Below the pieces are notes generated by a model. That model saw nothing but the letters and a program-made list of their open reading frames with translations, was not told the DNA's origin and made no database searches. Below are positions 1 through 64,000 of a stretch of DNA of 64,000 bases, piece by piece. A program made the position numbers and the translations under genes. Origin of the DNA: Rhabdothermincola salaria (GTDB lineage: Bacteria > Actinomycetota > Acidimicrobiia > Acidimicrobiales > Acidimicrobilacustridaceae); assembly GCF_021246445.1 (NCBI RefSeq), contig NZ_JAJQXW010000001.1:1070168-1134167 (forward strand). The letters are read 5' to 3'. How positions within the stretch are numbered: position 1 is the first letter of the stretch; each line of letters starts with the position of its first letter.

Positions 1-617
1 ACGACCTCGGCCTTGATCGCCACGCAGGCCGCCACGCGCTCGTCGAGGGGCAGGGCGTCGAGGTCGCCGCCGCCGAGGAAGTGGTACTTGGCCAGCTCGC
101 CGAGGCCGCTGCGGTACTCGCGGGGCGGCAGTGTGGCCAGCACCTCGGTGTCGCACAGCACCGCGGCGGGCTGCCAGAAGGCGCCCACCAGGTTCTTGCC
201 CTCGGGGAGGTTCACCCCGGTCTTGCCGCCGATGGCGGCGTCGATCTGGCCGAGCAGCGTGGTGGCCACGTGCACCACGGGCACCCCGCGGTGGTAGCAG
301 GCGGCGGCGAAGCCGGCGGTGTCGGTGACGATGCCGCCCCCGACGGCCACCACGGCGTCGGCCCGGGTGAGACCCCAACGGGCCCACTGCCGGCAGAGGT
401 CCTCGACGGTGGCCAGAGACTTGGCGTCCTCGCCGTCGGGCATCTCGAACACCTGGTGCTCCCGCCCGGGGTCGACCTCGACGCCGATGCCGGCCTGGGT
501 GACCACCGCGACGCGTCCGACCCCGGCGGGCAGGACCTCGGCCAGGCGGTGACGGGCACCGTCGCCCACGAGCACGTCGTAGCCCTGCGGGACAAGGGGC
601 ACGGGGACGGTGATCAC
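1..617 (-). CDS. aroB: 3-dehydroquinate synthase, partial (C-terminus beyond window edge)
   Basis: Not in ORF track because the frame runs off the window; reverse complement of nt 1-50 reads PLDERVAACVAIKAEVV (DHQS CxIKAxVV motif); N-terminus VITVPVPLVPQGYDVLVGDGA from GTG at 617 forming GTGA overlap with aroK stop; synteny aroC-aroK-aroB. Confidence 0.8.
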   Translation of the reverse strand, partial: MITVPVPLVPQGYDVLVGDGARHRLAEVLPAGVGRVAVVTQAGIGVEVDPGREHQVFEMPDGEDAKSLATVEDLCRQWARWGLTRADAVVAVGGGIVTDTAGFAAACYHRGVPVVHVATTLLGQIDAAIGGKTGVNLPEGKNLVGAFWQPAAVLCDTEVLATLPPREYRSGLGELAKYHFLGGGDLDALPLDERVAACVAIKAEV

Positions 618-1192
618 GACGTCGGCCCTCCGGCCGCGCTGCTCGCCTCGCGCTCGCGCACGGTGGTGACGATCAGGTCCACCACCTCGTCGAGGGGGCG
701 GGCGGCGTCGACCAGCAGGTCGGAGACCTCGGCGTAGAGGCCCTCGCGGCCCTCGGCCAGACGGGCCAGGGTGCCCGCCGGGTCGTCCTCGAGGGCCGGG
801 CGGTGGGTGGACCCGGCGACCCGTTCGACCAGCAGCTCGAGTGGCGCCTGGAGCCACACCACCGTGCCGGCCCGCGCCAGGGCGGTCCGGTTGGCGGGAT
901 CCAGGACCACGCCACCGGCGGCGGCCACGACGGTGGGCGTCGGGTCGTCGAGCACCTCGGCGAGGACCTCGGTCTCGAGGGTCCGGAAGGCGGGCTCGCC
1001 CTCGTGGGCGAAGATCTGGGCGACGGTGCGCCCGGTGCGCTCCTCGATGACCGCGTCGCTGTCGGAGAAGGGCCGTCCCAGCTCCTGCGCCACCCGACGA
1101 CCCACGGTGGACTTGCCCACGCCCATCATCCCCACCAGCACCACGTGCCGACCGGCGCCACGCGGGGTCTGGCCCCCGACGGACCCGCTCAC
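614..1192 (-). CDS. aroK: shikimate kinase
   Basis: C-terminal 192 aa of track ORF 614..1636; Walker A GMMGVGKSTVGRRVA; GTG start at 1192 overlaps aroC TGA (GTGA); upstream part of the track ORF is out-of-frame overlap with aroC. Confidence 0.85.
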   Translation of the reverse strand: MSGSVGGQTPRGAGRHVVLVGMMGVGKSTVGRRVAQELGRPFSDSDAVIEERTGRTVAQIFAHEGEPAFRTLETEVLAEVLDDPTPTVVAAAGGVVLDPANRTALARAGTVVWLQAPLELLVERVAGSTHRPALEDDPAGTLARLAEGREGLYAEVSDLLVDAARPLDEVVDLIVTTVREREASSAAGGPTS

Positions 1193-2457
1193 GATCGGCC
1201 GGCCGTGGGGTCGGGGTCGTCGAAGGCCTGCTGCTCGTCCCAGTTGAGCGGAGCCGAGGCCGGGTCGCCGGCGGCGGCCGGTGCCCTCGAGGCCGATTGG
1301 ACGCGGACCTGGGCGACGAAGCCGTCGTGGTTGCGGACGAACTCGCCGAGGGAGTCGCCGCCGAACTTGCGCAGGGCCTCGTCGGCCAGGACCAGGGCGA
1401 CCATGGCCTCGGCCACCACGCCCATGGCCGGCACCGCGGTCACGTCGGTGCGCTCCTTGAAGGACGTGGAGGCTTCCTTGGTGGCGGTGTCGACGGTGGC
1501 GAGGACGGGGCGGTTGAGGGTGGCGAGCGGCTTCATGGCCACGTGGGCGACCAGCACCTCGCCGGTGGACATGCCGCCCTCGATGCCGCCGGCCCGCGCG
1601 CTGGTACGGCGGTAGATCCCGGCCTCGGGGTCCCATTCGATGGGGTCGTGGGCTTCGCTCCCCCGGCGTCCGGCGACGTCGAAGCCGTCGCCGATCTCGA
1701 CGCCCTTCACCGCCTGGATGCTCATGAGGGCCTGGGCCAGGAGACCATCGAGCTTGCGATCCCAGTGGACGTGGCTCCCCAAGCCGATGGGGACCCCGTG
1801 GGCCAGGACCTCGACGACCCCACCGAGGGAGTCGCCGTCCTTGGCCGCGGCCTTGATGGCGGCGATGATGCCCTCCTCGGCCGCCGGATCGGCGCAGCGC
1901 ACCTCGGAAGTGTCGACCGCGCCCAGCTCACCGGGGCCGGGGCGCCGAGCGGGGTCAGCGTGGACGCCGCCCATGGCGACGACGTGGGACCCCACCTCGG
2001 TGCCGATGTGGGACAGCAGGGCCTTCGCGACCGCCCCCGCGGCCACGCGGGCGGCCGTCTCGCGAGCGGAGGCCCGCTCGAGCACGTCGCGGGCGTCGGC
2101 GAGGTCGTACTTCTGCATGCCGGTGAGGTCGGCGTGGCCGGGGCGCGGGGTCGTGAGGGGCTGGGAGGTGACCCCTGGGTGGGGCGACATCTCCTCGGTC
2201 CACTTGCGCTCCCACTCGCTGTTGGCGATCTCGAGCGTGATCGGCGCGCCGAGGGTGCGCCCGTGGCGGATGCCCGTGAGCAACGTGACCTCATCGGCCT
2301 CGAAGCGCATGCGGGGGCCACGGCCGTAGCCGAGCCGGCGACGGGCCAGCTCGTCGGTGATCTGTTCGAGGGTGAGGGGGAGGCCGGCGGGAACCCCCTC
2401 GAGCACGACCACGAGGGCCTTGCCATGGGATTCTCCGGCGGTCAGGAAGCGCAGCAC
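1189..2457 (-). CDS. aroC: chorismate synthase
   Basis: 422 aa, N-terminus MLRFLTAGESHGKAL typical of AroC; GTG start. Confidence 0.9.
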   Translation of the reverse strand: MLRFLTAGESHGKALVVVLEGVPAGLPLTLEQITDELARRRLGYGRGPRMRFEADEVTLLTGIRHGRTLGAPITLEIANSEWERKWTEEMSPHPGVTSQPLTTPRPGHADLTGMQKYDLADARDVLERASARETAARVAAGAVAKALLSHIGTEVGSHVVAMGGVHADPARRPGPGELGAVDTSEVRCADPAAEEGIIAAIKAAAKDGDSLGGVVEVLAHGVPIGLGSHVHWDRKLDGLLAQALMSIQAVKGVEIGDGFDVAGRRGSEAHDPIEWDPEAGIYRRTSARAGGIEGGMSTGEVLVAHVAMKPLATLNRPVLATVDTATKEASTSFKERTDVTAVPAMGVVAEAMVALVLADEALRKFGGDSLGEFVRNHDGFVAQVRVQSASRAPAAAGDPASAPLNWDEQQAFDDPDPTAGRS

Positions 2458-2506
2458 CGGGCCAATCTACCGGCCGGCGCGCCGGGCCCCGAAGCCCGTT
2501 GGCGGC

Positions 2507-3217
2507 TCAGACCCCGACCAGGGACTCGCTGAAGAGCACCGCCAGCACCGTGCCGAGGGCGAGGAAGGGACCGAAGGGGAAGGGGCGGCTGCCCCGGCGG
2601 GCGACCAGCAGCACCAGACCCACCACGGTGCCGCTGAGGAACCCGATGAGCATCGCCCACAGCACCAGGGCCAGGGCCTGCTGGAGGTCCGAGCCGAGCC
2701 ACCCGACGTAGAGGCCCATCACCGCAGCCAGCTTCACGTCACCGAACCCCATGCCCCGTGGAGAGATGAGATGGGCCAGGAACAGGAACCCGAAGTAGAG
2801 GGCGGCGCCCGCCAGGGCGTGGCGGATGCGATCGGAATCGCCGTCGACGACCGAGACGACGACGATCAGCGGCACCGAGACGAGGAAGGTGGGCAGGACG
2901 ATGAGGTCGGGCAGCCGGTAGTGCTCGATGTCGATGACGGTCAGGGCGGCGAGGGCCGTGAACAGCACGAGGAACGCGCCGAGGGTGCCGACCGAGGCGT
3001 CGGCGAAGCGCCATGCGGCCGCGGCGAACAGCACGAGCACGAGGACGTGCACGGCGAGATCCCGGGTCGAGGGTCGGAGGGGCTTGAGGGGATCGACCAG
3101 CGACAGGCGGTCGGGGACGCGGTCGACGAGCACGGCGGCGACCCAGCCCACGGGGAGGGCGAGGAGCACGCAGACGACCAGCCGGACCACGTTCACGTCG
3201 GCGACGGTAGCGGTCAC
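2507..3217 (-). CDS. type IV prepilin / Flp prepilin leader peptidase (A24 family)
   Basis: 236 aa polytopic membrane protein with GMGFGDVKL motif of A24 aspartic peptidases. Confidence 0.75.
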   Translation of the reverse strand: MTATVADVNVVRLVVCVLLALPVGWVAAVLVDRVPDRLSLVDPLKPLRPSTRDLAVHVLVLVLFAAAAWRFADASVGTLGAFLVLFTALAALTVIDIEHYRLPDLIVLPTFLVSVPLIVVVSVVDGDSDRIRHALAGAALYFGFLFLAHLISPRGMGFGDVKLAAVMGLYVGWLGSDLQQALALVLWAMLIGFLSGTVVGLVLLVARRGSRPFPFGPFLALGTVLAVLFSESLVGV

Positions 3218-3298
3218 CGTCGGTGCGGCCGGACATGGCCGGACACGGAGCCTGCCCTGCGTTCTAGCGGACGGCGCTCTCGACGAGGGCGCCGGCGA

Positions 3299-4345
3299 TC
3301 AGCGTTCGCCGTCACCCAGGAAGCGCAGCAGCAGCTCGTGGTCGAGCTCCTCGGTGGCTTCCACCTCGGCCAGGACCCGGTCGCGCTCTTCGGGCGAGTC
3401 GGCCCGGGCCGCCGCCGCCACGGCTTTGGCTGCCTTCGGGCTCAGGTTGGCGAGGTGACGGGCGAACTCGGCTGCGGTGTCGTCGTCGGCCCCATCGTCG
3501 GCGGACCGATCGAACGCATCGCCACCGGTGGCGGGAGACTCGGACATGGCCGGCGTGGGGTCCCACGAGGACTCCTCGAACCAGCTGGCGGGCGGTTCGG
3601 CACCGCCGGTGGAGACATCGTCGAGGTGATCGACCCGGAGCGACCCGTCGTGGTCTGCGGCCTCGGTGGCGATCCCACCGCCGCTGGGGAGCAGGTCGGC
3701 GTCCGCGGTGGGGGGCTGGGCCTCCTCGGCCGGTGCCTCCTCGCCCACGTGCACCACGCCGATCTCGACCAGGCCATGCACGAGACGGCCGGTGCCCAGC
3801 TCGCTGGCGCCGATGCGCTCGGCCACCGCCGCCGCGGTGGCGCCGGATCCGATGACGGCGAGGACCCGCCAGCGATCGGCATCGATGGCCACCTCTTCGC
3901 CGGGGAGCTCGGGGGCCAGGGTCAGGCGGCACTGGGGCGACGGGAGGACCGACGCGATGCGCCGCCACTCGGCGAGGAGCTCCTCGGCCCGACCGAGCAA
4001 CGCCTCCAGGTCGTGTCGTTCGCCGTCGGGGTCGACGCCGGCGTCGGCCTCGAACTCGAAGGCGCCCTGGTCAAAGCGGAGCAGCTCGAACAGCGATTCG
4101 TCGAGCGGGAGGTCCCCGCCCGGTGCCGTCCGATCGAGCCCGACGCGATGGACCTGGCCGTCGACCACCTCGAGGTGGCCGCGTCCTCGATCGCCGTCGA
4201 GGCTGAGCCGCCCGGTCTTCGACGTCGAGGCCAGGAGGCGCAGGACGTCGGCGAGGGCGAAGGTGTCGATGGTTCCCTGAAGTGCCACGGTTCCTCCCTG
4301 GCCGGGCACGGGCCTCCCGTGCCGCCACCCTGGAACCATCGGCAC
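3299..4345 (-). CDS. DUF4388 domain protein with acidic, Ala-rich C-terminal region
   Basis: N-terminal TIDTFALADVLRLLASTSKTGRL matches PatA-N/DUF4388 signature; start uncertain (track start 4345, possible internal GTG). Confidence 0.55.
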   Translation of the reverse strand: MPMVPGWRHGRPVPGQGGTVALQGTIDTFALADVLRLLASTSKTGRLSLDGDRGRGHLEVVDGQVHRVGLDRTAPGGDLPLDESLFELLRFDQGAFEFEADAGVDPDGERHDLEALLGRAEELLAEWRRIASVLPSPQCRLTLAPELPGEEVAIDADRWRVLAVIGSGATAAAVAERIGASELGTGRLVHGLVEIGVVHVGEEAPAEEAQPPTADADLLPSGGGIATEAADHDGSLRVDHLDDVSTGGAEPPASWFEESSWDPTPAMSESPATGGDAFDRSADDGADDDTAAEFARHLANLSPKAAKAVAAAARADSPEERDRVLAEVEATEELDHELLLRFLGDGER

Positions 4346-4385
4346 CCTGGGGCGCCGAGTCGAGTCTTTTCTGCGCGACGGCGGC

Positions 4386-5261
4386 TCAGGACCCTCGCGC
4401 GAGCGAGGCCCGGGCGGCCGCGGCCATGTCGGCGACCGGGGCCGGGGTGCCGGTCCAGAGCTCGAAGGCCACCGCGGCCTGGTGGACCAGCATCCCCAAG
4501 CCGTCGACCGGGGTGGCTCCGCGCCGACCGGCCTCGGCCAGTAGCGGGGTCACCAGCGGCTGATAGACGAGATCGGCGACGAGCTGGCCCTCGTGGAGGA
4601 CCTCGGGGTCGAACGGTGTGGCTCCTCCGGCCCCCTCCCCCATGCCCACCGACGTGGCGTTCACGACCAGCCCGGCCTCGGCCAGCACCGGGGGGGCGTC
4701 GGCGGGGGCCACCACCCGGCCCCGGTCGCCGGCGAGGGCCGCCGCTCGTTCGGCTCGAGACGATGTTCGGTTCACCACGGTGACCTGGTCGGCTCCGGCC
4801 CGGGAGAGGGCCAGCACGACCGAGCGGGCGGCACCGCCCGCCCCCAGCACGACACAGGGGAGCCCTGCCGGCGAGACGCCCGTCTCGGCGACCAGAGCGG
4901 CCACGAAGCCGGCGCCGTCGGTGTTGTGGCCCCGCAGCGTGCCGTCGTCGTTGACGACACAGTTGACCGCACCGAGCCGGCGGGCATCGTCGGAGAGCTC
5001 GTCGACCGCGCCGGCCGCGGCCTCCTTGTGCGGCATGGTGACCGACAACCCCCCGATGCCGAAGGCCCGCATCCCGCCGAGCGCGGCGGGCACGGCACCG
5101 GCGGGCACCTCGAAGGCCACGTACACCCAGTCGAGCCCGGTCGCGGCGAAGGCGGCGTTCATGATGGCCGGCGAGCGGGAGTGGCCCACGGGCTCGCCGA
5201 TGACCGCGGCCACGCGGGTGGCGCCGGTGGGAGCAGCCCGACCGGCACCGTCGACGCTCAC
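4386..5261 (-). CDS. aroE: shikimate 5-dehydrogenase
   Basis: 291-aa C-terminal part of track ORF 4386..6347: VIGEPVGHSRSPAIMNAAF, NTDGAGF, GAGGAARSV motifs; GTG start at 5261 overlaps mltG TGA (GTGA). Confidence 0.85.
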   Translation of the reverse strand: MSVDGAGRAAPTGATRVAAVIGEPVGHSRSPAIMNAAFAATGLDWVYVAFEVPAGAVPAALGGMRAFGIGGLSVTMPHKEAAAGAVDELSDDARRLGAVNCVVNDDGTLRGHNTDGAGFVAALVAETGVSPAGLPCVVLGAGGAARSVVLALSRAGADQVTVVNRTSSRAERAAALAGDRGRVVAPADAPPVLAEAGLVVNATSVGMGEGAGGATPFDPEVLHEGQLVADLVYQPLVTPLLAEAGRRGATPVDGLGMLVHQAAVAFELWTGTPAPVADMAAAARASLARGS

Positions 5262-6817
5262 AGCAGGCCCTTCTCCCGGGACTCGCGGACCTCTCGGTTG
5301 AAGTCGTCGAAGTCGTCGGTGAAGTAGTGCGACCCGTCCTCGTCGGCGAGCACGTAGTACAACCAGTCGCCTTCGGCCGGGTTGAGAGCCGCCTCCATGG
5401 AGGCCTCCCCCGGGGAGCTGATCGGGGCGGGCGGGATGCCCGGGTAGCGGCGGGTGTTGTACGGCGAGTCGACCTCCAGCTGCGACTGCGTCAACGTGGG
5501 CAGGCGGTCGCCGAGGGCGTAGAGCACGGTGGCGTCGATGTCGAGACGCATGTCGTTCTTGATCCGGTTGTAGATCACCCGGGCGATCTTGGGGCGGTCT
5601 TCGTCTGTGCGAGCCTCGGCCTCGACCATGGAGGCCACGATGAGCGCCTCGTACGGGGTGATGGCCCGTTCGCCGGCGACGCCCTGGAGCTTGGCGGTGG
5701 CGTCGTAGAGCCCCTGGCGTTGGGCCGCGGCCTCGAAGGCGGCGACCATCTGGCCGAGCAGGACGGCCGGGTCGTCCGAGGTCGCCTTCTGCACGTCGTA
5801 GGTGGCGGGGAAGAGCACCCCTTCCGGGTTGCCCTCGACCTCGGGAAGACCGGGCACGCGCAGGAAGAACAGCGCCAGGTCGAGGGCCTCGGGTTCGACC
5901 GACGGGAAGGTGTCGAGGATGATCTGGCGGGTCTCGGACATCCAGAGCCCTTCGCGGAAGGTGACCCGTTCGATCTGTGGGGGCAGCGGACCGGCGTCGA
6001 GGACCTCGATCACGTCGCCCATGGCCATGTTCTGGCGCAGCTCGGTGTAGTCGCCGGCCCGGAACGGGCCTCCGCCCGCGAAGCGCAGGTACCACTCGAA
6101 CACGGTGGGGTTGCCGATGACCCCCTTCTCCTCGAGGAGGCGGGCGATGTCGGCGGTGGTCGCACCGGTCGGGATGGTGAGCTCCACCGGATCGCCGGGG
6201 TCGCCCGGGTCGATCTGCTGGCGCACCCACGCCCCGCCGGCGAGGACCCCGATGAGGAGCACCCCGACGAAGAGCAGGGCGGCGAACAGCCACCGGCTGC
6301 GAGTGGAGCCCTCGGGCCGGACGGCCACGAACTCCGCGCCCTCCCACGCCTCGTCGCCATACGCAGGATCGTCGGCGTACACCGGCTCCCCGGCGTAACC
6401 AGGCGACTCCTCCCCGTACCCGCCCTCGTCGGCGTACACCGGCTCCCCCGCGTACCCCGCCGCCTCGTACCCGCCCTCGTCGGCGTACACCGGCTCCCCC
6501 GCGTACCCCGCCGCCTCGTACCCGCCCTCGTCGACGTACACGGGCGCTTCGTCGGCGCCCTCGGGCCCGTCGGAGGCACCCCGGGTGGGGTCGTCGGACC
6601 AGAGATCGCCCGGAGCCCCCGGATCGGCCACGGCGTCGGCCTGGTCCTGGTCGTCGAAGAGGTGTCCGAGGTCCCAGTCGTCACCCTCGTCGGGGCGGTC
6701 GTGGTCGTGGGGGCCCTCGGGCGGGCGGGGGTCGGACACGTTGGGGCTCTCGGGGTGGGGAGGGGCCGTCAGGGGCCGGCGGACGGTGGGCGCTGGTCGG
6801 CACGCCCGTCGAGCCAC
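5258..6817 (-). CDS. mltG: endolytic murein transglycosylase MltG (YceG family) with repeat-containing N-terminal tail
   Basis: C-terminal YceG domain ([30 protein letters not shown]); single TM; N-terminal disordered region with 17-aa tandem repeats; start either 6817 (48-nt overlap with ruvX) or GTG at 6739. Confidence 0.8.
   Translation of the reverse strand: [519 protein letters not shown]
6365..6545. repeat. 51-nt tandem repeat (about 3.5 copies) inside mltG encoding [17 protein letters not shown] units
   Basis: Unit gtacccgccctcgtcggcgtacaccggctcccccgcgtaccccgccgcctc occurs twice perfectly with diverged flanking copies. Confidence 0.85.
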
Positions 6818-7209
6818 GACTGCAGGATCACGGCCGCAGCGACCTTGTCGACCACCTGGCGGCGGGCCTTGCCCTTGACCCCTCCCTCGCGGAGGAGACG
6901 GGTGGCCGTGACGGTGGTCAGACGTTCATCGTAGGTTTCGACCGGCAGGGAGGTGACGCGCCGGAGGTTCTCGACCTCGTCGAGCACCCCCTGGGCGGCC
7001 GGGCCGACGCCCCCGTCGAGCCCCAACGGGAGGCCCACGACGAGGACCTCGACCTCGGCCTCGTCGGCCAGGGCGAGGATGCGGCGGTGGTCGCGGCTCA
7101 CGTCGCCGCTACGCACCACCGTGTCGTAGGGCGAGGCCAGCACCCCACTCGAATCGCTGAGGGCCACACCGATCCGCTTGCTGCCGAGGTCGAGGCCGAG
7201 GGCTCGCAC
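6769..7209 (-). CDS. ruvX: RuvX/YqgF putative pre-16S rRNA nuclease (Holliday junction resolvase-like)
   Basis: 146 aa, MRALGLDLGSKRIGVALSD N-terminus typical of YqgF; conserved position downstream of alaS. Confidence 0.85.
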   Translation of the reverse strand: MRALGLDLGSKRIGVALSDSSGVLASPYDTVVRSGDVSRDHRRILALADEAEVEVLVVGLPLGLDGGVGPAAQGVLDEVENLRRVTSLPVETYDERLTTVTATRLLREGGVKGKARRQVVDKVAAAVILQSWLDGRADQRPPSAGP

Positions 7210-7218
7210 CGGCGCCGC

Positions 7219-9792
7219 TCAGGCCAGGCCGGCTGCGGACCGGACCTGGTCGAGGGCTTCGTCGAGCGCCCCCGGATCCTTGCCCCCGGCGACGGCGAGC
7301 TCGGCGTTCTTGCCCGTGCCCCCCTTGACCGTGCGGGCCGCGTCGGCGATGAGCTCGGAGGCATGCAGCCCCGAGTCGGCCCGCACCGCCGACACCATGG
7401 CGACACCGCCGCCGTCGGGAGCGCTGCCGAGGACCACCCCGCGGATGCCGGGCACGTCGCGGGTGGCCACCGCCAGGTCGCGCAGCGTGTCGCGGTCGAG
7501 GCCGTCGACCCGGGCCACCACGATGCCGTCGACGGCGTCCTCGGCCAGTTCGCCGGCGCGACCGCTGGCCGCCGCCCGCTCGAGCTCGCGCACGCGGGCC
7601 CTCAGCTCCTTGACCTCGGCCATCCGACGTTCGACGGATTCGACCAGCTCGTCGTTGGCCACGCCGAGCAGGTTGGTGACTGCGGCGATGCGGGCCTCGT
7701 CGGCGCGCAGCCGTTCGAGGGGGCCGGTGCCGGTGACCGCCTCGATGCGGCGGATGTTGGACCCGATGGAGGCCTCGCTGACGATCTTCATGGGACCGAT
7801 GTCGCCCAGCGCCTTGACGTGGGTGCCACCGCAGAGCTCAACCGAGCGGGGACCCGCCTCGAGCACCTTGACCACGTCGCCGTACTTGTCGCCGAAGAAG
7901 GCGATGGCGCCGATCTGCTCGGCGTACTCCTTGGTGGTCTCGTAGTGCCGGGCCGGCGGATTGGCCAGGACCTCGGCCGCGACGAGGTCCTCGATGCGGG
8001 CGGTCTCCTCGGCGCTGAGGGGTGCGTAGTGGCTGAAGTCGAAGCGGAGGCGGTCCGGGGCCACCTGTGAGCCCTGCTGCTTGACGTGGTCGCCGAGGAC
8101 CTCGCGCAGCGCCCAGTGCAGGAGGTGGGTTCCGGTGTGGTTGCGCCGGATGGCGTTGCGTCGGTCGGCGTCGATGGCCGCGGTGACCTCTTGGCCGACC
8201 TCGAGGGCACCCTCGATGGGCCCGATCCGGTGGCGGACCAGACCGGTGGCGCCGTAGACGGTGTCGAGGACCTCGGCGCGCCCGGTGTCGGAGGTGATCC
8301 AGCCGGTGTCGCCGACCTGGCCCCCGGACTCGGCGTAGAAGGGCGTGCGGTCGAGGACGAGGGAGTCGTCGGTGACGGCGAGGAGCCGGGCCTGGCACTC
8401 GTCGTTCTCGTGGCCCACGAAGTCGGTGGGCCCGACGGCCTCGGCCAACTCCACCCACTCGTCGCTGGTGCCCTCGCCACCCTTGCGGGCCTCCTTGGCC
8501 CGGCGGCGCTGCTCGGCCATCTCGGCGTCGAAGCCGGCCTGGTCGACGTCGTGGCCGCGTTCGAGGGCGATCTCGCGGGTCAGCTCGAGGGGGAAGCCGT
8601 GGGTGTCGTGCAGCAGGAAGGCCACCGAGCCGCCGATGGGTGCCCCGGCACCGAGCTTGTCGAGCTCGGCATCGAGCAGGGTGGTGCCGGTGGCGAGGGT
8701 GGCCCGGAAGCGCTCCTCTTCGCGGGCCACGACCTGGCGTACGAAGTCGTGTTGGGCGACGAGGTCCGGGTAGGCCTCGCCCATGACGGCGACGGTGGTG
8801 TCGACGAGGTCCGGGGTGACCAGGTGGGCCACGTCGAGCAGGTACGCCTCGCGGACCGCTCGCCGGATGATGCGGCGCAGCACGTAGCCCCGTCCCTCGT
8901 TGGACGGGAAGACGCCGTCGCTGACCAGGAACGACATGGTGCGGGCGTGCTCGGCCAGGATCCGCAGCGAGATGTCGGAGCGATCGGTGGCGCCGAGGCG
9001 CACGCCGGTGAGGCGCTGGGCCTCGTCGACGAGGGGCACCATCACGTCGGTGTCGAAGACGGAGTCGACGCCCTGGAGCACCGAGAGGATGCGCTCGAAA
9101 CCGGCACCGGTGTCGATGTTCTTGCGGGGCAGCTCGGTGTCGACGCCGTCGGCGTCGCGGGCGAACTGCATGAAGACCAAGTTCCAGATCTCCAGGTAGC
9201 GCTCGTCGCCACCGGTGGCCGGTCCGCCGTCGGGGCCGTAGGCCGGGCCCTTGTCGACGTAGATCTCCGAGCAGGGCCCGCAGGGGCCGGGCGGCCCGCC
9301 GGGCGGACCCCACCAGTTGTCGGCGTCGAGGCGCTGGATGCGATCGGGACGGACGCCGACGGTGTCGCGCCAGATCCCCTCGGCCTCGTCGTCGGTGAGG
9401 TGCACCGTGACCCACAGACGGTCCGGATCGAGCCCGAACAGCTCGGTGACCATCTCCCAGGCCATGGGGATGGCCTCGGACTTGAAGTAGTCGCCGAAGC
9501 TGAAGTTGCCGAGCATCTCGAAGAAGCTCAGGTGGCGGGTGTCGCGTCCCACCTCCTCGAGGTCGCTGTCCTTGCCGCCGGCCCGCACGCACTTCTGCAC
9601 CGTGGTGGCCCGACGGTACGGAGGCTGCTCCTCGCCGAGGAAGTAGGGCTTGAACGGCACCATGCCCGCGACCGTGAACATGAGGTCGGGGTCGTGGGGG
9701 ATGAGGCTGGCCGAGGGCACCACGGTGTGGCCGCGCTCTTCGAAGAAGCCCAGGAAGGCGCGCCGCAGCTCGTTGGCGGTCATGGAGGTCAT
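7219..9792 (-). CDS. alaS: alanine--tRNA ligase
   Basis: Class II aaRS motifs (FTVAGMVPFKPYF, HTGTHLLHWALREVLG); ATG at 9792 (MTSMTANELRRAFLGFF) preferred over track start 9930. Confidence 0.9.
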   Translation of the reverse strand: MTSMTANELRRAFLGFFEERGHTVVPSASLIPHDPDLMFTVAGMVPFKPYFLGEEQPPYRRATTVQKCVRAGGKDSDLEEVGRDTRHLSFFEMLGNFSFGDYFKSEAIPMAWEMVTELFGLDPDRLWVTVHLTDDEAEGIWRDTVGVRPDRIQRLDADNWWGPPGGPPGPCGPCSEIYVDKGPAYGPDGGPATGGDERYLEIWNLVFMQFARDADGVDTELPRKNIDTGAGFERILSVLQGVDSVFDTDVMVPLVDEAQRLTGVRLGATDRSDISLRILAEHARTMSFLVSDGVFPSNEGRGYVLRRIIRRAVREAYLLDVAHLVTPDLVDTTVAVMGEAYPDLVAQHDFVRQVVAREEERFRATLATGTTLLDAELDKLGAGAPIGGSVAFLLHDTHGFPLELTREIALERGHDVDQAGFDAEMAEQRRRAKEARKGGEGTSDEWVELAEAVGPTDFVGHENDECQARLLAVTDDSLVLDRTPFYAESGGQVGDTGWITSDTGRAEVLDTVYGATGLVRHRIGPIEGALEVGQEVTAAIDADRRNAIRRNHTGTHLLHWALREVLGDHVKQQGSQVAPDRLRFDFSHYAPLSAEETARIEDLVAAEVLANPPARHYETTKEYAEQIGAIAFFGDKYGDVVKVLEAGPRSVELCGGTHVKALGDIGPMKIVSEASIGSNIRRIEAVTGTGPLERLRADEARIAAVTNLLGVANDELVESVERRMAEVKELRARVRELERAAASGRAGELAEDAVDGIVVARVDGLDRDTLRDLAVATRDVPGIRGVVLGSAPDGGGVAMVSAVRADSGLHASELIADAARTVKGGTGKNAELAVAGGKDPGALDEALDQVRSAAGLA

Positions 9793-9842
9793 GGTGCGGG
9801 TCAGCCTAACGACTGGGAGGGACGGTCTCGGCTGTCGGCCGA

Positions 9843-10127
9843 CTACAGGCCGGCTCGGTCGAGCTCGTGGCGCAGCACGGCCTCGGCCTGAGCGCGGTCG
9901 CGTCGGGTCTCGGCGGCGGTGGTGCGCCACTCGTCGATGGCCCCGGAGGCCCGCTCGGCGAGATCGACGACCTCGTCCTCGGCCCGGCGGGCGGCCCGGC
10001 CGGCGGCGTCCTGGACGGACTCGGGGACGTGGCGACGGGTCAGCTGGCGGGCCCGCACGTACCCGACCACGGTGCCACCGGCGCCGACCGCCAGCCCCAC
10101 GGTGAACCAGGTGGCGCGCTTGAACAA
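9843..10127 (-). CDS. small YtxH-like membrane protein (one TM + coiled coil)
   Basis: C-terminal 95 aa of track ORF 9843..11126 (FKRATWFTVGLAVGAGGTVVGYVRARQL...); the rest of that ORF is high-GC read-through; candidate TTG/CTG start abutting DUF948 stop. Confidence 0.45.
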   Translation of the reverse strand: MFKRATWFTVGLAVGAGGTVVGYVRARQLTRRHVPESVQDAAGRAARRAEDEVVDLAERASGAIDEWRTTAAETRRDRAQAEAVLRHELDRAGL

Positions 10128-10129
10128 CC

Positions 10130-10552
10130 TCAGCCCGCCTTGCGCTCGCGGCGAGACCGGCGCGCGATGCGCCGGTCGGCGGGTTCGAGGGCCCGCGGCG
10201 GTTCGGGATCGGCGCGACCGAGGCGGCGGGCGACCCGTTCGGTGGCCACCGAGGCCGAGGCCAGCTTGACCAGCGGGTTGCGCACGACCATCCAGGTGAG
10301 CTTGGACGTGGCGTCGACCCGGGCCGACACGTCCTCGGCGGTGTCGAGGAGGGAGTCGACGCGCTGCAGCTCGCCGTTGGCGGCGTCGACGGTGGCGCGC
10401 AGCTCGGCGATGGCGGGCAGGGTCTCGCGGCGGAGGTCGTCGACGGTCTCGCGCAACGACCGCAGGGTGGTGATGAGGGACTGCACCGCCATGGCCACGA
10501 CCACCAGGCCGACGATGGCGACCACGATGAGCACGACCGAGAGACCGTTCAC
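10130..10552 (-). CDS. DUF948-like membrane/coiled-coil protein
   Basis: 140 aa C-terminal part of track ORF 10130..11719: TM helix VVLIVVAIVGLVVVAMAV then coiled coil; GTG at 10552 overlaps rarA TGA (GTGA). Confidence 0.55.
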   Translation of the reverse strand: MNGLSVVLIVVAIVGLVVVAMAVQSLITTLRSLRETVDDLRRETLPAIAELRATVDAANGELQRVDSLLDTAEDVSARVDATSKLTWMVVRNPLVKLASASVATERVARRLGRADPEPPRALEPADRRIARRSRRERKAG

Positions 10553-11895
10553 GACGCTCCCCCACCTGGCTGTCGTCGCTGTTGCATCTGTTGGCGCACC
10601 TGCTCCTCGTCGCCGTTGGACGACGGCTCGTAGTAGACCCGCTCCGACAGCTCGGCCGGCCGGTACTGCTGGTCGACCCAACCCTCGGGGTCCTCGTGAG
10701 GGTACTCGTACCCCTTGCCGTGGCCCAGGCTCTTGGCCCCCTTGTAGTGAGCGTCGCGCAGGTGCAACGGCACCTCTCCTCCGGCACGCTCCTTGACGTC
10801 GGCCCGGGCCCGGCCGAGGGCGACGGTGACCCGGTTGGACTTGGGCGCCGACGCCAGGTGCACGACGGCGTGGGCCAGGTTGAGCTGGGCCTCGGGCAGC
10901 CCGACGAACTCCACCGCCCTCGCCGCGGCGTCGGCCACCACCAGGCTCTGGGAGTCGGCCAGGCCGATGTCCTCGCTGGCCAGGATGACGAGGCGCCGGG
11001 CGATGAAGCGGGCGTCCTCGCCGGCTTCGAGCATGCGGGCCAACCAGTAGAGACCGGCATCGGCGTCGGAGCCCCGGATGGACTTGATGAACGCCGAGAC
11101 GACGTCGTAGTGGTCGTCGCGTCCATAGCGCAGGGCCTTGGTGCCGAGGGCCGCCTCCACGTCGGCCACCCGCACCCGCACCGCCTCGTCGACGGCGCGG
11201 CCGTCGGCGTCGCGCACGGCGTCGGGGTGCTCGTGGGCCAGGGCCACGGCGACCTCGAGGCTGGTGAGGGCGTGGCGTCCGTCGCCGGCGGCGCGCTCGA
11301 CCAGCAACACCAGGGCGTCGTCGTCGATGGCGACGCCCTCGGCCTCCAGGCCGCGGCGCACCAGGCGGGTGACGGCCTCGAGCGACAGCGGCTCGAGGTG
11401 GAAGAGGGTGGAGCGGCTGAGCAGCGGCGGGTTGACCTCGAAGAACGGGTTCTCGGTGGTGGCGCCGACGAGGACGAGCAGGCCCGACTCGACCGAGGGC
11501 AACAGGGCGTCCTGCTGGGCCTTGTTGAAGCGGTGCACCTCGTCGAGGAACAAGATGGTGCCCTGGCCCCGCTGACCGAGTCGGTCCTGGGCGCGGGCCG
11601 CGGCCTCGCGCACGTCCTTCACCGTGGCGGTGACGGCCGAGAGCTGCTCGAAGGCCTTGGCCGTGGTGCGGGCGATGAGCTGGGCGATGGTGGTCTTGCC
11701 CGTGCCCGGCGGGCCCCACAGGATCACCGACGAGAGGCGGTCGGCCTCGATGAGCGAGCGCAGGGGCCGACCGGGGCCGAGCAGGTGTTCCTGGCCGACG
11801 ACGTCGTCGAGGGAGGTGGGGCGCAACCGGGCCGCGAGCGGGGCCTGGCGGGTCAGGCGGTCCTCGGCGGCGGCGGCGAAGAGGTCGTCAGCCAC
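10549..11895 (-). CDS. rarA: replication-associated recombination protein A (AAA+ ATPase)
   Basis: 448 aa, Walker A GPPGTGKTT, FLDEVHRFNKAQQDALL, MgsA C-terminal domain. Confidence 0.9.
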   Translation of the reverse strand: MADDLFAAAAEDRLTRQAPLAARLRPTSLDDVVGQEHLLGPGRPLRSLIEADRLSSVILWGPPGTGKTTIAQLIARTTAKAFEQLSAVTATVKDVREAAARAQDRLGQRGQGTILFLDEVHRFNKAQQDALLPSVESGLLVLVGATTENPFFEVNPPLLSRSTLFHLEPLSLEAVTRLVRRGLEAEGVAIDDDALVLLVERAAGDGRHALTSLEVAVALAHEHPDAVRDADGRAVDEAVRVRVADVEAALGTKALRYGRDDHYDVVSAFIKSIRGSDADAGLYWLARMLEAGEDARFIARRLVILASEDIGLADSQSLVVADAAARAVEFVGLPEAQLNLAHAVVHLASAPKSNRVTVALGRARADVKERAGGEVPLHLRDAHYKGAKSLGHGKGYEYPHEDPEGWVDQQYRPAELSERVYYEPSSNGDEEQVRQQMQQRRQPGGGAS

Positions 11896-11927
11896 CCGGG
11901 CAGCCTGCCACGGCGGCGGTCACGACC

Positions 11928-13073
11928 TCACCGGAAACGGCGCATGTGCACGTTGAGCACCAGGCCGAGGCCGGCGAAGGCGACCATCGTCGAGGAGCCT
12001 CCCGATGACAGCAGCAGCAGGGGGATGCCGGTGACGGGCATGATGCCCATGGCCATGCCCACGTTCTGGAAGATCGAGAAGGCGAACATGGCCAGCACGC
12101 CGATGCACACCAGCGTCCCGAACAGGTCACGTGCGATCTGGGCGGTGCGCCAGATGCGATAGCAGAGCACTCCGTAGAGGACGAGCACGGTCGCCCCGCC
12201 CACGAAGCCGAACTGCTCGGCCACGGTGGTGAAGATGAAGTCGGTCTGCTGCTCGGGGACGTAGCCGAGACGGGTCTGGGGGCCCTCGAACAGGCCGTGG
12301 CCGGTGACCTCACCCGAGGCGATGGCCTGTTGGCTCTGTTGGATGTTGTACGTGGCCGAGTTGTCGGGATCGCCGGGGAAGGCGAAGGCGGTCAGGCGGT
12401 CCTGTTGGTACTCGGCCAGCACCGGCGAGTTGAGGATGCCGACCACCCCGACCACGCCGATCACGGTGAGCACGGCGATGAAGCGCCCCGGCAGCCCGCC
12501 GACGAGCAGCATGGCGAGCGTGATGGCCACCAGGGTGAGCACCTGGCCGAGGTCGGGCTGGAGCATGATGAGCCCCATCGGCACGAGGGGCACGACCAGC
12601 AGGGCGGCCAGGCGGCGCAGGTCGATGTCGCCCCGGAACTCCGAGAGCATGAAGGCCAGGACCCCGATGAGCGAGAGCTTGGCGAACTCGGCCGGCTGCA
12701 GCTGGAAGGGCCCGAGACTGAACCAGGCCTGGGCCCCGTTGACCCGCGTCCCGAACGGCGACAGCACCCCGATGAGCAGCACGGTGGTGAGCCCGTAGAA
12801 CACCCAGGCCCAGTCGTGCAGCTTGCGGTAGTCGACCAGCGAGAACACGGCCAGGGCGACGGTGCCGCCGACGACGAACACGCCTTGGCGGACGAGGAAG
12901 CTGTCGTCGAAGTCCGGGCCCGGGCCCCGGGTGGCGCTCCACACGGCGATGATCCCGACGAAGGCGAGCGCCAGGGTGCACACCAGCAGCACCGGGTCGA
13001 TGTGCTTGAGCGGGGCCGTGGGGTCGCGTCGGCTGAGGTTGGAGGCGCGGCGCGAGACGTAGGTGGGCTGCAC
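11928..13073 (-). CDS. rodA: SEDS family peptidoglycan glycosyltransferase RodA
   Basis: 381 aa polytopic FtsW/RodA family; directly downstream of PBP2 in the mre cluster; GTG start. Confidence 0.85.
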   Translation of the reverse strand: MQPTYVSRRASNLSRRDPTAPLKHIDPVLLVCTLALAFVGIIAVWSATRGPGPDFDDSFLVRQGVFVVGGTVALAVFSLVDYRKLHDWAWVFYGLTTVLLIGVLSPFGTRVNGAQAWFSLGPFQLQPAEFAKLSLIGVLAFMLSEFRGDIDLRRLAALLVVPLVPMGLIMLQPDLGQVLTLVAITLAMLLVGGLPGRFIAVLTVIGVVGVVGILNSPVLAEYQQDRLTAFAFPGDPDNSATYNIQQSQQAIASGEVTGHGLFEGPQTRLGYVPEQQTDFIFTTVAEQFGFVGGATVLVLYGVLCYRIWRTAQIARDLFGTLVCIGVLAMFAFSIFQNVGMAMGIMPVTGIPLLLLSSGGSSTMVAFAGLGLVLNVHMRRFR

Positions 13074-13076
13074 CGG

Positions 13077-15071
13077 CTAGTCCCCGGTCGTCCGGGTCTG
13101 GATGTCGCCGCCGGTGAGCTCCTGGCCGCTGACCAGCTCGAGGATCTGGCGGACGACCACGCCGGAGCCCTCGCCACCGAAGCCGGACTCCTCCATCACC
13201 GCGGCGGCGGCGAACTTGGCGTCGCCTCTCGGGCCGAAGGCCGCGAACAGCGAGGTGTCGGCTCGCTTCTTCTCCACGCCGTCCTCGAAGAAGGTGACCT
13301 CGGCGGTGCCCGTCTTGCCCACCACCGGGAAGGCCCCCTGGTCGAAGCCGGCGAAGGTGCCCACGGCCGTACCTCGCGAGTCGGTGGTCACCCCGGCCAG
13401 GCCCTCCTCGATGATGCGCAGCACCTCGGGGTCGGCGTCGACCGTGCGCACGACGGAGGGCTCGATGACCTCCAGGACCTCGGGCTCGGGGGTCTCGAGG
13501 GGGTTCCATCCCGATCGCAGCACCCGCCACGCCACCCGGGGCTGGTAGATGGTGCCGCCGTTGGCCAGGGCGGCGTAGGCGTTGGCCAGCTGCAACGGGG
13601 TCACCACCACCACGTTCTGGCCGATGGCCAGCTGCACGTTGTCGCCGGTGAACCACTCGCCGTAGGGGTAGGCGTCGGGGTACTGGTCGTGCAGGGCCTG
13701 CTTTTCGTCGGGGGTGAGCACGAAGCCGGCCGACTCCCCCGGCAGGTCGACCCCGGTGGGCGCGTCGAAGCCCCACCGGGCGGCCGCGTCCTGGATCTGG
13801 GTGGTGCCGTCCATGCGGGCACCGAGGCTGTAGAAGTACGTGTCGACCGACACGGTGAGGGCCCTTCTCATGTCCACGCTGCCGTAGACGGCGCCACCGG
13901 CGTTGGTGAACTCCTGGCCGCCGATCTCGAACACCCCGGTGTCGTTGTACCAGTCGTTGGGCCCGTACACACCGTTGGTGAGGGCGGCGTCGGCGGTGAC
14001 CAGCTTGAAGGTGGAGCCGGGGGCGTACTGGCCGGAGATCGACCGGTCGACCAGCGCGCTCACCCCACCCACGTCGGTGAGCTGGTCGTAGCGCTGCTGA
14101 GAGATGCCACCGACGAACTCGGCCGGGTCATAGCTGGGATAGGTGGCCAGGGCCCGCACCGCGCCCCCCTGGGGGTCGACGACGGCCGCCGCACCGGCAG
14201 GGGCGTTGCGGCGCAGGTCGGCCCCCGACTGGGGCTTGCCCCGCCAGTAGGCCAGGCGGTCGGCCAGGGCCTGCTCGGAACGACGCTGCACGTCGATGTC
14301 GATGTTGAGCTGGATGTCGCTCCCCGGCTTGGGGGGTTGGTAGCTGACCTGCCCCACCGGGCGGTTGTCGGCGTCGATCTCGAGCACCTCGATGCCTGGC
14401 GTGCCCCGCAGCTCGGCCTCGTAGGTGGCCTCGATGCCGGCCAGGCCGATGTTGGACGACGGTTGGTAGGTCTTCTCGACCCCGGTGTCGGGATCGACGC
14501 CCGGTTCCGCCGTCTCGAGCCGCTCGCCCGAGATGCGGCCCACGTAGCCGAGGATGTTGGCCGCCAGCCGGCCCTCGGGGTAGGTGCGCACCGTCTCGCG
14601 CCGCACCTCCACGCCGGGGAACTCCCGAGCGTGCTCGGCCAGGTAGATCTCCAGCTCCTCGGGCACGTCGGCGGCCACGGGAGCGGGCTGCACCGGGTCG
14701 TACTGGGGGTCGGCCAGGCGCCGCTCGACGCTGGCGATCTTGGTGGGCACGCCGAAGCGGGTGAGCGTCTCGGCCAGGTTGCTCACGAGATCGGTCTGCT
14801 CGGCGTCGTCGAGCTCGCTGTAGGCCCGGCGCTCGACGGTGACGACCAGCGAGGTGCGGTTGTCGACGAGGACCCGACCCTTGACGTCGAGGATGCGCCC
14901 TCGGGGGGCTTCCTCGGCCACCACCCGGGTGCGGTTGGCGGCCGCCTCGATGCTCAGCTCCGGCGCGGCCATGACCTGGAGGTACCAGAGCCGGGCGAAG
15001 AGCGCGACGAAGCACCCGAGCACGACGAAGCCCAGGACGCTCATGCGCAGGCGAGGCGACGAGGTGTCCAT
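13077..15071 (-). CDS. mrdA: penicillin-binding protein 2 (class B transpeptidase)
   Basis: PBP dimerisation plus transpeptidase domains (STFK, SGN, KTGTA motifs); ATG at 15071 (MDTSSPRLRMSVLGFVVLG) preferred over track start 15317. Confidence 0.85.
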   Translation of the reverse strand: MDTSSPRLRMSVLGFVVLGCFVALFARLWYLQVMAAPELSIEAAANRTRVVAEEAPRGRILDVKGRVLVDNRTSLVVTVERRAYSELDDAEQTDLVSNLAETLTRFGVPTKIASVERRLADPQYDPVQPAPVAADVPEELEIYLAEHAREFPGVEVRRETVRTYPEGRLAANILGYVGRISGERLETAEPGVDPDTGVEKTYQPSSNIGLAGIEATYEAELRGTPGIEVLEIDADNRPVGQVSYQPPKPGSDIQLNIDIDVQRRSEQALADRLAYWRGKPQSGADLRRNAPAGAAAVVDPQGGAVRALATYPSYDPAEFVGGISQQRYDQLTDVGGVSALVDRSISGQYAPGSTFKLVTADAALTNGVYGPNDWYNDTGVFEIGGQEFTNAGGAVYGSVDMRRALTVSVDTYFYSLGARMDGTTQIQDAAARWGFDAPTGVDLPGESAGFVLTPDEKQALHDQYPDAYPYGEWFTGDNVQLAIGQNVVVVTPLQLANAYAALANGGTIYQPRVAWRVLRSGWNPLETPEPEVLEVIEPSVVRTVDADPEVLRIIEEGLAGVTTDSRGTAVGTFAGFDQGAFPVVGKTGTAEVTFFEDGVEKKRADTSLFAAFGPRGDAKFAAAAVMEESGFGGEGSGVVVRQILELVSGQELTGGDIQTRTTGD

Positions 15072-15159
15072 CAGGGCTGCGATCGGGACGGGCCGGGGAG
15101 CGACGGTGAGGGGAGCGGTACGAGGTGCACTGGCTCCCCAGCAAAGCAGACCGGCGCCG

Positions 15160-15669
15160 TCATCGCAGCGCGGGGCGGAGTCGGTCGCTGTCGCCGTCGG
15201 CCCAGTGGCACAGGCGCACGGCGAGGGGGCCGAGCAACGCCCCGCCCAGGGACACGATGAGCACCACCCCGAGGAGGTGCCACCCGAGGAAGTCGGATCG
15301 ACCCAGGATGGCGCCACCGATGGCGAAGGTCACCACGCCCACCGCGCAGCCGAGAGCGGCGGTGACCATCGTGCGCCACCGGGCCGAGCGCACCTCGCCG
15401 GAACGCAGGAGACCGGCCACGGCCCCGGCCACCAGGTAGCTGAGAGCGCCGAGGCCCATGGGGCTCGGGAGCATCAGGTCCATGGCCAGCCCGGCGAAGA
15501 ACCCCACCGTCGCGCCCCGCTCGGCGCCCCCGGCGATACCGGCGGCGACGGCCAGGACCAACAGCAGGTCGACCACGGCGTCGGCGATGCGGATCTGGGA
15601 GGCCACCCCGCGCTGCAGCACCACCGCGGTGATGACCAACAGCGCGAAGCGCACCGGCACCGCGGTCAC
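15160..15669 (-). CDS. mreD: rod shape-determining protein MreD
   Basis: 169-aa hydrophobic C-terminal part of track ORF 15160..16671; GTG at 15669 overlaps mreC TGA (GTGA). Confidence 0.7.
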   Translation of the reverse strand: MTAVPVRFALLVITAVVLQRGVASQIRIADAVVDLLLVLAVAAGIAGGAERGATVGFFAGLAMDLMLPSPMGLGALSYLVAGAVAGLLRSGEVRSARWRTMVTAALGCAVGVVTFAIGGAILGRSDFLGWHLLGVVLIVSLGGALLGPLAVRLCHWADGDSDRLRPALR

Positions 15670-16493
15670 TGGGGGGCCTCGTAGAGCACCACGCTGGCGA
15701 AGGTCAGGTCGGAGACGTCGGCCAGCATGGTGACGTCGAGGCGCTTCACCCGCGCCGCGTCGTCCTCGGTGATCCCGGTGATGGTGCCCACCGGGAGCCC
15801 GGCGGGGTACGGGCTGAGCTCCAGCCCGCTCGTCACCAGGATGTCGCCGACCTCCACCGGGCGGTCCTGGGAGACCGAGCCGGTGAGCTGACCGGCTCGA
15901 CCCGTGCCGCTGACCGTGCCGATGATGTTGGTGCCGACCGTCCGGAAGCCCACCCGGAGGTTGCCGCCGGTGAGCAGCTCCACCCGGGAGCGGTCCGACG
16001 ACACGTTGACGACGCGGCCGATGAGGCCACGGCCGGTGACCACCGGCATGCCCTCGGCGATGCCGTCGGAGCTGCCCTTGTCGAGCTCCATGGTGGTGTC
16101 GAAGTTGCCGATGGCCCCGGACACCACCCGAGCCGGAACGGTGGGGATGTCGCCGACGAAGGGGATCCCCACGAGGGTGAGGAGCTCCTCGAGGGAGTCC
16201 TTGGCCACCTGCGCGCTGGTGAGCTCGCCCTCGAGCTCGTCGACGCGGGTTCGCAGCGCCTCGTTCTCGGCGAGGATCTCGTCGCTGTTGAACGCCGAGT
16301 CCCACCAGTCGCCGATGGGGTCGAAGACGTTGGCGGCCACGTCGCCCACCGGGGACAGCACGGACAGCACGGCCGAACGGGCCCGTTCGAGGGGGGCGAA
16401 GCCGCGGAAGTCGAGGGTCAGCAGGGTGATCGACGTGAGGACCAGCAACACCAGGGTGAAGCGACGACGACCGCTGCGGCGGGGAGGAGCCAC
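15666..16493 (-). CDS. mreC: rod shape-determining protein MreC
   Basis: 275 aa, N-terminal TM, coiled coil, MreC beta domains. Confidence 0.85.
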   Translation of the reverse strand: MAPPRRSGRRRFTLVLLVLTSITLLTLDFRGFAPLERARSAVLSVLSPVGDVAANVFDPIGDWWDSAFNSDEILAENEALRTRVDELEGELTSAQVAKDSLEELLTLVGIPFVGDIPTVPARVVSGAIGNFDTTMELDKGSSDGIAEGMPVVTGRGLIGRVVNVSSDRSRVELLTGGNLRVGFRTVGTNIIGTVSGTGRAGQLTGSVSQDRPVEVGDILVTSGLELSPYPAGLPVGTITGITEDDAARVKRLDVTMLADVSDLTFASVVLYEAPQ

Positions 16494-16510
16494 GGACTAC
16501 GGCGCGGGCG

Positions 16511-17557
16511 TCAGGTGATGGTCGTCGAGAACAGCACGCCCTTGAGGGCGTCGAACTCCTCGAGGGACTGACCGGAACCGATCGCCACCGCGAACAGCGG
16601 GTTGGGCGCGATGACGATGGGCATGCCGGTCTCGTGCTCCAGCCGGGCGTCGATGCCGTTGAGCAGCGCACCCCCGCCGGCCAGCACGATGCCCTGCTCC
16701 ATGATGTCGGCGGCGAGCTCGGGGGGCGTCTTGTCGAGGGTGACCTTGACGGCGTCGACGATGGCCGACACGGGCTCCTCGAGCGCCTCGCGGATCTCCT
16801 CGGTGGTCGTGACGATGGTCTTGGGCAGGCCCGTCACGAGGTCGCGGCCGCGGATCTCGGCGTGCAGCTCCTGTTCGAGGGGCCAGGCCGACCCGAGCGC
16901 CATCTTCACCTCTTCAGCGGTGCGCTCACCGAGGGCGAGGCTGTACTCCTTCTTGATGAAGTTGATGATGGCGTCGTCGAGCTCGTCGCCGCCGGTGCGC
17001 ACCGACTGCGAGGTGACGACACCCCCCAGCGAGATGACCGCCACCTCGGTGGTGCCACCACCGATGTCGACGATCATGTTCCCGGTGGGCTCCTGCACCG
17101 GCAGGCCGGCACCGATCGCCGCGGCCATGGGCTCTTCGATGATGTAGGCCGGCTTGCGGGCACCGGCGAACTCGGCGGCCTCCTGCACGGCGCGCTGCTC
17201 GACCGGGGTGATGCCCGAGGGCACGCAGATCACCATTCGGGGCTTGGACCACTTGCGCTGGTGCACCTTCTGGATGAAGTAGCGCAGCATCTTCTCGCAG
17301 ATGTCGAAGTCGGCGATGACGCCGTCCTTCAACGGGCGGATGGCCTGGATGTGCGCCGGGGTGCGCCCGATCATGCGCTTGGCCTCGGTGCCGACGGCGA
17401 CCGGTCGGCCGTCCTTGACGTTGACCGCCACGACAGAGGGCTCGTTGAGCACGATGCCCTCACCGCGCACGTAGACCAGGGTGTTGGCCGTACCGAGATC
17501 GACGGCCATGTCGCGGCCCATGATGTTGGACAGCGAGGTGAAGACTTGTCCGGCCAT
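16511..17557 (-). CDS. mreB: rod shape-determining actin homologue MreB
   Basis: Actin-fold motifs [22 protein letters not shown]; ATG at 17557 with GGAAGG RBS preferred over track start 17692. Confidence 0.9.
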
Positions 17558-17711
17558 GCGGGAGACCTTCCGAGAGGTGCTCGGCGGGGTGGTGGAGGTG
17601 CTCAGGGTAGGCGACCACGGCCGAGCGCGTCGGCCGGGCCCGCTCACACCGGTCGACGCCGCAAAGGGTACCGCTCCGTAACGTGACTGCAACAGAGAGA
17701 TGAACGGAGGG

Positions 17712-18119
17712 TCAGAGGCCGGGGAAGAAGATGTCGATCTCGCGGGCGGCGGACTCGAGGCTGTCCGAGCCGTGGATCAGGTTCTCGGTGAAGAGGATGC
17801 CCAGATCGCCGCGAATGGTGCCGGGGGCGGCCTCGCGGGGGTTGGTCGCGCCCATCATCGTGCGCACCACCTTCCAGGTGTCCTCGGGGCCCTCGACCAC
17901 CAGGACCATGGCGGGACCGCGGGTGATGAAGTCGACCAGATCGCCGTAGAAGGGCTTGTCGGCGTGCTCGGCGTAGTGCCGACCGGCGCTGTCGGCGTCG
18001 AGGGTGCGCAGCTCGGCCGCGACCAGGGTGAGGTTGCGGCGCTCGAGGCGGCTGATGATCTCGCCGACGAGACCACGCTCCACGGCGTCGGGCTTGCAGA
18101 TGACCAGGGTGCGATCCAT
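17712..18119 (-). CDS. ndk: nucleoside-diphosphate kinase
   Basis: 135-aa C-terminal part of track ORF 17712..18482: [29 protein letters not shown] active-site His motif. Confidence 0.9.
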
Positions 18120-18175
18120 AGGGCCGCTCAACCTAGACGAGGCGGCGACCAGGGCGACAGTCGACGGCCCGGCCG

Positions 18176-18868
18176 TCAGGGCGCGGCGATGGTGACCGCC
18201 GGGCCCCCGGTCTCGTGGACCGTGAGAGGCCAGGCCCCGGGCGCCGAACGCGCCTCGATCTGGACGACCGCCACCTCTACCGACGTCACCGCGTCCTTGC
18301 CGGTGCGGGGCCACTGCCCCGTGTGCGTGGAATTGGCCTGGTTCGGGCTCACCCACACCTCGTAGAGCGTCGGCGACGTGGCGCGACCATCCGCATAGGT
18401 CCGAGCGAGGCGCAGCGTCACCTTGGCGCTGTCGTAGCCGCCGTAGTCGAACGTCATGCTCGGCGCCCAGTTGGAACCCCACTTGAGCGCTTCGGTGGAA
18501 GCGAAGGAGATGTCCGTCGCCAGCGACGCCGGATCGGGATCGGGATCCGGATCGGGATCGGGATCCGGAGCAGGATCGGGGTCAGGAACCGGGTCGGGAT
18601 CGGGAACCGGGTCAGGGGCCGGACCGGTCGGCGGCTCCGAGGGCGTCGTGGCCGGCGGGAGGTCGCCCGCGGTCATGGTCGGGGTGACGTTGGCACCGGC
18701 GTCGTCGAGCGCATCGCTGCCCGAGCTCTGGACCCATTGGAGGGCGCCCAGGACCACCAGCGCGAACAGGCTGACGATCAGCGCGTACTCGACCAGGCTG
18801 GCGCCGCGATCGGGGGCCACCGGGACGCGTTCAGCGATAGAGGCTGACCGAGCCACCACCGGTGCCAC
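18176..18868 (-). CDS. Flp/TadE-family prepilin-like protein (class III signal peptide) with Pro-Asp repeat linker and about 150-aa C-terminal domain
   Basis: N-terminus ...APDRG/ASLVEYALIVSLFALVVLGALQW fits G/XXXXEY prepilin peptidase site plus hydrophobic helix; then PDPVPDPDP...PDPDPDPDP repeat; GTG start. Confidence 0.6.
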   Translation of the reverse strand: MAPVVARSASIAERVPVAPDRGASLVEYALIVSLFALVVLGALQWVQSSGSDALDDAGANVTPTMTAGDLPPATTPSEPPTGPAPDPVPDPDPVPDPDPAPDPDPDPDPDPDPASLATDISFASTEALKWGSNWAPSMTFDYGGYDSAKVTLRLARTYADGRATSPTLYEVWVSPNQANSTHTGQWPRTGKDAVTSVEVAVVQIEARSAPGAWPLTVHETGGPAVTIAAP

Positions 18869-20147
18869 CTCCTCCTGTGCCGCCGGAGGGAGCGGTGATC
18901 TTGATCACCGAGCTGTGCTGGTTCCCGTAGAGCCCGTCCCCACCGAAGACGAGGGCCGTGGCCTCGAAGTTCCCCCTGTTGATCGAGGGGGTGGCGTTCT
19001 TGGAGTAGTAGGCGCCGCCCAGCTTCACGTTGCCGTTGCCGTCCTTGTTGAACACAGAGGCCCCGACGGCGGTCTCGTCCCAGAGGATCGACACGCCCAT
19101 GTGGTACGGCTCGTCCAGCTGCAGGCTCCCGCTCACATCGAAGTTTCCGGTGTGGGCTCCCTCGCATTTCGTCGGTGCCGTGGGGTTGCCGCCGGCGCAG
19201 CCGAAGATCAGCGTGACCCGGGCCCCCGCGGCGCTCTTGAGCGAGCCGCTCACCTGGAGGCCCCGACGGAAGTAGTAGTTGCCCGACTCGGTGAGGGTGC
19301 AGTTCCCACTGAGGTTGACCTTCTGGTTCCACATCTTGTCGGGCACCAGGTCGTCGCACCCGGCGTTCTCCGGTGTGCCCATGGTGACACCCGTGTAGTC
19401 CACGGTGACGTGCTCGAAGGGGTTGGGAACCCGACCGAAGTACGGCGCTCCGGAGGGGACCGACGCGTAGGTGTACTTGTCGTTGTTGGACTCGTTCTGG
19501 ATCCCGTAGACGAGCGTGGTCGGACGGTTGTTGTTGCCGTTGGTGTTGATCAGCAGCCGGTCGGCCCACACCCCGCGGCCGTCCTCGCTGTTGATGTTGC
19601 CGTTCCCGTCCTGTTGGAACCACGCCCCACCGATGGCGCAGATGCCGCACGGGCCGGGGTCGCCGGTCGTCGCCTGCGTCCACTTGGCCTCGGCCGATGC
19701 GGTCACGTCGGTGCCGTCGCTGCCCACCACCCCGCCGAAGAAGCTCGGGGCGATCTCCTCGGGGAGGACGACCCGCACCACTCCGCCCGGTCGGTAGACC
19801 GACACGCAGCTCCCGGTGCTGGCTCCGATCACCTCGTAGCCGTCGGGTTGCCCCACCGTGCAACCGGACCAGGCCGCGCTCGTGAGCGCCGACCAGTTCA
19901 TGTCCGCGATCTGGCGAGCAGCCTCGGCCGCCTCCGCGTCGCTGCCGCCGTCGGCGAAGGTCTGGGCCGCCGCCAGCGCGGCGGCGTCGGCCGACGTCTG
20001 CGCCTGGCGCCGCTCCTGGCGGGCGTAGGCGACGTCGATCGCCAGCGCAGCCACCAGGAGCACGACCACCATCAGCCCGCCGGCCATCAGCACCAGCACG
20101 GCGCCGTCGTCGTCACGTGCTCGGCCGGACCTCGCAAGGGTGATCAT
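18831..20147 (-). CDS. TadG-like pilus assembly protein (TadE/G-like N-terminal TM domain, Asn/Gly-rich C-terminal domain)
   Basis: ATG at 20147: MITLARSGRARDDDGAVLVLMAGGLMVVVLLVAALAIDVAYARQERRQAQTSADAAALAAAQ typical TadG N-terminus; upstream part of the track ORF is read-through. Confidence 0.65.
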   Translation of the reverse strand: MITLARSGRARDDDGAVLVLMAGGLMVVVLLVAALAIDVAYARQERRQAQTSADAAALAAAQTFADGGSDAEAAEAARQIADMNWSALTSAAWSGCTVGQPDGYEVIGASTGSCVSVYRPGGVVRVVLPEEIAPSFFGGVVGSDGTDVTASAEAKWTQATTGDPGPCGICAIGGAWFQQDGNGNINSEDGRGVWADRLLINTNGNNNRPTTLVYGIQNESNNDKYTYASVPSGAPYFGRVPNPFEHVTVDYTGVTMGTPENAGCDDLVPDKMWNQKVNLSGNCTLTESGNYYFRRGLQVSGSLKSAAGARVTLIFGCAGGNPTAPTKCEGAHTGNFDVSGSLQLDEPYHMGVSILWDETAVGASVFNKDGNGNVKLGGAYYSKNATPSINRGNFEATALVFGGDGLYGNQHSSVIKITAPSGGTGGGGTGGGSVSLYR

Positions 20148-20650
20148 GCTGTGGCCTCCTGGGCGTCGCACCACGCCGGGGTGCCGGGGCTGGAGCCGAA
20201 GGGCACACCATCGCCCTCGATGAACATGACGGCCTTGTCGCGCACCTCGCCCTCCACGGCATCGGCCACGACGGGGAAGCCCGTCAGGCTCTCGACCTGG
20301 GCCTCGGCACACACGACGAGGTAGGGGTCGGCCACCCGCACGTAGACCTCGAGGTCGTCGACGGTGGTGAGCTCACCGATGCGATCGCGGGTGAGCGCTT
20401 CGAGCTCGTCGGTGGTGGCGATCCCGGCGCCCTCGGCCACCACGCCCTGGCGGGCGCCTTCCCTGACGCCATGCCGGATGGCGTTGCGATCGTTGAGCGC
20501 CACGCCGAAGTCGAGGATCCCGGCGACGACCAGGAACAGCACCGGGAGGATGAGGGCGGCCTCGACGAGCACGGCGCCGTCGTCGCCGCGTCCTCGACGG
20601 GGGATCCTTGGGTGAGCACGCCGTCGGCGCGCCATGCAGGGGGAGAACAT
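20144..20650 (-). CDS. TadE-like pseudopilin family protein
   Basis: GDDGAVLVEAALILPVLFLVVAGILDFGVALNDRNAIRHGVREGAR TadE-like domain; ATG at 20650 with GAAGGA RBS; ATGA overlap with TadG-like start. Confidence 0.65.
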   Translation of the reverse strand: MFSPCMARRRRAHPRIPRRGRGDDGAVLVEAALILPVLFLVVAGILDFGVALNDRNAIRHGVREGARQGVVAEGAGIATTDELEALTRDRIGELTTVDDLEVYVRVADPYLVVCAEAQVESLTGFPVVADAVEGEVRDKAVMFIEGDGVPFGSSPGTPAWCDAQEATA

Positions 20651-20789
20651 CGGATGTCCTTCTCGTCCAGAGGAAGGTCTGCTTCGACGGTAGCGACCCG
20701 CGGGGCCGGTGCCGTGGGCCGTAAGGCCCAATCACTGCATCGGCACACGAGCACCGGAACTTGACGATGCAACCCGTTTCGTGAGGTGG

Positions 20790-22094
20790 CTACATGTCCT
20801 CGCGGAGGCGGCGTTCGATCTCGGTGCGGGCGGCGCCGGCGACGTAGAGCGAACCGGCCACCAACACCACGTCGTCCTCGGTGCACACGGCGAGGGCGCG
20901 GTCGAGCGCCTCGGCGGGATCGGGCACGATCTCGGTGAGCACCGGGACCGAGGCGGCCACCGCGGCCAGGTCCGCCGCGGGAACCGCACGCGGGGAGTCC
21001 GGGGTGCAGGCGACGAGGAGGTCGGCGCGCTGGGCGTCGAGGGCGTCGAGCATCTGGCGGGGGTCACGCCCCGACAACAGCCCGACGACCAGGATGCGCC
21101 GACCGGGCACGTCGAACTCCTCGGCCACCGTCTCGGCCAGGGCCATGGCGCCTTGCGGGTTGTGCGCCCCGTCGAGGAGGACCAGCGGGTTGCGCTGCAC
21201 GACTTCGAGACGGCCCGGCATGGTGACCGTGGCCAGGGCCTCACGAGCCACCTCGGCGTCGAGAGGACGATCGAAGAAGGCCTCCACCGCGGCGATGGCG
21301 CATGCTGCGTTGGCGCCCTGATGGCGACCGTAGAGCGGGAGGAACAGGTCGTCGAGGCTGCCCAGCGGCGTGCGCACCGAGATCATCTGGCCACCGACGG
21401 CCGACGACTCCTCGACGATGTCGAAGTCCTCACCGCGCCGCCACGTCAGGCGCGGTCCCTCGGCCAGGAAGGTGGCCTGCAGGGTGGGGTCGGTCTCCCC
21501 CAGCACCAGCACCGACTCAGGGGTGATGATGCCCGCCTTCTCGGAGGCGATGCGCTGCATCCAGTCGCCCTGGCCGTCGGTGTGGTCCTGACCGACGTTG
21601 GTGACCACGGCGACATCGGCGTCGGCGACGTTGGTGGCGTCGTAGCGGCCGAGCAGGCCCACCTCCACCACCGCCACGTCGACCGCGATCTCGGCGAACC
21701 ACAGGTAGGCCGCGGCCGTCAGCAGCTCGAAGTAGGACGGCTCGGTTCCCGACAACGGGGTCAGGCGGGCCAGCTCGGTGACGACCCGCGCCAGGTCGTC
21801 ATCGGCGATCGGCTCACCGTTCCAGGCCAGGCGCTCGTTGACCCTCTGCAGGTGCGGGCTCGAGTAGCTGCCCACCGACAGGCCGTGTTCGGCGAGCAGC
21901 GCCGTGATCATGCGCCCGGTGGAGCCCTTGCCGTTGGTACCGGTGAGGTGGATGACCGGATACGCCTGCTGAGGGTCGCCCAGCACCTCCACCAGCGCTC
22001 GCATGGGGTCGAGGGACAGCCCGGAGATGCGGCCGGCGGTGGCTTCGTGGTTGATGTGCCGGTCGAGGAACCGGAGGGCGTCGCGGTACTCCAA
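20790..22094 (-). CDS. folC: bifunctional folylpolyglutamate synthase / dihydrofolate synthase
   Basis: 434 aa Mur ligase family, HLTGTNGKGST P-loop. Confidence 0.85.
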   Translation of the reverse strand: MEYRDALRFLDRHINHEATAGRISGLSLDPMRALVEVLGDPQQAYPVIHLTGTNGKGSTGRMITALLAEHGLSVGSYSSPHLQRVNERLAWNGEPIADDDLARVVTELARLTPLSGTEPSYFELLTAAAYLWFAEIAVDVAVVEVGLLGRYDATNVADADVAVVTNVGQDHTDGQGDWMQRIASEKAGIITPESVLVLGETDPTLQATFLAEGPRLTWRRGEDFDIVEESSAVGGQMISVRTPLGSLDDLFLPLYGRHQGANAACAIAAVEAFFDRPLDAEVAREALATVTMPGRLEVVQRNPLVLLDGAHNPQGAMALAETVAEEFDVPGRRILVVGLLSGRDPRQMLDALDAQRADLLVACTPDSPRAVPAADLAAVAASVPVLTEIVPDPAEALDRALAVCTEDDVVLVAGSLYVAGAARTEIERRLREDM

Positions 22095-22105
22095 AGGGAG
22101 TCGGC

Positions 22106-23377
22106 TCAGCTGGCGGCGCGGCGGGGCCGCGTCGTGCGGGGCGTCGCGGCACGGGGCACGAGCGTCGGGTTGACCTTCTCGAGCACCACGTCAGCGTCGA
22201 TCACGACCTTCTCGATGTCGTCGCGGCTGGGCAGCTCGTACATCACACCCAACAGCACCTCTTCGAGGATGGCCCGCAGCCCCCGGGCGCCGGTGCCCCG
22301 CAGGAGGGCCTGGTCGGCGACCGCCGCCAGCGCGTCCTCGGTGAACTCGAGCTCGACGTCTTCGAACTCGAAGAACTTCTTGTACTGCTTGACCAGGGCG
22401 TTGCGCGGCTCGACGAGGATCTCGATGAGGGCGGCCTGGTCGAGGTTCGAGACGGCACCGATGACCGGGAGGCGCCCGATGAACTCGGGGATCAGGCCGA
22501 ACTTCAAGAGGTCCTCGGGCAGGACGGCGGTGTAGAGCTGGCCGAGGTCGGCGTTGTCCGAGCGCAGCTCGGCGGAGAACCCGACCCCCTTCTTGCCGAT
22601 GCGGCTCTCGATGATCCGGTCGATGCCGGCGAAGGCTCCACCGCAGATGAACAAGATGTTGGTGGTGTCGATCTGGATGAACTCCTGGTGGGGGTGCTTG
22701 CGACCCCCCTGGGGCGGCACCGAGGCGGTGGTCCCCTCCAAGATCTTCAACAGCGCCTGTTGCACGCCTTCACCGGAGACGTCGCGGGTGATCGACGGGT
22801 TCTCGCTCTTGCGGGCGATCTTGTCGATCTCGTCGATGTAGATGATGCCCGTCTCGGCCTTCTTGACGTCGTAGTCGGCGGCCTGGATGAGCTTCAGCAG
22901 GATGTTCTCGACGTCCTCGCCCACGTACCCGGCCTCGGTGAGCGCGGTGGCATCTGCGATGGCGAAGGGGACATTGAGCATGCGGGCCAGGGTCTGGGCC
23001 AGCAGGGTCTTGCCGCAGCCGGTGGGACCCAACAGCAAGATGTTCGACTTGGCCAGCTCCACCTCGTCGTGGTGGGCCGCACCGAACTGCACCCGCTTGT
23101 AGTGGTTGTAGACCGCGACCGACAGGATCTTCTTGGCGGGCTCCTGACCGACGATGTAGTCGTTCAGGAACTCGAAGATCTCCCGGGGCTTGGGGAGCTC
23201 GTCGAAGTGGACCTCACCGGTCTCGGCCAGCTCCTCTTCGATGATCTCGTTGCACAGGTCGATGCACTCGTCGCAGATGTACACGCCGGGACCGGCGATG
23301 AGCTTCTTGACCTGCTTCTGCGACTTGCCGCAGAACGAGCACTTCAGCAGCTCGCCCCCGTCTCCGAACTTGGCCAC
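22106..23377 (-). CDS. clpX: ATP-dependent Clp protease ATP-binding subunit ClpX
   Basis: 423 aa, N-terminal zinc ribbon CSFCGK...CDEC, AAA+ Walker A GPTGCGKT. Confidence 0.95.
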
Positions 23378-23413
23378 GTTGGTCTTCCCCCGCTCCGAGC
23401 GTTCGGGACCGTC

Positions 23414-24085
23414 CTAGCGGACGGCCGTGATGGGACCACTGACATCGGCGAGCGAACGAGCCGAGATGACCTCGTCGAGGATCCCGTACTCCTTGGCTTC
23501 CTCTGCCGACATTACAAAGTCGCGGTCGGTGTCGCGGTGGACCTTCTCGACGGTCTGTCCCGTGTGGGCGGCCAGCATCTCCTCGAGGAGGGTCCGCATG
23601 CGCAGGATCTCCTTGGCCGCCAGCTCGATGTCGGTGGCCTGCCCCTGGGCTCCCGCGTAGGGCTGGTGGATGAGGACCCGGGCGTGGGGCAGCGCCAGGC
23701 GCTTGCCCGGCGTGCCGGCCGCCAGCAGCACCGCGGCGGCCGATGCCGCCTGCCCGAAGCAGATGGTGGAGATGTCGGGCTTGACGAACTGCATCGTGTC
23801 GTAGATGGCGAACAGCGCCGTGATGTCGCCGCCGGGGCTGTTGATGTAGATGCTGATGTCCTTGTCGGGGTTCTCCGACTCGAGGTGCAGGAGCTGGGCG
23901 CAGATCAAGTTGGCGACCGTGTCGTCGATCGGGGTGCCCAGGAAGATGATGTTCTCCTTGAGCAACCGCGAGTACAGATCGGCCTGGATGGTCTGCCCGC
24001 GGTTGGTCTCGTAGAGCACCGCAGGGTTCGGGATGTAGTTGGAGACCCGCAGGTCGGCGAGGCCTCCACCGGTCGAGACGGTCAC
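23414..24085 (-). CDS. clpP: ATP-dependent Clp protease proteolytic subunit (ClpP2-like)
   Basis: 223 aa; Ser-His-Asp context [35 protein letters not shown] resembles actinobacterial ClpP2; ATGA overlap with tig. Confidence 0.9.
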
Positions 24086-25533
24086 TCGGCGTTCCCTTCG
24101 TCGTCCGCGCCCCCGGGGGCGTCGGCGTCAGCGGCGGTGTCGTCATCGACGCTATCGGCCGCGTCGGCCGACGCCTCGGGTCCGGCGTCGTCGTCGTCCT
24201 CTGCCTCTTCGTCGACCTCGAGCTCGGCGCGGTCGATGGCGTTGCCGTCCTCGTCGACGACCTCGACCGATTCGACGAGCCAGTCGAGGGCTTTGCGCTT
24301 GGCGATGTCGGCCGCCACCGCGGCGCGCTGGCCCGCCTCGGTGATGCGGGTCCGCACCTCGTCGGGATCGGAGTCGACCCGCTCGGCCACGGCCACGAAC
24401 TCGGCCTCGAGATCGTCGTCGGTCACCTCGATGCCCTCGGCGAGGGCCACGGCCCGCAGGGCCAGGTCGACCTTGGCCGAGGTGGCGGCCGTCTCGCGCA
24501 GGTCGGCCACGAAGCTCTCCTGGTCGGTGCCGGAGAACTGCATCCACTGCTCGAGGGTGAGGCCCTGGGCCTGCAGGCGCATCGCCATGTCCTGGAGGCG
24601 TTCCTGCATCTCCGAGGTGACCAGCGACTCCGGGAGGTCGTCGGCCACGAGCCCGGCCAGCGCCTCGCCGATGCGCTCGCGTAGGGCGACCTGGGCCTGG
24701 GCCCGCTTGACGTTGGTCATGCGGCTGACGAGGTCGTCGCGCCACTCGGCCAGCGTCTCGAAGTCCGAGGCCTCGGCGGCGAAGGCGTCGTCGAGGTCGG
24801 GCAGCACCTTGGCCTTGACCTCGGTGACCGACACCTCGAAGTGCAACGGCGCCTCGGGCGTCTCCTCGGAGTCGTTGGGGTGGGCGGCGTCGAGCTCGAT
24901 CTCGGCACCCGCCTCCGCGCCGCGCAGCGCCTCGTCGAGCTCGGGCACGATGGATGCCGAGCCCAGCTCGTAGAGGTAGGCGGTGGCCACCAGCCCGTCG
25001 AGCACCTCGCCGTCCTGGCTGCCCTCGATGTCGATGGTGACGAAATCGCCGTCGTCGGCCGCCCGTTCGACGACCTCGAGCTCGGCGTACTGGCCGCGGG
25101 TGCGTTCGATCTGCTCGGCGATCTCGTCGTCGGAGGCGACCGGCGCCGGGATGGTGACCGTGAGCTCGGCGTAGCCGTCGACCTCGACCGTGGGCCGCAC
25201 CTCGACGACGGCGTCGAAGTGCACCGGCCCTTCTTCCTCGCCGGAGGTGACGTCGAACTCGGGGGCGGCGATGACGTCGACCTCGTGGGCACGGACGGCA
25301 TCGAGGTAGTAGTCGGGCAGGGCGTCCTGGAGGGCCTGGACCCGCCCGGCACTGGTGCCGATGCGGGCTTCCAGGAGCCGGCGGGGCGCCTTGCCGGGCC
25401 GGAACCCGGGGATGCGCACCTCCCGGGCGATCTTCTTGAACGCAGCGTCGACCGCCCGCTCGAACTCTTGCTCGTCGACCTGGATCGAAAGCTTGACCTT
25501 GTTGCCCTCGAGGGGCTCGACGGTTGTATTCAC
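24082..25533 (-). CDS. tig: trigger factor
   Basis: 483 aa, ribosome-binding GFRPGKAP motif, PPIase domain, acidic C-terminal tail. Confidence 0.95.
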
Positions 25534-25659
25534 AGTCCCGGGAGTCTACCGGTGGGTCGGCCGGCCCCGTGCACGAGCCCGAGTCTGTCCGGGTTTGTGC
25601 TCCACTCGGCGCCCAGAGCTGCCGATAGATCCACGTCGGCCATCGTCCCGGAGCACGTG

Positions 25660-27141
25660 ATGCACGATCTTCCCCTCACCGAGCCCGGCCCTGCCGTGGC
25701 CACGCCGCCGAGTCGAACGCCGAGGCCGTCGCGCCGACTCCGTCTCCGGGTGGTCCCCGCCATCGCCGTCCTCGTCGTGATGGCGCTGTTCGGCACGGCG
25801 TGCGAACAGCTCCACGACGACAACCGAGCGGCCCCGATCTTCGGGGCCGAGAACGGCCAGCTGCCCGGCGGCCGGCTGGTGAACGTGAACGGTTGCACCG
25901 TCTACTGGGAGGCTGCGGTCTCGCTGAAGCTCATGATGCAGGCCGCCGCCGATGACGGCGTGAAGCTCACGCCCACGAGCTGCTATCGCGACCTCGCCGG
26001 CCAGATCTCGGCCCGCAACTACTGGTGCGGGCTCAGCCAGTGCCACATGGCGGCCGTTCCCGGCTCGTCGAACCACGGGTGGGGCAAGGCTGTGGACTTC
26101 CGCAACGGGTCGCTGCCGATGACCTACGACAGCGAAGCCTTCAAGTGGCTGACGGCGTACGGCTGGCACTACGGCTGGTTCCACCCCAAGGCCATGCGCC
26201 AGGGCGGACCCGTGCCCGAGCCCTGGCACTGGGAGTGGATCGGCGACGGCGGCAGGATGTTCCACGGGAAGTACTTCGGGTTCGGCAACGCGCTCCCGCT
26301 GCAGGGCAGCCCCCTCGGCAGCCTCGACGTGGTGGCGCCTCGAGCAGGCGGCGCGCTCGTGCAAGGGTGGACCTTCGACCCGGACCAACAGGATCCCATC
26401 GACGTCCACGTGTACGTCAACGGTCAGGGTGTCGGCGCATGGCGGGCAGGCTCCCCCCGGCCGGATGTGGGCGCCGCCTTCCCGGCCTACGCCTCTCGAC
26501 CCCACGGGTTCTCGCTCCGATTGCCGCTGGCCAACGGCCCCAACGAGGTCTGCGTGTACGGCATCGAGGCGCACGGCACCGGCACGTCGACGCTCCTCGG
26601 CTGTCGCAGCGTCTTCGCCGACAACGGCTTCCCCTTGAGCGGGAGCCCGATCGGAGCGCTCGACGCCGTCCGGCCCGTCCAAGGTGGCGCCAGGGTGCTC
26701 GGATGGGCGATCGATCCCGATCGCAGCGAACCGATCGATGTCCACGTGTACGTGAACGGCCAGGGCGTCGGCGGATGGAAGGCGGGCGCCCCACGGGGAG
26801 ACGTGGCCAGGGCGTTCCCCGCCTACGCCGCCCATCCCCACGGCTACGACCTTCCGTTGGCGTTGGCTCCCGGCCGCCACACCGTGTGCGTCTACGCGAT
26901 CAACGCCGCGGGCACCGGTTCACACACCCTTCTCGGTTGCCGGGCGGTGACGGTGGACCCACCTGCCTCGATCTTCACCGAGCCCGAGCCGGTGGCGCCC
27001 GACGCTCCGGACTCCACCACGACACCGACCACGGTGCCGACGTCCACGACGACCGCGACCACCACGCCGACCACGGCCACGACCACGACCACGCAGGCCG
27101 AGCCCACCACCGGCGGGACCCCGGGCGGGTCCGGGGACTGA
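25660..27141 (+). CDS. secreted VanY-like D-Ala-D-Ala carboxypeptidase (M15B) with two tandem about 95-aa C-terminal repeat domains and Thr/Pro-rich tail
   Basis: In-frame ATG at 25660 preceded by GGAG; signal/anchor LVVMALFGTAC; M15 motifs SCYRD, SNHGWGKAVDF, WHWEW; track ORF upstream part is read-through. Confidence 0.75.
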   Translation: MHDLPLTEPGPAVATPPSRTPRPSRRLRLRVVPAIAVLVVMALFGTACEQLHDDNRAAPIFGAENGQLPGGRLVNVNGCTVYWEAAVSLKLMMQAAADDGVKLTPTSCYRDLAGQISARNYWCGLSQCHMAAVPGSSNHGWGKAVDFRNGSLPMTYDSEAFKWLTAYGWHYGWFHPKAMRQGGPVPEPWHWEWIGDGGRMFHGKYFGFGNALPLQGSPLGSLDVVAPRAGGALVQGWTFDPDQQDPIDVHVYVNGQGVGAWRAGSPRPDVGAAFPAYASRPHGFSLRLPLANGPNEVCVYGIEAHGTGTSTLLGCRSVFADNGFPLSGSPIGALDAVRPVQGGARVLGWAIDPDRSEPIDVHVYVNGQGVGGWKAGAPRGDVARAFPAYAAHPHGYDLPLALAPGRHTVCVYAINAAGTGSHTLLGCRAVTVDPPASIFTEPEPVAPDAPDSTTTPTTVPTSTTTATTTPTTATTTTTQAEPTTGGTPGGSGD

Positions 27142-27191
27142 TCGACCGGCGGGATCGGGGGCGGGCCCCCGCCCGCTACGCTCAGCCGGTC

Positions 27192-27269
27192 CGGGGAGTG
27201 GCGCAGCTTGGTTAGCGCGCCTGCTTTGGGAGCAGGAGGCCGGGAGTTCGAATCTCCCCTCCCCGACCA
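27192..27269 (+). tRNA. tRNA-Pro (anticodon TGG)
   Basis: Cloverleaf read manually: acceptor cggggag/ctccccg, anticodon loop tttggga, T-loop ttcgaat, CCA encoded. Confidence 0.8.
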
Positions 27270-27365
27270 GCGATCACCGAGCGGTCCAGGTGGCACCACC
27301 CCTGGCTGGGCGCTCGACCGACGAGGGCCACGGGGGTCGAACGCCGAGGTACCGTGGTCGTTCTC

Positions 27366-27439
27366 GCGGGTGTAGCTCAATGGCTAGAGCCCCTGCCTTC
27401 CAAGCAGGCTATGCGGGTTCGATTCCCGTCACCCGCTCC
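27366..27439 (+). tRNA. tRNA-Gly (anticodon TCC)
   Basis: Acceptor gcgggtg/cacccgc, anticodon loop cttccaa, T-loop ttcgatt, CCA encoded. Confidence 0.8.
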
Positions 27440-27584
27440 AACCCCGACGGTCCGGGAGGGCTCTCGAGCCCGGCCCGGGCCTTCGGCATCCTGCGGGTCC
27501 CGCACCCGGCTGCCCCTCCGATCCACCGTTGCTGCGGCCCGGGTGCGACAGTGTCGCCATGTTGCCCTTCGACAGAGGCGCGCC

Positions 27585-28406
27585 ATGACCGCCACCCGCC
27601 GACTGCGGTACCTCGCGCTGGGCCTGGCCGCGTCGGCCACCATCACCGCCTGCGGTGCGAGCTCGTCGACCTCCGACGCACCCGGTGGCGACCTGCCGGA
27701 CGAGACCCGACAGGCCATCGAGCGCCTGACGGGCAGGTACGCCCACTTCGACGTGGTGGCGTACGAGAGCAGCGACATGAAGACGCTCATCATCAGCTAT
27801 GGGTTCACCGACCTGTCCGCTGAGGGCACCACCCTCGTCGCCGAGGACTCGTTCTGCAGCTCGGAGCACCGCAGCGACCAGCCCATCGAGGTCCAGTTGT
27901 CCGACACCGCGACCCAGGCCATCCGGCCCGTTCCCACTCCCGTCACGCTCACCGTCGCCGACGGCCGGGCCCGGGTCTCGCGCCCCGAGACGCCCACGGG
28001 CATCGGCGTCGACCTCGAGGATCCGGCGAACGACCCGTTGCCCACCGATCCGGCCGACCCCCGCATCGCCGACGACGACGGCGACGGGAAGCCGGGGGTC
28101 ACGGCGACCATCACGGTGTCGGAGGCGCTCGGGGGCGAGCTCTACCTGGCCCGGCGCGAGATCTTCTCCTACGTCGTCGAGGAGCGCGACGACGGCTCGC
28201 TGGTCGGTTCGGTGTCGGACCGCTCCGAGCAGCTCGTCATCGGCGCCAGCGACGAGGCCTTCGTCACCCAGGCTGCGTGGGTCCAGCACGAGGACCTGTC
28301 GAAGAGCCCCATCATCTTGATCCCGGTCGAGCCGGACTGGGACTGCGCGCGGCTCACGAGCGAGCGCGACCGGCTGTTCCCCCCGACCCCCGAGGTCGAC
28401 TGGTAG
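27585..28406 (+). CDS. hypothetical lipoprotein
   Basis: ATG at 27585 after GAGG; MTATRRLRYLALGLAASATITACG signal with lipobox; acidic C-terminal domain. Confidence 0.6.
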   Translation: MTATRRLRYLALGLAASATITACGASSSTSDAPGGDLPDETRQAIERLTGRYAHFDVVAYESSDMKTLIISYGFTDLSAEGTTLVAEDSFCSSEHRSDQPIEVQLSDTATQAIRPVPTPVTLTVADGRARVSRPETPTGIGVDLEDPANDPLPTDPADPRIADDDGDGKPGVTATITVSEALGGELYLARREIFSYVVEERDDGSLVGSVSDRSEQLVIGASDEAFVTQAAWVQHEDLSKSPIILIPVEPDWDCARLTSERDRLFPPTPEVDW

Positions 28407-28456
28407 CGGGATCCGAGCGTCGGCCGCCGCACCGGACCCAGGCGTCGCCGCCTCGC

Positions 28457-29209
28457 CTACTCGCGGTTCAACAGGAGCTGGAACTCCATCACGCCCTCGT
28501 CGTCCACCGACAGCACGATCGGCGCGGACGGCGTCTCCACCCCGAAGTCGGAGAAGGTGATGTCGACCGATCCGACGATGACGATCACGCCGTCGACCAG
28601 CTGGGCCTCCACGGCCACCTCCACCGGGATGGTGGTGCCCTTGATCTCGAGGTCGCCGGACGCCGTGGTCGTGACCGGCTCGCCGTCGACAGCACCCGGT
28701 CCGAGGTCGATCGGGGCGGTGAGCGTGAAGGTCGCAGTGGGGTGTTGGGCGGTGTCGAGCGCCGACTGGACGCGCGAGTCGCGACGCTCGTCGTTGGTGG
28801 TGATGGTGGTGAGCTCGACCGTGAAGCTGCCCTCGGTGACGGCGTCGCCGTCGATGGTGATCGAGCCGTTCACGTCGCCGGTGCGGCCGACCGCCGTCGT
28901 AGAGCCGATGGTCGACAGCTCCTCTTGCACCCGGAAGCCGGCGAAGGTGCCGCTGGCCGACTCGAAGTCGAAGTCGCCGGTGTCGGTGTCGACCGTCCAG
29001 GTGCCGTCGATCCCGTCGGACCCCTCCTCGGCGGGCTCGCCGCCGGCAGCGATGCTGGTGGTGGAGGAGGTGGCCTCGACCGACTCACGGGCGGCATCGA
29101 GGCTCACCGCGTCGGGCGCGTCGTCACGCAGGAACCACCACAGACCACCGGCGACGACGACGGCCACCACCACAGCGGCACCGATGAGGACAGGGGTCCG
29201 CTTGGCCAT
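28457..29209 (-). CDS. YceI family periplasmic polyisoprenoid-binding-like protein
   Basis: 250 aa, N-terminal TM/signal, YceI-like beta-barrel region (WTVDTDTGDFDFESASGTFAGFRVQEEL). Confidence 0.6.
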   Translation of the reverse strand: MAKRTPVLIGAAVVVAVVVAGGLWWFLRDDAPDAVSLDAARESVEATSSTTSIAAGGEPAEEGSDGIDGTWTVDTDTGDFDFESASGTFAGFRVQEELSTIGSTTAVGRTGDVNGSITIDGDAVTEGSFTVELTTITTNDERRDSRVQSALDTAQHPTATFTLTAPIDLGPGAVDGEPVTTTASGDLEIKGTTIPVEVAVEAQLVDGVIVIVGSVDITFSDFGVETPSAPIVLSVDDEGVMEFQLLLNRE

Positions 29210-29350
29210 GGCCGGAGCCTAGGGTACGGCCCTCCCACCGGGACGGTCGGGCCGCCGGTGCACCGATCCTCTCGCCCGTCCTCCCCGAACCAGCGCCCCC
29301 ACCGAGGTCCCCGTGTTCGTGCGATCCCGAGCCCCGCATCGGAACCGTTG

Positions 29351-30238
29351 ATGCCGTTGCTTCGCATCACCTGCCCGACCGGGCACACCGATGCCATCGT
29401 CGCCGTGCTGTCCGCCGACGCCGCCGCCAGCGAGATCGCGGTGATCCCCCGAGCCAGTCGGATGACGGACGGCGACGTCGTGCTGGCCGAGGTGCCGCGC
29501 TCGTCAGTCGACCGCATCCTCGCCCTGCTCCCCCACCGCGGCCCCATCGACGGCCTCCATGTCGCCGTCGAGGGATCCGAGGTGCTCTACCCGCGAGGGG
29601 CGGAGGACGACCCCGACGACGATGCCGTCGTGTGGGCGGCCGTCACCCAGGAGGTCCACGATGCCGGCCGCCTGTCGTGGATCAACGTGGCGCTCATGGT
29701 CATCGCCGCGGCCATCGCCGCAGTGGGCATCATCGAGGACCAGCTGCTGCTGATCGTCGGGGCCATGGCGCTCAGTCCCGACTACTTCCCGGTGGCCGAC
29801 ACCTGCCTGTCCGTCGTCCACCGCAACTGGGACCGGGTGCGCCGCGGGCTGATCGCGCTCGTGGTCAGCTTCACCGCGGCCGCCGCCGGGGCGTGGGCCC
29901 TCACCGAGATCCTGCGCCTCACGGGGGTGGCCCGGGCCGACGCCGTGCCCAGCCAGCAGCTCACGCTGTTCATCTCCGAGCCGGACACCCTCTCGGTGGT
30001 GGTGGCCGTGCTGGCCGGCATCGCCGGGGCGCTGGCCATCACCCTTCCCGATGCTCGCGGCCTGGTCGGGGTCTTCGTGTCGATCACGACCATCCCGGCC
30101 GCGGCCAACATCGGGGTGGCCCTCGCCGGGCGGGACCACTCCGAGCTGTTCGGCGCGTCGGTCCAACTCGGCGTGAACGTGGCCAGCCTGCTCGTCGCCG
30201 GGGTGGTCACCCTCGAGCTGCGCCGCCGGTTGGCCTGA
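29351..30238 (+). CDS. DUF389 family membrane protein
   Basis: ATG at 29351 (MPLLRITCPTGHTDAIVAVL); cytoplasmic N-domain then several TM helices typical of DUF389. Confidence 0.6.
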   Translation: MPLLRITCPTGHTDAIVAVLSADAAASEIAVIPRASRMTDGDVVLAEVPRSSVDRILALLPHRGPIDGLHVAVEGSEVLYPRGAEDDPDDDAVVWAAVTQEVHDAGRLSWINVALMVIAAAIAAVGIIEDQLLLIVGAMALSPDYFPVADTCLSVVHRNWDRVRRGLIALVVSFTAAAAGAWALTEILRLTGVARADAVPSQQLTLFISEPDTLSVVVAVLAGIAGALAITLPDARGLVGVFVSITTIPAAANIGVALAGRDHSELFGASVQLGVNVASLLVAGVVTLELRRRLA

Positions 30239-30334
30239 GCGGGGCGACCCCGGCCGCTCCTGGACGGCCGGCGGCCCTCGCCCTCACGCGACACCGTGGT
30301 AGCGTCCCAGGACGCAATCAGTCGAGGGGGCCCC

Positions 30335-31303
30335 ATGACCAGCACCGACACCACCGAGATCGTCGCCGACGCCGACCCGGGCGCCCGCCTCGGCGCACAC
30401 CGCCGCACCGATGCGCTCGGCCTCACGATGGGCCCGGTCACCCACCTGGGAGACGACCGTGCCCACCTCGCCGCCTTGCGGTGGCAGCACTTCTCCGTGC
30501 GCCAGCTCGGTTCCACCCTCGGCGCCGAGATCGCCGGGGTCGACCTCACCCGTGAGCTGGCCGACCCGGTGGTCGACGAGCTGCGCGAGGCGCTCCACGC
30601 CTACAAGGTCATCTTCTTCCGGGACCAACCCCTCTCCCCCGACCAGCACGTGGCGTTCGCCAGCCGCTTCGGGGAGCTGGAGGTGCACCCGTTCATCCCG
30701 TCGAACACCGGGCACCCCGAGCTCGTCCGCTTCGAGAAGTCGGCCGATGCCGCCGGCTACGAGAACCTCTGGCACCACGACGTGACGTGGCGGGAGCGCC
30801 CGTCGATGGGAGCCGTCCTGCACGCCATCGACGTGCCGGCCGTCGGCGGCGACACGCTGTTCTGCGACATGTACGCCGCCTACGAGGGCCTCGACGACGA
30901 CCTCAAGGTCCGTCTCGACGGTCTGGTGGCCCGCCACGACTTCGCCAAGGCGTTCGGCCACGGGCTGGCCCCCGACAAGCTCGCCGAGATGCGCGAGCGC
31001 TACCCCGTCGTGGAGCACCCGGTCGTGGTCACCCATGACGGCACCGGACGCCGTCTGCTCTACGTGAACCGGGTCTTCACCGACAGCATCGTCGGGCTCG
31101 ACCGAGACGAGAGCGATGACCTGCTGCTGCATCTGTACCGCCAGGCCGAGACGGTGGAGTACCAGGTGCGCTTCAGCTGGGAACCCGACTCGGTCGCCTT
31201 CTGGGACAACCGAGCCGTGCAGCACTACGCGGCCAGCGACTACTGGCCCGAGCGGCGGGTCATGGAGCGGGCGAGCATCACCGGCGACCGTCCCCACGCC
31301 TGA
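30335..31303 (+). CDS. TauD/TfdA family Fe(II)/2-oxoglutarate-dependent dioxygenase
   Basis: HxD facial triad region WHHDVTW, C-terminal RVMERASITG; start at M14 of track ORF (30296 also possible). Confidence 0.7.
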   Translation: MTSTDTTEIVADADPGARLGAHRRTDALGLTMGPVTHLGDDRAHLAALRWQHFSVRQLGSTLGAEIAGVDLTRELADPVVDELREALHAYKVIFFRDQPLSPDQHVAFASRFGELEVHPFIPSNTGHPELVRFEKSADAAGYENLWHHDVTWRERPSMGAVLHAIDVPAVGGDTLFCDMYAAYEGLDDDLKVRLDGLVARHDFAKAFGHGLAPDKLAEMRERYPVVEHPVVVTHDGTGRRLLYVNRVFTDSIVGLDRDESDDLLLHLYRQAETVEYQVRFSWEPDSVAFWDNRAVQHYAASDYWPERRVMERASITGDRPHA

Positions 31304-31327
31304 ACGCAGGGCCCGGCCCCGGCCGGC

Positions 31328-32674
31328 TCACTCGGCCTGACCATCTCCCCCCGGGGGGGTGGGGCCCTCACCGGCGTCGCCGGTTCCGGCACCGACCGCG
31401 GCCGGGACCGGGCCGGAGGCATCGGCCTCGTCGTCGGGGCGCATCGACTTGAAGATGTCGACGCCGGTGGCCGTCTCGAGCTGCTCGGCCAGACTGATGA
31501 CGGTCGCCGGCAGCTGGTTCATGAACCCCGGGATGCCCGAGCCCTGACCGCCGCTGTCGATGATGGAGACCTTCTCGATGTCGACCGCGTTCACGGTCGA
31601 CACGATCTTGTCGATGATCTCGGGCAGCATGCGCAGCACGAAGATGCGCTGGGCGTCGTCGCCGGCGGCCTGGTACTCCTCGACGAGGCGGCGGAACACC
31701 TCCACCTGAGCGTTGCCGTCCTCGATGATCGAGGCGGCCTCGGCCTTGGCGGCCAGCTCCTTGGCCTCCAGGTTGGCCTTGGCGGGGGCCACGACGTCTG
31801 CTTCCAGGCGACGGGTCTCGAGCTGGATGCGCTCGGCCTCCAGCGTCTGCTCGGCCACGACCCGGGCCTTCTCGCCGGCCACCTTGGCCTCGGCCTCGGC
31901 CGCGCCGGCCAGGGCCTCGAGCTCGGCCTGGCGCACCCGCAGGGCGTTCTGCTCCTCGGAGATGCGCAGCTGGGCGTGCGCGGCCGCGATCTCGGCGCGC
32001 TGCCGGGACGTGGCCTCGGTCTCTTCGGCCTCGGCCTTGCGCACCGCCTCGGCCACACGCGCTTCCTTGAGCACCTCGGCGGTCTGGCGACGGCCGACCG
32101 AATCGAGGTAGCCGACCTCGTCAGTGACGTTCTGGATCTTGAGCACGTCGAGCTCGAGGCCGAGGGTCTTGATGTCGTCGTCGGCCTCCTCGATGAGGGT
32201 CTGGGCGAACTTGAGGCGGTCCTCGTTGACCTCTTCGGGGGTCAGGGTGGCCAACACGCCACGCAGGTTGGCTTCGAGCGTCTCCTTGGCGATGGCGGCG
32301 ATGTAGTTCTGGTCGCGGTCGAGGAAGCGCTCGACGGAGTTCTGCAACAGGCCCTCGACGCTGGAGACCTTGACGTTGGCGATGCCCTGGACGTTGAGCG
32401 GGATGGCCCCGGCGGAGTACGCGTTCTGGACGGCGACCTCGATGGGGATGGTGTTGAGCTCCATCCAGTCGACCTTCTCCAGCAACGGCACCCGCAGCGT
32501 GCGTCCGCCACGGATGGCGCGGTAACCGACCTTGCGGCCGTCGCTCAGCTCTCGGGCCCGGCCCGAGATCACCGCCACCCGGTTCGGAGGGCAGATGATG
32601 AGAAGGCTCTTCACCGTGAACAAGATGAAGAGGATGACGAACGCCACGATGGCGCCGAGGACGAGTCCGGTCAT
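31328..32674 (-). CDS. flotillin / SPFH-domain protein (YuaG/FloT-like)
   Basis: ATG at 32674 with GGAG RBS; N-terminal TM, SPFH domain, long Ala/Glu-rich coiled coil. Confidence 0.8.
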   Translation of the reverse strand: MTGLVLGAIVAFVILFILFTVKSLLIICPPNRVAVISGRARELSDGRKVGYRAIRGGRTLRVPLLEKVDWMELNTIPIEVAVQNAYSAGAIPLNVQGIANVKVSSVEGLLQNSVERFLDRDQNYIAAIAKETLEANLRGVLATLTPEEVNEDRLKFAQTLIEEADDDIKTLGLELDVLKIQNVTDEVGYLDSVGRRQTAEVLKEARVAEAVRKAEAEETEATSRQRAEIAAAHAQLRISEEQNALRVRQAELEALAGAAEAEAKVAGEKARVVAEQTLEAERIQLETRRLEADVVAPAKANLEAKELAAKAEAASIIEDGNAQVEVFRRLVEEYQAAGDDAQRIFVLRMLPEIIDKIVSTVNAVDIEKVSIIDSGGQGSGIPGFMNQLPATVISLAEQLETATGVDIFKSMRPDDEADASGPVPAAVGAGTGDAGEGPTPPGGDGQAE

Positions 32675-32753
32675 GGGTGAGCTCCAGGTTCGGGGATGGT
32701 GGGGCCGGGGACACCGGCGCGAGGAGTGAGTGGTCGGGACGAGAGCACGGCGG

Positions 32754-33287
32754 TCACTCGAGCTCCCGGTCGAGACGGGTGACCCGGGCGATGCCGTCGG
32801 CGACATCGACGACGAGGACGGGATCACCAGCGGCCAGCGCCGCCGTGCCGGGGATGGCTTCGGCGGAGAGGTAGACGGGCTGGTCACCGACGGAGACGGC
32901 GATGCGCCCCCGATGGGCTTCGGCCACCGGGATCACCACCCGCCCGATGCTGCCGGCGAGGGCGGCATCGCCCATCTCGCTGGTGGATTCGGAGCTGCGC
33001 AGGAACGAGAACACCACGCTGTTGAGCACGGCGGCCAGCACGGCGACCCCCACAGCCGCGAGCAGCGTCACCCCGAAGCCGGCATCGAGCAGGGTGAGCG
33101 CCAACCCGGTGACACCGAAGCCGGCGGCAGCGATGGCCACGCTGTTGAGGGGCAGCAGTCGGAACATGACCGCGCTGATCCCGTCGGCGTCGCCGCCGGC
33201 ATCGCCACCGTCGTCGACCCCGGCGACGAGGAACCAGAGCACCAGCGGGATGCCCACAGCCGCGGCGAACAGATAGACCCCCGTCAC
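32754..33287 (-). CDS. NfeD family membrane protein (YuaF-like), flotillin partner
   Basis: 177 aa; TM helices then C-terminal OB-fold (GRVVIPVAEAHRGRIAVSVGDQPVY); upstream of flotillin. Confidence 0.7.
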   Translation of the reverse strand: MTGVYLFAAAVGIPLVLWFLVAGVDDGGDAGGDADGISAVMFRLLPLNSVAIAAAGFGVTGLALTLLDAGFGVTLLAAVGVAVLAAVLNSVVFSFLRSSESTSEMGDAALAGSIGRVVIPVAEAHRGRIAVSVGDQPVYLSAEAIPGTAALAAGDPVLVVDVADGIARVTRLDRELE

Positions 33288-33383
33288 CTCGCTGCTACCT
33301 CCACCGCGACCAACCTACCGGCGCCCGCAACGAAAGGTCGGGTCGGTCGGCCCGGTCGCCGCGCGGGTGGTGACGCTCTCACC

Positions 33384-34994
33384 TCACATGACGTGGGCGG
33401 TGGTGTCGGCCGACGGCGCCTCTCCCCCGCCCGCCTCGACCAGCTCGGCCACCCGCCGACCGGGCAGGAGCACCACCAGCACCAGGCCCACGATCATGAT
33501 CGGGACGGCCACCGCGAACGCACTCGAGAGCCCGATGGCGAACGAGTCGACCACCTCCACCTGGACCTCGGCCGGCAACGCCGCCACCCGCTGGGGATCA
33601 CCCTGCACGTCGGCCGGCGCGAAGCCGGGAAGCCGGATCGCCACCTCCGAGAGCAGGCGGGAGGTGAACACGCTGCCCACGACGGCGACACCGATGGAGC
33701 TGCCGAGGACGCGCGCCACCATCACGGTGGACGTGGCCACCCCCATGTCCGTGGCGCTGCTGGCGCGTTGGACCACGTACAGCAAGGTCTGCATCACGAA
33801 GCCGACGCCGACCCCGGCCACCATGGCGTAGACGGTGACGGTCGCCGCCGAGGTGTCGGCCCCGATCGTGGCCAGCAGGGCGTAGCCGGCGATGAGGAAG
33901 CCCATGCCCACCAGCGGGATGACCTTGTAGCCACCGACCCGGTCGGTGAGCTGGCCCGCCAACAGCGTGCTCACCGCACAGGTGAACGCGAACGGGGCCA
34001 GGAGCAGGCCCGACGAGGCCGCACTGACCCCGGCCACCGCCTGGAAGAACACCGGCGGGTAGATGATCCCCACCGTGAAGCCGAACCCGGCGACCAGGTT
34101 CGAGGCCGTGGCCAGCGCCGTGATGCGGGTGGACAGGATCCGCAGCGGCACCAGCGGCTCTGGGGCCCGGCCCTCCCACCAGACGAACGCCACGGCCAGC
34201 GCCACCGCGGCCGCGAAGTAGGTGAGGGCCACCGGCGAAGCCCACGACTCACCGCTCTCACCCCGGCTCAGCCCCAACATCAGACAACCAGCGGCCCCGG
34301 CGAAGAGCACTGCCCCGGCGACGTCGATGCGATGGCGAAGGTAGTGCAGCTGCTTGGGTTGCAGCAGCAGCGCCGCCAGGCAGATGAGCCCGCTGGGGAT
34401 GTTGACGTAGAAGGCCCACCGCCACGACAGGTGGTCGACGAACATGCCGCCGGCGAAGGGTCCCAGCACGCTGGTGGCGGCGAAGACCAGGCCTGTGTAG
34501 CCCAGGTAGCGGCCCAGCTTCTCCGCCGGGACGAGGTCGGCGACGAGCGCCATGCCGAGACCGGTGATCCCACCGGCGCCGATGCCCTGCAGGACACGGA
34601 ACCCGATGAGCATCGGCATGCTGTTGGACAGCCCGCAGGCGGCGCTGGCCACCAGGAAGACCACGATGGCGAGGGTGAAGAGGCGCCGCCGCCCGTAGAT
34701 GTCGCCGAGCTTGCCGTAGACGGGCATCGACGTGACCTGGGCGAGGAGGTAGCCGGTGGTGAGCCACGGCAGCAGCGACAGCTCGCCGAGCTCGGCGATG
34801 AGCGTGGGCGCAGCGGTCGCCACGATCGAGGCGTCGAGGCCCGACAGGGTGGTGCCGAGCAGGATGCCTCCGAAGGCGATCGCCACCTTGATCGGCGTGA
34901 GGCTGTGGGTCGCCTCAGCCTCGGGCGGCGCCGGACCCGGGGAGGGACCACCACCGGGAGGGTCACCGACGGACCGGGTGCCGTCGATGCTCAC
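33384..34994 (-). CDS. MFS transporter, DHA2 (14-TMS drug:H+ antiporter) family
   Basis: 536-aa C-terminal part of track ORF 33384..35570; MFS motifs GKLGDIYGRRRL; GTG at 34994 overlapping enoyl-CoA hydratase TGA (GTGA). Confidence 0.75.
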   Translation of the reverse strand: MSIDGTRSVGDPPGGGPSPGPAPPEAEATHSLTPIKVAIAFGGILLGTTLSGLDASIVATAAPTLIAELGELSLLPWLTTGYLLAQVTSMPVYGKLGDIYGRRRLFTLAIVVFLVASAACGLSNSMPMLIGFRVLQGIGAGGITGLGMALVADLVPAEKLGRYLGYTGLVFAATSVLGPFAGGMFVDHLSWRWAFYVNIPSGLICLAALLLQPKQLHYLRHRIDVAGAVLFAGAAGCLMLGLSRGESGESWASPVALTYFAAAVALAVAFVWWEGRAPEPLVPLRILSTRITALATASNLVAGFGFTVGIIYPPVFFQAVAGVSAASSGLLLAPFAFTCAVSTLLAGQLTDRVGGYKVIPLVGMGFLIAGYALLATIGADTSAATVTVYAMVAGVGVGFVMQTLLYVVQRASSATDMGVATSTVMVARVLGSSIGVAVVGSVFTSRLLSEVAIRLPGFAPADVQGDPQRVAALPAEVQVEVVDSFAIGLSSAFAVAVPIMIVGLVLVVLLPGRRVAELVEAGGGEAPSADTTAHVM

Positions 34995-35830
34995 GGGGCG
35001 CCGTCGTCGCCACCCCGACGCGCCGCCCGGCGGGCGGCGTCGGCGGCGTTGTGGCGCTTCATGGTGCCCAGCGGGTCGGCCTTGAACGCCTCGACCGACT
35101 GCTGGTGCCCGGCCAGGGCCTGGAACTCCGAGCCGGAGCGGATGGCGGCCCGCACACCCATGACGTCGGCCTGGCGGTGCACGAGGCGCTTGTTGATCTG
35201 GGCCAGGTCGGACGCGACACCGGCGACCCGTTCGGCGACGTCGAGGACGGCGTCGTCGAGTTGGTCGGCGGGGAACGACTTGTTGGCCCACCCCACCGCA
35301 ACCGCCTCGGCCCCGGTCATGTCCTCGCCGGTGAGCATGATCTCCATGGCCCGGCGCATGCCCAACAGGGGCATGTGGTACTGCCAGTCCGGCGGGCTGG
35401 CCACCCGCACGATGGGATAGCCGATGCGGGCATCGTCGGCCACGTAGACGAGGTCGCAGGCCTGGGCCAGCTCGGTGGCCCCGGCGATGGCATAGCCGTG
35501 GACCTGGGCGATGACGGGCTTGGCCAGGTCCCAGAAGGCGAACCAGTTGTCGGTGACGTGGCGCGACCACGACCCGTCGCCGGGCGCGGTGTGGAAGGGC
35601 GGCTCGGCCATGAGGTCGCCGCCGAGGTCGTAGCCGGCCGAGAAGCAGTCGCCGGCACCCTTGATGACGGTGACGCGCACGTCGTCGTCGAAGTCGTGGG
35701 CGGAGAGCGCGTCGAGGAGCTCGGCCCGGAGGGGGGTGGAGATGGCGTTGCGCTTCTCCGGGCGGTTCAAGACGATGCGCCGGACACCCTCGCTAGGGGT
35801 CTCGACGGCAATGAGCTCGTAGTCGGTCAC
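34991..35830 (-). CDS. enoyl-CoA hydratase/isomerase family protein
   Basis: 279 aa crotonase fold (RIVLNRPEKRNA, AQVHGYAIAGATELA). Confidence 0.8.
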   Translation of the reverse strand: MTDYELIAVETPSEGVRRIVLNRPEKRNAISTPLRAELLDALSAHDFDDDVRVTVIKGAGDCFSAGYDLGGDLMAEPPFHTAPGDGSWSRHVTDNWFAFWDLAKPVIAQVHGYAIAGATELAQACDLVYVADDARIGYPIVRVASPPDWQYHMPLLGMRRAMEIMLTGEDMTGAEAVAVGWANKSFPADQLDDAVLDVAERVAGVASDLAQINKRLVHRQADVMGVRAAIRSGSEFQALAGHQQSVEAFKADPLGTMKRHNAADAARRAARRGGDDGAP

Positions 35831-36885
35831 GCTCGTTCCTCCTCGTGGGTCTGGTCGCGGGAGCCGGCGAGCTCGGCCACCAGCTCCAGGCCTTCGATCT
35901 GCTCGCTGCGCACGATGAGCCCGGTGAGACCGGCTCGGGTCCAGGGCTCCCAGCGAGAGCGGATGCGCTCCGGCGATCCGATGAGCGCACCGTCATCGTG
36001 GTACTCGTCGGGCACGGCGGCCACGGCCTCCTCGCGGCGGCCCGCCAACCACAGCTCGTGGATGCGCGCCGCTGCTTCCGGGAAGCCCCGACGGGCCATG
36101 GCCTCACGGTGGTAGTTGTGCGATTCGCTGCCCATGCCGCCGACGTACATGGCGGTGAGGGGCTTCATGGCGTCGAGCGCCCCCTGCACGTCGTCGGTGA
36201 GCACGACGCTGCAGCCCCCGAAGACCTCGAAGTCGGCTGGCCGGCCACCTCGCCGGGCGAAGCCCGCCTCGAGCGCCGGACCGTAGACCTCGTCGCCGTC
36301 GAAGCCCCACCCCATGGGCAACATGCCGTCAGCCACCTCGGCGCTCAGCTCGGTGTTCTTGGGGCCGCCTGCGGCGAGCCACACCTCGATCTCGCCGGCG
36401 GGGTGCAGGATCGACTTGAGCGCCTTGCCCTGGTTGAGGGTGCGGGGCCCGTCGTAGGGCAGGGGGAACTCCGGGCCCTCGTTGGTGAGGGGCTCGCGAG
36501 CGAAGACCTTGCGCATGATGGCGACGTACTCACGCAGTCGACGGTTGGGGCTGCCCCACGGCTGGCCGTACCACCCCTCGACGATCTGGGGTCCGGACAC
36601 CCCGAGGCCCACGATCACCCGACTGCCGCCGGCCAGGGCGTCGATGGTGAGGGCGTGCATGGCGGTGGCCGCCGGGGTACGCGCCGCGATCTGCACGACA
36701 CCCGTCGCCAGCTTGATGCGGCTGGTGAGGGCGGCCAGGTAGGCCAACGGGGAGAAGGCGTCGGAGCCGTAGGCCTCGGCGGTCCACACGGAGTGGAAGC
36801 CGAGGTCCTCGGCGCGCCGGACGTGGTCGACGGGGACCTCCATGGAGGCGCCGCGGTAGAGGTCGAGACCCAGGGCGAGCTTCAT
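35827..36885 (-). CDS. LLM-class (luciferase-like) flavin/F420-dependent oxidoreductase
   Basis: 352 aa TIM-barrel LLM family; ATGA overlap with downstream hydratase. Confidence 0.75.
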   Translation of the reverse strand: MKLALGLDLYRGASMEVPVDHVRRAEDLGFHSVWTAEAYGSDAFSPLAYLAALTSRIKLATGVVQIAARTPAATAMHALTIDALAGGSRVIVGLGVSGPQIVEGWYGQPWGSPNRRLREYVAIMRKVFAREPLTNEGPEFPLPYDGPRTLNQGKALKSILHPAGEIEVWLAAGGPKNTELSAEVADGMLPMGWGFDGDEVYGPALEAGFARRGGRPADFEVFGGCSVVLTDDVQGALDAMKPLTAMYVGGMGSESHNYHREAMARRGFPEAAARIHELWLAGRREEAVAAVPDEYHDDGALIGSPERIRSRWEPWTRAGLTGLIVRSEQIEGLELVAELAGSRDQTHEEERA

Positions 36886-37009
36886 GCCGGCGAGTCTCGC
36901 GCAGGCGATGTGGCGTCCATCACACCGGGCGCACCCCGTTCGGCCGGGGCATCGGGCCCGGGGCTCACCATCCGAGTGCCGACGGCGCCGGGGGTAGCCT
37001 TCGGGCCAC

Positions 37010-37083
37010 GCCCCTGTAGCTCAATCGGATAGAGCGGCCGGCTTCTACCCGGCAGGTTCCGGGTTCGATTCCTGGCGGGGGCA
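37010..37083 (+). tRNA. tRNA-Arg (anticodon TCT)
   Basis: Acceptor gcccctg/cgggggc, anticodon loop cttctac; CCA not encoded. Confidence 0.75.
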
Positions 37084-37157
37084 CACCGAGGCGCAGCCAT
37101 CCCCGCACCACCGGTTTCGTCCCGGCGGCTCGGTCCGCGTAAGCTCGCCAGTCCCAT

Positions 37158-37246
37158 GGTGGGCGTAGCTCAGCTCGGTTAGAGCGCCAGGTTGTGGCCC
37201 TGGAGGTCGGGGGTTCGAGTCCCCTCGCTCACCCCATGGAGGTGGT
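37158..37246 (+). tRNA. tRNA-His (anticodon GTG) with G-1
   Basis: Extra 5' G before acceptor gtgggcg/cgctcac, anticodon loop ttgtggc, CCA encoded. Confidence 0.75.
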
Positions 37247-37302
37247 GGCACCCACCGTTCGCGATGGGTGCCACCACCGCCACCGCAAGGACGTACACTC
37301 GA

Positions 37303-37377
37303 CAACCCACATGCGCCTCTAGCTCAATGGCAGAGCAACGGACTCTTAATCCGCAGGTTCTGGGTTCGAATCCCAGG
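37303..37377 (+). tRNA. tRNA-Lys (anticodon CTT)
   Basis: Acceptor gcgcctc/ggggcgt (two GU pairs), anticodon loop ctcttaa, T-loop ttcgaat, CCA encoded. Confidence 0.7.
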
Positions 37378-37480
37378 GGGCGTACCACCGAATCACCAGC
37401 GAGGCCCGGGCCCAGCGCCCGGGCCTCGCCGCGTTCTCGTCTCCGACACCGACCGGGCCCTGACGAGTACGGTGCCGCCG

Positions 37481-38278
37481 ATGCCGGAGGCTCCCCGTCC
37501 CCTCGAGCGCGTCGTCCTGGTCGCCGCCACCAACCGCAGCGGCAGCACGTTGCTGTGCCGTGCGCTCGCCGCGACCGGACGGCTCGGGGCACCCGCTGAA
37601 CCTCTGACCTTCCGCAACCTCCGGGAGAACCGCTCGGGCCTCGGTCCGGTGCATGTCAAGCCGAGAGCCCGGGTCGGGCAGCTGCGGCGCCGGCTCGCCG
37701 GCCGACCGGACTGGAGGGACCTGGGGCAGTCGGCCTTCACGTCGCGAACGGCGCGTCGGGTCCTCGACGGTGTGGCCGACCGGCACACGAGCGACGACGG
37801 TGTCCTCGCCCTCAAGGTGATGTGGAGCGACTACTCCGAACTCTTCGGCTCGCACGGGTTCGACGCCGGCTACTGGGAGCGACCGGTGAGCTGGGTGCGG
37901 ATCCGGCGCGACGACCGGCTCGGACAGGCGTTGTCGTGGAGCCGGGCGATCAGCACGGACCAGTGGACGGCGGCGATGGCCTCCCGGTCCGAGCCCACCT
38001 ACGACCGGTCGCAGATCGAACGCTGCCTCGAGCGCATCGAACACGAGGAGACCGGCTGGGACGGCTACTTCGCCGACCACGCCATCGAGCCCTTGACGGT
38101 GACCTACGAGGACCTCGACGCCGACTACGAGGGCACGGTTCGCACCGTCTTCGACCACCTGGGCGCAGCCGACGCGCCGCTTCCCCCACGGCTGCTCGAG
38201 CGGCAGGCCGACGACCTCACCGCCCAGTGGCGGGCCCGCTACCTGGCCGAGTCCGGCGGGAACGCCCCCGTGGCCTGA
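37481..38278 (+). CDS. Stf0-type sulfotransferase family protein
   Basis: VVLVAATNRSGSTLL PAPS-binding P-loop and overall similarity to Stf0 (trehalose 2-sulfotransferase) family; ATG at 37481 in-frame within track ORF 37268..38278. Confidence 0.65.
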   Translation: MPEAPRPLERVVLVAATNRSGSTLLCRALAATGRLGAPAEPLTFRNLRENRSGLGPVHVKPRARVGQLRRRLAGRPDWRDLGQSAFTSRTARRVLDGVADRHTSDDGVLALKVMWSDYSELFGSHGFDAGYWERPVSWVRIRRDDRLGQALSWSRAISTDQWTAAMASRSEPTYDRSQIERCLERIEHEETGWDGYFADHAIEPLTVTYEDLDADYEGTVRTVFDHLGAADAPLPPRLLERQADDLTAQWRARYLAESGGNAPVA

Positions 38279-38315
38279 CGACGACCCCCCACGACGTGCT
38301 AGGAACCGTCCCGGC

Positions 38316-39425
38316 ATGCGCGTCCTGTACCTCTCGGCGGCCTACCTGCCCCACGTCGGCGGCATCGAAGTGCTGCTCCACCAGATCTGCCGACAGCTGC
38401 GCGACCACGGCCACGCGGTGGAGATCGTGAGCGCCGACGCCCCCGCTCCCGACGAGGTCGACGGGGTGCGGGTCCACCGTCTCGACGTGCAGACGCCGAT
38501 GCGAGCACGGGACGTGCGCGGGCTCCATGCCCTGCACCGCCGCCTGCGTGAGGTCATGACGGCGTTCCGACCCGACGTGGTGCACTCCCACGACATGGGC
38601 GCCCTGCTCTGGCTCCACCAACGAGCAACCCGGAGCTCGCCGGTGCCGCTCGTGGTCACCGTGCACAACGTCATGACCCGGCACCTCCAGGGCGCCGCGG
38701 GTGCCCAGGTGCCGATGGGACAGATGCTCGAGAAGGCCGACGTGGTCACCGCGGTCTCCGAGCATGCCCTCGAGGACACCCTGTCGTACGTGCCAGCGCT
38801 CACCGGCCGCATCCGGTACCTGCCCAACGGGGTCCCGTCGCCCCCGGGCCGCGAGTCCGACGTGGTCGCCGACCCGCGACAGGTCGTCTTCGTGGGCCGC
38901 CTCACCGCACAGAAGGGCGTCGACGTCCTCCTCGACGCGATGGCACAGGTGGCGGCGGTCGCCCCGGATGTCCGCCTCCTCGTCGTCGGCGAGGGGCCCG
39001 ACGGCGCTGCGCTCCGGGCGGTCGCCTCCGACCTCGGCCTCGGCGGCACCGTGCGCTTCCTCGGGCGCACCGGCACCGCCACCGTGGCGGCCCTCATGGC
39101 CCGGAGCGCCCTCGTCGTCATGCCGTCGCGGTACGAGGGCCTGCCCCTCGTCGCCCTCGAAGCAGCATGGGCCGGTCGCCCGGTGCTGGGCACCCGGGTG
39201 CCGGGCCTGAGCGAGGCGGTGGTCGACGGTGGTACGGGCGTGCTGGTGGCGCCCGAGGACCCCTCGGCCCTGGCCCGGGCCATGGTCGATCTGCTGGCGG
39301 CGCCCGACCGCCGCCGCGAGCTCGGCCGGGCGGCCCGACGTCGCGCCGAACAGAAGTATGGCCTCGAAAGGTGCGTCGAGCGCTACGAGACGATCTACCG
39401 TCAGCTCGCCGTCCCGGCGCACTGA
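38316..39425 (+). CDS. GT4 family glycosyltransferase
   Basis: 369 aa GT-B fold; C-terminal EGLPLVALEAAWAGRPV motif (EX7E-like). Confidence 0.8.
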   Translation: MRVLYLSAAYLPHVGGIEVLLHQICRQLRDHGHAVEIVSADAPAPDEVDGVRVHRLDVQTPMRARDVRGLHALHRRLREVMTAFRPDVVHSHDMGALLWLHQRATRSSPVPLVVTVHNVMTRHLQGAAGAQVPMGQMLEKADVVTAVSEHALEDTLSYVPALTGRIRYLPNGVPSPPGRESDVVADPRQVVFVGRLTAQKGVDVLLDAMAQVAAVAPDVRLLVVGEGPDGAALRAVASDLGLGGTVRFLGRTGTATVAALMARSALVVMPSRYEGLPLVALEAAWAGRPVLGTRVPGLSEAVVDGGTGVLVAPEDPSALARAMVDLLAAPDRRRELGRAARRRAEQKYGLERCVERYETIYRQLAVPAH

Positions 39426-39446
39426 CCATCCGACCCAGGAGCACCG

Positions 39447-39884
39447 ATGCCCCAGCAGATCCGGATCGAGCCGGCGGTGAACCACGAGCGTCTCGACGAC
39501 GAGGTCATCGCCATCAACATCGAGAGCGGCGTGTACTTCGCCATGGACGACGCGGCGGCCGATTGCTGGACGGTCGCCGTCGACGGTGGCGGCATCGACG
39601 AGATGGTGGGGGTGCTCACGATCCTCTATGACGTCGACGAGGAGCGGGCTCGAGCCGACGCCGCTGCGTTCGTCGCCACGCTCGTGGACCAGCGTCTGGC
39701 CCGACTGGCCGGCGATCGTCCGGTTGCGATCGCGCTGCCCGACCCGCCGCCCTCCGGGCGCCGGCGCTACGCGCCACCCGAGCTCCAGGGCTTCGACGAC
39801 CTCGAGGAGCTCTTGCTCATCGACCCCATCCACGAGGTCGACGACGCCGGCTGGCCGCTCCCCGTCCAGGGCGATGGGGCCTGA
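39447..39884 (+). CDS. PqqD family protein (RiPP recognition element-type peptide chaperone)
   Basis: 145 aa; ...LDDEVIAINIESGVYFAMDDAAADCWTVAV...ILYDVDEERARADAAAFVATLVDQRL matches PqqD/RRE pattern; AGGAGC RBS. Confidence 0.7.
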   Translation: MPQQIRIEPAVNHERLDDEVIAINIESGVYFAMDDAAADCWTVAVDGGGIDEMVGVLTILYDVDEERARADAAAFVATLVDQRLARLAGDRPVAIALPDPPPSGRRRYAPPELQGFDDLEELLLIDPIHEVDDAGWPLPVQGDGA

Positions 39885-40929
39885 CGCCAGCGCGGCCCCG
39901 ACCCGTGGTCGCCCGGCCGCGGCCGCAGTCGACGAGTTCGTCGATGCCCTCGCCGAGTGCGTCGATCGGGCCGCGGGGGCCACCGCCGAGGTGGAGACAC
40001 GAGCACTCGATCTGGGCGGTCACGGTCTCGCCATCCGCATAGCGGGCCGGGGCCTGGCCGCGATCCTGGACCCGGCCCTCGCCCATGCCCACACCGCTGT
40101 CGAACGCCAGCCCGACCTCCGCATCGACTGCTGGGACCGAGCCGTCACCGGCGTCGCCCCGCCCTCACCGCCCTGGGCGCTGACCGACTTCCTGCCCACG
40201 GGTGCCGTCCGCGGTCACGCCGAGGACCGCGTCCGCGTCAGCTACGACCGGTGGATGCGCATGCTCACCGTCTACGACCGGGATCGGGGCCGAGCCTTCC
40301 TCCACGTCGCTGACGCCGACGACGTACCCGTCTGGGTGCAGCGATCCCCGATGCGCCAGCTCTTCGGCTGGTGGGCGGCCGACCACGGCATGGCCCTGCT
40401 GCACGCGGGAACCGTCGCCACCGACCACGGAGCGGTGGCGCTGGCCGGGGCCAGCGGTTCCGGCAAGTCGACCACGACCCTCACGTGCATGGCGGCGGGC
40501 ATGGGGTTCATGGGCGACGACGCCTGCCTGGTCGACTGGAACCCGGCCGCGACCGCCACCACCCTGTTCGGTCTGGCCAAGCTCGAGCCGGACGCCTTCG
40601 AGCGGATGGCCTCCGTGCGGCACCTCGCCGTCGGTGGCGACCCGTCGCAACCGTTGCTCGACCCGTCCGCCCACATCGTCCCGCACGCCCCCCTGCGGGC
40701 CGTGCTGCTGGTGTCGGTCGCCGACGACGGTGTGACATCACTCGAGGACGTGTCGCCGAGCGACGCCCTGCACACCCTCGTAATGGGGTCGCTCGACGAA
40801 GGTGGGGCCACCACCCTCACCGGGCTGCGACGGGTGGCCACCGAGTTTCCCTGCCGGCGCCTCCGCCTGGGCTCGGATCCGGCGGCCATCGTCGACGCGG
40901 TCGACGCAGCCGCCCGAGCGGGCCCGTGA
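39874..40929 (+). CDS. HPr kinase-related P-loop serine kinase-like protein
   Basis: ATG at 39874 (11-nt overlap with PqqD); Walker A ALAGASGSGKSTTTL resembling HprK C-terminal kinase domain; N-terminal part of track ORF 39586..40929 is read-through. Confidence 0.65.
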   Translation: MGPDASAAPTRGRPAAAAVDEFVDALAECVDRAAGATAEVETRALDLGGHGLAIRIAGRGLAAILDPALAHAHTAVERQPDLRIDCWDRAVTGVAPPSPPWALTDFLPTGAVRGHAEDRVRVSYDRWMRMLTVYDRDRGRAFLHVADADDVPVWVQRSPMRQLFGWWAADHGMALLHAGTVATDHGAVALAGASGSGKSTTTLTCMAAGMGFMGDDACLVDWNPAATATTLFGLAKLEPDAFERMASVRHLAVGGDPSQPLLDPSAHIVPHAPLRAVLLVSVADDGVTSLEDVSPSDALHTLVMGSLDEGGATTLTGLRRVATEFPCRRLRLGSDPAAIVDAVDAAARAGP

Positions 40930-41645
40930 CGGTCGCCCTGTCGGCCAGTGCGGTCAGCGTGGTGATGGCCGTGCGCGACGGCGAGCGCTACCTGGACGAG
41001 GCCCTCCGCAGCCTCCTCGACCAGACCTCACCCCCGGGCGAGATCGTCGTCGTCGATGACGGATCGACCGATGGGACCCCCGCCATCCTGGCCTCGTTCG
41101 GTCCGTCTCTGTCGGTCCACACCCGCCCACCGGAGGGGTTGGCACCAGCACTCAACCTCGGCGTCGACCGGGCCCGGCGGCCCCTGCTGACGTTCCTCGA
41201 CGCCGACGACGTGCTCACACCGACGTCGATCGAGCGCAGGGTCGCCCACCTCGCCGACCGCCCCGACCTCGACGCGGTGTTCGGACACGTCCAGCAGTTC
41301 GTCAGTCCGGACCTGGCGCCGGCAGATGCGGCTCGGTACCGGTTCGACGCGGCGCCCACCCCCGGGCGCCTGCTCTCCACCATGCTCGTCCACCGACCGG
41401 CGTTCGACCGGATCGGACCATTCGACCTCGCGCACACCCGGGCGCCGGGGCCGGACTGGCTCGCCCGCAGCATCACCGGAGGTCTCCGCAGCGCTGACGT
41501 CGACGACGTCGTGATCCGCCGTCGCCTGCACACCACCAACATGAGTCGCGCCGAAGCCCGTAGCGGGAACCGCCACCTGCTCGGCGTCGTGCGCGCGCAC
41601 CGGCGTCGACGAGCCGAGCAGGCGGCCGGCGAGGAGCAGGCATGA
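40926..41645 (+). CDS. GT2 family glycosyltransferase
   Basis: GTG at 40926 (GTGA overlap with kinase stop); VVMAVRDGERYLDEALRSLLDQT...VVVDDGSTDGT and DADD motif. Confidence 0.7.
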   Translation: MTVALSASAVSVVMAVRDGERYLDEALRSLLDQTSPPGEIVVVDDGSTDGTPAILASFGPSLSVHTRPPEGLAPALNLGVDRARRPLLTFLDADDVLTPTSIERRVAHLADRPDLDAVFGHVQQFVSPDLAPADAARYRFDAAPTPGRLLSTMLVHRPAFDRIGPFDLAHTRAPGPDWLARSITGGLRSADVDDVVIRRRLHTTNMSRAEARSGNRHLLGVVRAHRRRRAEQAAGEEQA

Positions 41646-43222
41646 ACGCCGACGAGATCGTCGCGGGCATCGATCCCCACCACCGCCAGATGCTGGTGGC
41701 GGCTCTCTGCCCGGAGCCCGAGGCCAGTGATGCGTGGCGGGCCTGGCGTGCCGCGGTCGACTTCGACGACATCGACGACGCCACCCAACGCCTCTTGCCG
41801 CTGGTCGCCCGGCGCCGCGGCGTGATCCCCGACGACGATCCGGTGCGCCGCCGGGTCCGTGGCCTCTACCGGCAGGCCTGGGTCCGCAACCACCGCCTCT
41901 GGCACCAGGCACTGCCCCCCATGGCCGCGTTCGAGGCCCGGGCCATCCCCACCCTGCTCATGAAGGGCGGTGCGCTGTTGCCCGTCTACGGGGGCGACTG
42001 GGGGGCCCGGCCGATGTACGACATCGACGTGCTGGTCCCCGACGAGCGCTTCGACGAGGCCGCCGACGAACTCACCTCGCTGGGCTGGACCCCCGAACAG
42101 GGCGAGCCCGTCGAATGGGTGGGCCAGCGCATGCGCCCCTTCCTCAACGGCTGGGGCTTCCAGTCGGGCGAGCACGGCCACCTCGACCTCCACCACCATG
42201 CGCTGGCCGGCTCGATGTGGACCCACGCCGACCGCGCCTTCTGGGAGGGCTCTGTCGTCATCGACGTCGCCGGCACCCGCCAGCGGGTCCTGCAACCCGC
42301 CGACCTGCTGGTGCACCTGCTCCTGCATGGCGTGCAGTTCGACAACAACCCGCCCGTGCAGTGGATCGCCGACGTGGTCCACGTCGCCCGGTCCACGCCG
42401 GTCGGCGTGCTGGCGCCGCGCTTCCTCGCCCAGGCCCGCACCCATGGCGCCCTCCGGGTCGCCGAGGCCGGCCTGGGAGCGGTGCTGGACCTCACCGGCG
42501 AACCCACGGTCGAGCCGATCCTGCAGGCCGTACGGGGCCAGAGCTCCTACCTCGAACGCCTCCGTCACCATCGGGGCCCGGCCGCGCGCCCCCTGCTCGA
42601 CCTCTCCCGCAACGCCACCGGAGGGGCGGGTCCCATCCGAGGGGCGCGCGACCTCGTCCACCGCCGCCTCGAGCTGCACCTCGTGGCCCATCCCACCGCC
42701 GCCCTGGCCCGGGCCGCATCGGGACGGTCAGCGACGGTCGGCCGCGCCCTGCGCCGAATCAGCGGACCGATCGCCCGAGTGCCTCGTCCCCCCGACCACG
42801 ACCTCGTCCTGCCCACCGACCTCGATCTCACTCAGCCGTCGACCCTCAACCGGTTCGGGGGCCCGGGGTGGTGGAAGTCCACACCGGAGGGCGCCGTGAC
42901 CATGGGTCGCGAGTCCTACCTCGTGCTGAGCCTTCCTCGCGCCGCCCACGGCCGGGCGCTGACCGTGCAGCTCGACGCCGCCAGCCTGGACGGGCCCAAG
43001 GCGGTCGAGGTGCTCGCCGACGACACCGTGGTCGCCCGGGCCGTCGTGGGCGATCAGCCCCAGACCGTCTTCGCGACCGTGGTGCCCCCGCTGGCCGGGC
43101 ACGCTCCGACACTCGACCTCGTCGTTCGGGTCGCACGACCGGGCCTGCGCCCTCGGCCGGCGGTGAACCTCCGGGTCCTGGGCGCCGGCATCGCCCTGGC
43201 ACCCAGTTCGCCAGACCGCTGA
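41642..43222 (+). CDS. nucleotidyltransferase family protein (NTP_transf_5-like) with extended C-terminal domain
   Basis: LLMKGGALLPVYGGDWGARPMYDIDVLVPDE signature of the uncharacterised nucleotidyltransferase family; ATGA overlap with GT2. Confidence 0.65.
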   Translation: MNADEIVAGIDPHHRQMLVAALCPEPEASDAWRAWRAAVDFDDIDDATQRLLPLVARRRGVIPDDDPVRRRVRGLYRQAWVRNHRLWHQALPPMAAFEARAIPTLLMKGGALLPVYGGDWGARPMYDIDVLVPDERFDEAADELTSLGWTPEQGEPVEWVGQRMRPFLNGWGFQSGEHGHLDLHHHALAGSMWTHADRAFWEGSVVIDVAGTRQRVLQPADLLVHLLLHGVQFDNNPPVQWIADVVHVARSTPVGVLAPRFLAQARTHGALRVAEAGLGAVLDLTGEPTVEPILQAVRGQSSYLERLRHHRGPAARPLLDLSRNATGGAGPIRGARDLVHRRLELHLVAHPTAALARAASGRSATVGRALRRISGPIARVPRPPDHDLVLPTDLDLTQPSTLNRFGGPGWWKSTPEGAVTMGRESYLVLSLPRAAHGRALTVQLDAASLDGPKAVEVLADDTVVARAVVGDQPQTVFATVVPPLAGHAPTLDLVVRVARPGLRPRPAVNLRVLGAGIALAPSSPDR

Positions 43223-43440
43223 CGACATCCCGGCCACGAGAGCTCCACGCCCCCGGCCCGCGCACCCGGCCCGCGCACCCGGCCCGCGCCGCCGCTCCCG
43301 ATCCCGGCGCACCGCCGCCCCGCAGGCCCGACAGGGGCCACGACGGTCCCCGATCCGGCCGGTGGCGCTCACTACGCTGACCGACACCTTCGAGGCTCGC
43401 CGGTGTCGGCGTCCGCCCCCCTCCGCGACTGGGAGACTTC

Positions 43441-45516
43441 GTGCAGCACGCCACCGACGTGGGCACCGACCCCGACGACGCTCTGGCCCGTAGCGAGACC
43501 CGCTTCCGTCGGGCGTTCTCGCATGCGCCGTTCGGGATGGTCGTGGAGTCGGCCGATGGGGTCCTGCTCGAGGTCAACGACGCCTTCGCGGCCATGCTCG
43601 GTCGGCACCCTCAGAGCCTCATCGGCTGTCGCGACGACGAGTTGGTCGTCGACGACGACCCCGCTCAGGTCCTGGCCTGGACCATCAACGGCGAACCCGA
43701 CGTGGTCGTCACCGATCGCCGCTATCGCCACGCCGACGGACACGTCGTGCCGGCCCGCTGCACCAGCCGCATGGAGCGCGACACCCAGGGTCGGATCGAC
43801 GGCCGGCTCACCCACGTCGCCGACCTCACCCGGCTACGGGCCGCCGAGGACGCGCTGGCCACCAGCGAGGCCCGCTTCCGTCGGGCGTTCGACGAGTCGC
43901 CCATCGGCATGGGCTTGTCCTCCGGCGACGGGCGCCTGCTGTGGGTGAACGATTCGTTCTGCGTCTTGCTCGACCGCACGTGGGCCGAGGTGGTCGGGCG
44001 CCGAACGGAGGAGTTCATCCATCCCGACGACGTTCGCGTGGCCTCACGCACGACCCGCCGACTGATCAGCGGCGAGACCCCGAGAGCCGAGTGCGAGATG
44101 CGCTACGTGCGCCCCGACGGGTCCCAGGTCTGGGCCAGGTTGTCGATGTCGACGCTGTCGGATCCCGACGACGACGAGCCATCGCTGGTGTTGGCCCAGG
44201 TGCTCGACATCACCGCGGCCCGCGAGGCCGAGGCCCGCCTGGCCCACCAGGCCAGCCACGATGCCCTCACCGGCCTCCCCAACCGGATGCTCCTCCTCGA
44301 CCGGCTCGGCCAAGCCCTCTTCCGGCGGGACCGGCTCGGCCACGAGGTCGTGGTGCTGTTCCTCGACCTCGACGACTTCAAGATCGTCAACGACGGGCTG
44401 GGTCACGCCGCCGGCGACGAGTTCCTCGTCGAAGCGGCCCGTCGGCTGCGCCAGTGCGTGCGCCCCACCGACACCGTCGCCCGCCTCGGGGGCGACGAGT
44501 TCGTGATGGTCTGCGAGATCGAACGGGTCCACCAGGTCGCCGCGCTGTGCGATCGGGTGGCCTCCGCGCTCGGAACTCCGTTCGACCTCGACGGTCGGTC
44601 GCTCTCGATGAGCGCCAGCATCGGGGTCGTGGTCGGCGACGACATCCACTCCCCCGCCGAACTGCTCCGCGACGCCGACGTGGCCATGTACCGGTCCAAG
44701 GCGGACGGTCGGGGCCGGTCGACGCTGTTCACCGAAGGCCTCCGAGCCGAGGCCGTCGAACGCCTCGAGCAGGAGGCCGACCTGCGGGTGGCCCTGCGGG
44801 AAGGCCAGCTGGCCGTGCACTACCAGCCCGTGGTCTCCTGCACCGACGGCTCGGTGCACGGGGTCGAGGCGCTCGTGCGCTGGCACCACCCCGAACGGGG
44901 ACTGCTCCTTCCGGGCGACTTCCTGCCCGCGGCCGAGCGCAGCGGGATGGTGGTCGAGCTCGGCGCGTTCGTGCTCACCACGGCATGCCGCCAGCTGGGG
45001 GCATGGCAGGCCGAGGGTCGACACCTCACCGTGAGCATCAACGTCTCACCTCGCCAGCTCCTCGACGGCAACGTCGTCGACCAGGTGCTGAACCAGTGCG
45101 CCGCCGCCGGCGCCGACCCAGAGGGCCTCATCCTGGAGCTGACCGAGAACGCCCTCATCGAGACGCTCAGCTCGGCCGGAGAGCGCCTCCGGCCCCTGCG
45201 CCGGGCGGGTGTGGCCGTGGCGCTCGACGACTTCGGCACCGGCTACAGCTCACTGCAGTACCTGCGAGACCTGCCCGTCGACCTCGTGAAGATCGATCGC
45301 ACCTTCGTGCGGGGGTTGGGGTCCGAGGACGACGGTGCCCTCGCCGAGGCCATAGTCCGGCTCGGGGCCGCACTCGACCTGACCACCGTCGCCGAAGGCA
45401 TCGAGGATCCCGCTCAGCTCGAGCGGCTGCGCGCCATGGGCTGCGGCTACGTGCAGGGGTACCTGATCGGTCGTCCTGCGCCCGTCGAGGAGCTCGATCT
45501 CACGCCCCGCTGGTAG
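43441..45516 (+). CDS. PAS-PAS-GGDEF-EAL signalling protein (diguanylate cyclase/phosphodiesterase)
   Basis: Two PAS-like segments, GGDEF ([10 protein letters not shown]), EAL ([19 protein letters not shown]) motifs; GTG start. Confidence 0.9.
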
Positions 45517-45525
45517 TCCCGGACG

Positions 45526-45558
45526 CGCCGACGGCCGGCACGGGCCGGCCGTCGGGTC
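45526..45558. terminator. GC-rich hairpin (cgacggccgg-cacgg-gccggccgtcg) between convergent GGDEF-EAL gene and hup
   Basis: Inverted repeat seen directly between two stop codons. Confidence 0.45.
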
Positions 45559-45600
45559 TCTCGGATCGTCGTGATCAGCGACCGCCCAGGGGGCGTCGCG

Positions 45601-45830
45601 TCACTTCTTGGCCGGAGCCTTCTTGGCCGGAGCCTTCTTGGCCGGAGCCTTCTTGGCCGGAGCCTTCTTGGCCGGAGCCTTCTTGGCCGCGGTCTTCTTG
45701 GCCGGAGCCTTCTTGGCCGCGGTCTTCTTGGCCGGAGCCTTCTTGGCCGCGGTCTTCTTGGCCGGAGCCTTCTTGGCCGCGGTCTTCTTCGCCGCGGTCT
45801 TCTTGGCCGCGGCCTTCTTCGCCGGCTTCC
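45601..45830. repeat. 15-nt tandem repeat (cttcttggccggagc and variants, about 15 copies) encoding the KKAPA tail of HU
   Basis: Direct inspection of nt 45601-45830. Confidence 0.9.
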
Positions 45831-46104
45831 CGGTGGCCACCGTGTCCTTCAGCGACTTGAGCGGGGTGATGCGAACGGCCTTCTTGGCCGGCACCTTGAC
45901 CGCCGCGCCCGTCTGGGGGTTGCGAGCCATGCGGGCCCCACGCTGCACCCGGGCGAACTTGGCGAAGCCGGTCAGCACGACCTGCTCACCGCCGGCCACT
46001 GTGTCGGTGATCGTGCCGATGGCCTCGTTCAAGACCGCCTCGACCTCGGTGCGGTCCTTGTCGAGCCGCACGGCGATCGCGGCGGCCAGCTCTCGTTTGT
46101 TCAC
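45601..46104 (-). CDS. hup: HU family nucleoid protein with Lys/Ala/Pro-rich C-terminal repeat tail (Hlp/HupB-like)
   Basis: HU fold [10 protein letters not shown]...[21 protein letters not shown] then [10 protein letters not shown] repeats; GTG at 46104 with GGAGA RBS; track start 46239 is read-through. Confidence 0.85.
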
Positions 46105-46331
46105 GCTGTCTCCTCGTTCGGACTGGTCCCCGAGATCGGGGTCATCGATGGGTGAACGACCCAAAGCATGACGCAGTTTCGCCACTCGGGCGCGGCAATC
46201 ACCAGCAGAGCTCAAGACCTCAGCCAGAGAGGACCCCAACCCTGACGCCTCGCCGGGGCCATGAGCCCCCTCATCATCCGGCCACCGGCCACCCTCCAGA
46301 AGGGTCGACGACCCTCCCCTCGGGCCCGCGG

Positions 46332-47363
46332 TCAGACGGTGAGGACGACCTTGCCGAACTGCTCACCGTCGAGCATGCGGGCGAAGCCGGCGCGGGCCTC
46401 GGCCAACGGGCGCACCGAGTCGATCAAGGGCCGCACCCCGGTCGCGTCACAGAACGAGATGAGCCGTTCCAGCTCGGCGCGCGTGCCCATCGTCGAGCCG
46501 ATGACCGACCGCTGGAGGAAGAAGACCTGGGCGAGGTCGGCACTCGGATCGTTGCCGCTGGTGGCCCCCGCCACGACCAACGTCCCTCCCGGACGGAGAG
46601 AGCGCTGTGAATGGCTCCACGTGGCCGCCCCGACCGTCTCCATGACCGCGTCCACCTTGGCGGGTAGCCGCTCGCCGGACTCGAACGCGCGGTGCGCCCC
46701 GAGCTCGAGGGCCCGCTCCCCCTTCCCCGGATCTCGGCTGGTGACCCAGACCCGCAGCCCGGCGGCCCGGGCCAGCAGGACCAGAGCCGTCGCCACCCCA
46801 CCACCCGCCCCCTGGACCAGCACGGTGTCGCCCGGACGGAGGCCGCCACGGGTGAACAGCATGCGGTACGCGGTGAGGTAGGCCGTCGGCAGGCAGGCGG
46901 CCTCCTCCCAGGACAGGGACGGGGGCTTGGGCACGAGGTTCCGACGAGGGACGGCCACCCGCTCGGCCAGCGTCCCCGGATGGCGTTCCGACAGCAGGCT
47001 GCGGCGAGGATCGAGCGTCTCGTCCCCGCCCCCGGCGTCGGGGTCCCCGATCACGGCGTGCACCACGACCTCGTTGCCGTCCGGGTCGACGCCGGCCCCG
47101 TCGCAACCCAGGATCATCGGGAGCTGCTCGTCGCGCAGACCCACGCCCTGCAGGCTCCAGAGATCGTGGTGGTTCACGGCCACGGCCTCGAGCTCGACCA
47201 CCACCCACCCCTCGGGAACCTCGGGCTCGGGGCGGTCGCCCACCTCGAGGGCGGCGAGAGGGTCGTCGGCATCGAAGCGGGCGGCGGTGACAGCGAGCAC
47301 GAGAACGTCTCCATCAAGTCGACGGTGGGTCGCAACGAGTCTGACATCGCCCGGCGGGCGCAC
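46332..47363 (-). CDS. zinc-type alcohol dehydrogenase / quinone oxidoreductase (MDR superfamily)
   Basis: 343 aa; Rossmann [11 protein letters not shown]; start uncertain. Confidence 0.7.
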
Positions 47364-47477
47364 GATCAGGTCCCCGCGGTCGTCACCGGTTCGACGACGT
47401 ACCCCCGCGCGAGGCCGACGTACCCGCCCCGGATCGCGTCGACCACGGACGAGCCGGCCCCCACGGGCCCGAACGGT

Positions 47478-48326
47478 TCAGATGACCCCGACGGCCAGCG
47501 GTGGGTTCTCGGATTGGGCCACACCGCCTCGCACCTCTTCGGTGAGGGCGTAGGTGGTGAAGCCGGCCTCGCCCACCGGGAAGGCGGCCACGGTGGGAGC
47601 ACTGCCCAACACCCCGAGGGAGATGACCCGCTCGTCCTCGATGCCCCAGAGCTGGTAGGTGCGGTCCTCGGGCAGAGAAGGCAGCGACCCGAGCAGGAAG
47701 CCGGTGCCGTCGGGGAGCACGACCACGGTGGCGGTCGCGTCGCCCCCTTCGGGCGGGGCGAGCGAGACCTTGGTGGCCTCGGGGTCGGCCATGGCCTGAC
47801 CGGCCGCTCGTTGCAGGTCGATGGCGGCCACCTCACGGCTCATGTCGTCGAGGCGATCCTCTTGGCGGGCCACCACGATGCCGAGCACGAGGATCACCGC
47901 GGCGGCCACGCTCACGGCCGCCACGAGGGTGCGAGTCACGACCCGGCGGGAACGACCCGACAGCGGCACCACCTCGGCGTCACCGTTGCTCGTGGACTCG
48001 GCCGTGACCGGTTCGGGGCTCGACGCCGCCGGCGTCGTCGTGCCTCGGCGTCGGGCGACGTCGAGCTCCGCGGGGCTGAGGCGCATGGCCGGCGCAGCAT
48101 CGTCGAGCGCGTCGACGATGCGGTCCCACACCCCCTCGGGGGCGCGTGACCCTCCACCGGCCATCCACGACGCGACCTCGAGGTGACCGGCCAGCTCGTC
48201 GCGGCAGCGCGGGCAGACCGCCAGATGGGCCTCGACGAGGCGGCGCTCGTCGGGGTCGACGGCATCGAGGGCGTAGGCGCCCAGGAGCTCTTCGATCTCG
48301 GCCACGGGGATATCTGGTCCGCTCAT
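47478..48326 (-). CDS. anti-sigma factor (zinc-finger anti-sigma N-domain plus RskA-like C-domain)
   Basis: HLAVCPRCRDELAGHLE zinc motif, single TM, C-terminal YQLWGIEDERVISLGVL RskA-like domain; ATGA overlap with sigma gene. Confidence 0.75.
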   Translation of the reverse strand: MSGPDIPVAEIEELLGAYALDAVDPDERRLVEAHLAVCPRCRDELAGHLEVASWMAGGGSRAPEGVWDRIVDALDDAAPAMRLSPAELDVARRRGTTTPAASSPEPVTAESTSNGDAEVVPLSGRSRRVVTRTLVAAVSVAAAVILVLGIVVARQEDRLDDMSREVAAIDLQRAAGQAMADPEATKVSLAPPEGGDATATVVVLPDGTGFLLGSLPSLPEDRTYQLWGIEDERVISLGVLGSAPTVAAFPVGEAGFTTYALTEEVRGGVAQSENPPLAVGVI

Positions 48327-48955
48327 CGCGCCACCTCGAGGTCGGACGGGTCGAGCATGCCCCGCATCTTCTTGAGGCCCGATCGGATCCGGCTCTTCAC
48401 GGTCCCCTCCGGCTCGTCCAGCATGGCGGCCACTTCGCGGTAGGTGTGCCCGCCCAGGTAGGCGAGCTGGATGGCCCGTCGTTCGTTCTGGTGGAGCTGG
48501 GCCATGGCCACCTTGACCCGCTCGGCGACGGCGAGGTCGAGGACCTCGAGCTCGAGGTCGTAGCCCGCCTCCGCGGTGCGCTGGGCGTCGCGCTCCTCGC
48601 GTCGGCGACGAGCTCCCTCCGAGCGCAACAGGTCGACGGCCCGGCCGTGCCCCTGGGCGAGGAGGTACGAGCGCAGGGCGCCCCGCTCGGGGTCGAACTT
48701 GTCGGGGTCGTTCCAGAGGCGCAGGAACACCTCCTGGACGACCTCCTCGGCCAGCGTGGGCTCACCGAGGAGCCGCCGGGCGAGCGCGAAGACGGCGCCG
48801 GCGTGACGGCGGTAGGCCTCGGCGAGCGCCTGCTCGTCGAAGCGGCTGATGGCGATCACCAAGACGGCGTCGCTGGAGGTCGACAACGGGTCCGTGGGCA
48901 TGGTCGCTCGTTCTTCGGAGCCGTGGGAGCCCTCGGATGAGGTCTCTTCGGTCAC
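48323..48955 (-). CDS. ECF sigma-70 family RNA polymerase sigma factor (SigK-like)
   Basis: Region 2 QEVFLRLW, region 4 HTYREVAAMLDEPEGTVKSRI; start possibly internal ATG at 48901. Confidence 0.8.
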   Translation of the reverse strand: MTEETSSEGSHGSEERATMPTDPLSTSSDAVLVIAISRFDEQALAEAYRRHAGAVFALARRLLGEPTLAEEVVQEVFLRLWNDPDKFDPERGALRSYLLAQGHGRAVDLLRSEGARRRREERDAQRTAEAGYDLELEVLDLAVAERVKVAMAQLHQNERRAIQLAYLGGHTYREVAAMLDEPEGTVKSRIRSGLKKMRGMLDPSDLEVAR

Positions 48956-50355
48956 AGGGGTTCCCGGTCGAAGCAGCTCACGACCTCGACGTGGTGGGTG
49001 TGGGGGAAGAGGTCCACGACCACGGCCTCGACCAGGCGGTAGCCCTCCTCGGCGAGCAGGGCGACGTCGCGCCCCGCCGAGGCGACGTCGCAGCTCACGA
49101 GCACCAGCCGAGCGGCACCGGTGCCGGCGAGCACCTCCACGCCACGGCGCCCCAGGCCCGAACGGGCCGGGTCGGCCACGACGACGTCGGCCCGAGGCGC
49201 CCGGAAGCGCTCGACGGCCGAACCGACCACCCGGACGGGCAGGCCGCTGAGGTTGTGGCGGGCGTCGGCCACCGAGGAGCGGTTGCGCTCCACCGCCAGG
49301 CCCCGCCAGCCGCTCGCGCCGGTGGGCCCGGCGGGGTCGAGGAGGGCCCCGCTGAACAGACCCACCCCGCAGTAGGCGTCGACGAGCGTCGCCGGACCGT
49401 CGCCTCCTCCCGGGGCGGGGTCACCACCGGTCGACAGCACGTCGGCGGTCATCTCGCGCACGACGTCGACCAGCGCACGGGCGCCATCGGCCCGGGTCTG
49501 AAAGAACGAGCCCGCCGAGATCCGCCAGCGACGACCGGCCAGCTCCTCGTGGATCCAGGCCCGCCGACCGGCGGCCAGCTCGTCGGCGCCGACCACCACG
49601 ACATCGTCGGGCAGGCTCACCGCCGTCGCGGTCGGTCGGACGAGGGCCAGGCGCTCCCCGGTGGACGCGCCGACCCGCAGCACCACCTCGTCGGCCTCCC
49701 CGAAGCGGCCCTCGGCCACCAGCTCGTCGAGCAGCGGATGGGCCACCACACAATGGTCGAGCGCCACCACGTCGTGGCTGGCGAGAGCCCGCAACCCCGC
49801 CCGGCCGTCGGTGACGGCGAGGCGCATCGTGGTGCGGAACGCCTCCTCGGCCAGGGCCGGACCGGCGCGCACCTCGGGCGCGGGGACGCGGCCCAGCCGA
49901 CGAAGGCCGTCACGGACCATCTCCACCTTGGCGTCGCGTTGGTGGTCCGGGTCGAGCAGGGCCAGGTCGCACCCACCGCAGCCGTCGTCGACGTGCGCGC
50001 AGTGGGGGGCTCGGCGCCCGGGGGACGCCTCCACCACCTCGACGGTCTCGGCCCGGTCGACACCCTTCGAGGTGGAGGTGAGCCGCACCCTGACGCGCTC
50101 GCCCGGATAGGCCCCCTCGACCAGCACCACCTTGCCCTCGGGCCGACGGGCCAGCGCCACCCCCCCGGCCACCAACCGCTCGGCGGTGACCACGAACGAC
50201 TCGCCACCGGTGCCCGGCACCGCGCCGGGCGCCGCCACGGCCGCGGACGGAACGTCGCCGGGGGTGAGGGGGTCAGGGGGCAGGGCCACCTCGGCAGCGT
50301 AGGCGGGTAGGGTCGATCGGCCCGCGCCCCTCTCCGCCGCCCAGAGGCAACCCAT
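48952..50355 (-). CDS. 23S rRNA (uracil-5-)-methyltransferase RumA/RlmD-like (TRAM plus class I SAM MTase)
   Basis: Cys cluster CAHVDDGCGGCD, SAM motif DAYCGVGLFS; 467-aa C-terminal part of track ORF 48952..50784; start uncertain (50355 ATG overlaps the rpe ATG on the opposite strand). Confidence 0.7.
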   Translation of the reverse strand: MGCLWAAERGAGRSTLPAYAAEVALPPDPLTPGDVPSAAVAAPGAVPGTGGESFVVTAERLVAGGVALARRPEGKVVLVEGAYPGERVRVRLTSTSKGVDRAETVEVVEASPGRRAPHCAHVDDGCGGCDLALLDPDHQRDAKVEMVRDGLRRLGRVPAPEVRAGPALAEEAFRTTMRLAVTDGRAGLRALASHDVVALDHCVVAHPLLDELVAEGRFGEADEVVLRVGASTGERLALVRPTATAVSLPDDVVVVGADELAAGRRAWIHEELAGRRWRISAGSFFQTRADGARALVDVVREMTADVLSTGGDPAPGGGDGPATLVDAYCGVGLFSGALLDPAGPTGASGWRGLAVERNRSSVADARHNLSGLPVRVVGSAVERFRAPRADVVVADPARSGLGRRGVEVLAGTGAARLVLVSCDVASAGRDVALLAEEGYRLVEAVVVDLFPHTHHVEVVSCFDREPL

Positions 50356-51049
50356 GACCGACTTCCCCTCCCCCCGCCCCGTCGAGATCGTGCCTTCGGT
50401 CCTCCCAGCCGACTTCGCCCACCTCGGCGACGCCTGCCTCGACCTCGAGAAGGCCGGGGTCGACCGCATCCAATGGGACGTCATGGACGGCAACTTCGTG
50501 CCCAACCTCACCTTCGGCGCCGACGTGATCGCCGCCACGCGTCCGCTGGTGAGCATCCCCTTCGAGGCCCACCTCATGGTCGAGGAGCCGACCTGGATCC
50601 TCGACGCGATGGTCGACGCCGGGTGCCGGCTGCTCATCGTGCACGCCGAGGCGTGCCGCCACCTGCACCGCACGCTCGGGCACATCCAGGAGCTGGGCGC
50701 CGCCGCCGCGGTCGCCCTCAACCCGGCCACCCCCGTCCAGGACGTGGCCCACGTCCTCGACCTGGTGGAGATGGTCCTGGTCATGACGGTGAACCCCGGC
50801 TTCGGAGGACAGGCCTACATCGCCACCATGGAGCCCAAGATCGCCGAGCTGCGCACGCTCGTCGCCGAGGGCGGCCACGACGTCGACATCGAGGTCGACG
50901 GCGGCATCGGCCCGGCGACCATCGCGGGGGCCGCGGGGGCGGGCGCCAACGTGCTCGTCGCCGGCAGCTCGCTCTTCCGCGATCCCGAAGGCCTCGGGCA
51001 CGCCACCGCCGAGCTGCGGGAGCTGGCCGTCGCCGCCCAGCGCAGCTGA
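50354..51049 (+). CDS. rpe: ribulose-phosphate 3-epimerase
   Basis: 231 aa; PSVLPADFAHLGD, metal-binding His/Asp motifs. Confidence 0.85.
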   Translation: MTDFPSPRPVEIVPSVLPADFAHLGDACLDLEKAGVDRIQWDVMDGNFVPNLTFGADVIAATRPLVSIPFEAHLMVEEPTWILDAMVDAGCRLLIVHAEACRHLHRTLGHIQELGAAAAVALNPATPVQDVAHVLDLVEMVLVMTVNPGFGGQAYIATMEPKIAELRTLVAEGGHDVDIEVDGGIGPATIAGAAGAGANVLVAGSSLFRDPEGLGHATAELRELAVAAQRS

Positions 51050-51050
51050 C

Positions 51051-51554
51051 ATGGCCGGCAGCCGCCGTGGGCGTCGGACCCTCGCCTCGTGCGCGCTGGC
51101 GGCAGCCGTCCTGACCGCCTGCAGCGACGAACCGGAGCCGTCGGTCGCCGCCCTGTGCCGCGAGCTCGAGGTCGCCGAGGGGCTCGACGAGAGCCTCGCC
51201 GTGGCCGACGCCGAAGCGTTGGAGGGTCAGGCCGCCGCCCTGCGGCGCGCCGTCTCGGTCGCCCCACCCGACATCGAGCCGGCGGTGAGCACGCTGAGCC
51301 TGGCCATCGACGACCTCACGGGCCCGCTCTCCACCGCGACCGGCGACCGTCGCGAGACGCTTCGCGAGCTGCTGGCCGCGACCGAGGACCGGGCCGAGGC
51401 GCTCACGGCCGCCGGACGCTCGCTCAGCGAGTGGAGCGCGACCAACTGCGGCCTCGACCTCGACTCCGGCACCACGGTGCCGACCACGCCGGTGCCGACC
51501 TCAGCGGCAGGGGGAGCAACGACCGAGGGCACCGACGAGGCGCCGGCCCCCTGA
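51051..51554 (+). CDS. hypothetical lipoprotein
   Basis: 167 aa; LASCALAAAVLTACSD lipobox; acidic helical body, Thr/Pro-rich tail. Confidence 0.55.
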   Translation: MAGSRRGRRTLASCALAAAVLTACSDEPEPSVAALCRELEVAEGLDESLAVADAEALEGQAAALRRAVSVAPPDIEPAVSTLSLAIDDLTGPLSTATGDRRETLRELLAATEDRAEALTAAGRSLSEWSATNCGLDLDSGTTVPTTPVPTSAAGGATTEGTDEAPAP

Positions 51555-51573
51555 GGCGCCGGCGCCCGCCGCG

Positions 51574-52170
51574 CTAGCTCAGCTCGCCCCGCTTGAAGAT
51601 CACGTGGTCGACCAGGCCGTACTCCTTGGCCTGCTCGGCGGTGAACCACCGATCGCGCTCGGAGTCGGTCTCGATCTGCTCCACCGACTGGCCCGAGTGG
51701 TGAGCGATGCGCTCGGCCATCAGCCGCTTGATGTAGGCCATCTGCTCGGCCTGGATGGCGATGTCGGAGGCCTGGCCCTGCACCCCGCCCAGGGGTTGGT
51801 GCATCAGGATCCGGGCGTGGGGCAGGGTGTAGCGCTTGCCCTCGGCCCCGGCGGTGAGGAGGAACTGGCCCATGGACGCCGCCAGACCCATGCAGATGGT
51901 GCCGACGTCGGGCGAGATGAACTGCATGGTGTCGTAGATCGCCATGCCCGCGGTGATGACCCCACCGGGGGAGTTGATGTACAGCCAGATGTCCTTGTCG
52001 GGATCCTGGCCCTCGAGGTACAGCAGCTGAGCGACCAGCTGGTTGGCGACCGTGTCGTTCACGTCGCTGCCGAGCACCACGATGCGCTCCTTGAGCAACA
52101 TGCGGTAGATCTCCGCACCCGGGTCGGAACCAGCGGTCTGGGCCAGCGGTGCGAGCGGCGGATGCTCCAT
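51574..52170 (-). CDS. clpP: ATP-dependent Clp protease proteolytic subunit (ClpP1-like paralog)
   Basis: [35 protein letters not shown] resembles actinobacterial ClpP1; start at internal ATG 52170 rather than track start 52209. Confidence 0.85.
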
Positions 52171-52299
52171 CGGTCTCCTTGACGACACACACCCGAGGCC
52201 GGGTGTCACGAACGAACGGCGGGCCGCAGACGACCCGGAACCCGCAGGCTACCGCCGTCGATGCTCCCGGCCTCCCGGGGTACCGTGGCAGGACCACGA

Positions 52300-52381
52300 G
52301 CGAGCGTGGCGGAACTGGCAGACGCGTCGGGTTTAGGTCCCGGTGTCCTCGGACGTGGGGGTTCGAGTCCCCCCGCTCGCA
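52300..52381 (+). tRNA. tRNA-Leu (anticodon TAG), class II long variable arm
   Basis: Acceptor gcgagcg/cgctcgc, anticodon loop tttaggt, long variable arm, T-loop ttcgagt; CCA not encoded. Confidence 0.7.
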
Positions 52382-52388
52382 CCCGACT

Positions 52389-52413
52389 CATGGCGGCGCG
52401 GAGCGCCGCCATG
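52389..52413. terminator. Perfect 11-bp/3-nt-loop palindrome (catggcggcgc-gga-gcgccgccatg) between tRNA-Leu and the convergent gadB end
   Basis: Direct inspection; no U-tract (GC-rich genome). Confidence 0.5.
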
Positions 52414-52440
52414 TGGCGGCGATGCGGCGCGTGCCCGCCC

Positions 52441-53835
52441 TCAGCAGACGCGATGGCGCTGACGGTGGTGGGGCTTCACGGTGGGCGCCGCGGGAGGGTT
52501 GGCCTCGAGGTGCTCGATGGTGGCATCGAGGTCGGCGAGCAGGTTGTCGGCCATGTCGCGGCTGAACCCCTCACGGATGACGACGCGCAGCACCGACACG
52601 TCGTCGACCTTGGGCGGCAGCGTGTAGGCGGGCACGATCCAGCCCCGCAGCCGGAGGTGCTCGCTGATGTCGTGACAGCTGTAGGCCCGCTCCCCCTTCA
52701 GCCGGACCGTCACCAGCGGGAGGGCCTGGTCGGACGAGACCACCTCGAAGTGCTCGCTGGCCCGCGCCTTGGCCGAGAGGTCTCGGGAGATGTCGAGCAG
52801 CCCGTCCATGATCCGCCGGTAGCCGTCACGGCCCAGGCGGATCAGGTTGTAGTACTGGCCGATCACCTGGCTCGAGCCCTTGGAGAAGTTGAGGTCGAAG
52901 GTGATCTGGTCGTTGCCGAGGTAGTTGTCGTGGAAGAGCAGCTCCTCGGGCAGGTCGGCCTGATCTCGCCACACCGCCCATCCCACGCCCGGGTAGACGA
53001 GGCCGAACTTGTGGCCCGAGGTGTTGATCGACCGCACCGACGGCAACCGGAAGTCCCACGCCAGGTCGGGGTAGGCGAACGGGGCCACGAACCCGCCGCT
53101 GGCGGCATCGACGTGGATCGGGACCTGCCAACCGGTACGAGCGTTGAGCTCCTGCAGGGCGGTGTCGAGCTCGGCGATCGGCTCGAACTCACCGGTGTAG
53201 GTGCTGCCGAGGATGCCCACCACGGCGATGGTGTTCTCATCGACGAGGGCGATGGCCTCGTCGACCCCGATGACGGTGCGGCCCGGCGCCATGTCGACGT
53301 AGCGGGGTTCGACGTCGAAGTAGCGCACGAACTTCTCCCACACCACCTGGACGTTGGCGCCCATCACGATGTTGGGACGGTCGGTCGGCTGTCCGGCCGC
53401 CGCACGACGGTTGCGCCAGTTGACCTTGAGGGCCAGGCCACAGAGGTGGATGGCCTCGGAGGAACCGACCGTCGATGTGCCCATGGCCTGCTCACCGGAG
53501 GACGGGGCGTGGAAGAGATCGGCGATGATGCTGACGCAGCGACGCTCGATCTCGGCGGTCTGGGGGTACTCGTCGGCGTCGATGAAGTTCTTCGGGAGCG
53601 TCTCGGTCATGAGCTTGGTGACCTCGGGCTCCATCCACGTCGTCACGAACGACGCCATGTTCAACAGTGGGTTCCCGTCGAGGCTGAGCTCGTCGTGGAT
53701 CAGCTGGTAGGCCGCCTGCGGCTCCATCTCCACGTCCGGTAGGCGAAACCGGGGGATCGGTTCGATCATGGTTCGGCTGCCGAACAGCGGAGCGACGGTG
53801 GCATCGACGGCGTCCTGCACGTGCTCGGAGAGCAT
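52441..53835 (-). CDS. gadB: glutamate decarboxylase (PLP-dependent)
   Basis: 464 aa; PLP-lysine context SINTSGHKFGLVYPGVG; N-terminal similarity to GadA/B. Confidence 0.85.
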   Translation of the reverse strand: MLSEHVQDAVDATVAPLFGSRTMIEPIPRFRLPDVEMEPQAAYQLIHDELSLDGNPLLNMASFVTTWMEPEVTKLMTETLPKNFIDADEYPQTAEIERRCVSIIADLFHAPSSGEQAMGTSTVGSSEAIHLCGLALKVNWRNRRAAAGQPTDRPNIVMGANVQVVWEKFVRYFDVEPRYVDMAPGRTVIGVDEAIALVDENTIAVVGILGSTYTGEFEPIAELDTALQELNARTGWQVPIHVDAASGGFVAPFAYPDLAWDFRLPSVRSINTSGHKFGLVYPGVGWAVWRDQADLPEELLFHDNYLGNDQITFDLNFSKGSSQVIGQYYNLIRLGRDGYRRIMDGLLDISRDLSAKARASEHFEVVSSDQALPLVTVRLKGERAYSCHDISEHLRLRGWIVPAYTLPPKVDDVSVLRVVIREGFSRDMADNLLADLDATIEHLEANPPAAPTVKPHHRQRHRVC

Positions 53836-53950
53836 CTGGCTCCTCCATGGGCTCGGACCGCGGCGCCGAGGGCGCCGGAGTCGGCGGGGCCACCGATGGT
53901 GGCATGCCCATGGATCGAGCGGGCGGACGGTGGCCGACCCGTCGAAGCGG

Positions 53951-54838
53951 TCAGCTGGTGGCGAACATGGCCACGACGGCCACGGAGTTCACCACGGCGT
54001 GGGCGACGATGGCCGGGCCGAGCCGTCCCTCGGCCCGCACGACCAAGAGGGCGAAGACCGCCCCGTAGGACGCCGTCACCGCCACGATGAACAGCCCCGA
54101 GAAGCTCAGGGCGTTGGCGTGGAAGAAGCCGAACACGATCGAGCTGAGGGCCACTCCGGCCGGCAGGCCCCAGCGTCGCCCGACGGCCCGCAACATGAGG
54201 CCCCGGAAGAAGAGCTCCTCGGCGACGGGGGTGGCCACCCCCACCAGGAACCACAGCGCCAGCGCTCCGAGAAGCCCCGGTGAGCTGGGCAGGAAGTCGG
54301 CGTTGGTGGGCGATTCATCGCCCGAGATGATCGTCCACAGCAGCCCCCCGGCGACGGACACCGCGAGCGCACCCAACCCACCGAGCAGACCCCACCCGAC
54401 GTCGATCCAACGGACCTGGAGTCCGAAGTCGCGGGCCAGGCTGCGCTGGCCCTTGCGGTAGGTGGCCACCATGGGCCAGCCGACGAAGCCCACCCACCCG
54501 GCCACCAGGGTGAACGCGATCGCGCCGAGGCTGAGCTCCCCCACCTCACCGGTGTCGAGGTCGATGGCACCGGAGGCGACGATCGCGATCGCGGCCACCA
54601 CGCCGCCGGCGAGCCACAGCACGAGGCCATAGATGACATCGCCCATCCCCCAACGGATCGTGGGCACGGGTGGGGCGCCGGCCGGTGCCGCCGGAAGAGG
54701 GCCGTACGGAGGAGGACCCGACGGGTAGGGCGCCGGCACGTTGGGGGCCGACGGCGGCGCGCTCGGTCGTGGCGTGCCCCACGGTCCGTTGCCGGGGGGT
54801 GGTGGGGGCGGGGGCGGCGGAGAGCCCGGATCGGTCAC
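53951..54838 (-). CDS. CPBP family intramembrane metalloprotease (CAAX protease) with Pro-rich N-terminus
   Basis: EELFFRG and FGFFH motifs; poly-Pro N-terminus MTDPGSPPPPPPPPPG. Confidence 0.75.
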   Translation of the reverse strand: MTDPGSPPPPPPPPPGNGPWGTPRPSAPPSAPNVPAPYPSGPPPYGPLPAAPAGAPPVPTIRWGMGDVIYGLVLWLAGGVVAAIAIVASGAIDLDTGEVGELSLGAIAFTLVAGWVGFVGWPMVATYRKGQRSLARDFGLQVRWIDVGWGLLGGLGALAVSVAGGLLWTIISGDESPTNADFLPSSPGLLGALALWFLVGVATPVAEELFFRGLMLRAVGRRWGLPAGVALSSIVFGFFHANALSFSGLFIVAVTASYGAVFALLVVRAEGRLGPAIVAHAVVNSVAVVAMFATS

Positions 54839-54888
54839 CCCGACAGTCTGCCCGCGTCCGTGGCCCAGCCGACCGTCGCGCGGAGGCG

Positions 54889-55158
54889 TCAGGCCAGCTT
54901 CATGAACATCTTCTCGACCTCGGCCAACGGGTAGCCGTCGGCTTCGGCCTTCTCGGGTTCGGTCACGCAGTAGGTGAGACCGGCGGCGACCAGCCTGAAG
55001 CCGGCCTGCTCGAGGGCTCGGGTGGCCGCCGAGAGCTGGGTGACCACGTCACGGCACTCGCGTCCCTCCTCGAGCATGCGCTCCACGCCCTGCACCTGAC
55101 CGGCCACGCGCCGCAGGCGGGTCCGGACGTCGGCGATCACGTCCTCGGGGATGTCCAT
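54889..55158 (-). CDS. csoR: CsoR/RcnR family metal-sensing transcriptional repressor
   Basis: 89 aa from internal ATG 55158; RLRRVAGQVQGVERMLEEGRECRDVVTQL...LTYC matches DUF156 W-X-Y-Z Cys/His pattern. Confidence 0.75.
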   Translation of the reverse strand: MDIPEDVIADVRTRLRRVAGQVQGVERMLEEGRECRDVVTQLSAATRALEQAGFRLVAAGLTYCVTEPEKAEADGYPLAEVEKMFMKLA

Positions 55159-55282
55159 GGTCGGGTTCCTTTCTGAGGAAGCTCGGGGGGAGGCTTCCCG
55201 GGTGCCGGGTCCCTGTCCGGCATCGTCCAGCATATACCCCGCTGGGTATGTTCGGAAGGGATCGTCGCGACAGAACGGGAGC

Positions 55283-55912
55283 TCAGGAGGGTGGGGATCG
55301 ATCCTCGGACGGCTCCCCGCCCTCGGCGCCGAGCAGGGCGGCGAGCGTCCGGAAGGCCCGACCGCGATGGCTGATCGCGTGCTTCTCGGACGCCTCCATC
55401 TCGGCGAACGTGCGGCCGTCGCCCTCGTCGGGCACGAACACCGGGTCGTAGCCGAACCCCTGGTTCCCCCGCGGCTCGGCGGCGATGTGGCCCTCGACGA
55501 CCCCGTGGGCGATCACCTCGAGGCCATCGGGCCAGCGCACGAGCGCCACCGTCCGGAACCGGGCCCGCCGGTCGCGTGCGGACCCGACCCCACGCACCTC
55601 GAGGTCGCGGAGGAGCTTGGCCACGTTGGCGGCCTCGTCGCGCTCGTCGCCGGCGAAGCGGGCCGAGTGCACCCCGGGGGCCCCATCGAGGGCGTCGACT
55701 TCCAGGCCGGTGTCGTCGGCCACCGCGGCCCGACCGACGGCCTCGGCGATGGCCACCGCCTTGAGCCGGGCGTTCCCCTCGAGCGTGTCGGCGTCCTCGA
55801 TGACGTCGGGCACCGTGGCGGGCCGGGGCTCGAGGTCGACGCCCGCCGGTTCGAGGATGGCGGCGATCTCCGCCACCTTCGCCGGGTTGGCCGAGGCCGT
55901 GACGAGTCGCAC
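55283..55912 (-). CDS. rdgB: non-canonical purine NTP pyrophosphatase RdgB/HAM1
   Basis: GTG at 55912; LVTASANPAKVAEI, FGYDPVF motifs; directly downstream of rph. Confidence 0.85.
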   Translation of the reverse strand: MRLVTASANPAKVAEIAAILEPAGVDLEPRPATVPDVIEDADTLEGNARLKAVAIAEAVGRAAVADDTGLEVDALDGAPGVHSARFAGDERDEAANVAKLLRDLEVRGVGSARDRRARFRTVALVRWPDGLEVIAHGVVEGHIAAEPRGNQGFGYDPVFVPDEGDGRTFAEMEASEKHAISHRGRAFRTLAALLGAEGGEPSEDRSPPS

Positions 55913-55920
55913 GCCGACCG

Positions 55921-56664
55921 TCAGCGTTGCGTCGAGCGCGGGTCGGGCGGGTCGGCGACCAGCAGGTCCTGGAGCTCCATGAGCTGACGGATGCCCCCCT
56001 CGGCCAGGCCGAGGAGCGCGTCGAGCTCGTCGCGCGAGAAGCTCATGCCCTCGGCGGTCCCCTGCACCTCCAGGAAGCGACCCCCCTCGGTCATGACCAC
56101 GTTCATGTCCACCTCGGCGGCCGAGTCCTCCACGTAGGGCAGGTCGAGCAGCGGTGTCCCGCCGACGATGCCCACCGACACCGCCGCGCACGCCTCCCTG
56201 AGGGGGTTGGCCGCCAGGTCGCCTCGTTGCACCAGGCGGGTCAGAGCGTCGTGCAACGCCAGGTAGCCACCAGTGATCGAGGCCGTGCGGGTGCCGCCAT
56301 CGGCCTGCAGCACGTCGCAGTCGACGACCACCTGGCGCTCACCGAGGGCTTCCATGTCGCAGACCCCCCGCAGCGACCGGCCGATCAGGCGCTGGATCTC
56401 CTGGGTCCGGCCCGACGGCGATCCCTTGGTGACCTCCCGGCGGATGCGTTCGGGGGACGCCCCGGGAAGCATCGAGTACTCGGCGGTGACCCACCCCTTG
56501 CCGCTCCCCCGCATCCAACGGGGCACGTCGTCGTCGACGTACGCGGTGCACAGCACCATCGTCTTGCCGGCGGTGATGAGCACCGAGCCGTCGGCGGCGT
56601 CGGTGAAATCCCGTTCGAAGGAGACCTCGCGGAGTTGGTCGGGGGTGCGGCCGTCGGGGCGCAT
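55921..56664 (-). CDS. rph: ribonuclease PH
   Basis: 247 aa from ATG 56664: [25 protein letters not shown]; upstream part of track ORF is read-through. Confidence 0.9.
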
Positions 56665-56693
56665 GAACACGTCCTTGCTGGTGGAGCGGGGGG

Positions 56694-57431
56694 TCAGAGG
56701 GCGTAGACGGCGCCAGGGCTGGCGACGTCGACCGGGCCACCGTAGGCGGCTGCGGCCGCCCGGGCGTGCGCCTCGGGGTCGGCGCCGGGCACCAGGTGGG
56801 TGAGGACGAGACGTCGTGCCCCAGCGGCCCGGGCGGCCGCTCCGGCCATGTCGGCACAGAGGTGCAACACGTCGCCGAGCTCGTCGGCGTCGAGGTACGA
56901 CGACTCGACGAGGGCGAGGTCGACGTCGTGTCCCAGCTCGGCGGGCGACCACCCCGGACCGGTGTCGGAGGAGTAGAGCAGCGAGGTCCCGTCGGGTCCG
57001 GTGACCCGCACGGCGTAGGTCTCCACGTAGTGGTCGGTCCGCTCGATGCGCAGCTCGAGGTCGCCGATGGCGAACGTGCGCTCGGGACCCAGGACGTGCC
57101 ACCGGAAGGCCGGCTCGATGCCCGAGCTGACGGTGGCGACCATGCGCCGGGTCTCGTCGGTGCCCCACACCGGCACGTGGTCGAGACCCCGCCCGTAGTG
57201 GGTGAGGATGCGCATACCCGTGAGATCCACCCAGTGGTCGGGATGGGCGTGGGTCAACACCACCGCGTCGACGTCGGCGACGTCGATGTGGCGCTGCAGC
57301 TCGGCGAAGGCGCCGTGGCCCATGTCGAGGACGACCGCAGTGGTGTCACTGCGCACCAGGTAGCCGCTGCAGGGGACGTCGGGGGCCGGGTAGCTGCCCG
57401 AGCACCCCAGCACGGTGAGGGTCAGTCCCAC
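56694..57431 (-). CDS. MBL-fold metallo-hydrolase
   Basis: 245 aa; HAHPDH zinc motif. Confidence 0.75.
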
Positions 57432-58228
57432 GTGATCGCCTCCACCCGGTCGAGCTCGGGACCGAGCAACCGCCTCCCCAGCGAACGGAAGACCTCGACG
57501 TCGCCGGAGGACTCGAAGTGGTGGTGCCCGGGTCGCTCGTCACCCCGTCGCGCCATCAGCTGGCCCTCGAGCAGCTCGCGCACGCGGAAGGCGGTCTCGT
57601 CGGCGGAGTCCACCAGCACCACCTCTCGGCCCATGACGTCGCCGATGGTGCGGGCGAGGAACGGGTAGTGGGTGCACCCCAACAGCAAGGTGTCGACCTC
57701 GGCATCGTGCAAGGGGGCCAGGAGGCGTTCGGCCAGCACGTGCACCTGATCGGAATCGGTCTCCCCGCGTTCCACGAACTCGACGAAGCCGGGGCAGGCG
57801 GCACAGCTCAGCTGCACCGACGGCTCGGCGGCCGCCACCGCGTGCTGGTAGGCGCCCGACCCGATCGTGCCGACGGTGCCGATCACCCCCACGTTGCCGT
57901 TGCGGGTGGCCGAGACCAGGGATCGCACCCCGGGCTCGATGACCCCGATCACGGGCACGGGGGCTCGCTCCTGCAGCTCCTCGAGAGCAGCGGCCGACGC
58001 CGTGTTGCAGGCCACGATGATCATCTTCACGTCGTGGCCGGCGAGGAGGTGGGCGGTGATCTCGTGGGAGAAACGACGCACCTCGTCGAGCGGTCGTGGC
58101 CCGTAGGGGTAGCGCCCGGTGTCACCCACGTAGACGAGGTCCTCGTCGGGGAGCAGGTCGATGAGCGCCCGAGCGACGGTGAGGCCCCCGAAGCCGCTGT
58201 CGAACATGCCGATGGGTCGGGGGTCCAC
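57422..58228 (-). CDS. murI: glutamate racemase
   Basis: PIGMFDSGFGGLTV, IVACNTAS, LGCTHYP motifs; GTG at 58228 (track start 58294). Confidence 0.9.
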   Translation of the reverse strand: MDPRPIGMFDSGFGGLTVARALIDLLPDEDLVYVGDTGRYPYGPRPLDEVRRFSHEITAHLLAGHDVKMIIVACNTASAAALEELQERAPVPVIGVIEPGVRSLVSATRNGNVGVIGTVGTIGSGAYQHAVAAAEPSVQLSCAACPGFVEFVERGETDSDQVHVLAERLLAPLHDAEVDTLLLGCTHYPFLARTIGDVMGREVVLVDSADETAFRVRELLEGQLMARRGDERPGHHHFESSGDVEVFRSLGRRLLGPELDRVEAITWD

Positions 58229-58386
58229 GGCGGCGAGGCTACCGGTGCGGCCCGACCGGCAGGGTCGGCCGCCGCCGGAGGTGCATGTGGTCACCGAACG
58301 CGCCGAAGGGTCGGCCCCGGCGGCGGGACCGACCCTTCGGAGAGCTCAGTGGTGGGCGAGGGTCGTGCGGCCCACGCCGGTGCGGG

Positions 58387-60063
58387 TCACGGGGCGATGA
58401 AGGTCTCGTTGAACAGGACCATGGAGGCGATGGTGGGCACCACGCCGTGCACGCTCGGGTTCCACGCGATCAGCTCGGGCTGCTGCGACAGGATCACGCC
58501 CGGCATGTCACGGTCCCAGATGACCTGGATCTCGTCGAGGATCTCCTGGATGCGAGCCGGGTCGTCGGCCCCACGCAGCTCGATGAGCAGCTCGTCGATC
58601 TGGGGGTCCGAGTAGCCGGACGGGTTGGCCAGGCTGGTGCTCGACAAGTTGTTGTTGAGCGCCACCCACGGCTCGGCGTCGGCGATGTTCATGCCCCACG
58701 AGATCATGTCGTAGTTGGCGTCGATGAACACCCGGTTGATCATGTCGGTGATGGTCGGCAGGACCTCCACCTCGATGTCGAAGCCCACGTTGTTCAACAG
58801 CGCCTGGATCGAGAAGGCCCGGTCCTCGGAGCCCACCGCGGTGATGGTGCTCATCTTGCCGTCCCAGCCGGTCTCGGCCTTGTACTCCTCGAGCAAGCGA
58901 CGAGCCTCCTCGGGATCAGCCTCCACCGTGCTCTCGGTCGCCCACTCCGAGCGGGGACCCATGAGCGAGTTCGTCGGGAAGCCCATGCCGTCGTAGCCGC
59001 GGTCGTTGTAGGCCTGCGAGTCGATGGCGAGGCGCACCGCCATGCGGACCCGCTCGTCGGCGGTGGGGCGGTCGGTCTGGTCGCGCACACCGTTGTTCAT
59101 GAGCAGGAACTCACCGCTGTTGTTGAGGGTCAGGAACCCCGGGTAGCCGGCGTCGATGACCTCGCGAGCCGGGACCGGCAGACGGATGAACCCGGCCTCG
59201 AAGTCGTCGGACAGCACCGCTTCGGCCTTGGCCGCGTCGCCCTGCAGGTGAGCGAAGCGGATCTGGTCGAGGTACGGGCCCTCGCCCCAGTAGTCCTCGT
59301 TGGCGTCGAGGGCGAGCACCTCGTTGGCCGCGAACTCGGCCAGGTTGGCGAACGGGCCGGCCCCGACGGGGCTGTCGGCCCAGTTCTCGGGATCGGCCTG
59401 GATGGCCGTCGGCGAGGCGATGTAGCCGCCTTGGTGAGCCAGGAGGTACGGGAAGCCCGACCACGCCGTCTCGAGGTTGTAGGTCACCTCGAGCGGACCG
59501 GTGACCTCCCACGTCATCCCCTGCATGACCGGTGCGATGCGGGCCCGGTTGTCGATGAGGCGCTGCATGTTGAACGCCACCGCTTCGGCGTCGTAGGGCG
59601 TGCCGTCGGTGAACGTGATGTCGGGACGCAGCGTGAGGGTCCACTGGGTGAAGTCCTCGTTGGGCTCGAGGCTCTCGGCCAGGTGGGGCACGAAGTCGTT
59701 CGTCTCGAAATCGAAGCGCATGAGCACGTCGTAGAGGGCGGCCATCTCGATGCCGCCGGCGGTGCCGGCCCCGTTGACCTTGGCCGGGTCGAGGGTGGTA
59801 ATGGGCGAGTACATGCCCATGGTGAGCGTGCCGCCCTCGACGGGTTCCATCTCCTCCTGGGTGTTGACGAAGCCGGTGTTGAGTGCACCGTCGTCGATGA
59901 TCTCCTCGCCGGCGGCGTCGCCCCCGTTGCCCCCGTTGCCCCCGTTGCCTCCGTCACCGCTCTCGTCGTCGCTGGCGCACGACGAGGCCAACAGCGCCGC
60001 GAACAACGCGATGGCCATCATGACGAGCCAACGCGGGCGCGTCGACGTTCCTGCTCTGTGCAT
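58387..60063 (-). CDS. ABC transporter substrate-binding lipoprotein, family 5 (peptide/nickel type), tandem copy 1
   Basis: 558 aa; signal plus lipobox LLASSCAS; SBP_bac_5 architecture; about 90+% identical to the adjacent copy. Confidence 0.85.
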   Translation of the reverse strand: MHRAGTSTRPRWLVMMAIALFAALLASSCASDDESGDGGNGGNGGNGGDAAGEEIIDDGALNTGFVNTQEEMEPVEGGTLTMGMYSPITTLDPAKVNGAGTAGGIEMAALYDVLMRFDFETNDFVPHLAESLEPNEDFTQWTLTLRPDITFTDGTPYDAEAVAFNMQRLIDNRARIAPVMQGMTWEVTGPLEVTYNLETAWSGFPYLLAHQGGYIASPTAIQADPENWADSPVGAGPFANLAEFAANEVLALDANEDYWGEGPYLDQIRFAHLQGDAAKAEAVLSDDFEAGFIRLPVPAREVIDAGYPGFLTLNNSGEFLLMNNGVRDQTDRPTADERVRMAVRLAIDSQAYNDRGYDGMGFPTNSLMGPRSEWATESTVEADPEEARRLLEEYKAETGWDGKMSTITAVGSEDRAFSIQALLNNVGFDIEVEVLPTITDMINRVFIDANYDMISWGMNIADAEPWVALNNNLSSTSLANPSGYSDPQIDELLIELRGADDPARIQEILDEIQVIWDRDMPGVILSQQPELIAWNPSVHGVVPTIASMVLFNETFIAP

Positions 60064-60169
60064 CAGGTCCCCCCTGGTGAGTAGCGCTCGGTTTCGAGCC
60101 TTGCCACTCCGAAACTAGCCCAGGTCGAGTGCCATATGTCACACCGGGGCCCGAACCCTCGACCCTCCC

Positions 60170-60215
60170 CCGACGCGGGACTGCCCCCGCCGCGGGTCGC
60201 GCCGGGGGCAGTCGC
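60170..60215. terminator. Inverted repeat gactgcccccg...cgggggcagtc just downstream of SBP copy 2 stop
   Basis: 11-nt arms seen directly; lies between the tandem SBP genes. Confidence 0.45.
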
Positions 60216-60230
60216 TCGGTGCCGGAGAGG

Positions 60231-61898
60231 TCAGCCGGTGATGAAGGTCTCGTGGAACAGGACCATGGAGGCGATGGTGGGCACCACGCCGTGCACGCTC
60301 GGGTTCCACGCGATCAGCTCGGGCTGCTGCGACAGGATCACGCCGGGCTGGTTGTCACTCCAGATGACCTGGATCTCGTCGAGGATCTCCTGGGTGCGGG
60401 CCGCGTCGTCGCTGGCGCGCAGCTCGATGAGCAGTTCGTCGAGCTGTGGGTCGCTGAAGCCCGACGGGTTGGCCAGGCTGGTGCTCGACAGGTTCTGGTT
60501 GAGCGCCACCCACGGCTCGGCGTCGGCGATGTTCATGCCCCACGAGATCATGTCGTAGTTGGCGTCGATGAACACCCGGTTGATCATGTCGGTGATGGTC
60601 GGCAGGACCTCCACCTCGATGTCGAAGCCCACGTTGTTCAACAGCGCCTGGATCGAGAAGGCCCGGTCCTCGGAGCCCACCGCGGTGATGGTGCTCATCT
60701 TGCCGTCCCAGCCGGTCTCGGCCTTGTACTCCTCGAGCAAGCGACGAGCCTCCTCGGGATCAGCCTCCACCGTGCTCTCGGTCGCCCACTCCGAGCGGGG
60801 ACCCATGAGCGAGTTCGTCGGGAAGCCCAGGCCGTCGTAGCCGCGGTCGTTGTAGGCCTGCGAGTCGATGGCGAGGCGCACCGCCTTGCGGACCCGCTCG
60901 TCGGCGGTGGGGCGATCGGTCTGATCGCGCACACCGTTGTTCATCAAGATGAACTCACCGCTGTTGTTGAGGGTCAGGAACCCCGGGTAGCCGGCGTCGA
61001 TGACCTCGCGAGCCGGCACCGGCAGACGGATGAACCCGGCCTCGAAGTCGTCGGACAGCACCGCTTCGGCCTTGGCCGCATCGCCCTGCAGGTGAGCGAA
61101 GCGGATCTGGTCGAGGTACGGGCCCTCGCCCCAGTAGTCCTCGTTGGCGTCGAGGGCGAGCACCTCGTTGGCCGAGAACTCGGCCAGGTTGGCGAACGGG
61201 CCGGCCCCGACGGGGTTGTCGGCCCAGTTCTCGGGATCGGCCTGGATGGCCGTCGGCGAGGCGATGTAGCCGCCAGTCCACGCCAGCACCCACGGGAAGC
61301 CGGACCACGCCGTCTCCAGGTTGAAGGTGAGGGTCTGGGGGTCGGTCACCTCCCAGGTGAGGCCGACCAGCAGCGGACGCAAGCGGCTGGCGCTGTCGTT
61401 GTGGCGCTGCAGGTTGAAGGCCACCGCCTCGGCGTCGTAGGGCGTGCCGTCGGTGAAGGTCACGTCCGACGGCAGCGTGAGGGTCCACTGGGTGAAGTCC
61501 TCGTTGGGCTCGAGGCTCTCGGCCAGGTGCGGCACGAACTCGCCGGTGTCGTAGTCGTAGCGCATGAGCACGTCGTAGAGGGCGGCCATCTCGATGCCGC
61601 CGGCGGTGCCGCTGCCGTTGATCACGGTGGGGTCGAGGCTGGTGATGGGCGAGTACATGCCCATGGTGAGCGTGCCGCCCTCGACGGGCTCCACCTCGTC
61701 CTGGGTGTTGACGAAACCGGTGTTGAGCGCACCGTCGTCGATGATCTCCTCGCCGGAGGCGTCGCCGCCGTTGCCCCCGTTGCCGCCGTCACCGCTCTCG
61801 TCGTCGCTGGCGCACGACGAGGCCAACAACGCTGCGAACAACGCGATGGCCATCATGACGAGCCAACGCGGGCGCGTCGACGTTCCTGCTCTGTACAT
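60231..61898 (-). CDS. ABC transporter substrate-binding lipoprotein, family 5, tandem copy 2
   Basis: 555 aa paralog; differs mainly in residues about 160-200 and in GGN repeat number. Confidence 0.85.
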   Translation of the reverse strand: MYRAGTSTRPRWLVMMAIALFAALLASSCASDDESGDGGNGGNGGDASGEEIIDDGALNTGFVNTQDEVEPVEGGTLTMGMYSPITSLDPTVINGSGTAGGIEMAALYDVLMRYDYDTGEFVPHLAESLEPNEDFTQWTLTLPSDVTFTDGTPYDAEAVAFNLQRHNDSASRLRPLLVGLTWEVTDPQTLTFNLETAWSGFPWVLAWTGGYIASPTAIQADPENWADNPVGAGPFANLAEFSANEVLALDANEDYWGEGPYLDQIRFAHLQGDAAKAEAVLSDDFEAGFIRLPVPAREVIDAGYPGFLTLNNSGEFILMNNGVRDQTDRPTADERVRKAVRLAIDSQAYNDRGYDGLGFPTNSLMGPRSEWATESTVEADPEEARRLLEEYKAETGWDGKMSTITAVGSEDRAFSIQALLNNVGFDIEVEVLPTITDMINRVFIDANYDMISWGMNIADAEPWVALNQNLSSTSLANPSGFSDPQLDELLIELRASDDAARTQEILDEIQVIWSDNQPGVILSQQPELIAWNPSVHGVVPTIASMVLFHETFITG

Positions 61899-62017
61899 CA
61901 GGTCCCCCTGGTGAGGTCGTGCTCCATTTCGAGCCTTGCGGGTCCGAAACTACTCCACGCGCGAGGTGGCCGACGTCACACGATGAGACGGGCCGCTCGC
62001 GCGCCGGTCCGGCCGCC

Positions 62018-62215
62018 TCATCCGGCGAGGAAGGCGTCGTGGAACAGCACCATCGAGGTGATGGTCGGCACGATCCCGTGGACGTCGGGGTTCCAGGCGA
62101 TGAGGGTCGGCTGCTGGGACAGGATCACCCCGGGCGTGTCCCGATCCCAGATCACCTGGATCTCGTCGATGAGCTCCTGGGAGCGCACGGGGTCATTGCT
62201 CGAGCGCAGGGGCAC
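62018..62215 (-). pseudogene. 3' remnant (last about 65 codons) of a third family-5 SBP copy
   Basis: Translation ...ELIDEIQVIWDRDTPGVILSQQPTLIAWNPDVHGIVPTITSMVLFHDAFLAG aligns to the C-termini of the two full copies; no N-terminal 490 aa. Confidence 0.7.
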
Positions 62216-62230
62216 TCCTCTCCATCCCGC

Positions 62231-62866
62231 TCAACGGGACCGGTGCAGACCGTCCAGCACGTGGTCGACGAGGTCTTCGGCCACGTCCTCGTCCACCGGG
62301 AGGCCGGCGATCAGGTCGCGGTACACGAGCGGGCCACTGAAGAGGTCGAGAGCGATGTCGAGGTCGAGGTCGTCTCGCAGCTCACCCCGCTCGACCCCCC
62401 GCACCAGGATCTCGCGCAGCACGGCGCGCCGGCTCACCAGGTAGCGACCCCAGGCCTCGCGCAGCTCCGGCTGCTCGAAGGCCGCCGACAGCAGGCTGGG
62501 CAGGACGTCGCCACGGGGGCCGGTCATCAGCCGCAGCGAGAAGCGCTGGTAGGCGTGGAGGTCGCCCCGCACGGTGCCGGTGTCGGGCACCGGCGGTCGG
62601 AGGGTGAGGGTGGAGAGCGCGGCCAGGACCAGCTCCGTCTTCGTCGGCCACCGCCGGTAGATGGTGGCCTTGCCCACCCCGGCCCGGTCGGCGATGGCGG
62701 CGATGGTCGTGCCCCGCACACCGTGGCGCCCCACCAGCTCGATGGTGGCGCTCAAGATGGCAGCGTCGGCCTCGGAGTCGCGCGGCCTCCCGGGCCGGCG
62801 ACCGGCCGGCCCGTCGCCTGCCTCCGCCGCTGCCGTGCCCCTCCGGCTCGTCGCACTCGTCGCCAT
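62231..62866 (-). CDS. TetR/AcrR family transcriptional regulator
   Basis: HTH TTIAAIADRAGVGKATIYRRWPTK; ATG at 62866 (MATSATSRRG). Confidence 0.8.
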   Translation of the reverse strand: MATSATSRRGTAAAEAGDGPAGRRPGRPRDSEADAAILSATIELVGRHGVRGTTIAAIADRAGVGKATIYRRWPTKTELVLAALSTLTLRPPVPDTGTVRGDLHAYQRFSLRLMTGPRGDVLPSLLSAAFEQPELREAWGRYLVSRRAVLREILVRGVERGELRDDLDLDIALDLFSGPLVYRDLIAGLPVDEDVAEDLVDHVLDGLHRSR

Positions 62867-62972
62867 CGCCTCGATGCGGCGAACACTACGCGTCTGCTTC
62901 GACCGACGGCCGGTCCGGAGTCCGCCGCTCGCCGGGCGGGGCTGGGCGGGCACCGGGAGGGGCCGGCGGGTC

Positions 62973-63923
62973 CTAGAAGTAGATGATCTTCTTGGCCCGC
63001 TCGACGACCTCGTCGATGTCGTCGGTCCAGGCGCCGGTGGAGAGGTACTTCCACCCTCCGTCGCACACGATGAACACGATGGTTCCCTCGTCGATCGCCT
63101 CGGCGACCTTGCAGGCGCCGGCGAGCGCGGCGCCGGCGGAGATGCCCGAGAAGATGCCGCACTCCTCGGCGAGTCGTCGGGTGTAGACGATGCTCTCCTT
63201 GGGGCGCACGATGCGCTTGCGGTCGAGGAGCTCGGGTCCGCCCCACTTCTCGTAGACCGGCGGGATGTAGCCCTCGTCGAGGTTGCGCAGGCCCTCGACG
63301 AGCTCGCCGATGGGCGGCTCGACGGCGATGACCTGGATGTCGGGGTTCTGTTCCTTCAGGAACGTGCCGACGCCCATGAGGGTGCCGCTGGTGCCGAGGC
63401 CGGCCACGAAGTGGGTGATCTCGGGGCAGTCGCGCCAGATCTCGGGGCCGGTGCCCTCGTAGTGGGCCCGTGGGTTGGCCTCGTTGGCGTACTGGTAGAG
63501 GAACGCCCACTCCGGGTGCTCGTCGGCCAGGGCGATGGCCCGCCGCACCGCGCCGTTGGACCCCTCGTTGCCCGGTGAGAGGATGATCTCGGCCCCGAAG
63601 ACCTCGAGGAGCTGGCGGCGCTCGATCGAGACGTTCTCGGGCAGCACGATCTTGATGGGATAGCCCTTGATGCGGGCGATCATGGCCATGGCGATGCCGG
63701 TGTTGCCCGACGACGGCTCGATGATGGTCTTGCCCGGGCTGAGCGTCCCGTCGGCCTCGGCCTCCTCGATCATCTGGAGGGCGATGCGGTCCTTGACCGA
63801 CCCGGCCGGGTTCTGACCCTCCATCTTGCCGAGAATCCGCACCTTGGGGTTGGGGCTGATGCGGCTCACGTCGACGAGCGGCGTGTCGCCGATCATGTCG
63901 AGCACCGATGAGTACACAGCCAT
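62973..63923 (-). CDS. cysK: cysteine synthase (O-acetylserine sulfhydrylase)
   Basis: 316 aa; PLP-lysine motif NPAGSVKDR, GTGGT loop; GGAAGGG RBS upstream. Confidence 0.9.
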   Translation of the reverse strand: MAVYSSVLDMIGDTPLVDVSRISPNPKVRILGKMEGQNPAGSVKDRIALQMIEEAEADGTLSPGKTIIEPSSGNTGIAMAMIARIKGYPIKIVLPENVSIERRQLLEVFGAEIILSPGNEGSNGAVRRAIALADEHPEWAFLYQYANEANPRAHYEGTGPEIWRDCPEITHFVAGLGTSGTLMGVGTFLKEQNPDIQVIAVEPPIGELVEGLRNLDEGYIPPVYEKWGGPELLDRKRIVRPKESIVYTRRLAEECGIFSGISAGAALAGACKVAEAIDEGTIVFIVCDGGWKYLSTGAWTDDIDEVVERAKKIIYF

Positions 63924-64000
63924 GGAGGCCCTTCCGTGACGGTGTCCGCCGGGTGGCGGACGGCGATGTCCCGGATGGCGCCGGGACGAATGTCGACCGT

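Follow-up and report, generated by a model that had tools for sequence, protein, structure and literature searches.

Three overlapping genes on the minus strand lie between folC (22094..20790) and ndk (18119..17712) in Rhabdothermincola salaria, which is placed in the Iamiaceae (Acidimicrobiia). They fall within the 64-kb stretch of DNA that we analyzed (hereafter, the window). An earlier note on this DNA had described three adjacent Tad-type pseudopilin-like genes between folC and ndk, and the open reading frames, their GC content at third codon positions (GC3), and their Pfam matches confirm this description. All three frames (ORF1, ORF2, and ORF3; Table 1) are intact and translationally coupled, with a strong third-position GC bias (GC3 of 0.83–0.84, which is below the 0.90–0.95 of the neighboring genes). 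A scan of positions 17500–22300 for promoters and terminators gave no sites. The mreBCD-pbp2-rodA genes adjoin this region.

The earlier note also listed the overlaps between the genes. ORF1 and ORF2 do overlap by exactly ATGA. The overlap of 38 nt between ORF2 and ORF3 holds only if ORF3 begins at the GTG at 18868 (which gives 230 aa). However, the Shine-Dalgarno sequence AGGAGGAGG at 18876–18868 lies ahead of GTG codons at 18859 and 18856, so one of these is more likely to be the start, and the overlap would then be 29 or 26 nt. Depending on the start codon, ORF3 is 214–230 aa long, and 226–230 aa with these GTG starts.

Table 1. The TadE/TadG/Flp-like trio, its domains, and a prepilin peptidase gene (positions are those of the window)
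Feature	Position	Strand	Evidence
ORF1, TadE-family minor pilin (pseudopilin)	20144..20650	-	PF07811, motif, orthologue conservation
ORF2, TadG-family large minor pilin or anchor, 438 aa	18831..20147	-	PF13400, RefSeq identity, alignment, AlphaFold2
ORF2 beta-solenoid domain (predicted), residues ~167-417	18897..19649	-	AlphaFold2 model
ORF3, Flp-type prepilin-like protein with C-terminal extension	18176..18868	-	Motif, orthologues, AlphaFold2 model
ORF3 leader, DRG/ASLVEY, and hydrophobic helix (helix at residues 25-57)		-	Motif
ORF3 Pro/Asp-rich linker, residues ~58-119	18512-18697	-	
ORF3 all-beta domain (predicted), ~110 aa	18179-18511	-	Low-confidence AlphaFold2 model
A24 prepilin peptidase, beside aroC	2507..3220	-	PF01478 (E = 1.8e-15), residues 84-195 of 237

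ORF1 is TadE-like, as had been suggested. It matches PF07811 (TadE) across the full profile (positions 1–43) with 51.7 bits (E = 9.3e-14), well above the gathering cutoff of 22.9 bits. ORF1 is 168 aa long if it begins at the ATG at 20650. RefSeq begins it at the ATG at 20635 (163 aa, WP_249419925.1), and the protein collection contains this exact 163-aa product under the name [quoted passage not shown]. The N-terminus has a basic leader, a glycine at −1 (G25), a glutamate at +5, and the hydrophobic helix AVLVEAALILPVLFLVVAGIL. Thus RGDDG/AVLVEAALILPVLFLVV is a predicted prepilin peptidase site of the form G/XXXXE followed by a hydrophobic helix. Glu30 does not vary among the orthologues (n = 4), nor do other core residues.

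The TadG-like assignment of ORF2 also holds. ORF2 matches PF13400 (Tad) with 38.5 bits (E = 1.5e-9; gathering cutoff 22.3 bits), as do all 10 of its aligned homologues, and it is identical (100%) to the RefSeq [quoted passage not shown]. The leader has DDDG at its end, AVLVLMAGGLMVVVLLVAALAI comes next, and position +5 is not a glutamate; Glu5 is also absent from all 10 homologues. The D-[DR]-G motif with glycine at −1 is found in all three proteins of the trio, and Glu5 is present in ORF1, ORF3, and their orthologues. Across the same alignment, five cysteines of ORF2 (residues 96, 114, 167, 170, and 317) are invariant, and so is Leu436, in a C-terminal strand (SVSLYR) that is partly conserved.

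In an AlphaFold2 model of ORF2 (pLDDT 78.5), a pilin-like helix (residues 11–65) and a beta head are joined to a beta-solenoid (residues 167–417) that resembles ice-binding proteins and ComZ of Thermus. Tapirins, autotransporters, and tailspikes also match this predicted fold, and Foldseek support is weak. We did not find a von Willebrand factor A (VWA) or other classical TadG domain in ORF2, where the beta-solenoid is predicted instead, and a search of the ORF2 profile against PDB sequences gave no meaningful match. We also considered the mycobacterial Rv3654c family (TIGR03816; the Rv3654c-Rv3660c locus), a small family (the profile has about 109 positions) of actinobacterial proteins with TadE/G-like N-termini. 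ORF2 matches it weakly, with 30.7 bits (curated cutoff 50.95), and we reject membership. The Rv3654c family adjoins genes for a DEAH helicase and a CpaF-like ATPase; in contrast, the trio has neither as a neighbor.

ORF3 had been called a long Flp/TadF-like protein, which stands in part. DRG/ASLVEYALIVSLFALVVLGAL is an Flp-type G/XXXXEY motif and is followed by a hydrophobic stretch. Against Flp_Fap (PF04964), ORF3 scores 23.1 bits, over profile positions 6–32 only and below the gathering cutoff of 32.2 bits, so the Flp-like label relies on the motif and its retention among relatives. The orthologues at two relative loci share the motif DRGAGVVEYAL and retain a linker of low complexity and the C-terminal domain (33% identity, 58 bits), and an analogous protein at a third locus scores 24.3 bits on PF04964 and has the motif ERGATAVEYGL. 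The linker has a similar length among the orthologues, while its composition shifts from PD-rich to S/T/P-rich. A single-sequence AlphaFold2 model of ORF3, of low confidence (pLDDT 59), suggests that a disordered stretch separates a helix from a beta domain. Flp prepilins have 50–80 aa (PMC4322843), and ORF3 is 3–4 times as large as an Flp pilin. Because of this size, we consider it to be a pseudopilin-like or modular protein and not the major Flp pilin.

ORF3 is probably an unannotated gene that is seemingly missing from public protein sets. Four variants of the protein, with different starts, had no exact match in a collection of 15 billion proteins. A homologue search was swamped by the PD repeat, and a search without the repeat gave no match at all, including to ORF3 itself. 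We therefore read the distribution of ORF3 from the genes that neighbor homologues of the trio in the relative loci that we sampled.

The order folC-TadE-TadG-ORF3-ndk is kept in metagenomic relatives at 50–54% identity, which speaks for selection on the trio. More broadly, the trio is retained at the same place in relatives at 33–54% protein identity, with its motifs and cysteines conserved. Recent horizontal insertion is unlikely because the synteny is conserved at about 50% identity, despite the slightly lower GC3. TadE-TadG pairs without adjoining tad core genes recur across Actinomycetota and are the rule in the related loci that we sampled. The orphan arrangement of the trio is real but fairly ordinary. 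The family is tied to Tad machines, because in one of the more distant loci (L019) the pair adjoins RcpC and in another (L022) it lies 6–10 kb from CpaF, TadZ, and RcpC. Other distant pairs occupy unrelated contexts (HTTM/mfd, lipid genes, and two-component systems), and for this reason we dropped the idea of a functional link between the trio and mreBCD-pbp2-rodA.

The earlier note had described the trio as standing alone and had reasoned that either a Tad machinery is encoded elsewhere or the proteins have a different use, such as a competence-like function. In the window, we found no homologue of CpaF, TadZ, or RcpC (best tblastn E values of 0.2–0.5, and inspection of the reading frames) and no platform gene, so ORF2 does not sit in a tad locus beside tadZABC(D)EF. 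The absence of a secretin is not informative, as Actinomycetota are monoderm. On the other hand, the trio is not entirely alone: a gene for an A24 prepilin peptidase lies about 15 kb away. The peptidase has both catalytic-aspartate motifs (IDIEHYRLPD and GMGFGDVKL), and PF01478 is the only Pfam domain reported in it (there is no match to a methyltransferase domain, for example). It probably processes ORF1, ORF3, and perhaps also ORF2.

Elsewhere in the genome, there is Tad machinery. A published eggNOG/KO annotation of R. salaria (GCA_021246445.1; PMC12263773, Table S1) lists three copies of cpaF/tadA, three of tadB, two of tadC, and one of cpaE/tadZ, along with a single prepilin peptidase (K02654). 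Our genome-wide counts are those of this annotation, which gives the cpaF sets as KO counts. The ATPase and platform genes lie outside the window, and the proposal of a Tad machinery encoded elsewhere is supported: the genome does contain cpaF, and the trio does not belong to unrelated families (ORF1 and ORF2 score above curated thresholds, and ORF3 is assigned by motif and synteny). The same table includes comEA and comEC. As it lacks pilA, pilB, pilC, and pilT, R. salaria has no type IV filament system other than Tad.

We propose, as the probable explanation, that the trio serves a Tad (type IVc, Flp) pilus as its minor-pilin module and that the motor and platform of this pilus are encoded elsewhere in the genome. 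All three proteins would insert into the membrane via a class-III-type N-terminal segment. The single A24 peptidase would cleave after the conserved glycine of ORF1 (G/AVLVE) and ORF3 (G/ASLVEY), and one of the three CpaF/TadB/TadC machines would then build the trio into a priming or tip complex. TadG-like ORF2, which lacks Glu5, would cap the filament and display its beta-solenoid, with the Glu5-bearing ORF1 and ORF3 beneath it, joining the Flp filament. The small beta domain of ORF3 would hang from a flexible linker rich in Pro and Asp. Binding would be the task of the exposed ORF2 solenoid, which would act as an adhesin or as a DNA receptor. ORF2 is the candidate for the cap because it lacks Glu5, as capping subunits do: the tip complex of type IV filaments is capped by a subunit without Glu5 (PMC10191384).

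By analogy, the trio is best read as comparable to the KilL/KilM/KilN "Tips" of Myxococcus xanthus (Herrou et al., 2025, PMC12075869), and so as a putative minor-pilin tip or priming complex. Like the trio, KilLMN are encoded by three adjacent genes for TadE/F/G-like proteins with pilin folds, and several of the Myxococcus Tip sets are encoded apart from the core machinery clusters, so such trios away from a core locus have a precedent in Tip1-3 (PMC12075869). KilN and ORF2 are both large TadG-like subunits with an extra C-terminal domain and many cysteines; numerous disulfide bonds are predicted for the KilLMN Tips, and their processing depends on prepilin peptidase (PMC12075869). The trio thus resembles KilLMN in the adjacency of its genes, in its large Cys-rich subunit with a distal domain, and in having a Tad machine in the genome (by the published annotation). 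The likeness is one of architecture. By HMM, the Kil Tips are reported to be restricted to Myxococcota (PMC12075869). Also, the distal domain of KilN consists of helices and a beta-scaffold, while that of ORF2 is predicted to be an ice-binding-protein-like beta-solenoid; the third subunit, the Flp-like ORF3 with its tethered domain, is unlike KilLMN; and the host is not Myxococcus but a monoderm actinobacterium without known predation.

The predicted solenoid of ORF2 suggests a second parallel, with ComZ of Thermus thermophilus (which acts with PilA2; PDB 6qvi), the DNA receptor at the tip of the competence pilus, which was argued to fit only at the tip (PMC6561018). Both ComZ and, in its model, ORF2 have a pilin-like N-terminal part and a large triangular beta-solenoid, and the nearest structural relatives of this type of solenoid are DUF3494 ice-binding proteins. 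However, ComZ and ORF2 have no detectable sequence similarity (9–13% identity in structural alignments), and ComZ is part of a T4a-type system in a diderm bacterium.

A different explanation, which we consider possible but rather unlikely, is that the trio sits at the base of the Tad pilus as an accessory complex that is anchored in the membrane, spans the cell wall, and is outside of the filament. ORF2 would be an uncleaved bitopic protein, the helix-anchored ORF3 would thread its C-terminal domain through the peptidoglycan via the Pro-rich linker of about 60 residues, and, with ORF1, they would serve to guide the pilus through the thick monoderm wall or to anchor it there. This would fit the similar length of the linker in ORF3 orthologues despite its changing composition, as expected for a spacer, and also the lack of Glu5 in ORF2. 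Furthermore, some reports on Tad systems count against a tip: TadG of A. actinomycetemcomitans has been suggested to act as the anchor that holds the pilus on the cell (Wang and Chen, 2005, as cited in PMC4322843), a review table files TadG as a component of the cytoplasmic membrane (PMC10191384), and TadE/F-like proteins of Micrococcus luteus were undetected in sheared pilus fractions (PMC4322843). As the M. luteus proteins are absent from sheared pili yet are needed for the display of Flp, Angelov et al. (2015, PMC4322843) favored a pilus-base or wall-spanning structure for TadE/TadF. Against a role at the base, the D-[DR]-G motif is found in all three proteins, a missing Glu5 is also a hallmark of capping pilins, a large solenoid on a pilin-like head (as modeled) matches the tip pilin ComZ, and recent genetics and modeling put TadE/F/G-like proteins at the tip (PMC12075869). 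We also counted against the tip the score of ORF3 below the Flp_Fap cutoff, the low confidence of its model, and the weak Foldseek support for the fold of ORF2.

TadE, TadF, and TadG of A. actinomycetemcomitans share the families PF07811 and PF13400 with the trio, as well as the G/XXXXE motifs in the small subunits and a TadG with a single N-terminal hydrophobic segment. However, their genes are within flp-tadV-rcpCAB-tadZABCDEFG, while the trio, with the order E-G-(Flp-like), is far from any tadA, and ORF2 has its predicted solenoid in place of a classical TadG domain. M. luteus (tad-1 and tad-2; Angelov et al., 2015) also has an actinobacterial Tad system, along with comEA and comEC. This system includes distal proteins of PF13400, a longer ORF with an Flp G/XXXXEY motif, and TadE/F-like proteins that are each about 150 aa long (PMC4322843). 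Its tadV is unlinked to its other tad genes, but its minor-pilin genes directly follow tadA-tadB-tadC, unlike the detached trio.

A more elaborate possibility, which we regard as quite unlikely, is that ORF3 represents an undescribed class of modular Flp-type pilin, in which an Flp alpha1 helix able to enter the thin Tad filament carries a globular beta domain at the end of a long Pro-rich tether, whether flexible or rigid. With a Glu5-less TadG cap bearing a solenoid, it would make a conserved DNA- or surface-binding tip that is encoded in the folC-ndk-mreBCD block of Iamiaceae-like Acidimicrobiia.

The trio could also be, more specifically, a DNA receptor for natural transformation, in which a Tad pilus tipped with the ORF2 solenoid hands DNA to ComEA/ComEC, by analogy with the ComZ-PilA2 proposal and with the Tad pili of M. 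luteus. This is a special functional case of the tip or priming explanation, so its likelihood does not add to it. R. salaria does have comEA and comEC and lacks T4aP or Com pilus genes (PMC12263773), transformation of M. luteus needs both tad clusters, including the TadE/F/G-like genes (PMC4322843), and the predicted fold of ORF2 resembles that of ComZ. We are doubtful of this role because beta-solenoids are generic adhesin scaffolds, as the matches to tapirins, autotransporters, and tailspikes illustrate, and because inspection of the reading frames in the window found no competence genes near the trio.

Finally, it is highly improbable that the trio is a decaying, functionless remnant of a tad locus, as the lack of core tad genes within 64 kb, the lower GC3, and the apparent absence of ORF3 from public protein sets might suggest, given the intact and coupled frames, the persistence of the trio in relatives, and the prevalence of TadE-TadG pairs away from tad loci.

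If the trio is a minor-pilin module, then our understanding of Tad systems is unchanged, as RefSeq already names two of the three genes TadE/TadG and the genome has Tad motors elsewhere. Rather, detached TadE/TadG-type minor-pilin modules, which so far have been detailed only for the Kil Tips of Myxococcus, are also conserved units in monoderm Actinomycetota, in a version that, according to the model, exposes an ice-binding-protein-like beta-solenoid. To our knowledge, the Acidimicrobiia have few cultured members and no genetics. The trio supplies a candidate adhesin or DNA receptor for their Tad pili, and if the modular ORF3 and the TadG cap do form a tip, it would provide these poorly studied bacteria with a Tad-dependent route to natural transformation or adhesion.

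The trio, three overlapping minus-strand genes (ORF1, TadE-like; ORF2, TadG-like; ORF3, Flp-like), lies in an actinobacterial segment (window GC about 71%) from R. salaria, a member of the Acidimicrobiia (Iamiaceae), and ORF2 is 100% identical to an R. salaria RefSeq protein. The minus-strand gene order is tig, clpP, clpX, folC, the trio, ndk, mreB, mreC, mreD, PBP2, rodA, which bears out the folC and ndk flanks named in the earlier note. All three ORFs show a codon-position GC bias, as in real genes, with GC3 (0.83–0.84) slightly below that of their neighbors (0.90–0.95). The ATGA overlap of the 3′ end of ORF1 with the start of ORF2 was described correctly. In contrast, the overlap of 38 nt between ORF2 and ORF3 applies if ORF3, within which the ORF2 stop (18831) falls, starts at GTG 18868; because AGGAGGAGG at 18876–18868, as read from the sequence, is better spaced for GTG 18859 or 18856, the overlap is probably 26–29 nt.

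Features of the window (nt; N-termini as read from the sequence)
Feature	Position	Strand	Remarks
aroC (chorismate synthase)	1189-2466
A24 prepilin peptidase	3220..2507	-	PF01478, E 1.8e-15; adjoins aroC and DUF4388 protein
Peptidase/DUF4388 region	2507-4549	-	Peptidase directly downstream of aroC; DUF4388 protein next, with long acidic C-terminal region
ndk	18119..17712	-	Follows trio
ORF3	18176..18868	-	...VAPDRG/ASLVEYALIVSLFALVVLGAL
ORF3 linker	18512-18697	-	Near-perfect (PD)n / PDPVPDPD repeat
ORF2	18831..20147	-	438 aa; ...GRARDDDG/AVLVLMAGGLMVVVLLVAALAI
ORF1	20144..20650	-	...RRGRGDDG/AVLVEAALILPVLFLVV
folC	22094..20790	-	Precedes trio
clpP paralogues	23414-24085; 51574-52248	-	About 28 kb apart; one within tig-clpP-clpX operon, other alone beside tRNA-Leu
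Secreted protein	about 25700-27141	+	VanY/M15-like peptidase motif region, then two tandem ~110 aa domains (...DPIDVHVYVNGQGVG.W.AG.PR.DV...) and Thr/Pro-rich tail
PAS-PAS-GGDEF-EAL protein	43381-45516	+	c-di-GMP turnover; about 23 kb from trio
HU-like DNA-binding protein	45601-46362	-	Long C-terminal Lys/Ala-rich tail of repeated 10-residue units, resembling actinobacterial HupB/Hlp
Solute-binding proteins, lipoprotein type	58387-60114; 60231-61949	-	Tandem, near-identical; common N-terminus MYRAGTSTRPRWLVMMAIALFAALLASSCASDDESGDGGNGG...
Third, short fragment	62018-62230	-	Matches C-terminal end of the pair; 58387-62230 looks like a recent tandem duplication

ORF1 scores over the curated cutoff for TadE (PF07811; 51.7 bits, E = 9e-14), as does ORF2 for the Tad/TadG N-terminal family (PF13400; 38.5 bits, E = 1.5e-9); by these scores the trio includes members of both Pfam families, as had been proposed. 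This much is already known, as both proteins carry TadE/TadG family labels in RefSeq. The Flp label for ORF3 held only in part: the Flp_Fap match (23.1 bits, cutoff 32.2) is limited to the motif region and the protein is oversized, so that a bona fide Flp pilin is ruled out. Membership of ORF2 in the Rv3654c TadE-like family is also ruled out (30.7 bits, cutoff 50.95). Three ORF2 homologues match DUF7305 weakly.

All three N-termini had been called class III prepilin-like. G/XXXXE(Y), the motif at which Flp pilins and TadE/F pseudopilins are processed (PMC4322843), is present at the N-termini of ORF1 and ORF3; the Glu is invariant in ORF1 orthologues and in ORF3-like proteins. ORF2 has only a Gly and a hydrophobic segment, without Glu5, and the 10 homologues aligned with it all lack the Glu as well.

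As the earlier note stated, no tadZABC genes accompany the trio: reading all high-GC3 ORFs of the 64 kb found no CpaF/TadA, TadZ, RcpC, or TadB/C, and tblastn of the window with the CpaF, TadZ, and RcpC of a related locus gave best E values of 0.2–0.5. No further ORF of the window has a Flp-like N-terminus. The suggestion that the machinery is encoded elsewhere was upheld by the published eggNOG/KO annotation of R. salaria EGI L10124T (GCA_021246445.1), which lists three cpaF/tadA, three tadB, two tadC, one cpaE/tadZ, no cpaB, one prepilin peptidase (K02654), no pilA, pilB, pilC, or pilT, and one each of comEA and comEC (PMC12263773 Table S1). Thus, Tad motors and platforms are encoded outside the window, and Tad is the sole type IV filament system reported for R. 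salaria. The genome's single prepilin peptidase is most likely the A24 peptidase of the window, and since only one is reported, this enzyme would presumably serve all Tad substrates in the role of TadV. Elsewhere among bacteria, Tad pili are often under c-di-GMP control.

The best-supported reading is that the trio is a minor-pilin module of a Tad pilus, because there is a direct precedent and because ORF2 has the pattern of a cap. In Myxococcus, KilL/M/N, which are homologous to TadE/F/G, are predicted to assemble as heterotrimeric "Tip" complexes with numerous predicted disulfide bonds, in which the large TadG-like subunit serves as backbone and displays a variable domain; three of the four Tip sets lie outside kil-gene cluster II, in distinct clusters (PMC12075869). 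In type IV filaments generally, a subunit without Glu5 caps the priming tip complex (PMC10191384), and by analogy ORF2 matches this subunit. From this precedent and this match, we propose that the A24 peptidase would process the trio proteins, that one of the three CpaF/TadB/TadC machines would assemble them, and that ORF2 would cap the filament with its solenoid outward, presumably toward a ligand, while ORF1 and ORF3 would bridge to the Flp filament. Functionally, the trio would be closest to the KilLMN Tips and to the classical TadE/F/G set. Unlike these, its host is monoderm, its third subunit is Flp-like with a tethered domain, and its position is conserved within a housekeeping block; its distal domain is modeled as an ice-binding-protein-like solenoid, rather than the KilN domain of the Tips.

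A second possibility, which we consider unlikely, is that the trio forms a base or wall-spanning accessory complex. TadG was formerly viewed as a membrane component or anchor (PMC4322843, PMC10191384), and in M. luteus TadE/F are needed for Flp display yet absent from sheared pili (PMC4322843). The ORF3 linker would also suit a wall-spanning spacer, as its length is conserved: in relatives it is S/T/P-rich and mucin-like, with composition changed and length kept.

Third, as a functional special case of a tip, the trio could be a DNA receptor for transformation. In the Thermus competence pilin ComZ, a pilin framework bears a beta-solenoid that is most closely related to an ice-binding protein; the authors of that study showed that ComZ binds DNA and argued that the pilus tip is the only place it can occupy (PMC6561018). 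AlphaFold2 modeling of ORF2 from a 10-sequence alignment (pLDDT 78.5) gave a long helix (11–65), a small helical and beta head (70–156), and about 25 short strands (167–417); the chain ends in a final strand after a Gly-rich stretch of low confidence. In Foldseek, families of the ice-binding-protein type rank first, weakly (E about 0.01–0.06). The closest solenoid relative is of this type for both the ORF2 model and ComZ. The case for a receptor consists of this fold and the presence of comEA and comEC, and we regard it as distinctly improbable.

ORF3, tried with four plausible starts, was absent from a collection of 15 billion proteins, and querying with the parts outside the repeat gave no self-match (the PD repeat swamps word-based homology searches); ORF1 and ORF2 were both found. 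The public record of R. salaria may lack an annotation for ORF3 or give it a different start. A poor single-sequence model (pLDDT 59) tentatively suggests a helix (25–57), a disordered linker (58–119), and a small all-beta domain. It is rather doubtful that ORF3 is a new modular Flp-type pilin and that, in Acidimicrobiia, the module forms a tip binding DNA or surfaces.

The arrangement folC-TadE-TadG-(ORF3-like)-ndk-mreB recurs on metagenome contigs (L001–L003 and one 13.9-kb JGI contig) whose TadG is 50–54% identical, and there the third gene has retained DRGAGVVEYAL, a linker of low complexity, and the C-terminal domain (33% identity, 58 bits). Because synteny is conserved at such low identity and the frames are intact and coupled, a decay remnant is highly improbable. 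Remoter TadE-TadG pairs (27–42% identity) sit in different surroundings in Acidimicrobiia, Nocardioides, Marmoricola, other Actinomycetota, and Dormibacterota and Baltobacterales MAGs, with TadE immediately upstream of TadG in nearly all. Among those loci, core genes are close by in two only: L019, with RcpC immediately downstream, and L022, with a T2SSE ATPase, a ParA-type TadZ, and RcpC 6–10 kb off. L022, from an Actinomycetota MAG, has two divergent pairs back to back (9468–11033, +; 11955–13201, −), 6–10 kb from cpaF/tadZ/rcpC; TadG of the first is apparently split across two frames, pointing to a frameshift or an error of assembly. In the Acidimicrobiia MAG locus L013, the gene after TadG encodes another long Flp-motif protein, whose C-domain differs. 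In a remoter clade (L004, 7856–11386; L009, 2862–6305), the pair lies near mfd and is always preceded by an HTTM protein (vitamin-K-dependent gamma-carboxylase-like membrane protein) and a Peptidase_M75/DHOR cluster. An exhaustive search found 1302 ORF2-related representative clusters at E ≤ 1e-3 and 159 at E ≤ 1e-10, dozens of them full-length (420–460 aa, about 30% identical). Thus, judging from these clusters and the recurring arrangements, the architecture is a moderate-sized family, not a singleton.

Follow-up and report, generated by a model that had tools for sequence, protein, structure and literature searches.

The window analysed here is a 64-kb stretch of DNA from Rhabdothermincola salaria (Acidimicrobiia). 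Third-position GC frame analysis and the translations reveal six partly overlapping genes on the + strand at 37481-43222 (Table 1). The RRE and kinase genes overlap by 11 nt (ATGGGGCCTGA), the kinase and GT2 genes by GTGA, and the GT2 and nucleotidyltransferase genes by ATGA, so that the co-directional structure and the junctions are the same as in the original prediction. Spacers of 37 nt and 21 nt separate the Stf0 gene from the GT4 gene and the GT4 gene from the RRE gene, respectively. TM-like segments are absent from all six proteins, and the genes that flank the block are unrelated to it (they encode tRNAs, a luciferase-like monooxygenase and a protein with GGDEF-EAL).

Table 1. Genes and sequence features of the cassette, in positions of the window
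Feature	Position	Strand	Remark
Stf0-family (PAPS-type) sulfotransferase, 265 aa	37481..38278	+	accessory member of the cassette
GT4 (GT-B) glycosyltransferase, 369 aa	38316..39425	+	frequent accessory; in most cases the gene just upstream of RRE
PqqD-family RRE protein with C-terminal tail, 145 aa	39447..39884	+	core member
Leader-like motif Y108-A-P-P111-E-L113 (YxxPxL) in the RRE protein	39768..39785	+	homologue conservation, DCA, pLDDT
Conserved C-terminal block F116-DDLEELLLIDPIHEVDDAGW-P137 of the RRE protein	39792..39857	+	86 homologues
P-loop kinase, HprK/PEPCK fold, 351 aa	39874..40929	+	core member; start overlaps the RRE gene end by 11 nt
Kinase active-site elements: Walker A G192-T200 and D215-D216 pair	40447..40521	+	invariant in 25 homologues
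GT2 (GT-A) glycosyltransferase, 239 aa, D92-A-D94 motif	40926..41645	+	core member
NTP_transf_5 nucleotidyltransferase (aa 48-279, D127-I-D129) with unassigned ~240-aa C-terminal region	41642..43222	+	usual member

Profile searches in Pfam, NCBIfam and PDB agree with the domains first proposed for all six proteins (Stf0, GT4, PqqD, HprK-like kinase, GT2 and NTP_transf_5). The RRE protein, the kinase and the nucleotidyltransferase all stay below the cut-off of every curated NCBIfam model. The sulfotransferase matches Pfam PF09037 (Sulphotransf; E 1.5e-27), and its sole PDB sequence match is 1tex (Stf0; E 3.8e-14). It thus shares the Pfam family of the mycobacterial trehalose 2-sulfotransferase, but it scores 104.5 bits against the NCBIfam model of that enzyme (cut-off 400) and is therefore not its orthologue; its genomic partners also differ, and sulfolipid-1 pathway genes are not nearby. 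The GT4 protein matches Glycos_transf_1 (1e-38) and Glyco_transf_4 (2.7e-26), and the GT2 protein, which has a DxD motif, matches Glycos_transf_2 (1.4e-25). For the nucleotidyltransferase, Pfam PF14907 (NTP_transf_5) matches with 3.9e-28, and the PDB sequence search gave no relative. Its C-terminal part is common only to loci L001, L002 and L013 among the relatives described below, and in L001 NTP_transf_5 and GT2 form one fused protein.

The kinase has no Pfam match at E <= 0.01, with only 15.1 bits against Hpr_kinase_C, and its NCBIfam matches to HprK_rel_B (3.3e-10) and HprK_rel_A (3.4e-7) are both under the cut-off. Weak Hpr_kinase_C matches are found in 25 of 25 aligned homologues, and the best PDB sequence match of the family profile is HPrK/P 1jb1 (E 9.5e-6), with the His, the P-loop and the DD pair aligned. 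Judged by these alignments, the kinase is HprK-like despite its sub-threshold Pfam scores, so both the PqqD/RRE match and the HprK-like fold expected at first were found. Besides, its Walker A and D215-D216 fall on the P-loop and the DD pair when aligned with L. casei HPrK/P, and the equivalent pair of the lasso kinase PsmK, D158/D159, is essential (PMC6993621).

In the RRE protein, the Pfam PqqD match (2.9e-11) covers only the N-terminal part (aa 19-84). The conserved C-terminal tail beyond this match had gone unnoticed in the original prediction. The tail contains a leader-like motif, YxxPx[LVI], which adjoins a variable linker and in which Y is kept in 82, P in 79 and V/L/I in 84 of 86 homologues. 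YxxPxL is the motif of lasso leaders (positions -17 to -12), and B1 RREs bind these leaders (PMC6784204, PMC10368454). The precursor of the classical lasso cluster L004 has KRPYEAPKL, near the RRE-tail consensus R-P-Y-x-A/P-P-x-L. Downstream of the motif, the tail consensus is [FY]DDLEELLLLDPIHEVDxAGWP, in which L122, D126, P127, H129, E130, V131, G135, W136 and P137 are identical in all 86 homologues. A phmmer search with the tail only retrieved 1056 clusters at E <= 1e-3 among 1.84 billion representatives.

In the DCA (about 220 effective sequences; phylogeny can inflate the couplings, and cis and trans contacts are inseparable), four of the seven strongest long-range couplings are pairs between the RRE and the leader-like segment. 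On the RRE side, these four involve two residues of the third helix, D71 and Q82, the loop residue D62, and A37, where the first helix begins; the strand of aa 29-34 has couplings at ranks 22-30. D71-Y108, A37-P111 and M33-L113 are among the couplings of the two parts. The AlphaFold2 model is ordered to about residue 118 (pLDDT 94-95 as far as aa 110, then 86 over aa 111-120), with aa 121-145 flexible and a pLDDT of about 58 in the conserved block. Coevolution and AlphaFold2 thus predict that the leader-like segment lies against the RRE.

To our knowledge, Ser-O-phosphorylation is the only chemistry shown for lasso kinases. It cannot be the conserved reaction of the tail, because Ser, Thr and Tyr are all missing between DPIHEV and the C-terminus in 90 of 259 tails, and the tail in the window has none after Y108. 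Chemistry on His, Asp, Glu or Trp would have to be assumed instead, for which we know of no precedent in the kinase's enzyme family.

To look for lasso biosynthesis genes, we ran tblastn with the cyclase, B2 protease and ABC exporter of a relative, which gave no hit at E <= 1e-3 in the 64-kb window, and the cyclase and B2 HMMs had no match in it either, in line with the initial claim that both cyclase and leader protease are lacking. The intergenic gaps of the block are without coding-like small ORFs, and a lasso-precursor pattern that correctly retrieves the precursor of L004 has no match in the 64 kb. The original prediction of no visible precursor therefore holds for a lasso-type precursor ORF, but not for the RRE protein, which itself carries YxxPx[LVI] and the invariant peptide.

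Kinase-anchored and RRE-anchored searches yielded 88 independent loci, and the module is seen in many metagenomes. Directly downstream of the RRE gene stands the kinase in 41 of the 53 loci with enough sequence and GT2 in 11 more. Among the 28 loci of at least 8 kb, the kinase is present in 26, GT2 in 27, NTP_transf_5 in 22, GT4 in 19 and Stf0 in 6, while a lasso cyclase occurs in one, B2 in two and neither in 26 within the sequence examined. This contradicts the notion of a lasso-style cassette with missing parts: the block is a self-contained recurrent module, not an orphan fragment of a lasso cluster.

The kinship to phosphorylated lasso clusters was upheld. The closest folds to the RRE protein are the lasso B1 proteins TbiB1 and TfuB1, the kinase family HMM also picks up the kinase of L004, and two loci, L010 and L013, combine the cassette with interspersed lasso genes (B1 and B2 at each, and at L010 the cyclase and an ABC exporter too). 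As proposed, the accessories of known lasso clusters can include an HPr-kinase homologue, a nucleotidyltransferase and a sulfotransferase (PMC8498205; gene list in PMC10040529). L010, L013 and these accessories would suit the main reading first given, that the cassette tailors in trans a lasso peptide with precursor, cyclase and protease genes elsewhere in the R. salaria genome, which we nevertheless consider improbable. Besides the 26 long loci without cyclase or B2, the lasso sets of L010 and L013 bring their own B1, which has no tail, as well as their own NTP_transf_5 (L010) or sulfotransferase-kinase fusion (L013), and the RRE groove of the cassette protein is apparently filled by its own tail. 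Of the 128 relatives retrieved with the L010 cyclase, not one is named R. salaria or lies on the cassette's 2,005,197-bp contig; names are given for only some of these entries, so this negative is weak.

Polysaccharide-type genes surround the homologous blocks of L003 (Wzx-type flippase, GlcNAc 2-epimerase), L007 (PMT_2, ABC-2), L009 (pyruvyl transferase) and L016. The proposed comparison of homologous blocks thus gave such surroundings in several loci, not always, and these loci are without a known substrate. With two glycosyltransferases and a sugar-type sulfotransferase, the cassette could be read as an ordinary operon for decorating a cell-surface glycan or glycolipid, with PqqD-like and kinase-like genes that play an incidental or purely structural part. 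This seems very unlikely to us: the module is most constant in its RRE-tail and kinase genes, with GT4 and Stf0 as optional members; an initiating polyprenyl-phosphate transferase, a flippase, a polymerase and TM segments are all lacking from the cassette; and its flanks in the window are unrelated.

Our favoured reading, which we put forward tentatively, is that the block split off from lasso tailoring machinery and became autonomous, with a chaperone that offers its own tail to the enzymes. The module would be cytoplasmic, would descend from the machinery of phosphorylated lasso peptides and would operate without lasso cyclase or leader protease. Its organiser would be a lasso-B1-type RRE with its own "leader" fused on, whose YxxPx[LVI] at aa 108-113 would fold back into the peptide groove, presumably in cis rather than between two copies. 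With the motif docked there, the invariant peptide DPIHEVDxAGWP would be left exposed, and the self-loaded chaperone could pass it to the co-translated enzymes. Most likely this peptide is acceptor or scaffold; the other possibility is a handle recruiting and activating the enzymes. By homology, the HprK/PEPCK-fold kinase would probably phosphorylate first. The nucleotidyltransferase would then work on the phosphorylated intermediate, similar to PsmN, an uncharacterised NTP transferase that has the pair D134/D136 and is required for the hexose on the phosphate of phospho-pseudomycoidin (PMC6993621). GT2 and GT4 would add or extend sugars, and the Stf0-type enzyme would finally sulfate a sugar. 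Points against this reading are the tails without Ser, Thr or Tyr and the lack of a protease or exporter in the cassette, which would leave a tail-borne product on a 145-aa cytoplasmic protein with no evident purpose.

A rather less likely model, though a possible one, takes the self-leadered RRE as a subunit that is leader-loaded at all times and that activates the kinase, nucleotidyltransferase and glycosyltransferases or brings them together, with the tail as a docking or active-site-completing element and the acceptor elsewhere (leaderless peptide, sugar, glycolipid or small metabolite). The many tails without hydroxyl residues and the polysaccharide-type neighbours of L003, L007, L009 and L016 are consistent with it. 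Four loci (L009, L017, L022 and L073) have two diverged RRE-tail genes, and in L017 and L022 each paralogue adjoins a different enzyme subset, which suits an adaptor more than one single substrate. Over its full length, the kinase model is more similar to PEPCK than to HPrK/P, which makes a small-molecule acceptor possible; the kinase also has a weak NCBIfam match to the phosphonate kinase FomB, and the characterised Stf0 relative sulfates trehalose, according to its NCBIfam name. As precedents, B1 is reported to accelerate the lasso kinase BsfK, which is a precedent for our favoured reading as well, and the RRE to form part of the B2 protease pocket (PMC10368454). However, in every characterised system known to us the RRE delivers a leader-attached peptide, so that the segment after the motif is the default cargo, and polysaccharide genes do not adjoin the cassette in the window. 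Nor does a conserved candidate gene for the acceptor travel with the module: apart from a short-chain-dehydrogenase-like flanking ORF common to three of the 13 long loci, no extra gene family or small ORF is shared by at least three of them.

Among known systems, the paeninodin pade, pseudomycoidin psm and Bradymonas bsf clusters likewise combine a B1-type RRE, an HPr-kinase homologue (His/P-loop/DD) and a PsmN-like NTP transferase (PMC8498205, PMC6993621, PMC10368454), with YxxPxL recognised by the RRE and B1 cooperating with the kinase (PMC10368454). Unlike them, the window's cassette has no cyclase, B2 protease, separate precursor or exporter; its leader-like motif is fused to the RRE and followed by an invariant peptide without a conserved Ser; GT2 is a core member, with GT4 and Stf0 as frequent additions; and its RRE and kinase score far under the NCBIfam cut-offs for lasso and HprK-related families. 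Sphingomonadales-type lasso clusters also hold nucleotidyltransferase, sulfotransferases and glycosyltransferase with a PqqD protein (PMC10040529; L004 is a kinase-bearing example), but keep an Asn-synthase-like cyclase, B2 and a small Ser-ending precursor (L004 6736-6966), of which the cassette has none. We found no description of the module in the literature or in curated families, consistent with the view that this combination is not a described system.

HprK-like P-loop proteins are also paired with PqqD-like proteins in the uncharacterised HprK-related A/B and SynChlorMet ScmC/ScmD cassettes. Against these families (TIGR04352, TIGR04355, TIGR04249, TIGR04248; PF27840), the NCBIfam scores lie far under the cut-offs (39.6/29.7 bits versus 200 and 11.7/14.4 bits versus 125/100), and PF27840 (ScmC) is carried by homologues of the window's kinase. 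Leader- or precursor-fused RiPP enzymes with cis recognition include engineered lanthipeptide synthetases and cyanobactin heterocyclases and the natural borosin methyltransferase-precursor fusions. The cassette resembles them in having a recognition domain and a cognate-type peptide on one polypeptide; unlike them, its natural fusion joins the leader-like peptide to a stand-alone RRE and not to a catalytic domain. The new point is thus an RRE protein that carries its own leader-like motif together with an invariant peptide.

Since the DNA of the window is about 72% GC, reading frames were picked by third-position GC, and the six genes of the cassette are listed in the table together with the other located features. 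The predicted overlaps between neighboring genes (11 nt, GTGA and ATGA) were recovered, and there are spacers of 37 and 21 nt besides. The cassette contains the B1-type RRE (PqqD fold) of lasso clusters. The nucleotidyltransferase reached 99.1 bits against a gathering score of 31.2 (PF14907) and carries the DxD motif D127-I-D129, which is analogous to the required D134/D136 pair of the lasso tailoring enzyme PsmN (PMC6993621). The Stf0 gene belongs to its Pfam family (97.1 bits vs 22) and stays below the trehalose 2-sulfotransferase equivalog (NF047724; 104.5 bits, 400 needed). It turned out that no curated NCBIfam model was reached at its cut-off by the RRE protein, the kinase or the nucleotidyltransferase. 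PADLOC defence-system models matched none of the six cassette proteins, and a “GT4-conflict” Pfam match was set aside as a generic GT4 cross-match.

Located features in the window and in the loci compared with it
Sequence	Feature	Position	Strand	Remark
Window	tRNA-Arg (TCT), tRNA-His (GTG), tRNA-Lys (CTT)	37010-37387		directly upstream of cassette
Window	GC-rich hairpin GGCCCGGGCC...GGCCCGGGCC-like	37403-37425		after tRNA-Lys, 56 nt ahead of first cassette gene
Window	Stf0 sulfotransferase	37481-38278	+	Pfam E 1.5e-27
Window	GT4	38316-39425	+	Pfam E 1e-38
Window	PqqD (aa 19-84 only)	39447-39884	+	Pfam E 2.9e-11
Window	kinase	39874-40929	+	no Pfam match in same search
Window	GT2	40926-41645	+	Pfam E 1.4e-25
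Window	NTP_transf_5 (aa 48-279)	41642-43222	+	Pfam E 3.9e-28
Window	13-nt unit CCCGGCCCGCGCA, three in tandem	43252-43289		
Window	PAS-PAS-GGDEF-EAL protein	43441-45516		
Window	ORF	45571-46155		no Pfam match at E <= 1e-4
Window	ORF	46692-48149		no Pfam match at E <= 1e-4
Window	ORF	48146-48940		no Pfam match at E <= 1e-4
Window	ORF	48952-50784		no Pfam match at E <= 1e-4
L001	GT2-NTP_transf_5 fusion	11023-13302		
L002	RRE-tail gene split by frameshift	9549-9981		tail intact in another frame
L004	lasso precursor	6736-6966		unannotated; directly upstream of cyclase
L009	second RRE-tail gene	7664-8089	-	divergently transcribed
L010	HprK-like protein	62-877	-	P-loop degenerate
L011	truncated RRE-tail gene	9479-9991		RRE part alone detected
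L013	spacer with short direct duplication	15850-16000		upstream of lasso B1
L013	Sulfotransfer_1-HprK fusion	16913-18682	-	589 aa
L017	second RRE-tail gene	13836-14381	-	divergently transcribed
L022	second RRE-tail gene	5398-6339	-	divergently transcribed
L073	second RRE-tail gene	16032-16697		same strand

The kinase has weak, partial NCBIfam matches to HprK-related kinases A and B (TIGR04352/TIGR04355), with 29.7 and 39.6 bits against a curated cut-off of 200 and in the P-loop region only (aa 169-237), and it falls outside the HPr kinase/phosphorylase family as drawn by the PF07475 gathering score and NCBIfam TIGR00679. Besides, Hpr_kinase_C was matched weakly in all 25 aligned kinase homologues, and H177, GxxGxGKST192-200 and D215-D216 are invariant in the alignment. 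The top PDB sequence match of the family profile is HPrK/P from L. casei, aligned over H177, the P-loop and the DD pair, and the protein has the C-terminal P-loop fold of HprK/P with its His, Walker A and DD signature. The two identities on which the original prediction hung, a PqqD/RRE protein and an HprK-like fold, thus hold up, one by the PqqD match and the other by the profile and motif evidence.

Homologues of the kinase with 30-63% identity to that of the window repeat the order GT4, PqqD, kinase, GT2 and NTP_transf_5, often with Stf0 at either end, and the flanks differ and are unrelated between loci. At least 510 relatives were confirmed in a metagenome scan based on the PqqD alignment, and 80 loci were kept; among the matches listed, 88 independent loci were counted with family HMMs. 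The gene that immediately follows PqqD is the kinase in most loci with enough sequence (41 of 53) and GT2 in 11. For the 28 loci of at least 8 kb among the matches listed, kinase (26), GT2 (27), NTP_transf_5 (22), GT4 (19) and Stf0 (6) were counted. Among 13 long loci, we searched for a conserved small ORF or a further partner gene near the cassette, and no extra gene family or small ORF was common to three or more of them, except a flanking short-chain-dehydrogenase-like ORF in 3. Thus the module is self-contained, with the RRE protein, the kinase and GT2 as its core, NTP_transf_5 as a usual member and GT4 and Stf0 as optional ones.

Several variants of this arrangement were observed. Natural fusions inside the module join GT2 to NTP_transf_5 (L001) and GT4 to the RRE-tail protein (P0326, 542 aa); the tail-kinase “fusion” of P0327 is probably a frameshift artefact where the stop and start codons overlap. 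Second, diverged RRE-tail genes (L009, L017, L022 and L073) have their own kinase-like partner, and in most cases NTP_transf_5-like or GT genes too. The breaks in the RRE-tail genes of L002 and L011 stem either from misassembly or from true pseudogenisation. In L014 and L015, the cassette (kinase 54% identical to that of the window) sits among cyanobacterial-type genes, such as a photosystem reaction-centre protein, DUF1651 and a Tll0287-like protein, and adjoins an rve integrase fragment, with the Stf0 gene broken in L014; this setting suggests horizontal transfer between phyla. The cassette of L016 has transposases on its flanks.

The relation to lasso clusters was examined in the window and in the relatives. 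The absence of a cyclase and of a leader protease, both expected from the first reading of the DNA, was confirmed in the 64 kb: tblastn with the cyclase of L010, a relative with the cassette among lasso genes, had no match, nor did a cyclase HMM sensitive enough to detect both L010 and the proteobacterial lasso locus L004, and B2 (leader protease) gave none by tblastn or by an HMM that is narrow because it was built from only two sequences. A lasso exporter homologue was likewise not found in the window. All small ORFs were scanned for a precursor pattern (leader YxxPxL ... T-2; core G/A/S/C1, D/E7-9), and, as predicted, no visible precursor appeared in the window; the same pattern recovered the control precursor of L004 (…KRPYEAPKL…ETQ|GSFAGAFEADFPSFDPSFFQMS), and the intergenic gaps of the cassette hold no coding-like small ORF. 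L004, together with L005, is an unrelated locus matched through the generic P-loop when a genome collection was scanned with the kinase alignment, among the matches listed, and was reused as the positive control. Its precursor, MDRSMTKRTRPEEQKRPYEAPKLTSLDVSETQ|GSFAGAFEADFPSFDPSFFQMS, comes from a Planktotalea MAG and has a C-terminal Ser, as expected in a kinase-bearing cluster.

Among the 28 large loci, the cyclase HMM matched one (L010) and the B2 HMM two (L010 and L013, a further relative with lasso genes). In L010, the cassette has an HprK-like pseudo-kinase on one side and a full lasso set (B2, ABC exporter, B1, cyclase and a second NTP_transf_5) on the other. Its neighbors in L013 are B1, B2 and a sulfotransferase-HprK fusion. 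The link to lasso clusters is genuine but not obligatory. The P-loop of the HprK-like protein in L010 reads GPVHQAAS instead of GxxGxGKS. An Asn-synthase gene adjoining the cassette of L062 has an intact GATase domain; it was left unclassified and not counted as a lasso cyclase. Lasso precursors of L010 and L013 were not found by tblastx and a motif scan of the loci, and the L013 spacer with the short duplication, where ...GRWLIAGV... occurs twice in different frames, holds no convincing precursor ORF. That the cassette tailors in trans a lasso peptide encoded elsewhere in the genome is unlikely in our view: the lasso sets of L010 and L013 have their own short B1, and a search with the L010 cyclase returned 128 relatives, none named R. 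salaria and none on the contig that carries the cassette of the window, which is a weak negative.

The RRE protein itself is unusual in length. PqqD proteins linked to the cassette are all about 135-160 aa rather than about 90. Over 86 homologues, the RRE domain (aa 1-85) is followed by a variable Pro/Ala-rich linker, a leader-like motif, a conserved block and a short variable end. The leader-like motif has Y108 (82 of 86), any two residues, P111 (79 of 86), any residue and then V/L/I113, and the block reads [FY]116-DDLEELLLL and then D126-P-I-H-E-V-D-x-A-G-W-P137; nine of its positions are invariant across the 86 sequences. The leader-binding site of an RRE is the cleft formed by a strand, which would be aa 29-34 here, and the third helix. 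In an AlphaFold2 model built on the 86-sequence alignment, pLDDT is 94-98 through residue 110, falls to 86 for residues 111-120, where a short strand spans 114-116, and is only about 58 for residues 121-145. In mean-field DCA with 258 non-redundant sequences (effective number 222), four RRE-to-tail pairs are in the top seven long-range couplings (D71-Y108, Q82-G115, D62-R105 and A37-P111), with M33-L113, V29-E120 and A32-L119 at ranks 22-30; such couplings may be inflated by phylogeny and do not distinguish cis from trans contacts. In the model, D71 and Q82 belong to the third helix, A37 to the start of the first helix, and V29, A32 and M33 to the strand. The pLDDT values and the couplings suggest that the tail is bound by its own RRE, probably by strand pairing as judged from pLDDT, DSSP and DCA.

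When the tail alone served as phmmer query against 1.84 billion representatives, 1056 clusters were matched at E <= 1e-3, and the majority are proteins of 135-160 aa that carry the motif C-terminally. About 20 short tail-only ORFs were also matched. As evidence for a free precursor, these ORFs (45-75 aa) were rejected: at least one (P0305) is a fragment of a full-length protein (P0404), one cluster-mate (P0403) is unrelated, and the majority are singletons from short contigs. The tail-only P0275 (27-kb contig) and P0373/P0405 may be genuine.

Accessories of lasso clusters include HPr-kinase homologues, NTP transferases and sulfotransferases; the kinase PsmK phosphorylates the C-terminal Ser, and PsmN is needed for the hexose on that phosphate (PMC8498205, PMC6993621, PMC11912497). 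Another lasso kinase, BsfK, is accelerated by B1 (PMC10368454). We tentatively read the cassette, with somewhat less than even confidence, as an autonomous offshoot of this tailoring machinery with the tail peptide as its cargo. With its own leader-like motif bound in cis, the RRE would offer the invariant peptide to the enzymes translated alongside it. Judged by homology, the kinase would phosphorylate, NTP_transf_5 would then work on the phosphorylated intermediate like PsmN, GT2 and GT4 would add or extend sugars, and the Stf0-type enzyme would finally sulfate a sugar. By analogy, the cargo of an RRE would by default be the peptide after the leader, and the acceptor is the main uncertainty of the mechanism. 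Going by the tail alignment, Ser phosphorylation as in lasso kinases cannot be the conserved reaction, because in 90 of 259 tails the stretch that starts at DPIHEV contains no Ser/Thr/Tyr, and in the window the tail lacks them after Y108.

It is possible, and nearly as likely, that the RRE-tail protein is an adaptor or activator and that the acceptor is non-peptide or leaderless, because in L017 and L022 the two RRE-tail genes have diverged and are accompanied by different sets of enzymes (one copy with GT4 and GT2, the other with kinase and NTP_transf_5), the overall fold of the kinase is PEPCK-like, and polysaccharide-type genes flank the cassette in some relatives. An ordinary glycan operon, to which the same neighbors might point, is very improbable: the cassette provides none of the functions of a polysaccharide or glycolipid locus (membrane-associated initiation, flipping/export, polymerisation), and none of its six proteins has a TM-like segment. 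Carried further, the tail-as-cargo reading leads to a new RiPP-like class with RRE, leader and “core” in one polypeptide. Here DPIHEVDxAGWP, kept exposed by the RRE of the same protein, would be phosphorylated on a residue without a hydroxyl (His/Asp/Glu) and then bear a sulfated glycan attached through the phosphate. Many soil, mat and marine bacteria would in this way make a self-primed protein that serves as carrier or scaffold, or else the precursor of a conserved small product; taken jointly, these propositions are rather doubtful.

In agreement with the claim that this is not a described system, no description of the gene combination or of the tail motif was found in the literature. Every enzyme belongs to a known family, and the scheme follows lasso tailoring. 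The gain would be substantial if the tail proves to be the substrate. New ribosomal peptide pathways are found, whatever their class, mainly through their RREs, on the assumption that the leader bound by an RRE is encoded by a separate gene. If an RRE does naturally carry its own leader-like motif, this assumption would fail, and the “orphan” PqqD genes seen by precursor-hunting tools would be explained. The module is widespread (more than 1000 clusters at 50% identity with the tail motif) and compact, with five or six soluble proteins, so it is directly testable by co-expression and mass spectrometry. It could clarify the role of NTP_transf_5 enzymes, a question since pseudomycoidin, and show if HprK-type kinases use non-Ser acceptors.

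For the surroundings of the cassette, a genomic island at the tRNA-Lys gene was considered and rejected: neither an att-like repeat of the tRNA 3'-end nor a compositional anomaly was seen, and the GC of the cassette genes is 0.70-0.74 versus 0.712 for the window. Promoter and terminator consensus scans, which are uninformative in an actinobacterium of 72% GC, found nothing. The 218 nt that separate the cassette from the PAS-PAS-GGDEF-EAL gene immediately downstream contain the tandem 13-nt units; the product of this gene acts in cyclic-di-GMP turnover, and the gene is not conserved beside the cassette in other loci. Some of the four ORFs downstream may not be real genes, because there are competing frames in this stretch. 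Other neighbors in the window encode a luciferase-like monooxygenase, an enoyl-CoA hydratase, an MFS transporter and a TauD-family dioxygenase.

Follow-up and report, generated by a model that had tools for sequence, protein, structure and literature searches.

A tetR-linked array of family-5 substrate-binding lipoprotein genes in Rhabdothermincola salaria with mosaic copies and the relic of an older paralogue

Results

Organisation of the locus

The DNA studied is a 64-kb stretch of Rhabdothermincola salaria (contig NZ_JAJQXW010000001.1, assembly GCF_021246445.1), referred to as the window in the following. It was compared with contigs of close relatives (L001-L004 and L029-L033) and of distant relatives (L006-L026); L001-L003 are related metagenome contigs with a single substrate-binding protein (SBP) gene. 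On the minus strand the order is a cysM-like gene, tetR, the 3' stump of an SBP gene, SBP copy 2, SBP copy 1 and murI, i.e. the SBP genes and tetR are inserted in a conserved cysM-murI block. The features of the locus are:

58387-60063, minus strand: SBP copy 1, derived paralogue, open reading frame (ORF) intact, 558 aa, Pfam 189 bits
58654-58985, minus strand: 332-nt tract of 100% identity, copy 1 half (pairwise alignment, permutation test)
59419-59583, minus strand: central block of copy 1, aa 161-215, divergent and fast-evolving on the copy 1 branch
59907-59954, minus strand: GGN (Gly-Asn-Gly) 9-nt repeats of copy 1, in the linker after the lipobox (repeat family D5)
60064-60164, minus strand: conserved promoter/leader of copy 1 with a palindromic motif
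60165-60227, minus strand: GC-rich 30-nt inverted repeat I5 just past the copy 2 stop codon, resembling a terminator hairpin without a T-run
60231-61898, minus strand: SBP copy 2, family-5/cluster-C substrate-binding lipoprotein, 555 aa, Pfam 187.6 bits
60498-60829, minus strand: 332-nt tract of 100% identity, copy 2 half (pairwise alignment)
61263-61427, minus strand: central block of copy 2, aa 158-212, orthologue-like state kept
61751-61789, minus strand: GGN (Gly-Asn-Gly) 9-nt repeats of copy 2 (repeat family D5)
61899-62017, minus strand: intergenic region with the promoter/leader of copy 2, conserved across relatives
62018-62215, minus strand: stump (copy 0), 3' relic of an older SBP paralogue, open frame of 65 codons
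62231-62953, minus strand: TetR-family regulator gene, longest ORF (Pfam TetR_N, TetR_C_11)

Both full-length ORFs, which a previous sequence-only reading of this DNA had described as two intact copies of a unit of about 1.84 kb, were confirmed, their starts lying 1844 nt apart in the ORF calls. Across the whole array the unit spacing is regular (1844 and 1787 nt in the repeat listing). A consensus terminator scan yielded no terminator, including at the inverted repeat after copy 2.

The products of copy 1 and copy 2 match the SBP_bac_5 family (PF00496; 189 and 187.6 bits, cutoff 32.4) over profile positions 1-365 of 368. The AlphaFold model of copy 2 (pLDDT 91, pTM 0.86) has the predicted fold of cluster C, i.e. 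about 500 residues with an extra domain, and a Foldseek search with this model matched the structures of DppA, AapF, AgaA, NikA and OppA with E-values of 1e-30 to 1e-34; the TM-scores to liganded DppA, AapF and AgaA are 0.74-0.85. By pattern match, both copies contain a PS51257-type lipobox at residues 19-29 with Cys29, and so do 51 of 54 homologues. None of the NCBIfam equivalog cutoffs (NikA/Opp5A, GsiB, DppA, OppA, SapA, CntA) is reached by either SBP; the top equivalog, Opp5A_nikA, scores 87 bits (cutoff 600), the others likewise staying far below theirs. The copy 1 product is 100% identical to the NCBI protein P0001 from R. salaria. Copy 2 is the orthologue of the single SBP of the relatives, its position between murI and either tetR or cysM being shared by all close relatives, and copy 1 is a derived paralogue.

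The sequence-only reading had noted that no permease or ATPase genes follow; in fact no ABC permease or ATPase genes lie in the whole 64-kb window, even at E <= 0.01 in a tblastn search with DppB/C/D/F-like proteins, and the window lacks a Walker A and LSGGQ pair. The same search found neither gene type in L001-L004 and L029-L033; in the distant relatives L006-L026, which served as positive control, permease and ATPase genes were detected. The ABC permease that receives the ligands of both SBPs is probably encoded elsewhere.

The tetR product belongs to the TetR family according to its matches to PF00440 (TetR_N, 58.6 bits) and PF16859 (TetR_C_11, 105.9 bits). Comparison with 204-aa homologues suggests the ATG at 62866 as probable start, and tetR homologues are found in the equivalent position in L001-L004, L029 and L030. 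In the copy 2 leader, the palindromic motif TAGTTTCGGAnnnGCAAGGCTCGAAA occupies 61927-61952 and GGGGGA is the ribosome-binding site; the copy 1 leader has the same motif at 60092-60117. Both copies in R. salaria and the SBP genes of L001-L003 and L029 have this leader in conserved form, L004 and L030 retain it in part, and it was found upstream of SBP genes only. The motif occurs twice in the window versus zero times expected by chance, and no similar palindrome is located upstream of tetR itself. Judging from the sequence, the palindrome could be a TetR operator, and TetR could thereby control the SBP copies.

Mosaic identity of the two full-length copies

Copy 1 and copy 2 share 91.5% of their nucleotides (134 differences in 1665 aligned nt), but the identity is distributed in blocks, ranging from 100% in nt 1081-1410 of the coding sequence (CDS) to about 80% in nt 1411-1590 and 58-70% in nt 481-660. 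The block pattern is highly significant: the longest identical run comprises 332 nt, whereas 10,000 permutations gave 65 nt on average and never more than 216 nt. When only third codon positions are considered, the identical run spans 139 codons (permuted maximum 102). The variance/mean ratio of differences per 90-nt bin is 8.4. The self-alignment that the sequence-only reading had named as a check thus reveals clustered rather than even divergence. That reading had located the divergence in a central block between near-identical ends. The block is indeed present, but it is not the only divergent site, as the copies also differ in aa 75-160 (10-13% of nucleotides) and aa 461-524 (12-20%). The difference in GGN repeat number, also noticed before, amounts to one additional 9-nt unit in copy 1, visible as an alignment gap at CDS nt 110-118.

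Moreover, the closest relative shifts along the gene. In aa 1-74 the two copies are closest to each other (dS 0.158 versus 0.27 for each to the L029 SBP), whereas the nearest relative of copy 2 in aa 75-160 is the L029 SBP (dS 0.088 versus 0.197 to copy 1), this conflict involving one relative and 172 codons. The copies are separated by a dS of 0.01-0.13 in aa 216-460 and 525-558, versus 0.32-0.85 to L002, the segments of the dN/dS analysis comprising 31-130 codons with wide confidence intervals. As copy 2 is nearer to the SBP of a relative than to copy 1 in aa 75-160, the split of the two copies must be old, and the near-identical stretches are thus gene-conversion tracts, the 332-nt identical run being the most recent one. 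Clustered differences, over-long identical runs and segment-wise conflicting relationships to the orthologue support gene conversion between copy 1 and copy 2, as had been suggested. In the other sequences no orthologue of the copy 1 type was found, contig L029 ending before the respective place; a single 86-codon segment therefore carries the dating of copy 1.

The central block

Between the central blocks of copy 1 and copy 2 (55 codons) dN is 0.33 and dS 0.60, the latter being as high as between species. The block is an old divergence that escaped homogenisation, and not the product of recent or ongoing diversification assumed in the sequence-only reading. Nor did both copies diversify, as had been implied: the branch dN in the block is 0.23-0.28 for copy 1 versus 0.05-0.10 for copy 2 (bootstrap P 0.97-1.0), with similar branch dS, i.e. 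faster amino-acid change is limited to copy 1, and copy 2 keeps the orthologue state.

The block had also been regarded as ligand-facing. Arg97, Trp100 and Arg137 are listed as residues of the NikA pocket (PMC11091072), and in a phmmer alignment, at about 25% sequence identity, the copy 1 partner of Arg97 is the conserved Arg175 and that of Arg137 is His210, a position occupied by Trp in copy 2 and its close orthologues. Consistent with the earlier claim, the two blocks thus differ at positions that align with pocket residues. In this alignment the block covers the Arg97-Arg137 segment of NikA and it probably lines the binding pocket, which suggests that copy 1 probably has another ligand or shows weaker binding.

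The nucleotide divergence rises abruptly from 1-8% to 30-39% over about 160 nt, and the copy 1 block falls outside copy 2, L002, L004 and L030, as might be expected if recombination had introduced the block from another paralogue or from a diverged allele of external origin. We regard such an import as unlikely. No donor was found: the block is unlike the paralogue P0007/P0008, and the closest match in a database search with the block has 45% identity. In addition, the copy 0 patch of L029 matches copy 2 and the L002 SBP in blastn, but not copy 1. Finally, only dN is raised on the copy 1 branch, dS not exceeding that of copy 2, which fits an acceleration in place.

Alternatively, copy 1 may be a decaying duplicate, the block being under relaxed constraint and the rest being repaired by gene conversion from copy 2. 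The omega of the copy 1 branch in the block (about 0.6-1.1) points in this direction, and so does the exchange of two near-invariant family residues (94-98% conserved), namely Asp (94%) for Gly and Thr (98%) for Glu, which may reflect decay instead of new specificity. Nevertheless, the copy 1 ORF is intact, without frameshift or stop codon, and has its own conserved promoter/leader. At seven block positions it is copy 1, and not copy 2, that carries the family consensus residue, and the other unconverted segments show an omega of 0.45-0.47. Decay of copy 1 is thus doubtful.

The stump and its relatives

The last 65 codons of a further copy had been reported at 62018-62215 next to the tetR stop, and homology holds at the nucleotide level: the stump matches copy 2 in register from about 62007 to 62205 with 72-80% identity, beyond which the identity falls to background (17-37%). 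The stump ORF begins 15 nt past the tetR stop and corresponds to aa 491-555 of copy 2, i.e. 65 of about 555 codons are left. At NCBI it is listed as a hypothetical protein of 56 aa (P0123), and JGI calls a gene, too.

Relics are also found in relatives. In L001-L003 an open frame of 92 codons follows tetR. The L029 relic consists of four or five patches (matching nt 433-555, 848-916, 1248-1326 and 1603-1668 of the copy 2 CDS), contains a frameshift and is in frame only in its last 21 codons. The copy 2-equivalent CDS is kept from nt ~1390 to the end in L002 and from nt ~1473 to the end in R. salaria, a 126-nt segment of the L002 relic is missing from R. salaria, and neither the start codon nor the 5' boundary is conserved. 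No relic is present in L004, L030 and L033. None of the deletion patterns of the R. salaria, L002 and L029 relics can be derived from another, and in a neighbour-joining tree the stumps of R. salaria and L002 are grouped at 97% bootstrap, copy 1 and copy 2 at 96%. As the stump is orthologous to the relics of single-SBP relatives and each lineage has its own deletion pattern, it is a decaying older paralogue and not a recent third copy.

This bears on the origin of the array, which the sequence-only reading had attributed to one recent tandem triplication with truncation of the third copy and active diversification of the ligand-facing region by ongoing unequal recombination. Regular unit spacing, long identical stretches between the copies and the variable GGN repeat number would agree with such an event. 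However, the stump clusters with the relics of L001-L003 and not with copies 1 and 2, and its dS to either copy is 0.62-0.75, versus 0.18 between the copies over the same codons. Together with the between-species depth of the central block and the proximity of aa 75-160 of copy 2 to L029, this makes a recent triplication scarcely credible.

Between R. salaria and L002 the stump has an omega of 0.17 over 62 codons (p < 2e-4) at a dS of 0.51, equal to that of the neighbouring genes. Amino-acid changes number 9 versus 19.3 ± 2.0 expected (Fisher p = 3e-5), and the differences by codon position are 7/4/17. Thus, the stump exhibits the truncation and the lineage-specific deletions and frameshifts of a pseudogene, but between these two lineages its sequence bears the mark of purifying selection and not of neutral decay, for which omega would be near 1. 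These values, the open frame in R. salaria and L001-L003 and the two gene calls would suit a functional small gene, i.e. a C-terminal SBP fragment of 56-92 aa kept by selection after tetR. We nonetheless consider this quite unlikely in view of the frameshifted patches that precede the last 21 codons in L029, the relatives without relic and the variable start and 5' boundary. Furthermore, the stump ORF has no signal peptide, and in the AlphaFold model the respective region comprises the C-terminal part of helix 484-495, another helix and five strands, one of them long and the other four of 2 residues each, all embedded in a larger fold, so that independent folding would be unlikely. A domesticated fragment under purifying selection that is expressed with TetR, e.g. 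as small cytoplasmic modulator of TetR or the SBPs, and that was lost secondarily elsewhere, is very unlikely. We explain the low omega by late and independent inactivation, with which it is compatible.

Discussion

The anatomy of the locus, its mosaic structure, the orthologous relics, the unequal rates of the two copies, the cluster-C fold and the lack of transporter genes in the window lead us to propose, with a probability of about 0.7, a tandem array of cluster-C SBP lipoprotein genes that is linked to tetR, evolves by birth and death and is partially homogenised by gene conversion. The copy 1 paralogue would predate the split of R. salaria from L029, its closest sampled relative. Repeated gene conversion would then have overwritten most of the sequence, namely aa 1-74, aa 216-460 (with the 332-nt identical run) and aa 525-558, while the central block (aa 161-215) stayed unconverted and gained amino-acid replacements several-fold faster on the copy 1 branch. 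Each full copy has its own conserved promoter/leader with a putative TetR operator, and both SBPs are probably tethered to the membrane and pass their ligands to a permease encoded at another site. Copy 0 would still have been nearly complete in the ancestor shared by R. salaria, L029 and L002 and then cut down by separate deletions in each lineage, the stump being its last piece.

SBPs that lack a transporter of their own are known from other bacteria. E. coli MppA, whose structure is among the Foldseek matches of the copy 2 model, is an orphan binding protein that uses OppBCDF. Likewise, pneumococcal AliA, AliB, AliC and AliD use AmiCDEF, and Borrelia burgdorferi has multiple OppA paralogues (PMC5736914, PMC7822543, PMC11192437). 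The R. salaria SBPs resemble these proteins in that they belong to the SBP_bac_5 fold family, in that paralogous SBPs, in tandem or dispersed, come without their own permease and ATPase genes and in that the paralogues differ in the binding pocket, which in copy 1 and copy 2 the central block probably lines. In contrast to those systems, they are linked to a TetR regulator in a cysM-murI block, and a shared permease is putative in their case.

The best sequence and fold matches of the R. salaria SBPs include E. coli NikA and the related nickel/metallophore-binding proteins CntA and YntA, and it is the NikA segment with Arg97, Trp100 and Arg137 to which the divergent block aligns. However, the R. 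salaria SBPs are only about 22-25% identical to NikA, CntA and YntA, and the nickel NCBIfam equivalogs score 74-87 bits versus cutoffs of 393-600. No equivalent of the Ni ligand His416 of NikA is aligned in the R. salaria SBPs, and unlike nikA their genes are not accompanied by nik permease genes.

Concerted evolution with escape of specificity-determining segments is known for tandem paralogues in bacteria. The array fits this scheme, as long identical tracts are broken by an old, unconverted block in the probable specificity-determining part and the diverged segments differ in the depth of their divergence; beyond it goes the relic of a third, older paralogue that was whittled independently in three lineages. 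The locus is a case of ordinary gene-family evolution and no new kind of biology. It is, however, a clean and well-dated bacterial locus that combines three processes: two paralogous binding proteins are held almost identical by gene conversion, a block that probably determines specificity withstands it, and three related lineages have each independently lost an older paralogue. The locus also draws attention to a Rhabdothermincola-like clade of the Acidimicrobiia with family-5 lipoproteins next to TetR, without transporter genes, in the cysM-murI block. For annotation, it should not be presumed that both copies bind the same ligand, and what is listed after tetR as a 56-aa "hypothetical protein" is a gene relic.

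Tandem array and locus organisation

The feature next to tetR is real and its mechanism is ordinary. Paralogous genes of binding lipoproteins stand in tandem in linkage with tetR, and the array evolves by duplication, by gene conversion from which a probable specificity block escapes, and by the repeated loss of an older paralogue (copy 0).

Genes at the locus
62973-63923, minus strand: gene of a cysM-like PALP enzyme
62231-62953 (probable start 62866), minus strand: gene of a TetR-family regulator
62018-62215, minus strand: stump, a 65-codon open frame
60231-61898, minus strand: substrate-binding protein (SBP) copy 2, 555 aa
58387-60063, minus strand: SBP copy 1, 558 aa
After copy 1, minus strand, in this order: murI, an MBL-fold gene, rph, rdgB and a CsoR-like gene

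The NCBI Rhabdothermincola salaria (Acidimicrobiia) proteins P0001, P0002 and P0123 are 100% identical to copy 1, copy 2 and the stump, respectively. Both full copies are strong matches to SBP_bac_5, and in each a Gly/Asn-rich linker comes after a lipobox that contains Cys29. AlphaFold models copy 2 with confidence (pLDDT 91), and the model matches the liganded cluster-C binding proteins DppA, AapF, AgaA, NikA, and OppA (TM-score ≤0.85, 18-24% identity); neither copy matches any of the curated specificity families.

Mosaic divergence of the two full copies

Copy 1 and copy 2 lie 1844 nt apart and are 91.5% identical, with the divergence distributed very unevenly, i.e. there are no differences in CDS nt 1081-1410, whereas identity is 58-70% in nt 481-660 and ~80% in nt 1411-1590. 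The two share an identical run of 332 nt, as compared to a mean of 65 and a maximum of 216 expected by chance (10,000 permutations), and a permutation test on third codon positions alone has the same outcome, the identical run being far outside chance. The repeat number differs by one 9-nt GGN unit. Thus, alignment and permutation test bear out the sequence-only reading as to two full copies plus a stump, block-wise divergence, the GGN difference and the homology of the stump at the DNA level.

We compared copy 1 and copy 2 segment-wise with the SBPs of four loci of relatives (L029, L002, L004, and L030).

Divergence of copy 1 and copy 2 by segment
aa 1-74: copy 1 and copy 2 mutually closest, dS 0.158 vs 0.27 from each to L029
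aa 75-160: copy 2 nearest to the L029 SBP, dS 0.088 vs 0.197 to copy 1
aa 161-215, central block: dS 0.60 between copy 1 and copy 2, as deep as between species; dN 0.33
aa 216-460 and 525-558: dS 0.01-0.13 between copy 1 and copy 2 vs 0.32-0.85 to L002

As copy 2 is closest to L029 in aa 75-160, the split of copy 1 and copy 2 predates the split of these lineages. With a paralogue split this old, the near-identical segments are tracts of gene conversion rather than what is left of a recent duplication.

The central block

Three-taxon branch lengths of the central block (aa 161-215 of copy 1, aa 158-212 of copy 2) give a dN of 0.23-0.28 for copy 1 vs 0.05-0.10 for copy 2 (bootstrap P 0.97-1.0), and the dS of the two branches is alike. 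Copy 2 has the orthologue state (NLQRH..SRL.PLL.G.TW..TD.QT.TF and LAWTGGY) and copy 1 has NMQRLIDNRARIAPVMQGMTWEVTGPLEVTYN and LAHQGGY; an Asp and a Thr conserved in 94% and 98% of 52 homologues, respectively, are replaced in copy 1. The diversification proposed from the sequence is thus real, but the block dS and the raised dN on the copy 1 branch identify it as old and restricted to copy 1. The change is consistent with a new specificity or with relaxed constraint. As donor of the copy 1 block we considered the paralogues P0007/P0008 as well as the patch of copy 0 in L029, neither of which matches, and a protein search with the block as short query yielded just 3 matches.

In the model, the block comprises the end of a helix (156-168), a loop, a β-hairpin (180-194), and a short helix. 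In a structure of NikA with ligand Arg97, Trp100, and Arg137 are pocket residues (PMC11091072). In a phmmer alignment to E. coli NikA, Arg97 corresponds to the conserved Arg175 of copy 1, Trp100 to a Pro in both copies, and Arg137 to His210 of copy 1, which is a Trp in copy 2 and close orthologues. At low resolution, this alignment supports the view that part of the central block may line the pocket, and the earlier suggestion of a ligand-facing block holds to that extent.

The stump and loss of copy 0

The close relatives are known solely as metagenome contigs. A scan of a genome-contig collection found only relatives with ≤38% identity, and a metagenome scan found one locus, L029. With TetR ~85% and the SBP N-terminus 88.5% identical, L029 is nearer to R. 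salaria than L001-L003. In the latter, cysM and tetR are followed by a 92-codon ORF, then by one SBP gene (77% identity) and murI, and the 92-codon ORF is a C-terminal SBP fragment that aligns with the R. salaria stump, flanks included. The DNA homology of the stump spans ~62007-62205 with 72-80% identity to copy 2 and ends there. In a tree of the last 62 codons the relics of R. salaria and L002 group together (97% bootstrap), as do copy 1 and copy 2 (96%). The sequence-only reading was of a tandem triplication; by this grouping with relics of one-SBP relatives, the stump did not arise together with copy 1 and copy 2 in one amplification.

The relic extends from nt ~1473 to the end in R. salaria and from nt ~1390 to the end in L002 (copy 2 CDS numbering). 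L029 has a degenerate SBP leader immediately 3' of the tetR stop, and its patchwork relic after tetR matches copy 2 CDS nt 433-555, 848-916, 1248-1326, and 1603-1668 and contains a frameshift. L004 and L030, with the order cysM-tetR-SBP-murI, contain no relic. As the deletion patterns of R. salaria, L002, and L029 cannot be derived from one another, copy 0, the upstream paralogue, was essentially complete in the common ancestor and was shortened separately in each lineage.

A comparison of the R. salaria and L002 relics gives a dS of 0.51 (neighbouring genes 0.33-0.59), a dN of 0.087, and an omega of 0.17; the 28 differences are distributed 7/4/17 over the codon positions, and there are 9 amino-acid changes vs 19.3 ± 2.0 expected if neutral (p < 2e-4, Fisher p = 3e-5). 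Since the deletion histories are independent, it is simplest to assume that copy 0 remained functional during the greater part of the time since R. salaria and L002 diverged. That the stump itself is a small ORF under selection is improbable, as the L029 relic is broken, other lineages do without a relic, and the 5' end of the relic varies. A protein search with the stump as short query gave just 3 matches.

Three further candidates were rejected. A third repeat member inside tetR (62687-62724), at the stump's exact offset of 1787 nt, raised the possibility that tetR overlies a complete but degraded copy, but in-register identity there is just 25-52%, which marks a chance match. The stump ORF lies in the tetR frame, 18 nt past the TGA (window 62215-62233), suggesting a read-through fusion; the arrangement differs in L002 and is probably coincidence. 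Finally, judged by pairwise alignment of the R. salaria and L002 relics, a simple deletion of 126 nt is more likely than a common start codon or left junction.

The central-block patch of the copy 0 relic in L029 (913-991) translates to QRHVDNASRAAALLRGTTFTATD, which by eye looks nearer to the P0007-P0009 paralogue group (GTTFTATDP) than to copy 1 or copy 2 and hints that copy 0 may stem from an older paralogue lineage. Another 92-codon C-terminal SBP fragment is found on an ENA contig (L028, 1-664), where it starts exactly at the stop codon of an upstream ORF to which it is unrelated; homology to the SBP begins at NISDAEPWVALNQ. The 5' boundary is nearly that of the L002 relic, but the neighbour differs. 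Either a further truncation event, independent of the first, or a chimeric assembly may account for it.

Transporter genes

As read from the sequence, no permease or ATPase genes accompany the SBPs in the window, which includes just ~1.1 kb past tetR: a motif scan found no ABC ATPase motif pair and tblastn no match to DppB/C/D/F-like proteins at a cutoff as loose as E ≤ 0.01. The contigs of close relatives and L032, the locus of a paralogue with 59-61% identity, were likewise empty. A Walker A + LSGGQ regular expression had pointed to an absence of transporter genes throughout the acidimicrobial SBP clade; tblastn searches with actual permease and ATPase sequences overturned this, as permeases adjoin the SBP in distant relatives. 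In distant acidimicrobial relatives (30-38% identity) the SBP is directly followed by two permease genes, and relatives from Anaerolineae and Pararhodobacter have a full operon. Orphan status is thus limited to the close relatives.

SBP-permease-permease modules at 30-38% identity occur in L006, L008, and L010-L016 (Ca. Poriferisocius and other Acidimicrobiales MAGs) and are repeated in L006, L008, L010, and L014. The retrieved flanks of these loci (≤10 kb per side) contain no ABC ATPase match, which suggests shared ATPases with genes at other sites.

Among known systems, MppA, the pneumococcal Ali proteins, and the Borrelia OppA paralogues are the closest analogues; these are cluster-C binding proteins of the orphan type, working with a shared permease encoded at a distance. 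By analogy, the R. salaria SBPs may likewise share a distal permease.

The third full-length paralogue, 59-61% identical, is located elsewhere in the same genomes (L032 10001-11647, protein P0008; P0007 in R. salaria), and the retrieved L032 locus (10 kb upstream, ~1.6 kb downstream) has no permease or ATPase gene.

Leader regions and TetR

Each full copy is preceded by a conserved region of ~100 nt consisting of GTGTGAC, 19-21 nt, TAGTTTCGGA-N3-GCAAGGCTCGAAA, and then CTCACCAGGGGGGACCTG-ATG. The palindromic motif TAGTTTCGGA-N3-GCAAGGCTCGAAA is strongly conserved: its two sites in the window are 60092-60117 and 61927-61952 (minus strand), and it is also present at L001 5275-5300, L002 2417-2442, and L029 1408-1433. 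All SBP starts of the R. salaria/L029/L002 clade have it ~40 nt upstream. A 10-bp hairpin is possible at the motif, with little covariation (one compensatory pair). The motif is a candidate TetR operator or element of an mRNA 5' leader. A scan against Rfam gave nothing credible, and scans for consensus promoters and terminators gave nothing; past the stop codon of copy 2 lies a GC-rich inverted repeat of 30 nt.

In L033 (1-420; lineage of P0005, an SBP with 77% identity) the SBP gene starts 120 nt after cysM and tetR is absent, so that this SBP need not be paired with TetR. The cysM-like enzyme (62973-63923) has 99% protein identity to its counterparts in L001-L003 (dN/dS 0.024, dS 0.33) and the TetR next to it just 80-81% (dN/dS 0.27), so that constraint on these adjoining genes is sharply unequal.
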